Of a DNA stretch of 64,000 bases, positions 1 to 64,000 are shown one piece after another. The stretch is taken from positions 61,878,001 to 61,942,000 of the forward strand of contig NC_086097.1 in NCBI RefSeq assembly GCF_963921235.1. The letters are read 5' to 3'. Below the pieces are notes generated by a model. It was not told where the DNA came from. It worked only from the letters and a program-made list of their open reading frames with translations, and did not search any database. The position numbers were made by a program, and so were the translations under genes. This stretch comes from Mobula hypostoma (Eukaryota). Position 1 is the stretch's first letter; every line of letters starts with the position of its first letter.

Positions 1-1942
1 ACCTTCTGACTAAAAAAATTTCTTCGCATTTCTGTTCTGAAAGGGCGCCCTTCAATCCTTAAGTCATGCCCCCTCGTACTAGACTCCCCCATCATGGGAA
101 ACAACTTTGCCACATCCACTCTGTCCATGCCTTTCAACATTCAAAATGTTTCTATGAGGTCTCCCCTCATTCTTCTAAACTCCAAGGAGTACAGTCCAAG
201 AGTGGACAAATGTTCCTCATATGTTAACCCTCTCTTTCCTGGAATCATTCTAGTGAATCTTCTCTGTACCCTCTCCAATGTCAGCACATCCTTTCTTAAA
301 TAGGGAGACCAAAGCTGCCCACAGTACTCCAAGTGAGGTCTCACCAGCACCTTATAGAGCCTCAACATCACTTCCCTGCTCCTATACTCTATTCCTCTAG
401 AAATGAATGGCAACATTGCATTCGCCTTCTTCACTACCGACTCAACCTGGAGGTTAACTTTAAGGGAATCCTGTACGAGGACTCCCAAGTCCCGTTACAT
501 CTCAGAACTTTGAATTCTTTCCCCATTTAAATAATAGTCTGCCCGTTTATTTTTTCTGCCAAAGTGCATAACCATACACTTTCCAACATTATACATCATT
601 TGCCACTTCTCTGCCCATTCTTCCAATCTATCCAAGTCTTTCTTGCAGACTCTCCATTTCCTCAGCACTACCGGCCCCTCCACCTATCTTTGTATCGTCA
701 GCAAACTTAGCCACAAAGCTGTCTATTCCATCATCTAAATCGTTGATGTACAATGTAAAAAGAAGCGGCCCCAACACAGACCCCTGTGGAACACCACTGG
801 TAACCGGCAGCCAACCAGAATAGGATCCCTTTATTCCCACTCTGTTTCCTGCCAATCAGCCAACGCTCTATCCACGTATGTAACTTTCCCGTAATTCCAT
901 GGGCTCTTATCTTGTTAAGTAGCCTCATGTGTGGCACCTTGTCAAAGGCCATCTGAAAATCAAAATACACAAAATCTACTGCATTTCCCTTGTCTAGCCT
1001 ACTGGTAATTTCCTCAAAAAATTGTAATAGGTTTGTCAGGCAGGATTTTCCTTTAAGGAATCCATGCTGAGTTCTGCCTATCTTGTCATATGCCTCCAGG
1101 TACTCTGTAACCTCATCCTTGACAATCGACTCCAACAACTTCCCAACCACCGATGTCAAGCTAACAGGTCCATAATTTCCTTTTTGCTTCCTTGACCCCT
1201 TCTTAAATAGCGGAGTGACATTTGCAATCTTCCAGTCCTCCGGAACCATGCCAGGATCTATCGACTTTTGAAAGATCATCGCTAATGCCTCCGCAATCTC
1301 CACAGCTACTTCCTCCAGAACACGAGGGTGCATTCCATCTGGTCCAGGAGATTTATCTACCTTTAGACTATTCAGCTTACAGAGTACTTTCTCTGTCGTA
1401 ATTGTGACTGCGCACACTTCTCTTCCCTGCCACCCTTGAGTGTCCGATATACTGCTGATGTCTTCCTCAGTGAAGACTGATGCAAAGTACTCTTTCAGTT
1501 CCTCTGTCATCTTCTTATCTCCAATTACAATTTCTCCAGCATCATTTTCTATCAGTCCTATATCTACTCTCACCTGTCTTTATATACTTGAAAAAGCTTT
1601 TAGTATCCTCTTTGATATTATTTGCTAGCTTCCTTTCATAGTTAAGCTTTTCCCTCTTAATGACCTTCTTGGTTTCCTTTTGTAAGGTTTTAAAAACTTC
1701 CCAATCCTCTGTCTTCCCAGTAATTTTTGCTTCCTTGTATGCCCAATCCTTTCCTTTAACTTTGGCTTTGACTTCTCTTGTCAACCACGGTTGCATCCTT
1801 TTTCCACTCGAAAATTTCTTCTTTTGTGGAATATACCTGTCTTGCACCTTCCTCATTTCTCGCATAAACTCCAGCTACTGCTGCTCTGCCGTCTTTCCCA
1901 CCAGCGTCCCTTTCCAGTCAACTTTGGCCAGTTCCTCTCTCA
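1..1942 (-). mobile_element. CR1-clade LINE, 5'-truncated, degenerate ORF2 (RT region), runs off window start
   Basis: Minus ORFs 1542-1865, 731-1573, 628-855, 495-683 and 141-488 give consecutive CR1 ORF2 blocks ([40 protein letters not shown]) broken by frameshifts. Confidence 0.93.
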
Positions 1943-2532
1943 CTTTGCTAGCCAGTTTACGGTCTGGGATCATCTTGTAGCAGAGGCCTGTTTGTCATAG
2001 TTGTATACTTGTCACAGTTGTATACTTGTTCTTCCATGTAGCCACCTTCTTCTAAGAGTTTTTAGTTCAGCTGGGTATTTGCTGGCGGCGGCACTGTTGG
2101 CTCTGTGAATTTCTCCTGACACTAACACTTGAGAAATCCCGTGACGGCGTTTAAACCGGTCTAGCTATCCATTACTAGCTCTGAATTTTGTGAGGTTTCT
2201 CCGTTGATCTACTTCTCAACTTGAGCTTTGAGAATAGGACTGGAAATTGGAAGGCCTTCTGAGCGAGCTTGAATGAACCACTCGTACAGGGAGTCATCGA
2301 GGCTGAAATCTTTGGCTGTCTTCAGGCGTTTGGCTTTTAGTCCTGCTTCTTCTTCAACTTTGCAAAGCAACAAGCGTAACTTTTCTTCGTGAGATTTCCA
2401 GCCACAAAGTGTTGATTCTAGTATCCCAAGGTCTCATGCAGCTTGAGTTTGACTTTTAGTCTTGATCGCGTCAAGTGCGTGAAGCTTATCTTTCACAGAA
2501 AAAGATTTTCTTTTTCTCACTTTTTGTTCCAT
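1943..2532 (-). pseudogene. Tigger/pogo-family (CENP-B-like) transposase remnant, N-terminal part
   Basis: Manual translation from ATG at 2532: MEQKVRKRKSFSVKDKLHALDAIK..LGILESTLCGWK..LDDSLYEWFIQARSEGLPISSPILKAQ..FRASNG*LDRFKRRHGI..QVYNCD..TGLCYKMIPDRKLA. This gives two HTH blocks and the first catalytic-D motif, with stops, frameshifts and a 17-bp tandem duplication near 2000-2030. Cut at ~1943 by the CR1. Confidence 0.85.
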
Positions 2533-2625
2533 TTCCAGAGAAAAAAAGGTCCAATGACTCACACAAAATGCTGGTGTAAAGAAGCAGGCCAGGCAGCACC
2601 TCGTCGTGACTCTTCATCAGGACCA

Positions 2626-5600
2626 TGTCATACGGGGCGGTGGCTGGGAATGGACCCAAGTGCGAGACACAGACACTGAAGTACTAGGAACAAGGCTAGG
2701 AGACAGGGCGAGGGCAAGGACATGGACAGGAGAACCAGGAACCTGGAACAGGACTGAACAAGAGAGCTGGGAGCCCAGGCAAGGACTCCGAGCTAGAGAC
2801 TGGACAAGGACCCAGTCTGGATGGCTCCAGTCTAGGTACAGGGTGGCTCCAGGACCAAACTTGAGGCGAGGCTGGAGGCTGGAGACGAGGCAAGGCGAGG
2901 CTGGAAGCTGGAGACTTGAGGCGAGGCGAGGCTGGAGGCTGGAGACTTGAGGCGAGGCGAGGCGAGGCTGGAGGCTGGAGACATCAGGCGAGGTGAGACT
3001 GGAGGCTGGAGACATCAGGCGAGGCGAGGCTGGAGGATGGAGACGAGGAGAGGCGAGGCTGGAGGCTGGAGACTTGAGGCGAGGCGAGGCTGGAGGCTGG
3101 AGGCGAGGCGAGGCTGGAGGCTGGAGACTTGAGGCGAGGTGAGGCTGGAGGCTGGAGACTTGAGGCGAGGCTGGAGACTGGAGACTGGAGACTGGAGACT
3201 GGAGACTGGAGACTGGAGACTTGAGGCAAGGCTGGAGACTGGAGACTGGAGACTTGAGTCGAGGCTGGAGACTGGAGACTTGAGTCGAGGCTGGAGACTG
3301 GAGACTTGAGGCGAGGCAAGGCTGGAGACTGGAGACTTGAGGCTAGGCGAGGCTGGCAGCTGGAGACTTGAGGCGAGGCAAGGCTGGAGGCTGGAGACTT
3401 GAGGCGAGGCGAGGCTGGAGGCTGGAGACGTCAGGCGAGGCGAGGCTGGAGGCTGGAGACGTCAGGCGAGGCTGGAGGCTGGAGACTTGAGGCGAGGCGA
3501 GGCTGGAGATGAAGCGAGGTGAGGCTGGAGGCTGGAGCCTTGAGGCGAGGCAAGGCTGGAGGCTGGAGCCTTGAGGCGAGGCTGGAGACTGGAGACTGGA
3601 GACTTGAGGCAAGGCTGGAGACTGAAGACTGGAGACTTGAGGCGAGACTTGAGACTGGAGACTGGAGACTTGAGGCGAGGTTGGAGACTGGAGACTGGAG
3701 GCGAGGCTGGAGACTGGAGACTTGAGGCGAGGCGAGGCTGGGGGCTGGAGACTTGAGGCGAGGCGAGGCTGGGGGCTGGAGACTTGAGGCGAGGCGAGGC
3801 TGGGGGCTGGAGACTTGAGGCGAGGCGAGGCTGGGGGCTGGAGACTTGAGGCGAGGTGAGGCTGGGGGCTGGAGACTTGATGCGAGGCGAGGCTGGGGGC
3901 TGGAGACTTGAAGGGAGGCGAGGCTGGGGGCTGGAGACTTGAGGCGAGGCGAGGCTGGGGGCTGGAGATTTGAGGCAAGGCGAGGCTGGGGGCTGGAGAC
4001 TTCAGGCGAGGCGAGGCTGGAGACTTGAGGCGAGGCGAGGCTGGAGACTTGAGACTTGAGGAGAGGTGAGGCTGGGGGCTGCAGACTTGAGGCGAGGCTG
4101 GAGACTGGAGACTGGAGGCGAGGCGAGGCTGGAGACTGGAGACTTCAGGCGAGGCTGGAGACTAGAGACTTGAGGCGAGGCTGGAGATTGGAGACGAGGC
4201 GGGGCGAGGCTGGAGACTGGAAACGAGGCGGGGCGAGGCTGGAGACTGGAGACGAGGCGGGGCGAGGCTGGAGACTGGAGACGAGGCGGGGCGAGGCTGG
4301 AGACTGGAGACGAGGCGGGGCGAGGCTGGAGACTGGAGACGAGGCGGGGCGAGGCTGGAGACTGGAGACGAGGCGGGGAAAGGCTGGAGACTGGAGACTT
4401 GAGGCGAGGCGAGGCTGGGGACTGGAGATGAGGCAGGGCGAGGCTGGAGACTGGAGACTTGAGGCGGGGCGAGGCTGGAGACTGGAGACTGGAGTCGGGG
4501 CGAGGCTGGAGACTGGAGACTGGAGGAGAGGCTGGAGACTGGAGACTGGAGGCGAGGCGAGGCGAGGCTGGAGACTGGAGACTTGAGGCGAGGCGAGGCT
4601 GGAGGCTGGAGACTTGAGGCGAGGTGAGGCTGGAGACTGGACGCGAGGCAAGGCGAGGCTGGAGACTGGAGACTTGAGGAGAGGCTGGAGACTCGATACT
4701 GGAGGCAAGGCGAGGCGAGGCTGGAGACTGGAGACTTGAGGCGAGGCGAGGCTGGGGGCTGGAGACTTGAGGACAGGTGAGGCTGGAGACTTGAGGCGAG
4801 GCGAGGCTGGAGGCTGGAGACTTGAGGCGAGGCGAGGCTGGAGGCTGGAGACTTGAGGACAGGTGAGGCTGGAGGCTGGAGACTTGAGGACAGGTGAGGC
4901 TGGAGGCTGGAGAATTGAGGCGAGGCTGGAGACTGGAGACTTCAGGCAAGGCTGGAGACTAGAGACTTGAGGCGAGGCTGGAGATTGGAGACGAGGCGGG
5001 GCGAGGCTGGAGACTGGAAACGAGGCGGGGCGAGGCTGGAGACTGGAAACGAGGCGGGGCGAGGCTGGAGACTGGAAACGAGGCGGGGCGAGGCTGGAGA
5101 CTGGAAACGAGGCGGGGCGAGGCTGGAGACTGGAAACGAGGCGGGGCGAGGCTGGAGACTGGAGACGAGGCGGGGCGAGGCTGGAGACTGGAGACGAGGC
5201 GGGGCGAGGCTGGAGACTGGAGACAAGGCGGGGAAAGGCTGGAGACTGGAGACTTGAGGCGAGGCGAGGCTGGGGACTGGAGATGAGGCAGGGCGAGGCT
5301 GGAGACTGGAGACTTGAGGCGGGGCGAGGCTGGAGACTGGAGACTGGAGTCGGGGCGAGGCTGGAGACTGGAGACTGGAGGAGAGGCTGGAGACTGGAGA
5401 CTGGAGGAGAGGCGAGGCGAGGCTGGAGACTGGAGACTTGAGGCGAGGCGAGGCTGGAGGCTGGAGACTTGAGGCAAGGTGAGGCTGGAGACTGGACGCA
5501 AGGCGAGGCGAGGCTGGAGACTGGAGACTTGAGGAGAGGCTGGAGACTGGAGACTGGAGGTGAGGCGAGGCGAGGCTGGAGACTGGAGACTTGAGGCGAG

Positions 5601-8600
5601 GCGAGGCTGGGGGCTGGAGACTTGAGGACAGGTGAGGCTGGAGACTTGAGGCGAGGCGAGGCTGGAGGCTGGAGACTTGAGGACAGGTGAGGCTGGAGGC
5701 TGGAGACTTGAGGACAGGTGAGGCTGGAGGCTGGAGAATTGAGGCGAGGCTGGAGACTGGAGACTGGAGACTTGAGGCGAGGCTGGAGACTGGAGACGAG
5801 GCGGGGCGAGGCTGGAGACTGGAAACGAGGCGGGGCGAGGCTGGAGACTGGAGCCGAGGCGGGGCGAGGCTGGAGACTGGAGCCGAGGCGGGGCGAGGCT
5901 GGAGACTGGAGCCGAGGCGGGGCGAGGCTGGAGACTGGAGCCGAGGCGGGGCGAGGCTGGAGACTGGAGACGAGGCGGGGCGAGGCTGGAGACTGGAGAC
6001 GAGGCGGGGCGAGGCTGGAGACTGGAGACGAGGCGGGGCGAGGCTGGAGACTGGAGACGAGGCGGGGCGAGGCTGGAGACTGGAGACGAGGCGGGGCGAG
6101 GCTGGAGACTGGAGACGAGGCGGGGCGAGGCTAGAGTCTGGAGACGAGGCGGGGCGAGGCTGGAGACTAGAGACGAGGCGGGGCGAGGCTGGAGACTGGA
6201 GACGAGGCGGGGCGAGGCTGGAGACTGGAGACGAGGCGGGGCGAGGCTGGAGACTGGAGACGAGGCGGGGCGAGGCTGGAGGCTGGAGACTTGAGGAGAG
6301 GTGAGGCTGGAGGCTGAACACTTGAGGCGAGGCTGGAGAATGGAGACTGGAGGCGAGGCGAGGCTGTAGACTGGAGACTGGAGGCGAGGCGAGGCTGGAG
6401 ACTGGAGACTTGAGGCGAGGCTGGAGACTGGAGACGAGGCGGGGCGAGGCTGGAGACTGGAGACGAGGCGGGGCGAGGCTGGAGACTGGAGACGAGGCGG
6501 GGCGAGGCTGGAGACTGGAGACGAGGCGGGGCGAGGCTGGAGACTGGAGACGAGGCGGGGCGAGGCTGGAGACTGGAGTCTGGAGGCGGGGCGAGGCTGG
6601 AGACAGGAGACTTGAGGAGAGGCTGGAGACTGGAGACTGGAGGCGAGGCGAGGCGAGGCTGGAGACTGGAGACTTGAGGCGAGGCGAGGCTGGAGGCTTG
6701 AGACTTGAGGCGAGGTGAGACTGGAGACTGGAGACTTGAGGCGAGGCTGGAGACTGGAGGCGAGGCGGGACTGGAGACTTGAGGAGAGGCTAGAGACTGG
6801 AGACTGGAGGCGAGGCGAGGCGAGGCTGGAGACTGGAGACTTGAGGCGAGGCGAGGCTGGGGGCTGGAGACTTGAGGACAGGTGAGGCTGGAGACTTGAG
6901 GCGAGGCGAGGCTGGAGACTGGAGACTTGAGGCGAGGCGAGACTGGAGACTGGAGACTGGAGGCGAGGCGAGGCTGGAGACTGGAGACTGGTGGAGAGGC
7001 TGGAGACTGGAGGCGAGGCGAGGCGAGGCTGGAGACTGGAGACGAGGCGGGGCGAGGCTGGAGACTGGAGACGAGGCGGGGCGAGGCTGGAGACTGGAGA
7101 CGAGGCGGGGCGAGGCTGGAGACTGGAGACGAGGCGGGGCGAGGCTGGAGACTGGAGACGAGGCGGGGCGAGGCTGGAGACTGGAGACTGGAGGCGGGGC
7201 GAGGCTGGAGACAGTAGACTTGAGGAGAGGCTGGAGACTGGAGACTGGAGGCGAGGCGAGGCGAGGCTGGAGACTGGAGACTTGAGGCGAGGCGAGGCTG
7301 GAGGCTGGAGACTTGAGGCGAGGCGAGACTGGAGACTGGAGACTGGAGACTTGAGGCGAGGCTGGAGACTGGAGGTGAGGCGAGGCGAGACTGGAGACTT
7401 GAGGAGAGGCTAGAGACTGGAGACTGGAGGCGAGGCTGGAGACTGGAGACTTGAGGAGAGGCGAGGCTGGGGGCTGGAGACTTGAGGACAGGTGAGGCTG
7501 GAGACTTGAGGCGAGGCGAGGCTGGAGACTGGAGACTTGAGGCGAGGTGAGACTGGAGACTGGAGACTGGAGGCGAGGCTGGAGACTGGAGACTGGAGGC
7601 GAGGCGAGGCTGGAGACTGGAGACTTGAGGAGAGGCTGGAGACTGGTGGAGAGGCTGGAGACTGGAGGCGAGGCGAGGCGAGGTTGGAGACTGGAGGCGA
7701 GGCGAGGCGAGACTGGAGACTTGAGGAGAGGCTAGAGACTGGAGACTGGAGGCGAGGCGAGGCGAGGCTGGAGACTGGAGACTTGAGGTGAGGCGAGGCG
7801 AGGCTGGAGACTGGAGACTTGAGGCGAGGCGAGGCTGGGGGCTGGAGACTTGAGGACAGGTGAGGCTGGAGACTTGAGGCGAGGCGAGGCTGGAGACTGG
7901 AGACTTGAGGCGAGGTGAGACTGGAGACTGGAGACTGGAGGCGAGGCTGGAGACTGGAGACTGGAGGCGAGGCGAGGCTGGAGACTGGAGACTTGAGGAG
8001 AGGCTGGAGACTGGTGGAGAGGCTGGAGACTGGAGGCGAGGCGAGGCGAGGCTGGAGACTGGAGACTTGAGGCGAGGCGAGGCTGGAGACTGGAGACGAG
8101 GTGAGGCGAGGCTGGAGACTGGAGACTGGAGACTTGAGGCGAAGCTGGAGAATGGAGACTGGAGACTTGAGGCGAGGCTGGAGACTGGAGACTTGAGGCG
8201 AGGCTGGAGACTGGAGACGAGGCGGGGCGAGGCTGGAGACTGGAGACGAGGCGGGGCGAGGCTGGAGACAGGAGACTTGAGGCGAGGCTGGAGACTGGAG
8301 GCGAGGCGAGGCGAGACTGGAGACTTGAGGAGAGGCTAGAGACTGGAGACTGGAGGCGAGGCGAGGCGAGGCTGGAGACTGGAGACTTGAGGCGAGGCGA
8401 GGCGAGGCTGGAGACTGGAGACTTGAGGCGAGGCAAGGCTGGGGGCTGGAGACTTGAGGACAGGTGAGGCTGGAGACTTGAGGCGAGGCGAGGCTGGAGA
8501 CTTGAGGCGAGGCGAGGTGAGACTGGAGACTGGAGACTGGAGGCGAGGCTGGAGACTGGAGACTGGAGGCGAGGCGAGGCTGGAGACTGGAGACTTGAGG

Positions 8601-10102
8601 AGAGGCTGGAGACTGGTGGAGAGGCTGGAGACTGGAGGCGAGGCGAGGCGAGGCTGGAGACTGGAGACTTGAGGCGAGGCGAGGCTGGAGACTGGAGACG
8701 AGGTGAGGCGAGGCTGGAGACTGGAGACTGGAGACGAGGCGAGGCTGGAGACTGGAGACTTGAGGCGAGGCTGGAGACTGGAGACGAGGCGGGGCGAGGC
8801 TGGAGACTGGAGACTTGAGGCGAGGTGAGACTGGAGACTGGAGACTGGAGGCGAGGCTGGAGACTGGAGACTTGAGGCGAGGCTGGAGACTGGAGACTTG
8901 AGGCGAGGCGAGGCTGGAGACTGGAGACTTGAGGCGAGGCTGGAGACTGGAGACTGGAGGCGAGGCGAGACGAGGCTGGAGACTGGAGACTTGAGGCGAG
9001 GCGAGGCTGGAGACTGGAGACGAGGTGAGGCGAGGCTGGAGACTGGAGACTGGAGACTTGAGGCGAAGCTGGAGAATGGAGACTGGAGACTTGAGGCGAG
9101 GCTGGAGACTGGAGACTTGAGGCGAGGCTGGAGACTGGAGACTTGAGGCGGAGCGAGGCTTGAGTCTGGAGACTTGAGGCGGGGCGAGGCTTGAGTCTGG
9201 AGACGAGGCGGGGCGAGGCTTGAGTCTGGAGACGAGGCGGGGCGAGGCTTGAGTCTGGAGACGAGGCGGGGCGAGGCTTGAGTCTGGAGACGAGGCGGGG
9301 CGAGGCTGGAGACTGGAGACGAGGCGGGGCGAGGCTGGAGACTGGAGACTTGAGGAGGGGCGAGGCTGGAGACTGGAGACGAGGTGGGGCGAGGCTGGAG
9401 ACTGGGGACGAGGCGGGGCGAGGCTGGAGACTGGAGACTTGAGGCGAGGCTGGAGAATGGAGACTGGAGACTTGAGGCGAGGCTGGAGACTGGAGACTTG
9501 AGGCGAGGCGAGGCTGGAGACTGGAGACTTGAGGTGAGCCTTGGCAGGCTCCTCCTGGGCAGGGCACGGATCACCTGGGCAGGGTGCGGATCACCACCCA
9601 ACAGAGGCAACAGACAGGAAGGACAGAACCAACCCCAGGTAACGGCAAGACGGCCTGGCTTACTTGGGCGGAGGCAAGAGACAGGAAGGGAGCTAGGTAC
9701 AGGGTGGCTTCAGGACCAGACAACAAGACAAGGCAAGGCTACTGGCAAAGCAAGGCAAGACGAGAACTTCAGTCGAGGCAAGAGTTACCTGCAAGACAAG
9801 GCAGGGCTTCTGGCAAAGCAAGGCAAGACAGAACTTCAGGCGAGGCGGGAGTTACTTGCTAGACAATGTAGGGCTTCAGGCGAGGAAACAGAAGGCAGGG
9901 GAAGGGATGCAAGGAGTAAGGACAAGAACAATCCAGCAACCGTGCCCTGGTCTTAGAGGTATTTATGCAGCCAGTCACAACTAGCATCAGCTGCCTCAAT
10001 TAACTCAACAAGGACAGAAACAGGGTAGATAGGAAAACCTGGAAAAGGTTGATGGACCGGACCGTGAACTGGAATACGGACTTCATGGACCGGACCATGA
10101 CA
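2626..10102 (-). mobile_element. Solo LTR (Gypsy-type) containing a giant internal minisatellite
   Basis: Termini TGTCAT (2626) and ATGACA (10102) are inverted; 5-bp flanks GACCA (2621-2625) and GACTA (10103-10107); TATA-like CATAAATA on minus near 9960-9967; no internal coding domains. Confidence 0.8.
2860..9538. repeat. ~6.7-kb compound minisatellite built from GAGGC / GGGGC / GGAGACT / GGAGGCT words (29- and 31-bp main units)
   Basis: Directly visible units GAGGCGAGGCGAGGCTGGAGGCTGGAGACTT (31 bp) and GAGGCGGGGCGAGGCTGGAGACTGGAGAC (29 bp); strongly purine-rich plus strand. Confidence 0.98.
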
Positions 10103-10286
10103 GACTAACAGAGAAAAGAGATAGTAAGAGATTTGAAAGTGGGAGGGGGTGGGAGAGACCCAAAATGATAAGAGAAGACAGGAGGAGGAGAGATGAAGCC
10201 AAGATCTGGGAAGTTGATTGGCAAAAGGATTCAAGGCTGGAGAAGGGGATGTATAGATTGATATGGACATGGATTCCAATGACTCA

Positions 10287-10342
10287 TCACATTATATCTG
10301 AATTCGCGTTAAATCGGGGCGCATAAAATCGGGGTTTCACTG
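10287..10342 (-). mobile_element. Probable 5' terminus/TIR of the same Tigger-like element
   Basis: Minus strand reads CAGTGAAACCCCGATTTTATGCGCCCCGATTTAACGCGAA, typical of Tigger-type termini. It becomes contiguous with the transposase 5' region once the 2562-10274 insertion is removed. The flank is TT rather than the expected TA. Confidence 0.65.
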
Positions 10343-10970
10343 TTCCTGAAAAATTTTCAGAAGAGGATACTCCTCTTGCTGTATTCTCCCAAATGCAAAC
10401 CAAAAGTCTACCTGTCACGACAGATTTGATCCAAAGGGAAACCAGATAAGACCCCACACTGTCTCAGGTCTATCTGGCTACCCAAAATGGCTGAAATGTG
10501 CAGCAGAAACTCTGGGTTCCCCCATTTTTACCAGTGCTGGACAAACTTGCCCTTGATGGAGGTTGTTTTACATTGGGTTTGAGAGGAGTTGTGCCATTCA
10601 AGCTGAGAGTTAAAGTGTTGGAGGAGCTACATCCGGTCATCTAGGCTTGGTCAAAATGAAAGCATTGTCTCGAAGCTTTGTCTGGTGTCCTAGGATAGAT
10701 CAGGTGTTTGAGCAGCTTGCCATACACTATTCGGATGCCAGCACATCCAGAAGATGCCAAGAGCAGCGCTTCTCCATCCCTGGAAATGACCTACATTTGC
10801 CTTGGCAGAGGATTCTTGTGAATTTTACGACCCCACTCAAGGGAACAAAGTTCTTGGTAGTAGTGCATGCAGCCACAAAGTGGCCAGAAGTGTTCCCAAT
10901 AGCCTCCACTGCAGCCTCACACACTGTTGATACACTGAGAAGACCCTTCTCAAGGACCAGTGTACCAGAA
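10343..10970 (+). mobile_element. Degenerate Gypsy pol fragment (integrase N-terminal/core region)
   Basis: DPTLSQVY..KVLEELH..HLGLVKMKALSRSFVWCPRID..PWQRILVNF..FLVVVHAATKWPEV. Nucleotide similarity to 41018-41164 and 52873-53130 indicates the same family as Gypsy A. Confidence 0.85.
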
Positions 10971-11745
10971 GTGTGCTGTTTTTCCCTATGTCCCAATAAC
11001 TTTGGTAGATAGCATGAGGGATTCTGAAATTAATGGGAAAAGATATCTAAAGAGGCAGGCTTCAATGGTGGTTAATTTAGCACAGTCAAGTCTCTTGCAA
11101 ATATTTAGTTGTAGTTCTTGATTTATTCATAAGTTAATGGTGAACTTTATGAGAATGGTACATCTACATTTCTGTCTCAGCTGAATTAGGTCCACAACCC
11201 CATGCTTAAATATGTGAACTACAAAAGAATGAGTAATCCCTCCAGCTCCAGCCCGATAAACCTACAGCCTTACAAAATTCTGCTGTCTCTGAATTGATGT
11301 CACATTCCCTTATTGTAGTTTATATCCTGACTAATGTCACTTTCACCCAAGCAGCCTTTGCTGAAACCCAAGTGTCTCAACTCAGAAGTTCTCTTAATGG
11401 TACTGTCTGACCCACTGAGCTGCTCCAGCATCTTGTTTGTATTGCTCTAGATTTCCAGCATTTCCAGTGTCTGTGAACCTGAACGGTTGTCATTGCACAA
11501 GCATTTATTCCTTCCATCACCAGTGCAGAGTGGATATTCTATAAAATGTTCTGCTGTTCTCACTAGGATGCTCTGTGAAACCTTTCAAACCTGGAAACTC
11601 TACGGAAGTGTGGATAGATGGGAACACCACCAAATGTATGTTCCACATGAACCAGATTGATCTGCAAATGGATTGCTTTATTCTAATTTGTTATTGACCT
11701 AAATCTTACAATTTCCTACCCCAGGAACTGAGGATGTAGGTTCTT

Positions 11746-13426
11746 TAGAACTGTGTAAGGTAAGGGAAACAAGTAGAGTAGTTATGGAAACTATGATGAT
11801 TAAAGAAGGGGAAGTACTGGCGCTTTTAAGGGATATAAAAGTGGATAAGTCTCTGGGTCCTGACAGGATATTCCCTAGGACCTTGAGGGAAGTTAGTGTG
11901 GAAATAGCAGGGGCTCTGACAGAAATATTTCAAATGTCATTAGAAATGGGGATGGTGCCAGACAATTGGTGTATTTCTCATGTTGTCCCATTGTTTAAAA
12001 AGGGTCCTAAGAGTAAACCTAGCAATTATCGGCCTGTGAGTTTGACGTCAGTGGTGGGTAAATTGATGGAAAGTATTCTTAGAGATGGTATATATAATTA
12101 TCTTGATAGGCAGTGTCTGATTAGGAAGAGTCAACATGGATTTGTGCGTGGAAGATCATGTTTGACAAATGTTACTGAATTTTTTGAAGAGGTTACTAGG
12201 AAAGTTGATGAGGTTAAAGTGGTGGGTGTTGTCTATATGGACTTCAGTAATGCCTTTGACAAGGTTCCACATGGAAGGTTAGTTAGGAAGATTCAATCGT
12301 TAGGTATTAATATTGAAGTAGTAAAATGGATTCAGCAGTGGCTGGATGGGAGACGCCAGAGAGTAGTGGTGGATAACTGAATGTCAGATTGGAGGCTAGT
12401 GTCCAGTGGTGTGCCTCAGGGATCTGTACTGGGTCCAATGTTGTTTGTCATATACATTAATGATCTGGATGATGGGGTGGTAAATTGGATGAGTATGTAT
12501 GCAGATGATACTAAGATAGGTGGAGTTGTGGACAATGAAGTAGGTTTTCAAAGCTTGCAGGGAGATTTAGGCCAGTTAGAAGAGTGGGCTGAAAGATAGC
12601 AGATGGAGTTTATTGCTGATAAATGTGAGGTGCTACATTTTAATAGGACTAATCAAAATAGGACATACAGGGTAAATGGTCAGGCATTGAAGAATGCAGT
12701 AGAACAGAGGGATCTAGCACTAATGATGCATAGTTCCCTGAAGGTGGAATCTCATGTGGATAGGGTGGTAAAGAAAACTTTTGGTATGCTGGCCTTTATA
12801 AATCAGAGCATTGAGTATAGGAGTTGGGATGTAATGTTGAAATTGTACAAGGCATTGGTGAGGCCAAATTTGGAGTATTGTGTACAGTTCTGGTCACCGA
12901 ATTATAGGAAAGATGTCAACAAAATAGAAAGAGTACAGAGAAGATTTACTAGAGTGTTACCTGGGTTTCATCACCTAAGTTACAGAGAAAGGTTGAACAA
13001 GTTGGGTCTTTATTCTTTGGAACGTAGAAGGTTGAGGGGGGACTTGACAGAGGTATTTAAAATTATGAGGGGGATAGATAGAGTTGACGTGAATAGGCTT
13101 TTTCTATTGAGAGTGGCGGAGATTCAATCAAGAGGACATGAGTTTAGAGTTAAAGGGCAAAAGTTTAGGGGTAACATGAAGGGGAATTTCTTTACTCAGA
13201 AAGTGGTAGCTGTGTGGAACGAGCTTCCAGCAGAAGTGGTTGAGGCAGGTTCGATGTTGTAGTTTAAAGTTAAATTGGACAGGTATATGGACAGGAAAGG
13301 AACGGAGGGTTATGGGCTGAGTGCAGGTCGGTGGGACTAGGTGAGAGTAAGAGTTCAGCACGGACTAGAAGGGCCATGATGGCCTGTTTCCATGTTGTCA
13401 TTGTTATATGGTTATATCGTTACATA
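11746..13426 (+). mobile_element. CR1-clade LINE, 5'-truncated, RT region through 3' tail
   Basis: ORFs 11784-12380, 12381-12599 and 12603-13262 share one frame, separated only by stops (YADD, QGSVLGP). GTTATAT-like tail; possible imperfect TSD TTAGAACTG/TTAGAGCTG. Confidence 0.93.
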
Positions 13427-13845
13427 TTAGAGCTGCAGTGTTTCTCGGAGCCAGTATCATATTTTTCCCCAAGGACAATGAGAGATGAGTTAAGAATGCT
13501 GCACTTGTTAGCAATGGCCATATCTCAAAGAAAAATTCTCACTTATTTTCCATTTGCACTATGGCTTACATCTCCCTATATGTATTAGTTTCTCCACCCT
13601 TGCAACACAGTGTTGCTTCAATGCTAGATTGCTGATCATCCCTAGATTTGATTTGATTTTCCTTGGTGGACGTGCTTTCAAGTGCCCAAGTTGTAGGCTC
13701 CAGAATTCTCTTCTTAAACCTCAGTATTTTTTCAACCTCACGTTCTTCCATTAAGAAGTTCCATAAAACCGACACATTTTTCTGAACAAATCTCTCCTCA
13801 AGTAAGTGTGATATTTAATAAGTAAATATATTCCTGCAAAGCAAC

Positions 13846-14716
13846 TTAGATGAAGATGAGAGGGCATACAGAAGTGAAATATGCCAACTAGTGGAGTCGT
13901 GCTGCAGCAACAACCTTGCACTTAACGTCAGTAAGATGAAGGAGCTGATTGTGGACTTAAGAAAGGGTAAGACGAAGGAACACATACCAATCCTCATAGA
14001 GGGATCAGAAGTGGAGAGAGTGAGCAGTTTCAAGTTCCTAGGTGTCAAGATCTCTGAGGACCTAACCTGGTCCCAACATATCAATGCAGCTATAAAGAAG
14101 GCAAGACAGCGACTATACTTTATTAGCAATTTGTTTTGGTATGTCAACAAAAACATTCAAAAACTTCTATATATGTACCATGGAGAGCATTATGAGAGGC
14201 TGCATCACTGTCTGGTATGGTGGGGGGGTGCGTTGGCTACTGCACAGGATTAAAAGAGGCTGCAGAGGGTCTTGAATTTAGTCGGCTCCATCATAGGTAT
14301 GAACCTACAAATTACCCAGGACATCTTCAAAGAGGAGTGTCTCAGAATGGCAACACCTATTATTAAGGAACCCCAGCACCCAGGGCAGGATCTTTTCTCA
14401 CAGATACCATCAGGTAGGAGGTACAGAAGCTTGAAGGCACACACTCAGCGATTCAGGAACAGCTTTTTGCCTCTGGCATTTGATTCCTAAATGGACATTG
14501 AACTCGTGAACTCTACTTCACTTTTTTAAATATATATTATTTCTGTATTTGCATGATTTTTAATCTACTCAATATACATATACAGTAATTGATTGAATTA
14601 TTTATTTTTCTTCTTCTTCTTCTATATTATGTATTGCACTGAACTGCTGCTGCTAAGTTAACAAATTTCACAACACATGCCGATGATAACAAATCTGATT
14701 CTGATTCTGGTTCTGA
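13846..14716 (+). mobile_element. Rex1/Babar-type LINE 3' fragment
   Basis: NNLALNVSKMKELIVDLRK..FKFLGVKISEDLTWSQH..KKARQRLYF..PSGRRYRSLKAHTQRFRNSF; ends in an (ATTCTG)n tail. Confidence 0.8.
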
Positions 14717-14729
14717 ATACTTTTCAATA

Positions 14730-15530
14730 TAACAAGACCAGCATTCCTGACTAACAGACTGAAATTAGTAAAATTAGGCAGCAACAGCTCTGCCATGACT
14801 ATTTTAAACACAGGTTCTCCAGAAGATTATCTTCATAGACCTCTTCTCGACTCCTTGTACACTCATGACTGCGTGGCCAGATTTTGCTCAACTCCATCTA
14901 CACGTTTGTAAATGACACCACTATATTGATCCATTTCTCAAACAACAACGAGTACAAGAAAGTGATAGAGAGCTTAGTTAGATGGTACCATGACAACAAC
15001 CTTGTCAGCAAAATAAAAGAGCTGGTCATTGAAGATGGGGGGGTGGTGGTGTTGGTACACATGCTCTTGTCTACATCAGTGGTGTTGAGCTTGAGAGGGT
15101 TGAGAGTTTCAAGTTCTGAAGAGTGAACGTCACTAATAGCCTGCTCTGATCCAACTATGTAGATGCCATGACCAAGAAAACTCACCAACTCCTCTATTTC
15201 CTGAGGAGTCTAAAGAAATTTGATATGTTCCTGTCAACACTTAGCAATTTTAATCAATGCACCTTAGAAAACATCTTATTTGGATGCATAGCAACTTTGT
15301 ATGGTAACTACTCTGCACATGACTGCAAGAAACTGCACTGAATTGTGAATGGAGCTCCCCTCTTTGGACTCCCTATAATCCTCACCACATCAGTGAAACA
15401 GCCAGCATAATCAAAAGCCACAATCATTCAGAATTTCTTGCTTCTCCCCTCTTCCTTTGCAAAGAAGACAAAAAAGCTTGAAATCACCTACCACTAGTCA
15501 CAATGACAGCTTCCACCCCACTGTTATAAG
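14730..15530 (+). mobile_element. Older Rex1/Babar-type LINE fragment
   Basis: Degenerate NSIYTFVNDTT..YKKVIESLVRWYHDNNL..SKIKELVI blocks, homologous to the preceding copy. Confidence 0.65.
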
Positions 15531-15532
15531 AC

Positions 15533-15750
15533 TCACAGTTGTAGTCACCAGCGTCACTGGAGGTCTCCCTGCATTCCTGCATCCTGCAAGAGGAGCATTC
15601 AACTATCCTGCCTGGCATCTCTACTGTTCCTATCTGAGCAATTATAAAGAAGGAAGAACAATGAACTGTGGGAGAGGAAAAATAATTCTACCTGCAGCTT
15701 TTTTGCCTTTTCTCACTTAAGCCTCTCCTCACTGAAGCCTCCTGACCTGT
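15533..15750 (-). mobile_element. CR1 5' UTR and ORF1 N-terminus (segment A)
   Basis: Minus translation MPGRIVECSSCRMQECRETSSDAGDYNCE matches the Cys-rich start of CR1 ORF1. Confidence 0.7.
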
Positions 15751-15847
15751 GACCAATACAACTGGAGAGGGAAAATCTGGAATGCTTCTTGACCCATGGG
15801 CCAGCAAAGGTGCCAGAGGCAGCCCAATATCTTCTATGTTGTAACTT

Positions 15848-17190
15848 AACAATATTTGCTCCTCGATGTCTCTGTTACTATTGGGGGCTCTATAAAAAAC
15901 ACCCAGTAGGATTATTGCCCCTTTCCTGTTTCTGACTTCCACCCACAATGACTCAGTACACAATCCCTTCATGACTTCCTCCATTTCTGCAGCCGTGATA
16001 CTAGCCCTGATTAGCAAAGTCACTCCCCCACCTCTTTCACCTCCCTCCCTGTCCTCTTTTGAAAGGTCTAAAGCCTGGCACACTCAGCAGCCATTCCTGC
16101 TCCTGAGACATCCTCTCTGTAAAGGCCAAAATGTCATTATTCCACATACTGATCCACGCACTAAGTTCATCCACCTTGCTTATGATCTTCCTTAAATTAA
16201 AATAGACACATCTCAATCCATCTGGCTGAGTGCATCTTTGCTCTATCATTTGCTTATCCTTCCTACAAGCTCCCCACAATCTGTCTCTACCTGTGCACCA
16301 ACCACCCCATCCTCTGTCTCTTCACATCAATTCCCTCCCCCCGAAAACCCAGTTTAAACCCTCCCCAATAGCATTATCAAACCTCCCTCCCAGGATATGG
16401 TTTCCCTCCAGTTCAGGTAACCTGTCCCACTTCTACAGGTCACCCCTTCCCCAAAAAAGGTTCCAATGATCCAAGAACTTGAAACTTTGGCCCCTGCACC
16501 ATCTCCTCAGCCACTCATCCATCTGTGTTATCTTCCTGTTCTGATCTTCATTAGCTCATGGCAGTGGGAGTAATCTGGAGATTACCACCTTGGAGGTCCT
16601 GCTCTTCAACCTCCTTCCTAACTCCATAAACTTACTGCACAGGACCTCTACCCCTCTCCTGCCTATGTCATTGGTACCAGCATGTACCACGACCTCCGGC
16701 TGCTCACCCTCCCTCTTCGAGAATATTCTGTAACTGCTCAGAGACATCCTGGGCCCTAGCACCGGGGAGGCAGCACATTATCCTGGCATCTCTTTTGCTG
16801 CTGCAGAATCTCCTATCTGTCCCCCTAACTATTGAGTCCGCTATGACTATTGCTCTACCTGACTTCACCCTACCCTTCTGAGGCTCAGATCCGACCACAG
16901 TACTATTGATCTGGCTGCTACTGCCTTGTCAGACTGGTCATCCCCCTCAGCAATATCCAAAGCAGTATACCTGTTGCTGAGGGGAATGGCCACCGGGGGA
17001 TTCTGTACTGACTTCTTTTTCCCTTTCTTCTCTCTGTGTTCACCCATCTACTCTCTGAATTCTGACCTCTGGATATAACCACCTGCTCAAAAGACATATC
17101 TATTAATTGCTCTGCCTCCCGGATTATCCAACGTTCATTCAATTCCAGCTCCACCTCTTTAGTTACGGTCTTTCATGAGCTGGAGTTCAT
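15848..17190 (-). mobile_element. CR1 ORF1 (SGNH/esterase-like) and start of the endonuclease (segment B)
   Basis: ELELNERWIIREAE, IPLSNRY, VIADSIVRG, VVVHAGTNDIG, then LRCVYFN..KVDEL and GVFYRAPNS. Confidence 0.88.
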
Positions 17191-18294
17191 CTGCAAATAT
17201 TTGATCTGCTATTAGGCAATGAACCAGAGCAGGTGATAGAAGTTTGTGTAGGTGAACACTTTACATCTAGTGATCACAATGCCATTAGTTTCAAAGTAAA
17301 TATGTAAAGAGATAGGTCTGGTGTGTGAGTTGAGATTCTAACAGAGAAAGGCCTATTTTGATGGTATCTGAAAGGATCTGGCAAGTGTGGATTGGGACAG
17401 GCTGTTTTCTGGCAAAGGAGTACTTGGTAAGTGGGAGGTCTTCAACAATGAAATTTTGAGAGAACAAAGCTTGTATGTGCCTGTCAGATTAAAAGGCAAG
17501 GATAGCAGGTTTAGGGAACATTGGTTTTTGAGAGGTATTGATGCTCTGGTTAAGAAACAAATAGAGGTGTACAGCAGGTTCAGGCAAGTAGGAACAAATG
17601 AGGTGCTTATGGACTATAAGAAATGCAAGAGAACACTTAAGAAATAAATCAGGAGGGATAAAAGAAGGCACGAGTTTGCCCAACAGGCAAAGTGAAGGAG
17701 AATCCTAAGAGATTCTACAGATATGTTAAGAGCGAAAGGATAGCAAGGAACAAAACTGGTCCTGTGGAACATCAGAATGGTAATCCAAATGTGGAGTCAA
17801 AAGAGATGGGGGCATTCTTAAATGCAATTTTGCATATGTATTTACTCATAAGACAAACACAGTCTATAGAAGTAAGGCAAAAAAACATCAACTTCATGGA
17901 CTCAATAGAGGTTACAGAGGAGGAGGTGTTTGCTGTCTTGAGCCAAATTTGGCTGGCTAAATCCCCAGGGCCTGACAAAGAGTTCCCTCAGAGCCTGCAG
18001 GAGTCAAGTGCAAAAATTGCTGGGGCCGTAGTAGAGATATTTAAATCATCCTTAGCGATGGGTGAGATTCTTGAGGATTGGAGAATAGCCAGTTTGTTAC
18101 ATTGTTTAAAAAAGGCTCTAAAAATAGACTAGAAATTGTAGGCTAGTAAGACTGACATCAGTAATGGGCAAATTATAGGAAGATATTTGAACAGAAAAAT
18201 GGCAGTTGAAATTCAATCCAGATTAGCGTGAGGTGTTGCACTTCGGTACGACCAGTGGGGTAGGTCTTACTCAGTGAATGGTAGGCACAGTGGA

Positions 18295-18882
18295 TGTTAT
18301 GTTTTGCAACTTCAAAACATTAAACTACTTCTAAGGAAGATGCAAGAGTCCAGGAATCTGGAGTCTAGTTGGAGTTTACTTTAAGGAGGCATGTACTTAT
18401 TATGTGCTAGCATGACATCATATGCAGTTAACATATTTTCACATATAACCAATGTTCCTTCCAATTTGTAATGACCATTGTGCATGAAAATCTTGTGCTG
18501 TGCAATTTTTTGCCCAGTGACCACATGTGTGCACTGAATAATTACTTCAATAAAAGCAGTACAAATTTGCCATTTCTACAATCTGCAGGCAAATCATCAC
18601 AAACTCCGCTTTGTCACACTGTCCGCATCAGAAACTGGAAAATGAAATGTGGTTGTGGACGATCGTGAGATATACTTAACATGCCAACAAGGTAGAGGCT
18701 GACAACTTTTTGACTGCAGTTTAAATTCTTTTCTGTGCTAGTAGCAAAAGATGTGTGCACAGGCACACTTTAGCGGGAACGTTGCATATAACCCATAATT
18801 AATTAATTAAATGAACAAGAATGCTTAATCAACCAATTTTTCACAAAATATTCTCAAATATTATTAAAATATTAACTATACA
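18295..18882 (-). mobile_element. Solo LTR of the Gypsy A family, containing a MITE
   Basis: TGTTATGTTTTG..CTATACA is the reverse complement of the LTR at 33803-34051; approximate TSD (GTGGA/TGGGA). Confidence 0.7.
18450..18784. mobile_element. hAT-type MITE
   Basis: Imperfect TIRs CAATGTTCCTTCCAA / TTAGCGGGAACGTTG; perfect 8-bp TSD CATATAAC (18442-18449, 18785-18792). Confidence 0.85.
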
Positions 18883-19797
18883 TGGGATGCTATGTTGAAG
18901 CTGTATAGGACATAGCTGAGGCCTAATTAGTAGTATTGTCTGCAGTTTGGATCACCTACCTGCAGGAAAGATGTAAATAAAGTTAAAAACTTACAATGAT
19001 GTTGCTCAGTCTGGAGGACCAGAATTATATGGAAAAAATGAATAGGTTAGGACTTTATTCCTTGAAACATAGAAGATTGAGAGGTGATTTGACAGAGATA
19101 TATAAAATTATGAAGGATATAGATAGGGTAAATCCAAACAGGCCTTTTCCACTGAGGTTGTGTGGGACTACAGCAAGAGGTAATGAGTTAAGGGGAAATG
19201 GTGAAAAGTTTAAAGGGAAAACGAGGGGAAACTTTTTACTCAGAGGGTCATGAAGGTGTGAAACGAGCTGCCAGAGCAGATGTGCATGCAACCTCAATTT
19301 CAATCTTTTAGAGAAATTTGGATTGGTACATGGATGGCAGGGGTTTGGAGGGTTCTGGTCCAAGTGTAGGTCAATGGGATTAGGCAGTTTAAATGGTTCA
19401 GCATGGACTAGATGGGCCAAAGGGCCTGTTTCTGTGCTCATGAACACTGATCTGTGAGGATGCTGCATTATTTCAAGCAGCGTTTAAGAATGTCTTTGGA
19501 TTATTTGCTCTGCACCCCTGTAATTCTCATGCGCTAGACACTCAGAATGAGCAAGACACGTAGTGAGATCCTTGTGGATCTTCTCTGCATCACCTTCCAG
19601 CCTAATGACATCCTTCCTATATCCAGGTGACCAGTCTCGCCAATGTCTTTACACTATGACTAATTATTTACATGGAAATCATATTTGTATAGAAATCACA
19701 TGTTTAAAATGTCAATAGCCTAATTAGGAAGGAATAATTTGGAGTGTTTGCTGATTGAAAGGATAATAAGGAGGGTAAAGCAGTAAGGATAATCATA

Positions 19798-19798
<1 letters not shown>

Positions 19799-19839
<41 letters not shown>

Positions 19840-19840
19840 T

Positions 19841-19873
<33 letters not shown>

Positions 19874-19903
19874 CACACACACACACGCACACACACACAC
19901 ACA

Positions 19904-19939
<36 letters not shown>
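19799..19939. repeat. Interrupted (CA)n microsatellite
   Basis: About 140 bp of AC dinucleotide with a few interruptions. Confidence 0.98.
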
Positions 19940-19944
<5 letters not shown>

Positions 19945-20184
19945 GAGGGTGTGATATTTATTGAGGTGAGCTGAAGTGGTGGTGATTAGTACAAAAAGCA
20001 TCAAGTGGAAGTGGGAAAAGATGGGATATGGGATTACCAGGAAAAGATCCTAAGGAAGCTTATAGGTCTGAAACATTAAATCCACTTTCTTCTCCATTTC
20101 TACCAACCCCATATACTATTTGCAGAATGTTATATTTTAATCAGATTGCTAATGTGCAATGCATTGATAAATGACTTTACAATA

Positions 20185-20537
20185 CAGAATTATGAGGGTA
20201 TAAATATAGTGAATACAAACAGACGTTTTCCACCATGTTCAGGTGAGACTAGAACTAGAGGTCAAAAGTTAAGGGGGTAAGGTAAAATATTTAGAGGGAA
20301 ACCAAGGGGGAACTTCTTCACTCAGAGGGTTTTGAGAGTGTGGAATGAGCTACCAGCAGAAATGATGGGTGTGGGTTTGATTTCAATATTTAAGAGAAAT
20401 TTGGATAAGTCTTCAAAGGGAAAGGTATGGGCATCTTTGAACCAAGTGCATGCCGCTGGGATTAGGCATAAAAAAGTTCAGCATGGACTAGATGGGCTGA
20501 AGGGCCTGTTTCTGTGCTGTAGTGCTCTATAACTCTA
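20185..20537 (+). mobile_element. CR1 3' end fragment
   Basis: FFTQRVLRVWNELP block and 3' UTR GGGCTGAAGGGCCTGTTTCTGTGCTGT with a CTCTAT-like tail. Confidence 0.8.
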
Positions 20538-21737
20538 TGACTAAAATTGAAATACAGTATTTAAAATCCATTGCATATACATAATTCAAAGATACCTCAG
20601 AGGCATTATTAAGACATGTTCTTTGGAAGCAGTTCATTAACAGACCCAATTCACTTTGCATTTTTCTAGCAAAATGCATTGTGTACTGACCCACATTTAA
20701 CTGTTTACTCAGGGCATGCTGAACTCTTATATTACACAATGGATAAATGTAGTCGCTTACTGCAGCAAAGTGATCCAACTGCATTCTGTCTCTTGGATCA
20801 TGAACACAAATAAACAAAATTAATTTTAAAAAATGAAATTAGCATGTTTATCATAACACAGAAATTTCAAAAAGAAAGAAAGCTTGGTAAGCATTCTTCA
20901 TTATGCCCTTATTCAACATGATATATTTGCAAGTAATCAACAGAATTAATAATGCATACAGTAAACCACATGTTTGTGATTATATGCTTTTAAAAGTGAT
21001 CTTCACGACATACTGTATAAAACAAAATGAAAATAAAACTGCTAATAATCAAAATCTAAAATAAAGGCAAGAGTGTTAGAAACAGTTATCAAGATACAGT
21101 CAATGGAATGCAAAACAGAGTTAATGTTCTAGTTTGGAAATTCAATATCAATATGAATTTTTGACCATGTTAGGCAATTGAAAATCAATTGTTTGTGAGC
21201 AAGACACAATAACAGCCATTTCTGGTTGATTTATATTCTGAAAACTCATGGGCAATTCCTGAGTCACCTTAGTGAACCAGATAAAATGTTTCCATCGGGG
21301 ACCTTCATGATAATCACTGGTCTTTATCAGTCAATCCTTTGTAAGTGATGACAGAGAACTAAAACTACATTATATTTGGATGGCTGTTATCAGGTCATCC
21401 AGGGACAACAGCGCTGGAACAGGACACTAGAATGTCGATGAAATACTTTAGATCCTTCCACCACCCTCATCCCCATTCTGATTCTATACCCCTTTCGAAT
21501 ATCAGGAGACCGGCTTTGACGGAGACCCCCTTCCTGGGGCAGAGAGAAGGTTCAATCGCTTGACTAATGGAAGATCCCTTGTTTGGTGTGAGAAACATGT
21601 TTTTTTTGGTCCAAAATGGAAAATAAAATTAAGGAATTGTTGACCCAGGGCCATTTACATGAATACTTGCATATGATATAATAAAGTTGATGCATAAAGT
21701 TGTAAGATTGAATTAATTAGGATTTGTGTGGACATGT

Positions 21738-23414
21738 ATGAAATTAAATTTGCTGTTGACACGACACTGATAGGCCTAATCTCAAATAATAATGAGTTAG
21801 CCTACAGCGAAGAAGTCACCCAGACACAGTGGTGTCAAGAAAACAACCTCACCTTCAATGGCGCAAAAGCAAAGGAGCTGGTTGTGGACTGCAGGAGGAA
21901 TGGAGACAGGCTAACCCCTCTTGACATCAATGGATCTGGGATTGAGAGGGTGAACAGCTTTAATTCCTTGGCATAAACAACACCAAGGATCTCACATAGT
22001 CTGTACAGCACCTCTTTCACCTCAGATGGTTGAAGAAGTTTGGTTATGGGCCACCAAATCCTACGAACTTTCTAAAGGGGCATAATTCAGAGCATCCCAA
22101 TTGGCTGCATCACTGCCTAGTATGGGAACTGTACTTCCCTCAATCGCAGGACTCTGCAGAGAGTGGTGCGGACAGCCTAGCGCATCTGTAGATGTAAACT
22201 TCCCACTATTCAGGACATTTACAGTGACAGGTGTGACGAGAATACACATAAAATTAAGATGTTTGCTGGCCTAGGTTAGCATCAGTGACATCAGCAAGTG
22301 GTCTGCCACCTGCCCTCAGGGGAAGGAGAGATAAGGAACAATGGAGCAGCGTCTGGAGATGTGTAATGAAGGAACGGGGGAGAGAGAGCTGTCTGGAGCG
22401 GCTCCCCCCTTTGAACCTTGAACTGTTTGAAGTGATGGACAGGCCATGCCCCAGCAGGGGGATAAAAAGGGACAGGTTCGCTAAGGCAGACACACACGCC
22501 ACCCGAGGTAACGAGACCCTGGAAGCGGTACGCTTCTCACGAGTCGGTGGGAAGTATCAGACAACGGCCAGGGTGGAAAGGTATGATCAGCGGGAACCCG
22601 GTGTGTGTCCGCCCTTGCCTGGGTGCCGGGTTCACTTCAGAGGATCGACCGCATCTGGAGGAGGGGTCACAGTCGGTGACCTCAGGTGACATCACCAAGG
22701 ACCTGCCCAAAAAGCTGTTTGTGAGCCATATCGCTGGTCTGTGAGTGAAGCCGTGTCTGAATGATCAGTTGTTCCTGTTCTCTCTCTCTCCCCCCCCCCA
22801 CGTTGTCCATCGCCATGGCAACGATTACTGCGAACTAAACTACTAAACTGGACTGAACTTTGAGTCACTTTGAAATTTGGTCATTTACCCCTAGACAACG
22901 ATAGAGCTTGATTGATGCTGTTATCTTAATTCTGGGCACATGTGTGTTTATCATCGCTGAACTGTTGCATTTATTATCCTTTCGATTATTGTGTTGCTTG
23001 TTTCTTTAATAAAACTTTCTTAGTTCTAGTACTCCAGACTCCAACTGAGTGATCCATTTCTGCTGGTTTGGCAACCCAGTTACGGGGTACGTAACACAGG
23101 TGTGTAAAAAGGGCCCAAAGGATCATTGGGAACCTGAGTTACCCCAACCACAAATTGTTCCAGCTGCTACTATCTGGGAAACAGTATCGCAGCATAAAAG
23201 CCAGGACCAACAGGCTCCGGGACATCTTCCACTAGGCCATCAGACTGCTTAACTCACGTTGAAACAGCTGTATTTCTATGTCCTGTTGTACATACTATTT
23301 ATTATAAATTACCATAAACTGTACACTACACATAGTCAGAGTTGTAACGCAAAGATTTTTATTCCTCATGTATATGAAGGATGTAAGTAATTAAATCAAT
23401 TCAATTCAATTCAA
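21738..23414 (+). mobile_element. Rex1/Babar-type LINE 3' fragment split by a solo LTR
   Basis: KFAVDTTLIGLISNNNELAY..WCQENNL; resumes after 23100; (TTCAA)n tail at ~23395-23414. Confidence 0.8.
22232..23096 (+). mobile_element. Solo LTR of the Gmr1-like family
   Basis: TG..CA ends, perfect 4-bp TSD CAGG (22228-22231, 23097-23100), highly similar to the reverse complement of LTRs 54846-55701 and 58848-59702; TATA-like GATAAAA ~22461 and AATAAA ~23008. Confidence 0.95.
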
Positions 23415-23614
23415 CTAAGTTTGTTATCCAAGGTGCGAGTCAACAGGTCTCACTGCATCTTTCATTGAAATATCTACAAAATTGGGGGAGGGGGTGGATA
23501 ATTATCAACTTAAACATAATCGCTTATTTTGTTTTTCAATAACTAGCTAAAATTTGTAGCTCGAATACTGCTTCTGTTGACATGATTCACATAAATATGA
23601 TGGTGTAAAATAGA

Positions 23615-23800
23615 AGAATCAGAATCAGGTTTATATCTCGGACATACATTATGAAATTTGTTGTTTTGGAGCAGCGGCGGAGTGCGATTGAAAATTGCGA
23701 TATGTTACAATAAGTATCAAAAAGTAAACAAACAGTGCAAAAAGTGATTGAAATGGTGAAGTTGTGTTCATGGTCAATGAACCATTAAGAAATCTGATCA
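23615..23800 (-). mobile_element. Rex1/Babar-type LINE 3' tail fragment
   Basis: AGAATCAGAATCAGGTTTAT is the reverse complement of the (ATTCTG)n tail type seen at ~14700. Confidence 0.55.
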
Positions 23801-24043
23801 TCACAAATCAAAGTAAATTAAATTAAGATAATTTTGAGTGATAATCTTAATAACATCAAATACTGCTTTAAATCTTTGGTTAAAATGTTGTTTTCTCTGT
23901 ATAAGCTGGAGGAACAGACAGTATAGACTGGCATTAATGTTATATGCAAAAATCATTTAGGGAGCTAATACCTAAGTCTAGAGAAGTCATTTTGAATCTG
24001 CATTACAAAAACTTGATAGTAAAGTTATGTAAGTATTTTAGAT

Positions 24044-24398
24044 CAGTGGTCCCCAGCCTCCGGGCCACAAGGCATGCAGGGGTGCAGCGGTAGCCAGAAC
24101 GCACCCAACATATCTTTAAGAAAAAAGCCAAAATAAGCAAGCTAATTAACTAGCTGCCACCTGGCACGTAAACGTCGCCCAGCCTGGCACGTAAATGTTG
24201 GCCCGGATCAGAGATGACACAATCAGCAATCGCCTCTGATCTGGGCTGACATTTACGTGCCAGACGGCACCTAATTAATTAGCTTGTTTATTTCAGCTTC
24301 TTTCTTACAGATGTGCTGGGTGCACTCCAGCTACCGCTGCACCCCTGCATGCTTAGCGGCAATGTATCGGTCCGCGGCCCGGACGTTGGGGGCCACAG
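24044..24398. mobile_element. hAT (Charlie-like) MITE, palindromic over almost its full length
   Basis: TIRs CAGTGGTCCCCAGC / GTTGGGGGCCACAG; perfect 8-bp TSD TTTTAGAT (24036-24043, 24399-24406); internal arms are reverse complements. Confidence 0.92.
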
Positions 24399-25149
24399 TT
24401 TTAGATAATATAGGTCAACAAACAATGCTGTAAATTAATTGCTTGGGTTGAATAGATCATATGGGAGAATATAAAATAACAATTCACTAAGGTTAGATAA
24501 GTTTTTGAGAAGTTATGACTTGTTTGAAATTGATGAGTTCTGATTATATAGGATTTGAAATGGAACTTGTTGAAAGTAATTAAGAAATGCTTAAATTAGA
24601 TTTGCAAAAAATAAGAGCATAAGATTCAATGTATGTAAGAACAGATATCTTAATAGAACTGAGATATAAATAAGTCCAGAAGTAATACCGGATAACTGAC
24701 TGCCTGACTACAGATATTTATAATATTAACAAATTAAGTATTTTAAACTAAATTAAGCAGCATGAATAACATGATATCGAGGCTTGAAGGTTGCGTATTG
24801 AATGATAATGTAAGTTTAATGAGATTAATTAAGACATGGCTAATGCTTGAGAAAACACAGATGTTTCACTTCTTTGGGATTAAAATGGATCTGAAAGTAA
24901 AATAGTGGCATTTTTTAGAAATATATGCTATGACAATATTATTTATTATTTTATGTATTCTTCATAATATTATTATAATATATATATATATATCAGGACT
25001 AGGATCACTGCAATGCACAACCTGTGTTCTCCTGCTGGGAAGTGTGCTTTTCAACTGTCTGTACAACCTGATATTTTTGAAGTATCCTGAAATATTCGGT
25101 GCACTGGACTCTCAAGACTTCAAGTACAACTGTGGTAGCCATTACTGAA

Positions 25150-25650
25150 GTGGACTTGAGGACAGTCTGAACCAAAACAGCAGAGTTCAGCATGAGAGTG
25201 GATAACGAACAGTTTTCTGCCCGATTTGAGCGCCGAGCCAGATTAAAAAGATTAAGGCTTTGAGGTCAAGGATGGAGAGCTAGCTCGTGCTCGGCTCACT
25301 ACATCGTTACACTGAGAAGCTTTATTGGCTTCAGCGCTGAACTGATCATGCAGCTGAGGCCCATGCCTCAGTGCTGATCCTGGCTCTGTGGCTGTGGCCT
25401 GCATGCAACCACCAGGCTGCTGGACTGTCTGTGGTGCTGAACCAGCTACAAGGCTGTAGATTTACTTAGGGGAACTCTGTGACTCATGCCTGTGGATTGT
25501 TTGTGTGATTTGTTCTTTCTTTTTCACACATTGGATGTATGAGTGTTTTTGTGGTGTGTTTCTTTGTGTTGTGACTGCCTGCAAGAGGCTGAATCTCAAG
25601 GTTGTATATGTTATACATACTTTGATAATAAATGTACTTTGAACTTTGAT
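25150..25650 (+). mobile_element. Degenerate non-autonomous retroposon with a TTTGAAC-type tail
   Basis: Ends ..TCTCAAGGTTGTATATG..AATAAATGTACTTTGAACTTTGA, similar to the end at ~39575-39628; 5' boundary uncertain. Confidence 0.45.
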
Positions 25651-26059
25651 TTAAGTTGCTTAAAGGATAGATCTAAGCTAAGTTACAGTTATGATCAATA
25701 TTGTTGCAAATGTGAACACCAATAGCTTAATTAGAAGGTATTTTGGAATATTAGATGTGTTTAGAATAATGTTAGATTACCTGCTATGTAACAGTTATGT
25801 CAATCAAGAGCAGTAGACTTCATTCTTACCTTTGGAATAAAGCTGACACTAAGCACAAAGCCTGAACTAAAAATAATGGTCCCTATGACTCATTAAAAGT
25901 GAACAGGAAAATAGTCAAAATTATGCAGAATGTTCATTGACACCTCATGTACTCAAGGCCTGAACATAATATGTCTAAAGCACTGCTTAAAGACAACTAC
26001 ACTCCTTAAATTGGTTCTAGCCTTTCAAATTCTTAAAGTTGGAACCTGCCACAGATTAG

Positions 26060-26214
26060 AGAAAATCTGCAGAAGCTGGAAATCCAAGCATAACACACAC
26101 AAAATGCTGGAGGAACTCAGCAGACCAGGCAGTATCTATGGAAAAGAGTATAGTTGATGTTTTCGGCTGAGACCCTTCAGAAAGGCTAAGTTCCTCCAAT
26201 ATTTTGTTTGTGTG
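26060..26214. mobile_element. Penelope-type 3'-end repeat in fold-back (inverted) arrangement
   Basis: CACACACAAAATGCTGGAGGAACTCAGC (26094-26121) and its imperfect reverse complement at 26185-26214. Confidence 0.7.
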
Positions 26215-26539
26215 ACCTGTTAGATTGTCAAAATTGGTAACAATTTTGAGATTTTTAGGTTCGCGGCTGGTATAGAATCAGAACCAAGTAGTTTCCAGAC
26301 TAGTGCACAGGCTACAGCCAAAAAATGACAGAGTTATCAAAGTTGGGTATTGTATTAATGGACAGAGCTGAAATACTATAACTTCAACTTCAGTGAGATT
26401 CTCCATAACAGTCTTAATTCAGGCCTCTTCTTAGCACTCGTCACCTAGTTAACATAAACAACGCTACTGTACCTTTCTCCTCTGGTCTTTTACAATATGG
26501 GAATAATTTAAAGAGTATAAGAATCTGGCAGCTTCTCTG

Positions 26540-26750
26540 GAAAAGGAATGTGCAAGAGGTAATTGGTTCAGAAGTTTCATTGCAGTGGGGAAGAAGTTGC
26601 TCTTGAGTCCAGATATCCAGGCTTTCAAACTCCTGTATCTTCTCCTAGAAGGTAGAAAGCGGAAAAGGGAATGGCTAAAACGGCAAGCATCCTTGACAAT
26701 ACCAATAGCCTTCCTGATGTAAAGCACTGTGAAAATTGTCTGAATGGAAG
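26540..26750 (-). mobile_element. Rex1/Babar-type LINE fragment
   Basis: RKAIGIVKD..HSLFRFLPSRRRYRSLKA..LKSNFFPTAMKLLN in ORF 26464-26727. Confidence 0.7.
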
Positions 26751-27282
26751 GATGTGGTAAACAAAGCTGGCTAAAAATAATCTGAGTTTAAGGCAAAAAT
26801 TTCAAAGTCAACACAAGTATCACAGAAACCCGAAGAGAACAATCTGACAGGTATATTAATAAATAACACTTGTGAAAGCAGCTTGAACAACCAGAAATCA
26901 TTTGTCTAAAACCATAGATTCACTACACTACCTGGATAAGAACCTGACAAACTAACTGTTGATATAAATCTGCTTCCCACACTCTTCTCAAATCAATCTG
27001 ATGCCCTGTCACATTATGAACTATATAAACCCAGGTGCAGCCAGCAGTTTCAGCTGCTCCAATGACTATACGGACTGGGCTTTTGCAAGCCTGTGAGAAG
27101 ACAAGTGATTTCACCCCATCACTGGATCACAATGAAGAACCCACTCATGCTGGGCTTCCCCCACAGCGTACTGATTAGGTTACTGAGTTAACTACCAAAG
27201 TTGTAGAATAATTGATCCAAAGATGGCAATTAATTTAAACTCAAATAACTAAATAAACATGAAACAGAAGAATATTAGACTT

Positions 27283-27892
27283 TGTAATAGTAACAATTGC
27301 AATACTCCGTCCGTCGGCTGCATAAGTCTAGGGGAGACACCCTCGGACCTGCCAAATGTGGGAGATTGAGGTGCAAGCCTCCCAGATCACCTTTTTTTGT
27401 GTGGATGATGCGTGATTTGTTACCCTGTTACAAATAAGTACCACAGAATAACAGACAGAAACACCGCATACAATTAAAAGATTTAGCTTTATAATTCTTA
27501 ATTTGACTAAAGGGATAATAAAGAAAAAGCAAAAAAGAGAAAAGGGCCAATGTTAAATGAAACAGTCTAATGTGCACAAGCTGGAGCTCACAGTTAGCTC
27601 TTCGCCGATCCTCCTTCGATCTCCCCGGGCTTCACCGAATCACAGCTCCACTCTGGGTCAACTCCTCCAACCTCTTCTCTCCAGCGTCTTCTCCCTTCTC
27701 CCCTCCCAAAAGCCCCAAGCCCAACCTTCGTCTCCCTCACCAGAGAAACCTCCCTGAATCCGTTCATCCCAACTGGATGGTACATATATCTCCTATCTCT
27801 TATCTTCGACAGTAACCCAAACAAGCAGCTTCAATAGAAAAAGAAAAGCATAACAAAGAAAAGATATGAACCATGTGAACCAGGGCATTACA
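27283..27892 (-). mobile_element. Probable solo LTR (third family)
   Basis: Inverted termini TGTAAT..ATTACA and LTR-like composition; no matching TSD found, so boundaries are tentative. Confidence 0.45.
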
Positions 27893-28739
27893 CAGTGAAG
27901 CTGCTGGACTGTTATAAAGGTTACATTGGCTGGATCAGAGGGGGGAATCTACCATTCTTACATGATCTGAACCTACATGTGACTCCAGACTTGGCAAAAT
28001 TGTCAATTGTTTCCAGGTAATTAGGAACGGTCAATAATTAAAAGCATTGACATACAAAGATGATTGTTGGATGGTGAGGGCAGGATTTTTGAACCGCAGG
28101 TCAATCAGACCTGGCATTGGGAAGGAGATTGCATTATTTCAATAGGTTTCGAGGTCCAGATTATGTTAAGTAAAATCATATTTTATTTTATTTTTTTAAT
28201 TATCCTAAGTTTTTTGTGTTGTTTCAATGTTATTATTGCATCTTAATCATTTTTTTAAAAAAAATTATTAAATGTTATGGTCCAGGTAATTTTCGTAGTA
28301 AAGTTATTGAAAATCTGTTACAGTGTGATGACAGGCTTTGAGAGACTGAAGCTCAACTCCAGCTTTTCATCCTGTCAAAGGCTGTCAAGACCGATCTAAG
28401 ACGGGGTCTCAGCACTAAATTGCCCACAGTCACAAAGGCCTGGCAATGCCTTGCTGGGTCCCCACTTAGTGTAAGGAGCATTTCATCATCCCTCAACATT
28501 GCTCCAAGCAAACGCAATCAAACAGGGGATACAAACGAGGAGCCCAAGCTTAAGTAAACTCAGTCTCGATTCAGTCCACTGGTTTAATTGAGTCTATATT
28601 CTATTTAGATAACTGTCTGTAGCATGTAAAGGGATTCATGCATCAGTTTATGCAATTCAGGCATGGAATTAATTCCTGTGGGTAGATGGCAGTGCACTTA
28701 GATGCAGTGGCCTCTCTGGATCCATCAGAAGGTGTAATT

Positions 28740-28965
28740 TGTTATGTTTTTTAACTCCTAAACATTAAAGCTAATTGAAAGGAAAACAAGGGAGCCAGGA
28801 ATCTGAGTCTAACTTCTTTTTTACCTTAAGCGAGATGCATACAGGGTGGTGGGATGATGTATGCCATTCACGTACTATTACAGATAACCTGTCATGCATT
28901 ATGTAACCAACAAAGAAAGCTTAATTAAATAATATACATATTTACAATATACTCAAATATACAAA
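28740..28965 (-). mobile_element. Degenerate LTR of the Gypsy A family
   Basis: TGTTATGTTTTTTAACTCCTAAACATTAAA..CCAGGAATCTGAGTCTAAC parallels 18295 onward. Confidence 0.65.
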
Positions 28966-30134
28966 TTAATTGTTCGCCCTTTTTGTCTTTTTTATGGTCA
29001 CAGGACACTGCAGGATATTAAGAGCATCAAGTGTCACAGGTCTACCACATCAGCAAGACACTAGATAGCAATGTAGCTGGACCTATTGTGTACCATTGTT
29101 GTATTGTTGCCTGAACCTGTCGCGATCTAACCAATGATACAAATCTTGGACATCTTTCTTGTGATCGCAAGACCCTGTTGGACATTGATAACGCAGAATA
29201 CTGCAGATCAGTTCACTGGGACATTGGCGAGACTGACCACAGGGAGCTCCATTGCCTCTGTTGTGGCATGGGCCAGGCTGTCATGGCATAGGCTCTCCTG
29301 TTGCAGCTGCCCAGGAAAGCAGTGTGGACAAGAACAAAGGTTCATATTGGAATCTGTATTGTTTGGGGCTGGCCTCTCCTGTCAGTGTTGATCTCCAGTG
29401 TTCACTTGATGAAAGAAAGTAGGACAACATCCCATGCACCATCAATCTATAGGCCATGCCAATCAGGGTTTTGAGCTATTTTTTCGTGACTCTGCCTTTG
29501 TACCTTGGCCCCAGAGAAACGCTGTTTCATTTGGCTGTATTCACGTATGATTTAATGATGATTAAACTTGAAGTTGAACTTGAACTTGAAGTATTTTACA
29601 ACATGAAAAGCATGCAAACCAAGGTCCAATAACAAAACAAAGTACTGATTACCTTAGGTGCAATCACAGAATAAAACTTACCAAAGAAAATACATGTTTT
29701 CATACTGCTTGTTAAAGAAAGTTTATGAAAAGGACTCTTAATTAGCTCTTCAGTGATGGTAAACCTTGAAGATTATTAAGCCTTTCATCATAGATCTAAC
29801 AATAATGCTAGGTGGCAAGTTCTAAGATCCATGAAGTTCTGGTTAAAGGAGACGGAAATGGAATATTTGCTGGGAATACTAAGCACAGTTAGCTTTCTAT
29901 CTCAGCCAAAGGTGAACCATCAGCAGAGCAAATTCACATCTCAACAAGAAGCTTAGTCATTTTTATAGACTAAAGAAAATTAATGCTTAGACCAACCCTG
30001 CTCTGAACTTTCCTCCTTTTCTGCACCTTGTAGACCCATTGGGAACCTTAATATTTAAAGTACTGGTGCTGAGATTTTCACGCCTTGGATTCTTCCACCT
30101 ACCTAACTCAGACAGAAAGTTTTTCAGAGGCAGC

Positions 30135-30430
30135 CACAAGAGTCTGTAAATGCTGGAACTCTGGAGCATCACACAAAAGTTGGAGAAACTCAGCAGGTCT
30201 GGTGGCATCTATGAAGGCTAATGGACAGTCAACTTTTCAAGTTAAGATCCTTCATTAGGATTGGAAAAAATAGGGAAAATAACCAGTATCATCTACTAGC
30301 CTTTGAACCCCCCCCCCACCACTGATTCGCTATCTCCCTACTTTCTTTCTCATCCTGATAAAGAAAACAACCCAAAATGTTGACTGTCCATTTCTTTCCA
30401 GAGATGCTGCCCAACCGATTGAGTTCCTCT
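30135..30430. mobile_element. Penelope-type 3'-end repeat, two arms in inverted orientation
   Basis: AATGGACAGTCAAC (30220-30233) / GTTGACTGTCCATT (30379-30392) form a perfect inverted repeat within longer imperfect arms. Confidence 0.7.
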
Positions 30431-30734
30431 TCAATGGTAGGTTAATGAGATCCAAAATTGAAAACCTGATACGGTAACTCAATTTCTCTTGTGGATAGTA
30501 ACCTCAGAAAGATAGTGTGGTGCACACAATCCTGTTTACATCAATGGAGTTGATGTCAAGAGAACTCAGAGCTTCAGATTCCTATGTTTAAGCATCAGCA
30601 ATCCCCTGCCCTGCTCCTACCACACTGACCCAAGAATACTCATAAATTCTTCTAGGTTCACTGTGTACAAAGCCCTAAACTCAAAAGAAGATATTAAGCC
30701 CTATCCAATATACACTAAGTGTCCCTGGCTACGA

Positions 30735-31410
30735 TAGATTAGATTAGATTAGATTATGAGGACACTCAGTCCTCATTTATTGTCATTTAGAAATGAATGC
30801 ATTAAAAAATGATACAATGTTCCTCCAGTATGATATCACAGAAACACAAGACGGACCAAGATTAAAACTGACAAAAAACACATAATTATAACATATAGTT
30901 ACAACAATGCAAAGCAATACCGTAATTTGATAAGAGCAGACCATGGGCATGGTAAAAAAATGTCTCAAAGTCCCGATAGCCCCAACATCTCAGGCAGACG
31001 GTAGAAGGGAGGAACACTCCCTGCCATGAGCTTCCAGCGCTGCAAACTTGCCAATGCAGCATCCTGGAAGCACCCGACCACAGTCCAACTCTGAATCCAT
31101 CCGAAAACTTCGAGCCTCCGACCAGCCCTCCGACACCAAGCACTGAACACCATCTCTGCCAAGTTTTTCCATCCGCCGAGCAATAAGCAAAGCCAAGGGT
31201 TCGGGGCCTTCCCCTCCGGAGATTTCAGATCACACAGTAGCGTGGCAGTGAAACAGGCATTTCAGAAGTTTCACCAGATGTTCCTCCGTGCTCTCACATC
31301 TGCCTCCATCAAATCAGACTTGTGCATGGTATCCTACTTGACAGATAACAGATATCATCACTGGAGAGGCGCGCGCGCTGCATCGTGTTGCCATCTTCTC
31401 CTCCTCCTCA
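30735..31410 (-). mobile_element. ~650-bp non-autonomous retroposon, copy 1
   Basis: Similar end to end to 41381-42058 and 61676-62300; (ATCTA)n tail; 5' GAGGAGAAGATGGC. Confidence 0.85.
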
Positions 31411-32459
31411 CTAGATAGAGTTTGTACTGCATCCACCCACTACATATGCAGTACTGTATTCACCGACTCTTCAAGACCTAACTTATTGCCCTGTCTAGTC
31501 ATTGTGGTGAGGTTTAGCTGCCAATATCCACTGCTAGAGTGATGGTTGCCCCCACTTACCAAGGAGGAGATATTTCCATGTAACAAAGTAACTTAAACAA
31601 AGTTTATTTTATTTTTAATGACACATATTTATAGTTAGGCAAATAGGTCATAACACACATTTAGCATTTACAGAGGATTTCTAAATTTTAAAAGATTTCC
31701 AAATTACAAAAGATTTAAAACTACTAAAGGTTTTCCAAACACAGGTAAAATTCTTATGAACTAAAAGAGCATATCAATGGATTGCAGGTGAACGAGTTGT
31801 CCATCGTGGAAAGCGAAGACTGAGAAATGAATTCTAGTTCAGCTTTCTGTCAAGCCATATTTCCGTCATTGTCATCTCCAATGCTTTCTAATATTTATAT
31901 AATTAGTTGCATTTGATGTTTCTCAGACACCTTTGTTGTGACAAAATAATTCACACAGTTGGTCTAAAAGCTTTTGGGATAGAATCCCAGATATCACATT
32001 TAATGCTGTGAGGGCAGAGTCTCTGAATACACAACTATCCCAACTATTGATTAATCATACCTGAGGCTATGTTTGATGTGGTAATTGACAAATCCTTATT
32101 GCCTTTTGTTGGCTAATGCACTCAAGATGTTTCATGGTCACTTCACTTTGCAAACCACATCTCTTGGCAGCCATCTACCATCACCCTCATTTCCCACCAC
32201 TGTGGGCCAGCAGCCTATACTCTATAACACCGTTTGCAAAGTTGTCCTTTTAACTTCAGACTGAATACTGCTTGCACTTTACATTAAGAACTGAAGACTC
32301 ATTCTTGTTTTCAACAAGAAGCAAAGCAAGAAATATTGGTTAGATGTTTAATTTTGTCACAAACAGCTTTGACCCTTTGGAAACGTTATGCTACTGTACT
32401 AAACAATTAAGGTTAGTAATAAGCATTTTGGGCCCTGGAAAGTGAATTTCCATCACAGT

Positions 32460-33050
32460 ATGCCTGTTTTGACCCTCACCATTTTTTATTGATGCACCAC
32501 AGAAAGTATCCTATCTGGATCCTTCATGGCACCTGCTCGATCCATGCTGCAATAAAGTCCGGGGAGAGTGGACACGGTTCAGCACATTACAGAAACCCAC
32601 CTCCCATCCATGGACTCCACTTACACTTCTTGCTGCCTCAGTAAAGCAGCCTGGTTTCTCAAAAACCTCACCCACCCCAGACATTCTCTCTTCTTCACCC
32701 TCTCATTGGGTAGAACATACCACATCATTTACCACCAGGCTCAAGGCCTGCTGCTACCCAACTATTATAAGACTATTATACTATTATCTTATTGTAATAC
32801 TCTAGTAGGATAAGATAGATTCTTGACCTCTTAATCTACCTTGTTATGACATTGAACCCTATTGTCTACCTGTACTCAACTTTCCAAGTAACTGTAATAC
32901 TTTATTCTGCATTCTGTGACTTTCTTACCCTGTACTACCCTAATACCCTGTTATAATGCATTAATTAGTATAAGTGGTATGGAACAGCATGGAACACAAG
33001 CTTTTCCATTTAGCTCGGTATATGTGACAGTAATGAACCAATTTACCAAG
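32460..33050 (+). mobile_element. Rex1/Babar-type LINE 3' fragment (its upstream part is probably 30500-30635)
   Basis: VDTVQHITETHLPSMDSTYTSCCLSKAA..HPRHSLF..GRTY plus a Rex-type 3' UTR. Confidence 0.65.
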
Positions 33051-36000
33051 TTGTTTTAATATATGCTGCCTGACCTGTTGAATGTCTCTAGTTTTTCCTG
33101 TTTAATATTTCAGATTTTCAGCAAGAAGAGTCCCAAACCTGAAATGCTACTTCTTTTCTCCATACAGCCATTGCCTGACCTGCTAATTTTTACTAAAACT
33201 ACCATATCCAGCAAATCAATGTCAGTTAATTTTCCCTCATAATCCTGGCAAACAGAATCGTTCTAATTTTGAAAAGATCAAGGCAATTGCCTGACATCCT
33301 CTCTTCAATCTCCATCTGTTCCATTAACTCCAAACTTTTCCTGACTCCCATTGTGCTTGTTCAGAAAGTTAAATAAAACATCATGGAATAGAAGACGGTG
33401 CCACATATAAAAAGACATCTGGAGGAAGCCATGCTTACTGGTAGTTAATAGCCTGTGAAGTTCTCTAAAAATACAAGCAAAGTCTCAATCTAAGGAGAAA
33501 TAAGTTGTTTAACATTGATTGATCATTGATTTCTGAATCAGGAATTGTTCTAAAGAGCTGTCAGCGGCAATTCAGACCATGTACAGTAAAGCACATTGGG
33601 CTGAAGCCAGAGCAAATAAACTTTCATGTGGTAAGATGATATGGCTTGTTAAAAATCTCTCAAGTCTTATCCAGGACCCCATTAGCTCTAATTGCCAGTC
33701 CAATGGTAAACACAGCTAACCAGAGACACAGGCCAAAACAGACTGCTTAGTGAAAAGGCCTGGTCAAAAGAATATCAGGCCCAGAAAGAAAATTATTCAA
33801 TTTGTTGTATAATTGATATTTCAATAATATTTGAGTAACCTTGTATATACAGATATTGTTGATTAAGCATTCTTGTTTGTTTCAATAATTCATTCTGGGT
33901 TGTTGTATAAATACATAACTGCATACATCATCACACTACGATGTGATACATGAGCATCTTATTTAAAGTAAACATGAAGTTAGACCCACATTTCAGACTC
34001 ATGAGTCTTCCTTTAAATTGGTTTAATATTTTCAAGTTACAAAACATAACATAAATGTACCCAAAAAGGCTACCAAACTGTTGAAATGCAGTGACACATT
34101 TGAGTTTTTAAAAAGCACAGTGCAGAATGTGTTATTTGGAAGGGAAGACACAATTGAGTTTTTATAAAAGGCAGAAAATAGAAGAACATGAGGTTCATAA
34201 ACAGTGAGGACCAGGAGATAGTAATAAAAAAAAAGTGGCTGGCTGCATCAGAAAGATTGACGTTTTTCATTGCTCCACAGGTAACTAGCTCATGTACACT
34301 GAGATAATTTGACAGTATAAAGCAAATGAAATAGCCAATAAGAAACATGTACCAATTTAGCTGAGTGCATTGGGTTTAAAGGAATACAGATTGTTTTGAA
34401 GCTTAACTGCTTTAGCCAAACTATCTGAAATGAAATTTACTGCTATTTTGAAAGTAATGCAGGAACACTTAGAACCAAAACCATTGTTGATTGCAGAACA
34501 CTTTTGGTTTTATAAGTGGAAGTGAAAGGAAGGGGAATCCATTTCAGTGCATGCGGTTGAATTAAAGAGATTTTATGAGCATTGTCAGTTCAATGATGGG
34601 CTTAATGATGCACTGAGAAATCATTTAGTTTGAGGAAAGTGACAGGAAAGCAATCAAGAACGGCTCCTAAGTGAAGCATAGCTTACATTTAAAAGAGCAA
34701 TTGGAAGTGCTGTATCAATGGAAACAGAATACAGAGAAGCAGTGGAGTTGCAGTCAGGAAGGAAAGTGAGCATGAAAAAAATTGCAGTGTGTCTAGATGG
34801 AGGACTGCCTAGCCAAATAAATAGTTTTGCCATTGTGGCATGCGCTCAGATACACCAGACCAATGCAGATTTAAAGGCAAAATGCGTAGAAAATGCAACA
34901 AAGTAGGTCATATACAAAGAGCATGTAAGGCAGACAAAAATAAGTGGACTGCACAGAGAAGAGAAGAAGATAAAATACTAAGCTGCAATTTCAAAAAGAG
35001 CACTAATCTGCATGCTGTTGGTGATAAATCTGATAAAGAGAGTGACTCAGGACGGAGTAGCCTTTTGATTTCAAATGTAAGAACTGGCAATATTCAACCA
35101 AATGGCTTATACCAGAAGTGAAAGGCAAATTAATTAAAATGGGAATTAAACAACATTTCAGCTGTTTCAGTCATTCCACAAAATGAGCTTGAGAGTAATT
35201 TCAATGACACAAAAATCAAGTCTGCAGATATCCAAGTAAATGAACTTATACTGGAGTAAAGATAACTCCTATGGAAAAGACATTCTTGAAACAACCAGCA
35301 AATCACATTGGACTTGTTTGTCGTAAAAACAGAAGGACCAGCATTGTAGGGACATGATTGGCTGAGACAACTTCAAATTGATTGGAGGTCATTGCACAAT
35401 TTGCATGTCACATACCCCGCATTGAAGCCACCTGAAAGCAAATTAAGTACGGTACTGAATGGTGCCAGAGCAGTGTTCAAAAATAGCATTGTAAAATGTA
35501 AACATAACAAGGGTAAAATATTACATAGAAACATTGGAAACCTACAGGAAACTACAAGCTTTTCAGCCAACATTGCTGTGCCGAACATATACTTACTTCA
35601 GAAATTTGCTAGGGTTACTTATAACCCTCTATTTTTCTAAGCTCCATGTACCTATCCAAGAGTCTCTTAAAAAACCCTGTTGTATCCGCCTCCACCGCCG
35701 TTGTCGGCAGCCCATTCCACGCACTCACGACTCTCTGCATAAAACCTACCCCTGACATCTCCTCTGTACCTACTTCGAAGCACCTTAAAATTATGCCCTC
35801 TCATGTTAGCCATATCAGCCCTGGGAAAAAGCCTCTGACTATCCACACGATCAATGCCAATCATCTTCTTATACACCTCTATCAGGTCACCTCTCATCTT
35901 CTGTTGCTTCAAGGAGAAAAGGCCAAGTTCTCTCAACCTATTCTCATAAGGCATGCCCCCTAATCCAGGCAACATCCTTGTAAATCTTCTCTGCAACCTT

Positions 36001-37437
36001 TCTATAGTTTTCACATCCTTCCTGTAGTGAGGTGACCAGAACTGAGCACGGTTCTCCAAGTGGGGTCTGACCAGGGTCCTAAAGCTGTAACATTACCTCT
36101 TGGCTCTTGAACTTAATCCCATGGTTGACGAAGGCCAATGAACTGTATGCCTTGTTAACCACAGAGTCAACCTGCGCAGCAGCTTTGAGTGTCTTATGGA
36201 TTCAGACCCCAAGATCCCTCTGTTCTTCACACTGCAAGTTTCTTACCATTAATACTATATTCGGCCGTCATATTTGACCTACCAAAATGAACCACTGCGC
36301 ATTTATCTGGGTTGAAATCCATCTGCCATTTCTCAGCCCAGTTTTGTATCCTATCGATCTCCCACTGTAACCTCTGCCAGCCCTCCACACGATCCACAAT
36401 ACCCCCAACCTTTGTGTCATCAGCAAATTTACTCACCCATTACTCCACTTCCTCATCCAGGTTATTTATAGAGATCACGAAGAGAAAGGGTCCCAGAACA
36501 GATCCCTGAGAGACACCACTGGTTACCAAACTCCATGTAGAATATGACCCGTCTGCAACCCCTCTTTGCCTTCTGTGAGCAAGCCAATTCTGGATCCACA
36601 AAGCAAGGTCCCCTTGGATCCAATGACTCCTCACTTTCTCAATAAGTTGTGCACGGGGTACCTTATCAAATGCCTTGCTGAAATCCATATACACTACATC
36701 TACTACTCTACCTTAATTAATATGTTTAGTCACATCCTCAAAAAATTCAAACGGGCTTGTAAGGCACGACCTGCCTTTGACAAAGTCATGCTTACTATTC
36801 TTAATCATATTAGCCTCTCCAAATGTTCATAAATCTTGCCTCTCAGGATCTTTTCCATCAACTTACCAACCACTTAAGTAAGATTCACTGGTCTATAATT
36901 TCCTCGGCTATCTCTACTCCCTTTCTTGAATAGGAAAAAACATCTGCAACCCTCCAATCCTCCAGAATCTCTCCCCTCCCCATTGATGATGCAAAGATCA
37001 TTGCCAGAGGCTCATCAATGTCCTCCCTCGCCTACCACAATAGCCTGGGATACATCTCACCAGGTCCCGATGACTTATCCAACTTGATGCTTTCCAAAAG
37101 CTCCAGCCCATCCTCATTCTTAACGTCTATATGCTCAAGCTTTTCAGTCTGCTCTAAGTCATCCCTGCAATTGCCAAGGTCCTTTTCTGTAGTGAATACT
37201 GAAGCAAATTATTCATTAAGTACCGCCACTACCTCCTCCAGTTCCATACACACTTTTCCACTGCCACACTTGTTTAGTCTTATTCTCTCAGGTATTATCC
37301 TTTTGCTCTTTACATCCTTGTAGAATACCTTGGGGTTTTCCTTGATCCTGCTCACCAAGGCCTTTTTCTGGCCCCTTCCGGCTCTCCTAATTTCATTCTT
37401 AAGCTCCTTCCTGCTAGCCTTATAATTTTCTAGATCT

Positions 37438-39628
37438 CTACTTTTCCCTTTCAGGGTTCTTTTGAAGACCCTGACCTGGAATTACACGCTGACTTTGGTT
37501 CTTTGTGGGAATGGGACCCATTCCCAGGGTTTCACAATTAGTCATTATCTGATATGCCTGGGGTTCTAAGAGTTCAGCTTGCCTTTGGAGGACTAAGATC
37601 TTGAGGCTCTGGAGATGGGCAGATTGAAGGTCGGTGTCCCAACAGACTGGTGTGTTGTGGGAGCTGGAAGATCTTTGGCTGTAGGCCCAGATACCTGAGA
37701 TCTCTGGGCACAGAGCTCGGAAAAACTGACGCAACAAACTTTTAACATCGTAAACCAACGAGTTGTTTGTCATGTCTCCCGTCTCACTATGAGACGGAGA
37801 CACCTCTTTCTCCCTTATTAGGGAAAAAGAGAACCTGTGGTATGTTGAATACCGGCTGAATGCATAGTCTTTGAAGTACTGCAAGTCTGTGTCAACAGAC
37901 AATAGACAATAGGTGCAGGAGTAGGCCATTCGGCCCTTCGAGCCAGCAACGCCATTCACTATGATCATGGCTGATCATCCACTATCAGTATCCAGTTCCT
38001 GCCTTATCCCTATAACCTTCGATTCCGCTATCTTTAAGAGCTCTATCTATCTCTTTCTTGAAAGCATCCAGAGACTTGGCCTCCACAGTCTTCTCGGGCA
38101 GAGCATTCCATATATCCACCACTCTCTGGGTGAAAAAGTTTTTCCTCAACTCGTTTCTAAATGGCCTACTCCTTATTCTTAAACTGTGGCCTCTGGTTCT
38201 GGACTCACCCATCAGCGGGAACATGCTTCCTGCCTCCAGCATGACCAATCCCTTAATAATTTTATATGTTTCAATAAGATCCCCTCTCAGCCTTCTAAAT
38301 TCCAGAGTATACAAGCCCAGTTGCTCCAATCTTTCAACATATGACAGTCCCACCATCCCAGGAATTAACCTCGTGAACCTATGCTGCACTCCCTCAATAG
38401 CAAGAATGTCCTTCCTCAAATTTGGAGACCAAAACTGCACACAGTACTGCAGGTGTGGTCTCACCAGGGCCCTGTACAGCTGCTGAAGGACCTCTTTGCT
38501 CTTATACTCAGTTCTCCTTGTTATGAAGGCCAGCATGCCATTAGCTCTATTCACTGCCTGCTGTGCTTGCATCCTTGCTTTCAATGACTGATGTACAAGA
38601 ACACCTAGATCTCGTTGTACTTCCCCTTTTCCTAACTTGACTCCATTTAGATAATAATTTGACTTTCTGTTCTTAACACCAAAGTGGATAATCTCACATT
38701 TATCCACATTAAACTGCATCTGCCATGCATCTGCCCACTCACCCATCCTGTCCAAGTCACCCTGCAATCTCATAACATCCTCCTCACATTTCACACTGCC
38801 ACCCAGCTTTGTCTCATTGGCAAATTTGCTGATGTTACTTTTAATTCCCTCATCGAAATCATTAATATATATTGTAAACAGCTGTGGTCCCAGCACTGAA
38901 CCTTGTGGTACCCCAATGGTCACTGCCTGTCATTCCGCAAGGGACCCGTTAATCGCTACTGTTTGTTTTCTGTCAGCCAGCCAATTTTCAATCCATGTCA
39001 GTACTCTGTCCTCAATACCATGTGCCCTAATTTTGCCCACTAATCTCCTATGTGGGACTTTATCAAAGGATTTCTGAAAGTCCAGGTACACTACATCCAC
39101 TGGTTCTCCCTTGTGTATTTTAATAGTTACATCCTCAAAAAATTCCAGAAGATTAGTCAAGCACGATTTCCCCTTCGTAAATCCATGCTGACTCGGACCG
39201 ATCCTGTTACTGCTATCCAGATGGGTTGTAATTTCATCTTTTATAATTGACTCCAGCACCTTTCCCACCACCGACATCAGGCGCACCGGTCTATAATTCC
39301 CTGCTTTCTCCCTTCCTCCCTTCTTGAAGAGGGGGACAATATTAGCTACCCTCCAATCCACGTCTTTGCTGTTGATTTTGCTGTGTGCTTGAATGCTTGG
39401 TGGCGGGTGCTGATGTTTTTTTTTGCCAGTGTGAGGGGCAGGGATCGTTGCTTGCTGCTGCTTACGCGCGGGAGGGAAGGGAGCTGGGGGTAACTTTGGG
39501 GTTCTAGCATTTAAGTGTTATTCATTCTTCTGGGCACTCCTCTGTTTTTGTGGATGGTTGCAAAGAGGAAGCATTTCAGGATGTATATTGTATACATTTC
39601 TCTGACATTAAATGTACCTTTGAAACCT
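37438..39628 (+). mobile_element. Non-autonomous retroposon (37438-37893 plus 39362-39628) split by a younger CR1
   Basis: Non-CR1 sequence on both sides of the inner CR1, joined at ..GTGTC|GTCTTTG; ends ATTAAATGTACCTTTGAAACC. Confidence 0.55.
37894..39361 (-). mobile_element. Young 5'-truncated CR1 LINE
   Basis: ORFs 38930-39361 and 37985-38923 are in one frame with a single stop; (CTATTGT)n tail at ~37894-37911. Confidence 0.93.
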
Positions 39629-41380
39629 GACCAGGTTCATTTCCCAATACCAGATCAAGTACAGCCTCTCCCTTTGTAGGTTTATCTACATATTGTGTCA
39701 GAAAACCTTCCTGAACACACGTAACAAACTCCACCCCATCTAAACCCCTTGCTCTAGGGAGATGCCAATCAATATTGGGGAAGTTAAAATCTCCCATCAC
39801 GAAAACCTTGTTATTATTGCACCGTTCCAGAATCTGTCTCCCTATCTCCCTATTTCCATTTTGTCAAATGAAAATGCCATACCCAAGTTTTGCAAAGCCC
39901 ATCTGTCTTTTTATACCATCTGTGATAAAGTAGCTAGGGAGCTAGATTGCATGGAGGTTGAAGGAATTCTTTTGAAAGTTGAGTAGAGCCAATGAACAAT
40001 GCCAGTGGTCTCATAGCCAAGAAGGATGGGTTTGTCAGGATCTGTGGCAATATTAAGTTCACCATCAACCCAGTACTGAAAGTAGATCAACAACCTCTGC
40101 TCAGGATAGAGGATGCCTTTGTAAATCTTTCTGGAGGAAAACACTTCAGCAAAATGGACTTAGCTGAGGACTACTTGTAGATGGAGATGGGAGAAGAGTC
40201 TAAAGTGTTTCTCACCATAAACACCCACAAAGGGCTTTATTGCTGGAAGAGGCTTATTCTTGGGGTAACATCTGCTCCTGCACTCTGGCAGAAAGCTATA
40301 GACCAGGATCTGCAGGGCTACCCAGGTACTCAGTGTTACCTGGATGATGTCATTGTTACCAGTAAGGTTGGCAAGGAATATCTCCAAATCTTAAGACAAT
40401 GTTAAAAAGACGAGAAGATCAGGGGCTGTGAGCACAATGCAACAAGTGTGAATTATTTAAACCAAGCATCATTTACTGTTGACACTACTGACATGCAAGG
40501 ATTACACAAGTTTGCTAAGAAAATTCAAGCAGTGGTAGATGCTCCAAGACCAAAGGGCATGTCACAGTTTTGATCTTACTTAGGATTTGTCAATTACTGT
40601 AACAGGTTCCTTCCAAACCCAGCTACTCTGCTCCACACCTGGTACTCACTACTGCAGATCAGAAAGAAATGGCAATGGGCAAAGCAGTGTGAAGTAGCTT
40701 TCCAAAAGACAAAGGAAGTAGTGACATCAGACACTTCATTCACACATTATGATCCACATCGTCTAGTGAAGCTTGCCTGTGATGCTTCGCCTTATGGTAT
40801 AGTTGCAGTCATGTCACGATTTGCATGACAGAAGTGAATGCTCCATAGCCTTTACATCACTTTCCCTTACCACCGCAGGGAAAAATTACACACAGATTGA
40901 CCGAGAGGCCTAAATCTGGTTTAGGGTGTAAAATGTTTCAAACAGCACTTGTATGGGAGAGAGTTTACCCTCATTACTGATCATCAACCACTAGTGTCCA
41001 ATTTGAATCCACAACAGCACTGTCTCAGGTCTACATGGCCACCCAAAATGGCTGGACTGTACAGCAGACATTCCAGTTCCCCCATTTTTACCACCACGGA
41101 GATAAACCTGCCCTTAACGGAGGTTGCCTTATGAGCAGATTGAGGGTTGTTGTACCATCCAAACTGTTGTATTCATTATGAAGGATAATGCACAGTGCAC
41201 ACCAGGAGGCCAGCTGCTGGATATTCAACTGAACTTTACTGATACTCTGCTTGTACAGTACGTGAACTCTTCCCATGTGGAGTGGCTAACTGAGTGACAC
41301 AGGAATAACACTATCAACTACCACACAATCTTCCCCTTCTTGAAAAAAAGAAAAAACTAGGTATGTACTGGTACTTTTGT

Positions 41381-42058
41381 GATGGAGGAGGAGAAGATGG
41401 CGGCGCGACGGCGGCGCGCGTGGCCTCTCCGGTGAATGATATCTGTAATCTGTCAAGTAGGGTACCGTGCACAATTCTGATTCGATGGAGACAGATGTAA
41501 GAGTATGGAGGAACATCTGGAGAAACTTCTGAAATGCCTGCTTCGCTGCCGCTGTTACTGTGTGGTCCGGAATCTCTGGAGCAGAAGGCCCCATATCCTC
41601 GGCTTTGCTTGTTTCAGCGGCCGGGGTGAGGTCGAAGGCGCTCGGGAGGCTGTATCAGAGGGGCTGGTCAGAGGCTCGAAGTTTTCGGATGGACGGACTC
41701 AGTGTCGGCTGTGGTCAGCTGCTTCCAAGGCATCAGCAAGTTGACGGTGCCTGGAGGTTTATGGCAGGGAGTTTCTCCTTTTTGCCGCCTGCTATCAGGG
41801 ACTCGGGAGTCAATCGACTCGGGGACATTGAGACTTTTTTTACCGTGCCCATGGTTTGTTCTTCATCAAATTATGGTATTGCTTTGCACTGCTGTAACTA
41901 TATGTTATATTTATGTGGTTCTGTCAGTGTTAGTCTTTGGTTTGTCCTGTTTTTCTGTGATATCACTCTGGAGAAACATTGTATCATTTCTTAATGCATG
42001 TATACATTTCTAAATGGCAATTAAGGAGGACTGAGTGTTTTCATAATCTATATATCTA
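41381..42058 (+). mobile_element. ~650-bp non-autonomous retroposon, copy 2
   Basis: Same family as 30735-31410; CpG-rich 5' end GAGAAGATGGCGGCGCG; approximate TSD TACTTTTGT/TACTTCTTGT. Confidence 0.85.
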
Positions 42059-43783
42059 TACTTCTTGTCCATAGAAATGCATTGAAATTATAGTCACTGA
42101 AACTGAGCGATTCAGTTCACTTTAACTTTTGCTCCTTACATAAACATTAAAAAAAATGCCAACATTATAACTATCTTTCTCTTTGCTTTCACTGGTCTCT
42201 CACTCTCTTTGTTTTCCTCCTTCTTTTCACCACAAGTTCCTTTTTTAAGAACAGTCTCATTTTGTGAAATGTTTTCAATATTAGAACTCTTTTTCAAAAA
42301 CTCTAAATCTAGTGGAGTTCAGAGTAGACTACCCGAACACTCCGGCAAAGTGAAAGGATTACTCTGCCTCATTATTCACTTGCCCTAAGCTATTAGGCTA
42401 TGTAGTATATATCTAAACAACCCGATCTGGTATAGGTTCCTGGAATTGTTGGAGCAGATGGAGATTCTTGAAAAAATGTGTTCACCTCAGGTAAATGTCC
42501 TCATCATAAGGATCAGGTCACTTTATTTTTTACAGTACCTTTCATGGACTTTGAAGATGTTCCACCTGATTTCACCTTGTGATGTTCTGATCACAAACAA
42601 TCTTGGTGCATGCTGTCTTACTGCTGTTCCCTTGGTGGATTTGACTGATGATTTTGGCATGTGTAGAAGCAAGAATGATGAGTCTGGAGCCCTTTAGCAG
42701 CAAACCATCAAGAATGGTGAGTGTGTCTCTTTCAAGCCAGTAAGGTCTGAGTTCATGAGCTCTTTTTGGAACAGCTAGCCATCCATGCACACAGTATGGT
42801 ATGACCCTGCTGCAGATTTGGTCCTTTTTCAACTCAGCAAAAATTACGTCCATTTGAGGCACAAAAGCTTTCATGTACCTGACCTAAGTAGATGTTGGTA
42901 TCTTCCATGAGGACAGGTCAGCTTCTGTGCACTTATTTTTGCATGGCATCCTTGACAGATGTCTGGTGTTGTGGAGATTTGCCGGGAATATTTTCAAAGT
43001 CGTAACAGTATTGCATAATCTTGATTCTGAATCTTTGCAGACATGGAGGTAAGTCATCCAAGTGTTTTGAGCTAAGGAGGCTGACAAGTGGCTTGCAATC
43101 TGTTTCAAGTATAAATTTCGTGCCTGTGAAGTAGCACCTGAAGCGTTCACAAGCCCACATAAGAGCCAGCATCTCCTTTTCAATTTGGGCATTACATTGT
43201 TCAGTAGGAGTCAGTTCTCTTGATTCATAGGCCACTGGTTTCCATACACCACTGCAGTTTTGCATGAGCTCTCCCCTTAGGCCAAAGGAAGAGGCATTTA
43301 CTGGGTCCTTGGTTAGGCATTGTTTGGAATGCTAATGTTGGAGGAAAGTTAAGCTCCGTTTTAGGTGATGAGAATGGCTTCTCCTGTGGTGCATCCCAGG
43401 TCCAAACATTTTTCTGAGAGATGAGGTATCATAGTGGCTTTGTTGCTTTCTGCCAAATTTGGAATTAACTTTCCCAGCTAGATTACCATGCCAAGGAAAC
43501 GACGGATCTCTGCTACATTCGTAGGTTGTTTCATGTTCCGAACTCCTGCCAGTTTGTCTGAATCTGGCTGAACCCTTCTGAGGACAGTTGGTGGCCTCAG
43601 GACTTCCCCTCCAACTGTGTAAATTCACATTTCTTTTTGTTCAGGGTGTTTCCAGCCAGTTCCATTTCCTCCAAGGCACTTTCCACTCTTCTGTCATGTT
43701 CCTCATTGAGCCTCCAAAGATGAGTATATTGTCCATGTGGCAGACTACTTCCAGTCCCTCCACAATTTGATTAATTCTCATCC

Positions 43784-44201
43784 TCTTCTCCATGGATTGT
43801 CACCTTGTCGTGGTGGAGGAGCTTGTGTGGTCCTGTGATCTCGAGAGCAATGCTGTCTAGAGCTATGCTCCTGGTAGTGTCACCCATAGTGGTAAGGTCA
43901 AGGGTGAGGTCCCTGACAAAGAACAATCCAACCAAGACCTCAACGGTGGAACTGGCGGACAAAGTTACTTCGAACTCAATGGCTGTGAAGTCGGATGACG
44001 GCTGCAACAAATCCTTCAGCTCCAGTCGTTGTGGTTTCCATGCCATTGGAATCAGGTGGTTAATTTGTGCTTCATGTGCTTCTTGCAGTGCAACATCAAG
44101 TACACATTAAACAAATACACACACAGGCATCTTCACTCTGTGGGCCACTTCTTCAGAACGAAGACCATCATCCTCGACCTCGAGGGATAGCCGTGACAAC
44201 G
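43784..44201 (+). mobile_element. RTE-derived bipartite non-autonomous retroposon
   Basis: Perfect 11-bp TSD AATTCTCATCC (43773-43783, 44202-44212); 5' GTCACCTTGTCGTGGTGGAGG resembles RTE 5' UTRs; 3' CATCCTCGACCTCGAGGGATAGCC plus a GAC-type tail resembles RTE 3' ends. Confidence 0.78.
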
Positions 44202-46166
44202 AATTCTCATCCGAGAGGGTTCAGGGGCTGCAGAGTTGCTAATAGGGAATTTATTGAATGCATAGTGTCCATTTGGTGTGATAAAGGTTGTGAGGTTCTG
44301 TGACTCAGGAAATAAACAGATCTGCCAGAACCCTGAGTTTGCATCTAGTTTGATGAAGCACTTGCTCCAATCTGCATACCCAATGTGTGCTCAACAGAGG
44401 ACACAATAAACTTCTCCCACCGCATTGCATTATTCAATTTTGTAAGATCAACACATATCCTCACTGTGACATCTGGCTTGGGAACAAGAACTATATACGC
44501 ACACAGTCAGTAGGTCCATTCAAACTAGTTTTGATGTCAAGTGTCTCCCTTTTGGTTGTTCTCCAATCTTGGCAACTTACTTGAAAATGTTTCCTCACCA
44601 TACAAGGAAACATAATCAGTGCAATATTAATTGTGGTGCTCTCTGAATGCTTGGCCTTTATATAGAAACATAGAAAATAGGTGCAGGAGTAGGCCATTCA
44701 GCCCTTCAAGCCTGCACCACCATTCAGTACGATCATAGCTGATCATCCAACTCAGAACCCTGTACCTGCCTTCTCTCCATACCCACTGATCCCTTTAGCC
44801 ACAAGGGCCATATTTAACTCCCTCTTAAATATAGCCAATGAACTGGCCTCAACTGTTTCCTGTGGCAGAGAATTCCACAGATTCACCACTCTCTGTGTGA
44901 AGAAGCTTTTCCTCATCTCGGTCCTAAAAGGCTTCCCCTTTGTCATCAAACTGACCCCTCGTTCTGGACTTCCCCAACATCGGGAACAATCTTCCTACAT
45001 CAAGCCTGTCCAATCCCTTTGGAATTTTATATGTTTCAATCAGATTGCCCCTCAATCTTCTAAATTCCAGAGAGCACAAGCCTAGTCGATCCACTTTTTC
45101 ATCATCTGAAAGTCCTGCCACCCCAGGAATCAATCTGGTGAACCTTCTTTGTACTCCCTCTATGGCAAGAATGTCTTTCCTCAGATTAGGGGACCAAATC
45201 TGCACACAATACTCCAGGTGTGGTCTCACCAAGGCCTTGTACAACTGAAGTAGTACCTCCCTGCTCCTGTACTCAAATCCTCTTGCTATGAATGCCAGCA
45301 TACCATTAGACTTTTTCACTGCCTGCTGTACCTGCATGCCCACTTTCAATGACTGGTGTATAATGACACCCAGGTCTCGTTGCACCTCCCCTTTTCCTAA
45401 TCGGCCACCATTCAGATAACAATCTATTTTCCTGTTCTTGCCACCAAAGTGGATAACCTCACATTTATCCACATTAAATTGCATCTGCCATGAATTTGCC
45501 CACTCACCTAACCTATCCAAGTCACCCTGCAACCTCTTAGCATCCTCCTTACAGCTAACACTGCTGCCCAGCTTCGTGTCATCTGCAAACTTGGAGATGC
45601 TGCATTTAATTCCCTCGTCTAAGTCATTAATATATATTGTAAACAACTGGGGTCCCAGCACTGAGCCTTGTGGTACCCCACTAGTTACTGCCTGCCATCC
45701 TGAAGAGGTCCCATTTATTCCCACTCTTTGCTTCCTGTCTGTCAACTAATTCTCTATCCACATCAATACCATATCCCCAATACCATGTGCTTTAAGTTTG
45801 CACACTAATCTCCTGTGTGGGACCTTGTCAAAAGCCTTTTGAAAATCCAAATATACCATATCCACTGGTTCTCCCCTATCCATTCTACTAGTTACATGCT
45901 CAAAAAATTCTACGAGATTCGTCAGACATGATTTTCCTTTCACAAATCTATGCTGACTTTGTCCAATGATTTCACTGCTTTCCAAATGTGCTGTTATCAC
46001 ATCTTTGATAACTGACTCTAGCATTTTCCCCACCACCGATGTCAGGCTAACCAGTCTATAATTCCCCGGTTTCTCTCTCCCTCCTTTTTTAAAAAGCCGG
46101 GTTACATTAGCCGCCCTCCAATCCTCAGGAACTAGTCCAGAATCTAAAGAGTTTTGAAAAATTATC

Positions 46167-48354
46167 TTTTCCTCTCTTTCGTGGTACTCGACAAGGCTGT
46201 CCTCTTAGTCCCCTATTATTTGATATTGCATTAGAACCTCTTGCAATTGCTATTCGAGAATCTTCAAATATTACTGGGATAACTCGGGGATTAAAGTCCC
46301 ATAAATTATCACTCTATGCTGATGATTTACTTTTATATATTTCTAATCCTGAGAGATCTATTCCTGTTGTTTTAGAGTTATTAGCACAATTTGGTCTTTT
46401 CTCAGGTTATAAATTAAATCTTAGTAAGAGTGAACTTTTTCCGATTAATAAACATCTTTCCTTATATTATAAATTTCCATTTAAATTGATTAATAATTAC
46501 CTTTCATATCTTGGGATTAAAATTACTTGTAAACATAAAGATTTATTTAAGACTAACTTTTTACCATTAATAGACCATATTACTCAACTTTCATCTAAAT
46601 GGTTTCCCTTATATTTAACTTTGATTGGTCGTATTAATGCAGTTAAGATGTTTTTTTTGCCAAAATTTTTATATGTGTTTCAGGCATTACCAATTTTCGT
46701 TCCTAAATCTTTTTTTGATAAAGTCGACTCTAAAATTTCTTCATTTATTTGGCAGAATAAGAATCCGAGACTGGGTAAAATACATTTACAGAAAGCTAAG
46801 AGAGATGGAGGTTTAGCATTACCTAACTTTAGATTTTATTATTGGGCTATTAATATTCGACATATGAAATTTTGGTTACTTGACCGGGATATACTATCTA
46901 TTCCTAAATGGGTAGCATTGGAATTACAATCTGTTCAGGGTTATACACTTGGTTCTATTTTAGGTTCATCTCTTCCTTTTGATTCGAAACGCTTTAAGCA
47001 GGTCTCTAACCCGATCGTTAAATATGCTTTGCGTATTTGGTTTCAATTCAGAAAATTTTTTGATCTTAATCAATTCGGGTTAGCGATTCCTATTTTAGGT
47101 AACATATTTTTTCCTCCCTCTTTTACGGATCGCGCTTTTCAAACTTGGAAGACTAAGGGTATTTTACGGTTTTTGGATTTATTTTTAGATGGTTCCCTTA
47201 TGTCTTTTGAACAATTATCTAATAAATATAACTTATCAAGAATACATTTTTTTAGATATTTACAAGTTAGAAATTTCCTAAGTACTATACTTTCTTCCTT
47301 TCCAATGCTTCCTCCTATATATATTTTAGATTCGATAATTAACCTTAATCCATGTCAGAAAGGTGCATCGGCTATGATTTATAATATTATTATGAAACTT
47401 AGGAAAGCTCCATTTGATAAGATTAGGGTAGATTGGGAACAGGAATTGGGGCTTACCATTTCTGTGGATGATTGGGGGCAGATTTTACAATTAGTTAATA
47501 CTTCCTCTATTTGTGCTAAACATTCCCTAATTCAATTTAAAGTGGTGCATAGAGCACATATGTCCAAAGATAAGTTAGCGCGTTTTTACTCGCATATTAA
47601 TCCTTTCTGTGATAGATGTTCGGGGCAGATAGCCTCTTTAACTCATATGTTTTGGTCTTGCCCTACTTTGGAAACTTTTTGGAGAGATATTTTCAATATT
47701 ATTTCTAAGGTATTAAATATAGATATCTCTCCTCACCCTATTACTGCTATCTTTGGACTACCTAAAATTTCTAGTAATCTTTCCCCTTCAGCCCGTAGAA
47801 TGATTGCATTTCTTACTTTAATGGCGAAAAGATGTATTTTACAACATTGGAAAGAGCTTAATGCTCCAACTACCTTTTTTTGGTTTTCTCAGACGATTTT
47901 ATGTTTGAATCTGGAGAAAATTAGAAGTAACCTTTATGATTCTTCATTTAAATTTGAACAGATTTGGGGACCTTTTATTCGATATTTTCATTTAATGTAA
48001 TATTTACCCTTCTTGTTTTTTTTCACTGTTTTAATGGAGGTGGGGATTGAGGACGTGATTTTAAGTTTAACTCTGTTTGGTTTCAAGTTAGCCCATTGCT
48101 TTGCTTTGCTTTTAGTTAGTTGCACGGTGGGTTTTTTTTGGGGTTTTTTTTTCTTTTTTTCCATTGATATATATAAAATCTAGTATACTATTATGTTATC
48201 TTGGTTTCTTATGCTTAAATTACATTGTTTGTAGTATTTTCTTTTTGGTATTGTTATCTTTTGGAATTTTATTATACTTTAACATTGTATTAATGTTTAT
48301 ATGGCTTACCTTTTTTGTATACTTACTCAATAAAAAGATTTAAAAAGAAAGAAA
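46167..48354 (+). mobile_element. 5'-truncated L1-clade LINE, young insertion
   Basis: 11-bp TSD GAAAAATTATC (46156-46166, 48355-48365) at a TTTT/GAAAAA site; AATAAA at 48329-48334; A-rich (GAAA)n tail. Confidence 0.95.
46168..48000 (+). CDS. L1 ORF2 C-terminal part (RT from [11 protein letters not shown] and YADD to the Cys-rich CDRC..HMFWSC domain), no start codon
   Basis: The 504-aa ORF 46486-48000 extends upstream in frame without stops to the truncation point by manual translation ([29 protein letters not shown]). Confidence 0.88.
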
Positions 48355-50199
48355 GAAAAATTATCACTAATGCAGCCACTATTTCTTGGGCTACTTCCTT
48401 AAGCACTCTGGGATGCAGACCATCTGGCCCTGGGGATTTATCTGCCTTTAATCCCTTCAATTTACCTAACACCACTTCCCTACTAACATGTACTTCCCTC
48501 AGTTCCTCCATCTCACTAGACCCTCTGTCCCCTACTATTTCCGGAAGATTATTTATGTCCTCCTTAGTGAAGACAGAACCAAAGTAGTTATTCAACTGGT
48601 CTGCCATGTTTTTGTTCCCCATGATCAAGTCACCTGTTTCTGACTGTAAGGGACCTACATTTGTTTTAACCAATCTTCTTCTTTTCACATATCTATAAAA
48701 GCTCTCACAGTCAGTTTTTATGTTCCCTACCAGCTTTCTCTCATAATCTTTTTTCCCTTTCCTAATTAAGCCCTTTGTCCTCCTCTGCTGGACTCTGAAT
48801 TTTTCCCAGTCCTCAGGTGTGTCGCTCTTTCTGGCTAATTTGTATATTTCTTCTTTGGAATGGATACTATCTCTAATTTCCCCCGTCAGCCATGGGTGCA
48901 CTACGTTCCCTGGTTTGTTCTTTTGCCAAACTGGGATGAACAATTGTTGTAGTTCATCCATGTAATCTTTAAATGCTTGCCATTGCATATCCACCATCAA
49001 CCCTTTAAGTATCATTTGCCAGTCTATCTTAGCTAACTCAAGTCTCATACCTTCAAAGTTACCCTTCTTTAAGTTCAGAACCTTTGTTACTGAATTAACT
49101 ATATCACTCTCTATCTTAATGAAGAATTCCACCATATTATGGTCACTCTTACCTAAGGGGCCTCGCACGACAAGATTGCTAACTAACCCCTCCTCACTGC
49201 TCAATACCCAGACTAGAATGGCCTGCTCTCTAGTTGGTTCCTCGACATATTGGTTCAGAAAACCATGCTGCATACATTCCAAGAAATCCTCTTCCTCAGC
49301 ACCCTTACCAATTTGGTTCACCCAATCTATATGTAGATTGAAGTCACCCATTATAATTGCTGTTCCTTTATTGCACGCATTTCTAATTTCCTGTTTAATG
49401 CTATCCCCAACCTCACTACTACTATTAGGTGGCCTGTGCACAACTCCCACCAGCGTTTTCTGCCCTTTAGTGTTATGCAGCTCTACCCATATCGATCCCA
49501 CATCCTCTCGGCTAATCTCCTCTCTAACCAGCAATGCTACCCACCTCCTTTTCTTTCATGTCTATCCCTGCTGAATATTGAATATCCCTGAATGCTGAGC
49601 TCCCTTCCTTGATCACCTTGGAGCCATGTCTCTGTGATCCCAACTATATTATATTCATTAATAACTATCTGCAGTTTCATTTCATCCACCTTGTTACGAA
49701 TGCTCCTTGCATTGACACACAAAGCCTTCAGGCTTGCTTTTACAGCACTCTTAGCCCTTATACAATTATGCTAAAAAGTGGCCCTTTTTAATTTTTGCCC
49801 TGGATTTGCCAGCCTGCCACTTTTACTTTTCACCTTACTACTTTTTGCTTCTACCCTCTTTTTACACCCCTCTGTATCTCTGCACTTGTTCCCATCCACC
49901 TGCAACATTACTTTAAATCCTCCTGAACAACAGTAGCAAACGCTCCCCCTAGGACGTTGGATCCAGTCCAGCCCAGGTGCAGACCATCCTGTTTGTACTG
50001 GTCCCACCTCCTCCAGAACTACGTTCCAATGCCCCAGACATCTGAATCCCTCCCCCTTGCACCATTTTTCAAGCTACGTATTCATCTGAAATAGCCTCCT
50101 ATTTTTACTCTGACTAGCAAGTGGCACTGGTAGTAATCCAGAGATTATTACCTTTGTGGTCCTACTTTTTAGTTTATCTCCTAACTCCCTAAATTCATA

Positions 50200-51260
50200 T
50201 ATTTATCAATCAGCTGATTGGCCATCATTACAGAAACTCAATTGTGATATAAAGAGGAAGTCTCACCGCTGACTGTTTATGCGGCAAACTCTGTGTGTTG
50301 TAGTCAGGAATTTTGCCCGCATTGGCATGTTAATAGGGTTGAGATCTGCATGTATGTTTACAGAATTGTTCACGGAAAACCATGGCTTTCGGAATTCTAG
50401 TGCATGCCGTGTGTTTGCTTGCAACATGACTTTCACTGATGCCCAGTCGAATTTGTGCCCCTCTTGATCTATATGGGTAGAGACAAGGGAGAATTGGTCA
50501 TGTCGCTTGAGAGCCAGTTGATCTTCTTGGATCCCTGTAGGTAGTTTTCTCCCAGTTGAGCTAATATTTGCTGCAGTCCCCGCATTGGATTTTTTTAGAC
50601 CACATTGGTCTTGTCCAATATTTTAGTTTGTTCTTTTGGTCTGCAAAGTACTCTGCTCAATGTTGGCTTATGTGCGACTGAAATTCTAAGTTCTTGGAGC
50701 AGTCAGGCTGACATTTCTGAAATATTTCAAATGTCTGGAAGGATAACCCATTTGGTGTTTTCTTGGTTGGTACATTGTTGATGTCATAGGCATCTTGGTA
50801 TGGAGTTCTGTGGGTATCCATTTCAAGCGAATACTTTAAAGCGATGTCTCTCCTCTTTATCCTTTAGCTTCTCGATGCTACAGTGTGTCTCAGCTCTTTG
50901 GAACAAAGTTTTGAAACAGCTTTTCTAGTGTGCATTTGGATGGTTGCTGTGATAATTTAGAAACAGATCTGTATGTGTTCACTTACAATAAACGGAAGTT
51001 TCCAAAATGCCAGCTATGTTTCTACTGCCAAGCATACCAAGAATGCTAGTTTCTTTTTCAGTTTCTATTTCCATTGTGAACTTAGAATCATTGAACATAT
51101 CATTGATTAGTTTGTAAGTTCTTCCAATTTTGCAGTGTTTTACTATGACAAATATATCATCAATGTAATGTACCCAAATTTCTGGGTTTATAATTTGTCA
51201 CACTGTCTTTTCTAACTATTGCATGATGACCTTTGCTATGAATCCAGAGATGGATTTTTC
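50200..51260 (-). pseudogene. Penelope-like element relic: RT and GIY-YIG endonuclease
   Basis: Manual minus translation with stops: ISGFIAKVIMQ, WVHYIDDIFVI, KFTMEIE, THTDLFLNYHSNHP, KTLFQRAETHCS, KIQCGDCSKY, GHKFDWASVKV. Confidence 0.8.
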
Positions 51261-53754
51261 AAATTATTCCCTCCATTCTCTCAGGTTCAGCTTTGACTTT
51301 GTTAATCAATGGGACTGATATATGCCTCATTGTGGTCAGAGAGGAGGGCGTCACTCCTGGTCTCATTTGGATAAAGCACCCTTCTTTCAGTACCCCCAGT
51401 GCTGTGAAAAACTCTGGTTACTTCTCCTGCCACTGAACATAGTTTAGAGAATCCAACCTTGCAATGAGATTTAGCTTCTCGATGGCATGTCATGCCAGTA
51501 ATGGTGAGAGAGATTTTAAACAACATAGGCATTTTCTTTTAACTGTCTCTCATTTTTATGGATAGAAATAGTAAACATTCCCTTCACACTGAGCTTATGT
51601 TTCATTTTATGCACTTTTTTGTTGGGTTTAGCGAATTACTTGCTTTGTTTGCCAATTTTGTGAACAGACAAATGGGGATGGCTGTGACATTTGCCCCAGT
51701 GTCCATTTTGAACATCTCTGCCTCATTTTGCAACTGAACCGTAGTACACCAACCTTGTCTATTTGAATCCAGGTCCCCAAGGAAAGTTCTCTCTTAATCT
51801 GAGTCATGGTCTTTTTTGACCTCCTGAGGAAATGATTTTGAGTGACACTGACTTTTATAATGGGCAACTCTATTGCATTGCTGGCATTTCATTTCTTTTG
51901 CTGGAATGGGCTCTTTGACGTGGAATAGAGACTTGCCACTTCTCTTGCAGTCAGACATTTTACCTGCTATTGTTTTGCTTGTCTGTTTTCAGTGAGCTGA
52001 GCTCTACTGTCTGCTCTTTCTGTAGTCCTGCCTGCACCTTGTTTCCTCTCATATATTGCCTTTTGCTTTCCTGTGAAATATTCTTTGAATTTGTTTGGCA
52101 CTCTTTTTTTCCATACATCTGTCAGTCCTATCCGCCCATGTTTTCATCTGCTTTATCCCCCATGCCAGTATATCAGTGCGCTTACCTGATGCTCTTCTGA
52201 AGCCTGAGTGAGATAGCTTGCAACTCTAAATCTCTCAAAGTGTCTGAGCCATCTCTCAAAGACCCTTGGTTTAGAGAAATTAGATGCCTCGAGGGCTTTA
52301 CGAGGATGTAGGTACTACAGGTGTCTGCTCCATTCTCCTGATTGTTTATTTATTTATTATTTTATTTATTTGGACTACAAAAGGTTTCATTTCTCTCCTT
52401 GAGAGCTTGACTGATTTCTCTGACTTCTCTGCTGTGTCTGTGTCTCTGTGCACTTCCCCAGGCCAGTGGCCCGCAAATTATTACAATGTGTCTATTTCTG
52501 GGTGTAGCTCAAAGGCATTACCTGGCAAGCCTGGCCAGTTCTCAGCCTCATGGTGCATACAATTAGCAGTTAGCATGGGCAGTTTGGGTTGATAAGTCTC
52601 TGGATATTTTGCATAGATATATGTGGACAAGAACAGTCTTACTATAAATTCTTTCTTGTTGGGTATCTCTCTTAGTCTCTAGCACCAATTCATTGATGAT
52701 CAACCACCTCTGACATCACGTTGTGTTCATTATAAGGGATAGTGCAGAGGACACAGGATATTCAACTGAACTTTATTGATAATGCTGCTTGTACAGTAGA
52801 TGAACTCCTCCCAGCTGGGACTGGCTAACTGAGTGACAAACAAATTCCATTATTAACTACCAAAACACAATCTGAGAGCAAAGTGTTGGAGGAACTACAT
52901 ACCAGTCATCCTGGTGTGGTTAAAATAAAAGTGTTGGCTTGAAGCTTTTTCCGGTGGCATGGAATAAATCGGCAGATCGAGCAGCATCCCATGTACTGCA
53001 TGGGACGTCAACTCGTCCGGAAGATGCCAAAAGTTGTGCATCTCTATCCCTGGTTTGGCCTGCATTACTCTGGCAGTGGATTCATGTGGACTTTGACATA
53101 CCATACATGAGCACAAATTTCTTGGTAGTAGTGAAAAAAAACTGTGATAGAAATAGCAATGAAGAATCCTTCTACACCTGAGTGCAAAGGTATTCCTGAG
53201 TCTCCACCTGGAACTTGCATGACTGACAGTAGTGAAAACCAAGCTGCTAAAATGATGAAGGAAGCCCTGAATGCTGCCAGAGATAGAGGACCTTCATTGC
53301 TGCCGTAAGCACCAGCAGTGTAATGGGCAGTAGGTAGGCCTCGTTGTGATGAATAGTATACAGTGCCAGCTGTGAGCCCTTATACTGGTCTTTGTAAAGA
53401 AAAGTTTGAATAAAGCTGAGATGTATATCTCACAACAGTTATCAGGGCTTTGACTCTAGATTAGAATTCAGCACACCACTATCTCAAGCTCCGGACGGTG
53501 CTTTAAAGCTTCATTGTCCAAGCTGATCGCATGCTGATCCCCCACACAAAATTGTTTCCATCTGCCTCTCCATAATGTTGCTGTTTCCATCCTTGTCTCA
53601 GTCCATTTGCTGCTGAAATTCTCAAATATTGCTTTGGTCTTATTAGACTTACCTCATGGTCTGCTTGCTCTGGAAAATACAGCCATACCCGCTGCCCTAG
53701 TTTCATCACACAAGATGCCTTACCCACATCCCAATTCTGACCTTACTTTTGTTT

Positions 53755-54047
53755 CATTTACTTAGAGATGGAGTGTGGAACAGGCCTGTCAGGCCCACTG
53801 ACTAGCACCGCTCAGCAACCCAGCTGTTTAACCCCAGCCTAATCACAGGACAATTTACAATGACCAACTAACCTACTAACCGATACGTCTTTGGACTACG
53901 GGAGGAAATTGGAGCACCCGATGGAATCCCACGCACACACAGAAAAAATGTACAAACTTTCTTACAGAGGACGCTGGAATTGAACTCCGAATCTGATGCA
54001 CCGAGCTGTAATAGTGTCATGCTAACTGCTACGTTACTGTGGTGTGC
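53755..54047 (-). mobile_element. tRNA-derived V-domain SINE (HE1-like)
   Basis: Minus strand: A-box-like TAGCAGTTAGC, B-box GAGTTCAATTCC, V-domain-like GGGTGCTCCAATTTCCTCCC. Confidence 0.8.
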
Positions 54048-55701
54048 TATGTTACTTACTTGTGTTGACATTCTGTCCCTCAGTGTTTCCAATTTAAAAT
54101 TTTCATTTTCACCTTTAAATGAACTTTAGTCTACCAAACTCTATAAATGGCAGCAGTGTGCAACTCCCAGAGCTTGATTATATCTCCTGTTAAGACTATG
54201 TCAAACCCTCTGCCTCTCCCACCGTTCTTCAAAACATTCTGCAGAACCCAACCCTTTGGTCATCCCTAATATATCCTCCCTGCCTTGGAATCCACCTTAT
54301 CCAGAGGGATTCACTGTCTAGGGATGTTGTTTCTATGTTAGAGGTACTACATAGATGTTCTTATATCCCTGTGAAGCTGAAGATCAGAAGGGGTCAGACT
54401 TGAGTTTTTTTCTGCACTGCCTCTGAAACCTTAATGTCTCCAATGACTTACTCTCAAAACGAGATCCAGTATAGTCAAACCCGTACATTCTGCAGGTTAC
54501 ATGATATTCTCCACCATTAAACAAAATTGATTTTGTGGCCTCAGCTTGCTGTTAGCTTGCTTTTGACTGCCGCTGTACCATGAAAGAATATCATGGATGC
54601 TGGATCGAATATCCTCACACAGATATCCTTCAATTTCACCGGTAGCTCCTTCAAACCATTTATGCATTTCCAATCTTAATTTGCAAGGGACAATATCACA
54701 TTAACCTATATAAAATTTCACCCCCTTTGTTTCATTCACATCCAGGTTTCATCCCAATCTTCATGTCCTTCCCTTGTACATTGTTTCACCTCCAATTAAG
54801 AAGTTTAAAGCATTTGGTCACACTCCTAATATTTCTCATATGCCTTGTTACGTACCCCGTAACTGGGTTGCCAAACCAGCAGAAATGGATCACTCAGTTG
54901 GAGTCTGGAGTACTAGAACTAAGAAAGTTTTATTAAAGAAACGAGCAACACAGTAATCGAAAGGATAATAAATGCAACAGTTCAGCGATGATAAACGCAC
55001 ATGTGCACAGAATTAAGATAACAGCATCAATCAAGCTCTATCGTTGTCTAGGGGTAAATGACCAAATTTCAAAATGACTCAAAGTTCAGTCCAGTTCAGT
55101 TCACAGTAATCGTTGCCATGGCAATGGACAACGTGGGGGAAGAGAGAGATAGAACAGGAACAACTGATCATTCAGAACACTGTTTCACTCACAGACCAGC
55201 GAGATGGCTCACAAACAGCTTTTGGGCGGGTCCTTGGTGATGTCACCTGAGGTCACCGACTGTGACCCCTCCTCCAGATGCGGTCGATCCTCTGCAGTGA
55301 ACCCGGCACCCAGGCAAGGGCGGACACACACCGGGTTCCCGCTGATCGTACCTTTCCACCCTTGTCGTTGTCTGATACATCTCACCCACTCGTGAGAGGC
55401 GCACCGCTTCCAGGGTCTCGTTACCTCGGGTGGCGTGTGTGTCCTGCCTTAGCGAACCTGTCTCTTTTTATCCCCCTGCTGGGGTATCGCCTGTCCATCA
55501 CTTCAAACAGTTCAGGGTTCAAAGGGGGGAGCCGCTCCAGACAGCTCTCCCTCCCACATCCCTTCATTACACATCTCCAGACGCTGCTCCATTGTTCCTT
55601 ATCTCTCCTTCCCCTGAGGGCAGGTGGCAGACCAACTGCTGATGCCACTGATGCTAGCCCAGGCCAGCAAACATCTTAATTTTATGTGTATTCTCGTAAC
55701 A

Positions 55702-55713
55702 CTTCCCCCCTTT
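55702..55713 (-). promoter_or_regulatory. Polypurine tract
   Basis: AAAGGGGGGAAG immediately before the 3' LTR. Confidence 0.9.
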
Positions 55714-55873
55714 AAGGATTTTTACCGGGAGGTAAAAATTACAAACATGACTACATTATCTGATACATACACAATATACATCTTTATCAGCTATTTGGCT
55801 AATACAGAGAATTTGAAGCTGTCAACACCTTGACAGACAGTCATCACATTTTCTGTTCCTTTTACACGTGTTA

Positions 55874-58582
55874 TTAATAATCCCTTAGACCAGGCTCCAA
55901 CTCAGCAAACTTCATAGTGGCCAAAAACACTGATGAATTGCGACCAATGTAACCTCTCATTTGGTTTTGTCCCGGACCACAATAACAAGGGTCGTCCCAT
56001 TCCGACTCAATTTTCTCTCGCAAGGGCTTAGTAGGAGGGGGACGGGTATTGACCGCAGAGTTATTGCAAAACTTCCTGCAGTACCCCACCATCTCCAAGA
56101 GCCTTCTGAGGGCCCTCTTGTCTGTCGGGGTTGGGAGGACAGCGATAGCCTGCACTGTAGCTTGCATCACTGCCAGCTGCCCCTGTGTCACCACAATTCC
56201 CAGGTAAGTGACCCTCGTGTGGCCGAATTCATTTTTTTCAAGGTTCACTATCAAACTGGCTTCAGACAGCCGTATTAAATTGCCAATACACACCTCTGTG
56301 GTCATCAGCCCTTTAGTCACTGAATTACTCAATATATATGAGTGTTCTTTACTGGGCTGCCCTATTGTAACAGACATAACCCAACGTCCCAGTTCTTTGC
56401 ATTTCCTCGGGACAATCAAACACATAGGTGCGAGTCGTTTAATTACTCCTTCTAAAGATTCACTTTGTTCGGGGATTAAGGGAGAGACCTTATCAGTAGA
56501 CCTGGCCAAAACAATAGCCTTCTCCCATCTGACCGATCCCATCCTAATCTTTTCAAAATGGTTCTTTTCTCTTATCAGGGGGCCCCTAGCTTCATTGATT
56601 TCCACGCTAACACCGACTAGGTTTGTTAGCATATCAAAAGCCGGTGACCGTCTCAGTTCGCGTCGGTCATGATCAATAACATTTTTCCCCCTGGGCAGCC
56701 GGTAAATCTCTTTCATGATTCCACCAACTGTTTCCTCCAGCACCGCAAAATGTCCACCGGGGGGTACCTCATGGGCCATGTTAAAAACCTTATCCCCATA
56801 ACTCTTTTGCACCACCCCCCATTCCTCATCTGCGGGTACTGTACTTGATTTCCCTTTCTTCCTTAGCACTTCCTCCTCCACACAATAGCTTGTCAAGGCT
56901 GTGTCAGAGAGAGCGGTCTCTGCCAAAACCATCAGCCCCTCGTCTCGCTCCTGCGTCTGCACAAATTCTTTCCTGGCTACTGCTACATCTGTCCCAGCTC
57001 CCTCACTACCTCTTATCTCACTACACCCTGTCTCATACAAGGTTGACAGAAATGTTTCAGCCAAATTCACCATCGGGGGCCCGCGATGAACCTGTGAGTC
57101 CATGGGCCGGGCCTCAATGCTGGCAGGTTGACCCGTCAGTCTCACGACTGGGAACACGATTCCTCCGGCGATGTCATTACCGAGCAAGACTTCCACGTCT
57201 TTCATCGGTAATTCGGACCTCACCCCGATCGTGACTAGTCCAGAGACCAGGTTGCTCTGTAAGTGTATCTGGTGCACAGGGACTGACTCTGTCCCTTCCC
57301 CAACACCTTTGACCTCTACCTCCCCAGTCTGGGTCTCTGAGCTAAACTCTAATACACTCTTCAGTATTAGTGACTGACACGCTCCCGTGTCTCTCCAGAT
57401 CCGCACTGGAACTGGTTTTAACCCCTCCTTCACTGACACCAGTCCGGCCGAGATAAACCTCTCGCGCCCTTCCTGGACTTTTTCAGACCTGTCCTTCCCT
57501 AGCGGTTCACTTAACAGCTCGATACAGCCATTCCAAATTTCCGCTTTTCCTTTCCCCGTCTCCTTCCTTGGGGCAAAGCACCTGGACGCAAAGTGTCCGA
57601 CTTTCCCACAATTATAACAGACAACCCCAGGAGACTTCCTACCAGACTGCTCCCGGTCTACCTTATCCTTTTCACTAGTCCCCGGCTTACTTTCTGACTT
57701 TTCCGGCGGACTCTCCCCTCCGTCCTGACTACCCTTCTGGTAGCCTTTACTCGGGGCAAACTTCATTTTATGCGTCAACGCATACTCATCCGCTAACTTA
57801 GCAGTTGCGGCTAACGTGGCTGCCTCTTTCTCATCGAGGTAGGGTCTCATACCCTCAGGGACACAACCTTTAAACTGCTCAATCAGAATCAGCTGCAGCA
57901 GTCTGTCATAATCCCCCTCTACCCCTTTCGAGGCGCACCAACGCTCACAATATGTCTGCATCTCACGAGCAAACTCCAAATACGTGCGGTCCCACCGCTT
58001 CCTCGCATTCCGGAACCTCTGCCGGTATGCCTCCGGGACCAACTCATAAATCCTGAGGATGGCCTCTTTCACCACCTCATACTTCTGGGCATCTTCCGCG
58101 GATAAAGCGGAGTAAGCTTCTTGGGCCTTCCCTTTCAGTACACTCTGAAGTAAAACAACCCACTTATCCCTCAGCCAGTCCTGACTTATAGCCACCTTTT
58201 CGAAGTGGAGGAAGTACCGATCCACGTCGGTATCGTCAAAAGGGGGAACCAGCCTTACCTCCTGGGTCGCCCGGAACCCTCCACCTTGGTTCGGCACGAG
58301 CCCCTGCTCGGCCCTTATCTTTAACTTCTCCAGCTCAAATTCCCTTTCCCTCTGTTTCTCCTCTCTCTCCAACTGTCTGTCCCTCTCTTTCTCTTCTCTC
58401 TCCATCTGTCTGTCCCTCTCTTTCTCTTCTCTCTCCATCTGTCTGTCCCTCTCTTTCTCTTCGTGTTCTAACTGCCGTACCCGGAACTCGTGCTCGAGTC
58501 TCAGTTTTTCAAGCTGTACCTGTACCGCGTCTCCAGCAGGTTTTTCAATAGACACCTCCCCCAGCTCACCTTGGGGAAACAC
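55874..58582 (-). CDS. SCAN-domain Gag, CCHC zinc knuckle, aspartic protease and degenerate Pol relic (902 aa; true start probably ATG 58748 with a frameshift near 58611)
   Basis: PEAYRQRFR..LILIEQF..AKLADEY (SCAN-like, aa ~182-270), CYNCGKVGHFASRC (aa 322-335), RDTGA..LLGND (protease), then integrase-Zn, RT and RNase H relics in that order. Confidence 0.88.
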   Translation of the reverse strand: MFPQGELGEVSIEKPAGDAVQVQLEKLRLEHEFRVRQLEHEEKERDRQMEREEKERDRQMEREEKERDRQLEREEKQREREFELEKLKIRAEQGLVPNQGGGFRATQEVRLVPPFDDTDVDRYFLHFEKVAISQDWLRDKWVVLLQSVLKGKAQEAYSALSAEDAQKYEVVKEAILRIYELVPEAYRQRFRNARKRWDRTYLEFAREMQTYCERWCASKGVEGDYDRLLQLILIEQFKGCVPEGMRPYLDEKEAATLAATAKLADEYALTHKMKFAPSKGYQKGSQDGGESPPEKSESKPGTSEKDKVDREQSGRKSPGVVCYNCGKVGHFASRCFAPRKETGKGKAEIWNGCIELLSEPLGKDRSEKVQEGRERFISAGLVSVKEGLKPVPVRIWRDTGACQSLILKSVLEFSSETQTGEVEVKGVGEGTESVPVHQIHLQSNLVSGLVTIGVRSELPMKDVEVLLGNDIAGGIVFPVVRLTGQPASIEARPMDSQVHRGPPMVNLAETFLSTLYETGCSEIRGSEGAGTDVAVARKEFVQTQERDEGLMVLAETALSDTALTSYCVEEEVLRKKGKSSTVPADEEWGVVQKSYGDKVFNMAHEVPPGGHFAVLEETVGGIMKEIYRLPRGKNVIDHDRRELRRSPAFDMLTNLVGVSVEINEARGPLIREKNHFEKIRMGSVRWEKAIVLARSTDKVSPLIPEQSESLEGVIKRLAPMCLIVPRKCKELGRWVMSVTIGQPSKEHSYILSNSVTKGLMTTEVCIGNLIRLSEASLIVNLEKNEFGHTRVTYLGIVVTQGQLAVMQATVQAIAVLPTPTDKRALRRLLEMVGYCRKFCNNSAVNTRPPPTKPLREKIESEWDDPCYCGPGQNQMRGYIGRNSSVFLATMKFAELEPGLRDY
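58361..58463 (-). repeat. 33-bp coding tandem repeat x3 (EEKERDRQMER) in the Gag coiled-coil
   Basis: Visible in both DNA and translation. Confidence 0.9.
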
Positions 58583-58824
58583 TCCTTTAGATACATAGTG
58601 CTCTACAATAGCTGTGTATCTCCTCTCTCCTCATTGTCGACTTCACCTTGGCAAGATTCACCCGTTTGGCCACAGCTATCAATTCCGATTTCCTGGCATC
58701 TTCTAATGCCTCCAAGGTCGGCGCCTTTATAAATTCCTCAACCTCCATTTCTGCTGTTTGTCTTTTCTTTCTTTCGGGAATTTTAACCCAATCAATTTAC
58801 TCCGTCCCAAATTTAGCGTTCAAA

Positions 58825-58843
58825 ATCCCGGACGAGAACCCCA
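58825..58843 (-). promoter_or_regulatory. Primer-binding site, tRNA-Pro type
   Basis: TGGGGTTCTCGTCCGGGAT versus canonical TGGGGGCTCGTCCGGGAT, 4 nt after the 5' LTR. Confidence 0.88.
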
Positions 58844-60132
58844 CTTATGTTACGTACCCCGTAACTGGGTTGCCAAACCAGCAGAAATGGATCACTCAGT
58901 TGGAGTCTGGAGTACTAGAACTAAGAAAGTTTTATTAAAGAAACGAGCAACACAGTAATCGAAAGGATAATAAATGCAACAGTTCAGCGATGATAAACGC
59001 ACATGTGCACAGAATTAAGATAACAGCATCAATCAAGCTCTATCGTTGTCTAGGGGTAAATGACCAAATTTCAAAATGACTCAAAGTTCAGTCCAGTTCA
59101 GTTCGCAGTAATCGTTGCCATGGCGAGGGACATCGTGGGGGGAGAGAGAGATAGAATAGGAACAACTGATCATTCAGACACGGCTTCACTCACAGACCAG
59201 CGAGATGGCTCACAAACAGCTTTTGGGCGGGTCCTTGGTGATGTCACCTGAGGTCACCGACTGTGACCCCTCCTCCAGATGCGGTCGATCCTCTGCAGTG
59301 AACCCGGCACCCAGGCAAGGGCGGACACACACCGGGTTCCCGCTGATCGTACCTTTCCCCCCTTGTCGTTGTCTGATACTTCTCACCCACTCGTGAGAGG
59401 CGCACCGCTTCCAGGGTCTCGTTACCTCGGGTGGCGTGTGTGTGCTGCCTTAGCGAACCTGTCCCTTTTTATCCCCCTGCTGGGGTATCGCCTGTCCATC
59501 ACTTCAAACAGTTCAGGGTTCAAAGGGGGGAGCCGCTCCAGACAGCTCTCCCTCCCACATCCCTTCATTACACATCTCCAGACGCTGCTCCATTGTTCCT
59601 TATCTCTCCTTCCCCTGAGGGCAGGTGGCAGACCAACTGCTGATGCCACTGATGCTAGCCCAGGCCAGCAAACATCTTAATTTTATGTGTATTCTCGTAA
59701 CAGCCTTTATAACAATGGAAGAGAATATTGTGCGCATCAAATCTATGATGGCTTTTGGAACATTCTCATCAGCCCTTTTCCACATTTACCTTCCCGCAGC
59801 CTAATCTTTCCCTTATGGCCATCAACACCCTCCTGGTTTTCCTGTCATCTCTTAATTGTATTTGTCTGCAGAAATTAAGCAGACAGGGAGAAATGCTCCT
59901 TGTATGTCTAAGAATACTCAGATAAATACAATTCACCCATGGCAATACCGTGTTTTAAATCCTTTAAGCTTGTCCTGGAACTCCATCTCATTGATAATAG
60001 CCATTAAGCCAAGTTGCATTAACCCTGAGAATGAAGGTCATGTTGCCAATGCCTCCCCGAGTGAGCGTTGGGAAAGGAAAATCACAAAGTGCATTAACTA
60101 TTTACTTTGACCATCAGATTTTTTCAGGTCAG

Positions 60133-60438
60133 TATTTATTTATGAATTTGTGACACAGTGTGAGGTAGGCCATTCTGCCCCTTGAGCTCTGCTGTCCCAG
60201 CAACCCCTCAAACCTGATTAACCCTAATCTAATCATGGAAGATTTACAATGACCAGTTAACCTACCCAGTATATCTTTGGACTGTGGGAGGAAACCAGAG
60301 CACCCGGGGACAACGCATGCATTCCACAGGGAGGACGAAAGAGATTCTTTACAGAATGGTTTCGGAGTTGAACTCTGAACTAGGAAAGGCCCTGAGCTGT
60401 AGCAGCGTCACACTACCCACAATGCTACTGTGCTGCCC
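60133..60438 (-). mobile_element. tRNA-derived V-domain SINE (HE1-like), second copy
   Basis: Homologous to 53755-54047; GAGTTCAACTCC B box; CCGGGTGCTCTGGTTTCCTCCCACA. Confidence 0.8.
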
Positions 60439-61675
60439 TACTCCTTAGAGTTGCCGCCCAAATCTGGTTGCTCTCTTATTAGCAGAGCTATTCGTTTCCA
60501 TTACAGTGACTAACTACAAATACATTCTTCGTGGCTACATTGTATACTTCAGAGACAGTCTGGGAATCACAAAGTGTGGTTAATCCACGCTCATTCAACG
60601 AGACATTCTGTGCTGACTGCTCATTATATTGATTTCTGTATCCAGCCGGTGCCAGCACTAATCACTTCTGGAGTTGACCCAGCTTGATGAGTGACTGGGG
60701 CCATGTTTCGCCTGTATAATCGACAATCAACCTGAACCTCTTAAAAGGCAGGCACAGAGTGGCTGCAGCAGGTGGTGAAAGTTATAGTGGAGGTGAATGC
60801 AGCGCGTGACCCTCTTCAAAACACAGTGGTTTCTGCACTGGAAGTCTTGCTACAGAAGAAGATTAGTGAATGACATTATAAAATGCATTTCCTCTTCTCA
60901 GCTGCGAGGGAATGGTTACCTTCGCCGAGTAAAAGTACCATTGGTAAAGGATAAACAAGGGAACAAGCACTGAGCTAAGAAATGAGAAAATTGTAGAAGT
61001 CTAGAAAGAAACTGAAGGAAATACTTCGTTATCATCAGCATCGTGCCAAAAACTAATCCAAAATCAAAACAATTGCTGCTAGTTTGCAACCACCACAGGG
61101 TTGGTTTACTTGCATGATGCACCTTCAGCTCTAATGAAATAATTGCTTCTAAAGAGCCGAATTCCTTATTTCGGTTCTTTATTTGCAATTGGCAAACATC
61201 CAATTAAACACTGTTGAGCAATATTAAATCTCAGCGATCAGCAAAGAAATGATCTCCACTGGCTCCATGTTACAAACTGCCACAAAATGAGCAAGAATAC
61301 GTAACTTACTCCCTTCACTTCTTTTAGCACACCCCCACTCATGTGACTAGTTACCACAATAAACATAATAAATGCACAATACAGAATACATGACTCCTAC
61401 AATCAGATGCAGCTTCATATTTAATTATCACACATATTAAAACATAAAGTGAAATGCATCATTTGTGTTAATAACTAATAAAATCTAGGGATCTGCTGGG
61501 GCACACATTCCAGCGCTAACATAGCATGGCCATAATGTTCAGCAGAACACAAAACACAACAAGCACCAAAACAACAGCAGCAAAACAAACCTCTTTTCTC
61601 CCTCCCACACACCCCAATACATGGAGAGTCCTCTAACTCCAAGACAGGCCTCCAGCCTCCTGTCTTCAGTCTTCA

Positions 61676-62300
61676 TAGATTTGATTAGATTAGATTATGA
61701 GGATACGCAGTCCACTTTTATTGTCATTTAGTAATGCATGCATTAAGAAATGATACAATATTCCTCCGCTGTGGTATCACAAAAACACAGGACAGACCAA
61801 GACTGAAAAACTAACAAAAACCACATAATTAAAACAGTGCAACAATACCATAACTTGATGAAGAACAGGCCATGGCACAGTAAAAAAAGTTCAAAGTCTC
61901 TCAAAAGTCCCACATCTCACGCAGACGGGAGAAGGAGGAAAACTCTCCCTGCCATGCCCGACCACAGTCCAACTCTGAGTCGTCCGAAAACTTCAAACTC
62001 TGATCAGCCCTCCAACACCAAATGCCGAGCACCATCTCTATCCAAACGCTTCAACCTCAGCCTCAGTCTCCAGCAGCAGGCAAAGCCGGGGATTTTGGGG
62101 CGTTCCCTCCAGAGATTCTCGATCGCACAGTAGCAGCAGCAGCGAACCAGCATTTTAGAAATTTCTCCAGATGTTCCTCTGTGCTTTCACGTCTGTCTCC
62201 ATCAAATCAGAATTGTCCATGGCCTGTATTTAACAGATACGTTATCATTTCGCTGGAGAGCTGCGCGCACTGTGTCGCGCTGCCATCTTTTCCTCCCACC
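61676..62300 (-). mobile_element. ~650-bp non-autonomous retroposon, copy 3
   Basis: Same family as 30735-31410 and 41381-42058; (ATCTA)n tail at ~61676-61696. Confidence 0.85.
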
Positions 62301-62302
62301 AA

Positions 62303-64000
62303 ATAGAACATAGAACATAGAATAGTACAGCATATTACAGGTCCTTTGGCCCACAATGTTGTGCCGACCCTCAAACCCTGCCTCCCATATAACTCCCAAC
62401 CTTAAATTCCTCCATATACCTGTCTAGTAGTCTCTTAAACTTCACTAGTGCATCTGCCTCCACCACAGACTCAGGCAGTACATTCCACGCACCAACCACT
62501 CTCTGAGTAAAAAACCTTCCTCTAATATCCCCCTTGAACTTCCCACTCCTTACCTTAAAGCCATGTCCTCTTGTATTGAGCAGTGGTGCCCTGGAGAAGA
62601 GGCGCTGGCTATCCACTCTATCTATTCCTCTTAATATCTTGCACATCTCTATCATGTCTCCTCTCATCCTCCTTCTCTCCAAAGAGTAAAGCCCTAGCTC
62701 CCTTAATCTCTGATCATATTGCATACTTTCTAAACCAGGCAGCATCCTGGTAAATCTCCTCTGTACCCTTTCCAATGCTTCCACATCCTTCCTATAGTGA
62801 GGTGACCAGAACTGGACACAGTACTCCAAATGTGGCCTAACCAGAGTTTTATAGAGCTGCATCATTACATCGCGGCTCTTAAACTCTATCCCTCGACTTA
62901 TGAAAGCTAACACTCCATAAGCTTTCTTAACTACCCTATCCACCTGTGAGGCAACTTTCAGGGATCTGTGGACATGTACCCCCAGATCCCTCTGCTCCTC
63001 CACACTACCAAGTTTCCTGCCATTTACTTTGTACTCTGCCTTGGAGTTTGTCCTTCCAAAGTGTACCACCTCACACTTCTCCGGGTTGAACTCCATCTGC
63101 CACTTCTCAGCCCACTTCAGCATCCTATCATTGTCTCTCTGCAATCTTTGACAATCCTCTACACTACCTACAACACCACCAACCTTTGTGTTGTCTGCAA
63201 ACTTGCTAAATCCACCCTTCTACCCCCACATCCAGGTCGTTAATAAAAATCACAAAAAGTAGAGGTGCCAGAACAGATCCTTGTGGGACACCACTAGTCA
63301 CAACCCTGCAATCTGAATGTACGCCCTCCACCACGACCCTCTGCCTTCTGCAGGCAAGCCAATTCTGTATCCACCTGGCCAAACTTCCCTGGATCCCAAG
63401 CCTTATGACTTTCTGGATAAGCCTACCGTGCAGAACCCTGTCAAATGCCTTACTAAAATCCACTTAGATCACATCCACTGCACTACCCTCATCTATATGC
63501 CTGGTCACCTCCTCAAAGAACTCGATCAGGCTTGTTAGACACGATCTGCCCTTCACAAAGCCATGCTGCCTGTCCCTGATCAGACCATGATTCTCTAAAT
63601 GCCCAGAGATCCTATCTCTAAGAATCTTTTCCAACAGCTTTCCCACCACAGACGCAAGGCTCACTGGTCTATAATTACCCGGACTATCGCTACTACCTTT
63701 TTTGAACAAAGTGACAACATCCCTCCAATCCTCCGGTACCATTCCCGTGGACAACAAGGACATAAAGATCCTAGCCACAGGCTCAGCAATCTCTTCCCTC
63801 GCCTCGTGGAGCAGCCTGGGGAATATTCCGTCAGGCCCCGGGGACTTATCTGTCCTAATGTATTATAACAACTCCAACACCTCCTCTCCCTTAATATCAA
63901 CATGCTCCAGAACATCAACCTCGCTCATATTGTCCTCATCGTCATCAAGTTCCCTCTCATTGGTGAATACCGAAGAGAAGTATTCATTGAGGACCTCGTT
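62303..64000 (-). mobile_element. CR1-clade LINE RT and 3' end, runs off window end
   Basis: ORFs 63464-63778, 63206-63463 and 62371-63144 with CR1 motifs; (TTCTATG)n tail at 62303-62325. Confidence 0.93.

Follow-up and report, generated by a model that had tools for sequence, protein, structure and literature searches.

The window, a 64,000-nucleotide stretch of the Mobula hypostoma genome (NC_086097.1, positions 61,878,001 to 61,942,000), carries a minus-strand long terminal repeat (LTR) element spanning 54,846-59,702, which is read here, with moderate confidence, as a damaged member of a Gmr1-like family that is present in many copies in Mobula rays. This family has conserved Gag and protease, lost integrase and reverse transcriptase (RT), and held the wreck of its pol region in frame, likely because near-complete translation protects the RNA from nonsense-mediated decay. 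Its members present an open frame that has survived repeated deletion and extensive amino acid change, and selection on this open frame is well supported.

Structure and insertion site of the element

Both LTRs have the ends TGT...ACA, and the element and its solitary relative in the window are delimited as follows.

54,842..54,845, unstranded: left copy of the target-site duplication, 4 bp, present once at the empty site (X9 contig 25)
54,846..55,701, minus strand: 3' LTR, 856 bp, with one AATAAA at LTR position ~767
55,702..55,713, minus strand: polypurine tract (PPT), abutting the 3' LTR
58,818..58,843, minus strand: primer-binding site (PBS), starting with TGG, 4 bases inside the 5' LTR
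58,848..59,702, minus strand: 5' LTR, 855 bp
59,703..59,706, unstranded: right copy of the target-site duplication, 4 bp
22,232..23,096, plus strand: solo LTR of this family (94% alike), flanked by a separate 4-bp duplication at 22,228-31 and 23,097-100

The PBS resembles what we take to be a tRNA-Pro site; no tRNA gene was identified in the whole window, nor any Rfam match within 54,500-60,000. Run X1 contains both element-flank junctions, while one contig of run X9, from another, related organism, joins both flanks with a single copy of the duplication and represents the empty site. The two LTRs are 98.5% alike (12 mismatches and one gap in 856), and nine of these 13 differences are clustered within 81 bp (55,103-55,183; p 3e-7), outside of which the LTRs differ at only 4 of ~775 positions. 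Within the patch, the solo LTR, which is oriented opposite to the element, agrees with the left LTR at three positions and with the right LTR at six; judged from sequence comparison, the clustering suggests recombination between subfamilies or gene conversion. An earlier, sequence-only reading of this DNA had described a young element with near-identical LTRs, target-site duplication, PBS and PPT, and all of these hold, including its youth, with the qualification that LTR divergence is not a clean clock here because of the clustered differences.

Several other features of the window were recorded. A 6.7-kb tandem array at 2,863-9,538 (period ~31, ~224 copies) is strongly G-skewed and contains long spurious minus-strand open frames. 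Open frames with RVT_1, zf-RVT or endonuclease matches (734-1,579; 11,703-12,377; 37,988-38,929; 44,927-45,745; 46,111-47,997; 48,326-49,555) likely correspond to LINE fragments, and two further open frames of 282 and 220 codons (62,371-63,219, minus strand; 12,600-13,262, plus strand) have no Pfam match at E 0.001. Two 60-bp copies, 72% alike (53,876-53,935 and 60,262-60,321), flank the element at a distance and are probably an unrelated short interspersed repeat.

Gag and protease

The coding region of the window copy begins with the following features.

58,614..58,748, minus strand: first gag codons with the start codon, 45 codons in another frame, followed by a frameshift near 58,613 before the rest
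55,874..58,630, minus strand: open frame, stop to stop, 918 codons, without a start codon of its own
58,347..58,462, minus strand: 33-bp tandem repeat in gag, 3.5 copies, coding for a Glu/Arg-rich stretch of Gag
57,767..58,036, minus strand: SCAN-type capsid C-terminal domain (Pfam PF02023, E 1.4e-12)
57,578..57,622, minus strand: CCHC zinc knuckle (Pfam PF00098, E 4e-6)
57,131..57,460, minus strand: aspartic protease, with DTG at 57,391 and LLGND at 57,187

SCAN and the zinc knuckle are the only passing Pfam matches in the element: the search returned no rve, RVT_1 or RNase H match there, and no protease match either at 57,131-57,460 or in full-length relatives. The window copy keeps 33 of 39 conserved protease sites, as compared with 32 of 39 in the autonomous-type relative P0006, and the Glu/Arg-rich repeat of Gag varies in length between copies while staying in frame. 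Frameshift-aware alignment places the gag Met at 58,748, in a different frame from the 918-codon frame. Twelve of the 25 family proteins described below begin at this Met and read through the 58,613 position, and the break is thus no family-wide feature. Either a slip private to the window copy or an assembly error may account for it, and the window copy itself is likely dead owing to the break. The initial description of Gag, knuckle and protease as intact is accurate for the SCAN domain, the knuckle and the protease, but not for the 5' end of gag, where the frame is shifted and the long frame lacks its own start codon.

Remnants of the pol region

About 410 in-frame codons derived from pol follow the protease, and these can be assigned as follows.

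56,669..57,130, minus strand: protease-integrase linker and integrase zinc region, H..H kept and CC lost, 10 of 22 conserved sites
56,324..56,668, minus strand: degenerate integrase C-terminal tail, IN-RT linker and first RT residues (profile domain iE 0.0014 and alignment through P0180)
55,985..56,323, minus strand: RT remnant, comprising the pre-YIDD helix, CIGN, an 18-codon deletion, and the palm end and thumb, 30 of 43 conserved sites
55,910..55,984, minus strand: RNase H scrap, 25 residues, in frame, after a deletion of ~86 codons, 3 of 9 conserved sites
55,825..55,909, minus strand: old pol C-terminus, with three frameshifts near 55,909, 55,887 and 55,843 (alignment to P0183)

The segment at 56,324-56,668 is flanked by the deletions of the integrase core (~289 codons) and of the RT fingers and palm (128 codons); residues 644-786, which have no significant match with sliding 50-residue profiles from distant relatives, were assigned via the full profile (iE 0.0014) and P0180. 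CIGN, at 56,290, aligns with the YIDD of P0183 via the YIGD of P0180, and these two alignments rule out that it is a mere deletion junction. The RT remnant matches solved RTs weakly (E 0.002-0.003), and AlphaFold2 gave an uninformative model of the relic, with a mean pLDDT of 28.9 from 12 sequences. The family stop codon (55,876-55,874) lies 11 codons past the RNase H scrap, where P0183 continues for 37, and these last 11 codons are off-frame relative to the old pol.

Most of what had been read from the letters about this region agrees with the alignments to relatives: a pol region that is still one open frame (918 codons stop to stop, 58,630-55,874), an integrase that keeps H..H but has lost CC and its core, an RT that is mostly missing and reads CIGN at the YIDD position, a mere scrap of RNase H, and no stop until near the natural end. 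The order of the remnants, together with the SCAN domain, likewise bears out the attribution to Gmr1-like elements with integrase upstream of RT.

The family and its ladder of subfamilies

Protein and cluster searches yielded a set of 25 proteins that show the deleted structure of the window copy, or just the Gag-protease portion of it. They all come from Mobula hypostoma or M. birostris, and the earlier stages P0006, P0009, P0180 and P0184 are not counted among them; the nearest are more than 90% identical to the window element. A search of 1.84 billion representative proteins gave only three matches at E 1e-30 or better, all from Mobula and already recovered by the other searches. Five of the 25 are unbroken from the Met to the shared last residue, and 11 end at that same residue, three of these being only 78-81% alike in the relic. 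The remaining 14 end early (12 in the relic and two in Gag-protease), and the gene models of 13 start downstream of the gag Met. These proteins are automatic gene models, some ends of which may be splice artefacts, and database proteins are biased toward open frames. P0003 and P0004, encoded on different chromosomes, share a 14-residue off-frame tail ~100 codons early, which may reflect a truncated sub-lineage that transposed or a recurrent slip.

Element-derived NCBI proteins (P0001, P0037, P0041, P0042 and P0183) bear the host gene names MACC1, UBE2G2, PPM1Lb, trichohyalin-like and HSPB1-associated protein 1, and in Mobula hypostoma several copies carry gene-isoform annotations (MACC1, PPM1Lb, UBE2G2); such names probably arise from copies inside those loci or from composition matches.

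Contigs aligning to the element number 37,901 in run X1 and 14,889 in run X9, and the element is highly repeated in both organisms, bearing in mind that summed contig depth is not equal to copy number. The large deletions are not private to the window copy, as might have been the case, and are shared by many copies arranged in a ladder. An autonomous-type Mobula relative is represented by two fragments, P0006 and P0183; P0180 has all three large deletions (integrase core, ~289 codons; RT fingers and palm, 128; connection and RNase H, ~86) yet keeps YIGD and the following 18 residues; in P0176-P0179 the 18 residues after the YIGD position are gone; and the group of the window copy carries further small deletions. 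The tree of the RT block reproduces the order P0180, P0176-P0179, window group with 97-100% support at the main nodes; the trees contain only relatives found in the present searches, the RT tree leaving out two outgroups and the Gag tree P0182, in which the anchor is absent. This ladder is present in two Mobula species, conserved RT sites are lost stepwise along it (43, 38, 33 and 30 of 43), and in-frame deletions of 4-18 codons occurred repeatedly in the relic, in different subfamilies. At the protein level, two of the large junctions have short repeated residues on both sides, which would fit template switching.

Gag and RT motifs lie in a single frame in 42 of 50 full-length relatives, and full-length relatives from the sawfish Pristis have the same domain order, also in one frame. 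No intact Mobula helper was found among proteins of 939-2,680 residues.

Frame conservation and sequence drift

In frameshift-aware alignment, the stretch 57,124-55,982 aligns to P0006, P0180 and P0183 without any frameshift, the three frameshifts that are needed all falling in the last 28 codons of the old pol. The 12 net length changes of the relic (three large and nine small) are all whole codons, which answers the earlier question of whether each deletion is a multiple of three; the corresponding chance, (1/3)^12 = 2e-6, is counted on protein alignments, where paired compensating frameshifts are not separated.

The sequence within this frame has drifted. With Pristis as outgroup, changes in the window lineage and in the autonomous-type lineage stand at 2:4 in SCAN and 6:11 in the protease, as opposed to 15:3 in the integrase zinc region (p 0.008), 30:1 in RT (p 3e-8) and 9:1 in RNase H (p 0.02). 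For the same two lineages, branches measure 0.67 versus 0.06 substitutions per site in the RT block, and 0.23 versus 0.18 in Gag-protease. Extrapolated from a 97-residue block, a divergence of 0.53-0.67 substitutions per site should have produced 9-16 stops in 400 codons, and none is observed (chance 1e-4 or less); the most cautious estimate, based on 54 observed changes, gives just 2-3 expected stops (p 0.04-0.10).

A comparison of nine long copies gives 27 amino acid variants shared by at least two copies over 300 relic sites, against nine over 383 Gag-protease sites (p 2e-4), while variants of single copies are alike in number (36 in the relic, 34 in Gag-protease). Shared variants per site amount to 0.145 in the linker, 0.071 in RT and 0.028 at the end, RT and the end being reached by fewer copies.

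Sequencing reads, which are independent of annotation filtering, allowed classification of 55 frame variants among the 80 listed of 447 and 130 detected. Among those listed, shared variants in the relic comprise 24 nonsynonymous and eight synonymous changes and no stop, for a neutral expectation of 23-30% synonymous, and those in Gag-protease one nonsynonymous and four synonymous (p 0.03). The listed variants in codons 771-918 (nine nonsynonymous, two synonymous) all fit loose constraint. Six of the ten listed near-private differences of the window copy in the relic are synonymous (p 0.03), three of the six being CpG decay, and this excess leaves room for some protein constraint on the relic. 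As for small indels, none of those listed for run X1 (2% threshold, 5,514 contigs aligned) lies inside the relic frame, and those listed for run X9 include one frame-breaking insertion, at 3% of depth and 22 codons from the frame end; 1-base indels are common in the LTRs at the 10% threshold, and contigs can miss indels near their own ends. The listed deletion joints in reads net 33, 42 and 42 bases, i.e., multiples of three.

Altogether, the proposal that large deletions and heavy drift without stops reflect selection on frame openness is supported at the family level: Gag and protease are constrained, and the amino acids of the relic drift at a near-neutral rate. Stops and frameshifts accumulating at the neutral rate in the relic of other copies had been suggested as evidence to the contrary. 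Single copies do break, 12 of the 25 ending early in the relic, as apparently also happens in gag, but this is judged the wrong test, since selection acts on transposing lineages and not on inserted copies.

Comparison with known non-autonomous elements

By domain order and SCAN capsid, the family falls under the Gmr1-like definition: it combines a SCAN capsid (PF02023), integrase remnants upstream of RT and RNase H, TG...CA LTRs, a PBS, a PPT and a short duplication, and lacks the intact integrase DDE core, RT and RNase H of an autonomous member. Gmr1-like Ty3/Gypsy elements likewise have a SCAN-type capsid, with protease, integrase, RT and RNase H arranged downstream in this order (accessible part of bioRxiv 10.1101/2025.03.03.638093), whereas the ray element is without the integrase core, the RT fingers and palm and most of RNase H, the remnants being degenerate. 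No match among the relatives recovered carried the name Gmr1.

The mouse IAP 1-delta-1 element is a further parallel, being non-autonomous and successful, with an in-frame internal deletion that creates one fusion frame, as in the ray family, and its translation reportedly acts in cis; it differs in having a single deletion that cuts gag, so that Gag is needed in trans (available sections of PMC6466679). In the ray family, by contrast, both Gag and protease are complete and under constraint, and the frame has outlasted 12 length changes and ~0.5-0.7 substitutions per site. Wheat RLG_Quinta, TR-GAG and other semi-autonomous LTR families of plants also keep gag or gag and protease without working enzymes and need an autonomous partner, but have decayed and patchy pol remnants, a long in-frame pol relic not being described in the accessible portions of these reports (PMC13570524; PMC11302176). 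The ray family resembles them in its conserved gag-protease frame, unbroken in five of 25 proteins and frameshifted in the window copy, and departs from their lack of pol coding beyond gag and protease through its ~410 in-frame pol codons. Young LTR retrocopies with in-frame cargo have been reported and explained by their youth, according to the part of PMC5131818 at hand.

Since non-autonomous LTR elements that retain gag are already known, as is the in-frame fusion of IAP 1-delta-1, the initial label of an undescribed system is too strong. Neither the ray family nor a pol relic selected for its frame alone is reported in the literature covered; outside this coverage lie subscription journals, supplements and repeat libraries, where the family may be catalogued.

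Possible causes of the open frame

Escape from nonsense-mediated decay is the most likely cause that can be inferred for the open relic. Active copies of the family would make their own Gag and protease, and an intact relative would supply RT and integrase. Since 42 of 50 relatives carry gag and pol in one frame, the ancestor of the family was presumably a single gag-pol frame that could do without a stabilising element after gag, in contrast with RSV and MoMLV; retroviral RNAs with a long 3' UTR need an RNA stability element or readthrough (available text of PMC7566565). The family stop codon lies 172 bases ahead of the 3' LTR. If the single AATAAA serves as the poly(A) signal, a stop right after the protease would extend the 3' UTR from ~0.9 kb to ~2.2 kb, and less RNA would be left to package. 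Few descendants would then be expected from lineages carrying early stops, and frame-keeping deletions would cost nothing; breaks near the frame end are tolerated, as a position rule predicts. Against decay avoidance speak the early tail of P0003 and P0004, the synonymous excess of the window copy and the lower variation in the RT and end segments; plant gag-only families, moreover, spread without such a tail (accessible part of PMC13570524).

The main rival, possible but doubtful, is that the tail matters as a polypeptide and not by its sequence, a long C-terminal extension on Gag-protease helping it to bind its own RNA and recruit helper Gag-Pol, or timing protease activation. This would predict the same pattern of an open frame with loose sequence, and the data do not separate it from decay avoidance. 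The IAP 1-delta-1 gag-pol fusion, which works in cis according to the sections of PMC6466679 available, the C-terminal end common to 11 of 25 proteins and the slight synonymous excess among the window copy's own differences are all consistent with such a tail. However, repeated in-frame shrinkage by 4-18 codons in different subfamilies implies that an exact length is not needed, cis binding requires Gag, which is intact even without the tail, and the final 11 codons are off-frame relative to the old pol.

It is improbable that part of the relic, for instance the RT thumb or the H..H piece of integrase, retains a specific function such as binding nucleic acid or helper subunits. The 30 of 43 conserved sites kept in the RT remnant, its weak match to solved RTs and its having fewer shared variants than the linker would fit this possibility, but RT shows the strongest rate increase of all blocks (30:1; 0.67 substitutions per site), its conserved sites are lost steadily along the ladder, and all 11 listed read variants in codons 771-918 fit loose constraint.

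Still less credible is chance combined with ascertainment, whereby a single master lineage would have kept its frame open by accident and been noticed for that openness. Both the sequence-only reading and protein databases favour open frames, and single copies break freely (14 of 25 end early, one early break being common to two copies), but it is hard to reconcile with a lineage in which 12 length changes all preserve the frame (2e-6) and 9-16 expected stops are missing (1e-4 or less), with the unfiltered reads, which give the same picture, and with the confinement of three frameshifts to the last 28 codons of the old pol. Equally far-fetched is that the frame is maintained by the host for some use of the fusion protein, which might act as a decoy spoiling helper particles: gene-isoform annotations exist for several copies in Mobula hypostoma, but the element is multi-copy and still inserting, as the empty site in X9 indicates, single copies decay, the window copy included, and the constraint is seen on shared and not on single-copy variants.

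Implications

This family separates two pressures that are usually joined, one acting on what a protein means and the other simply on keeping its frame open. Whether nonsense-mediated decay, or packaging coupled to translation, shapes which defective retrotransposons spread has until now been argued chiefly on mouse IAP and retroviral mutants, and can be tested here in a natural setting. The family also carries a warning, since within repeats a long open frame whose sequence is relaxed can be taken for a host gene, as the MACC1, PPM1Lb and UBE2G2 isoform labels illustrate.

It can be proposed, tentatively, that RNA surveillance filters defective LTR elements in ray genomes, so that the filler between protease and 3' LTR, here a dead pol, must be translatable without having to be meaningful, and that such elements breed long, neutral, translated frames at high copy number. 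If this is true, they would be a standing source of new chimeric protein sequence, and the family would be a fossil ladder of the process.
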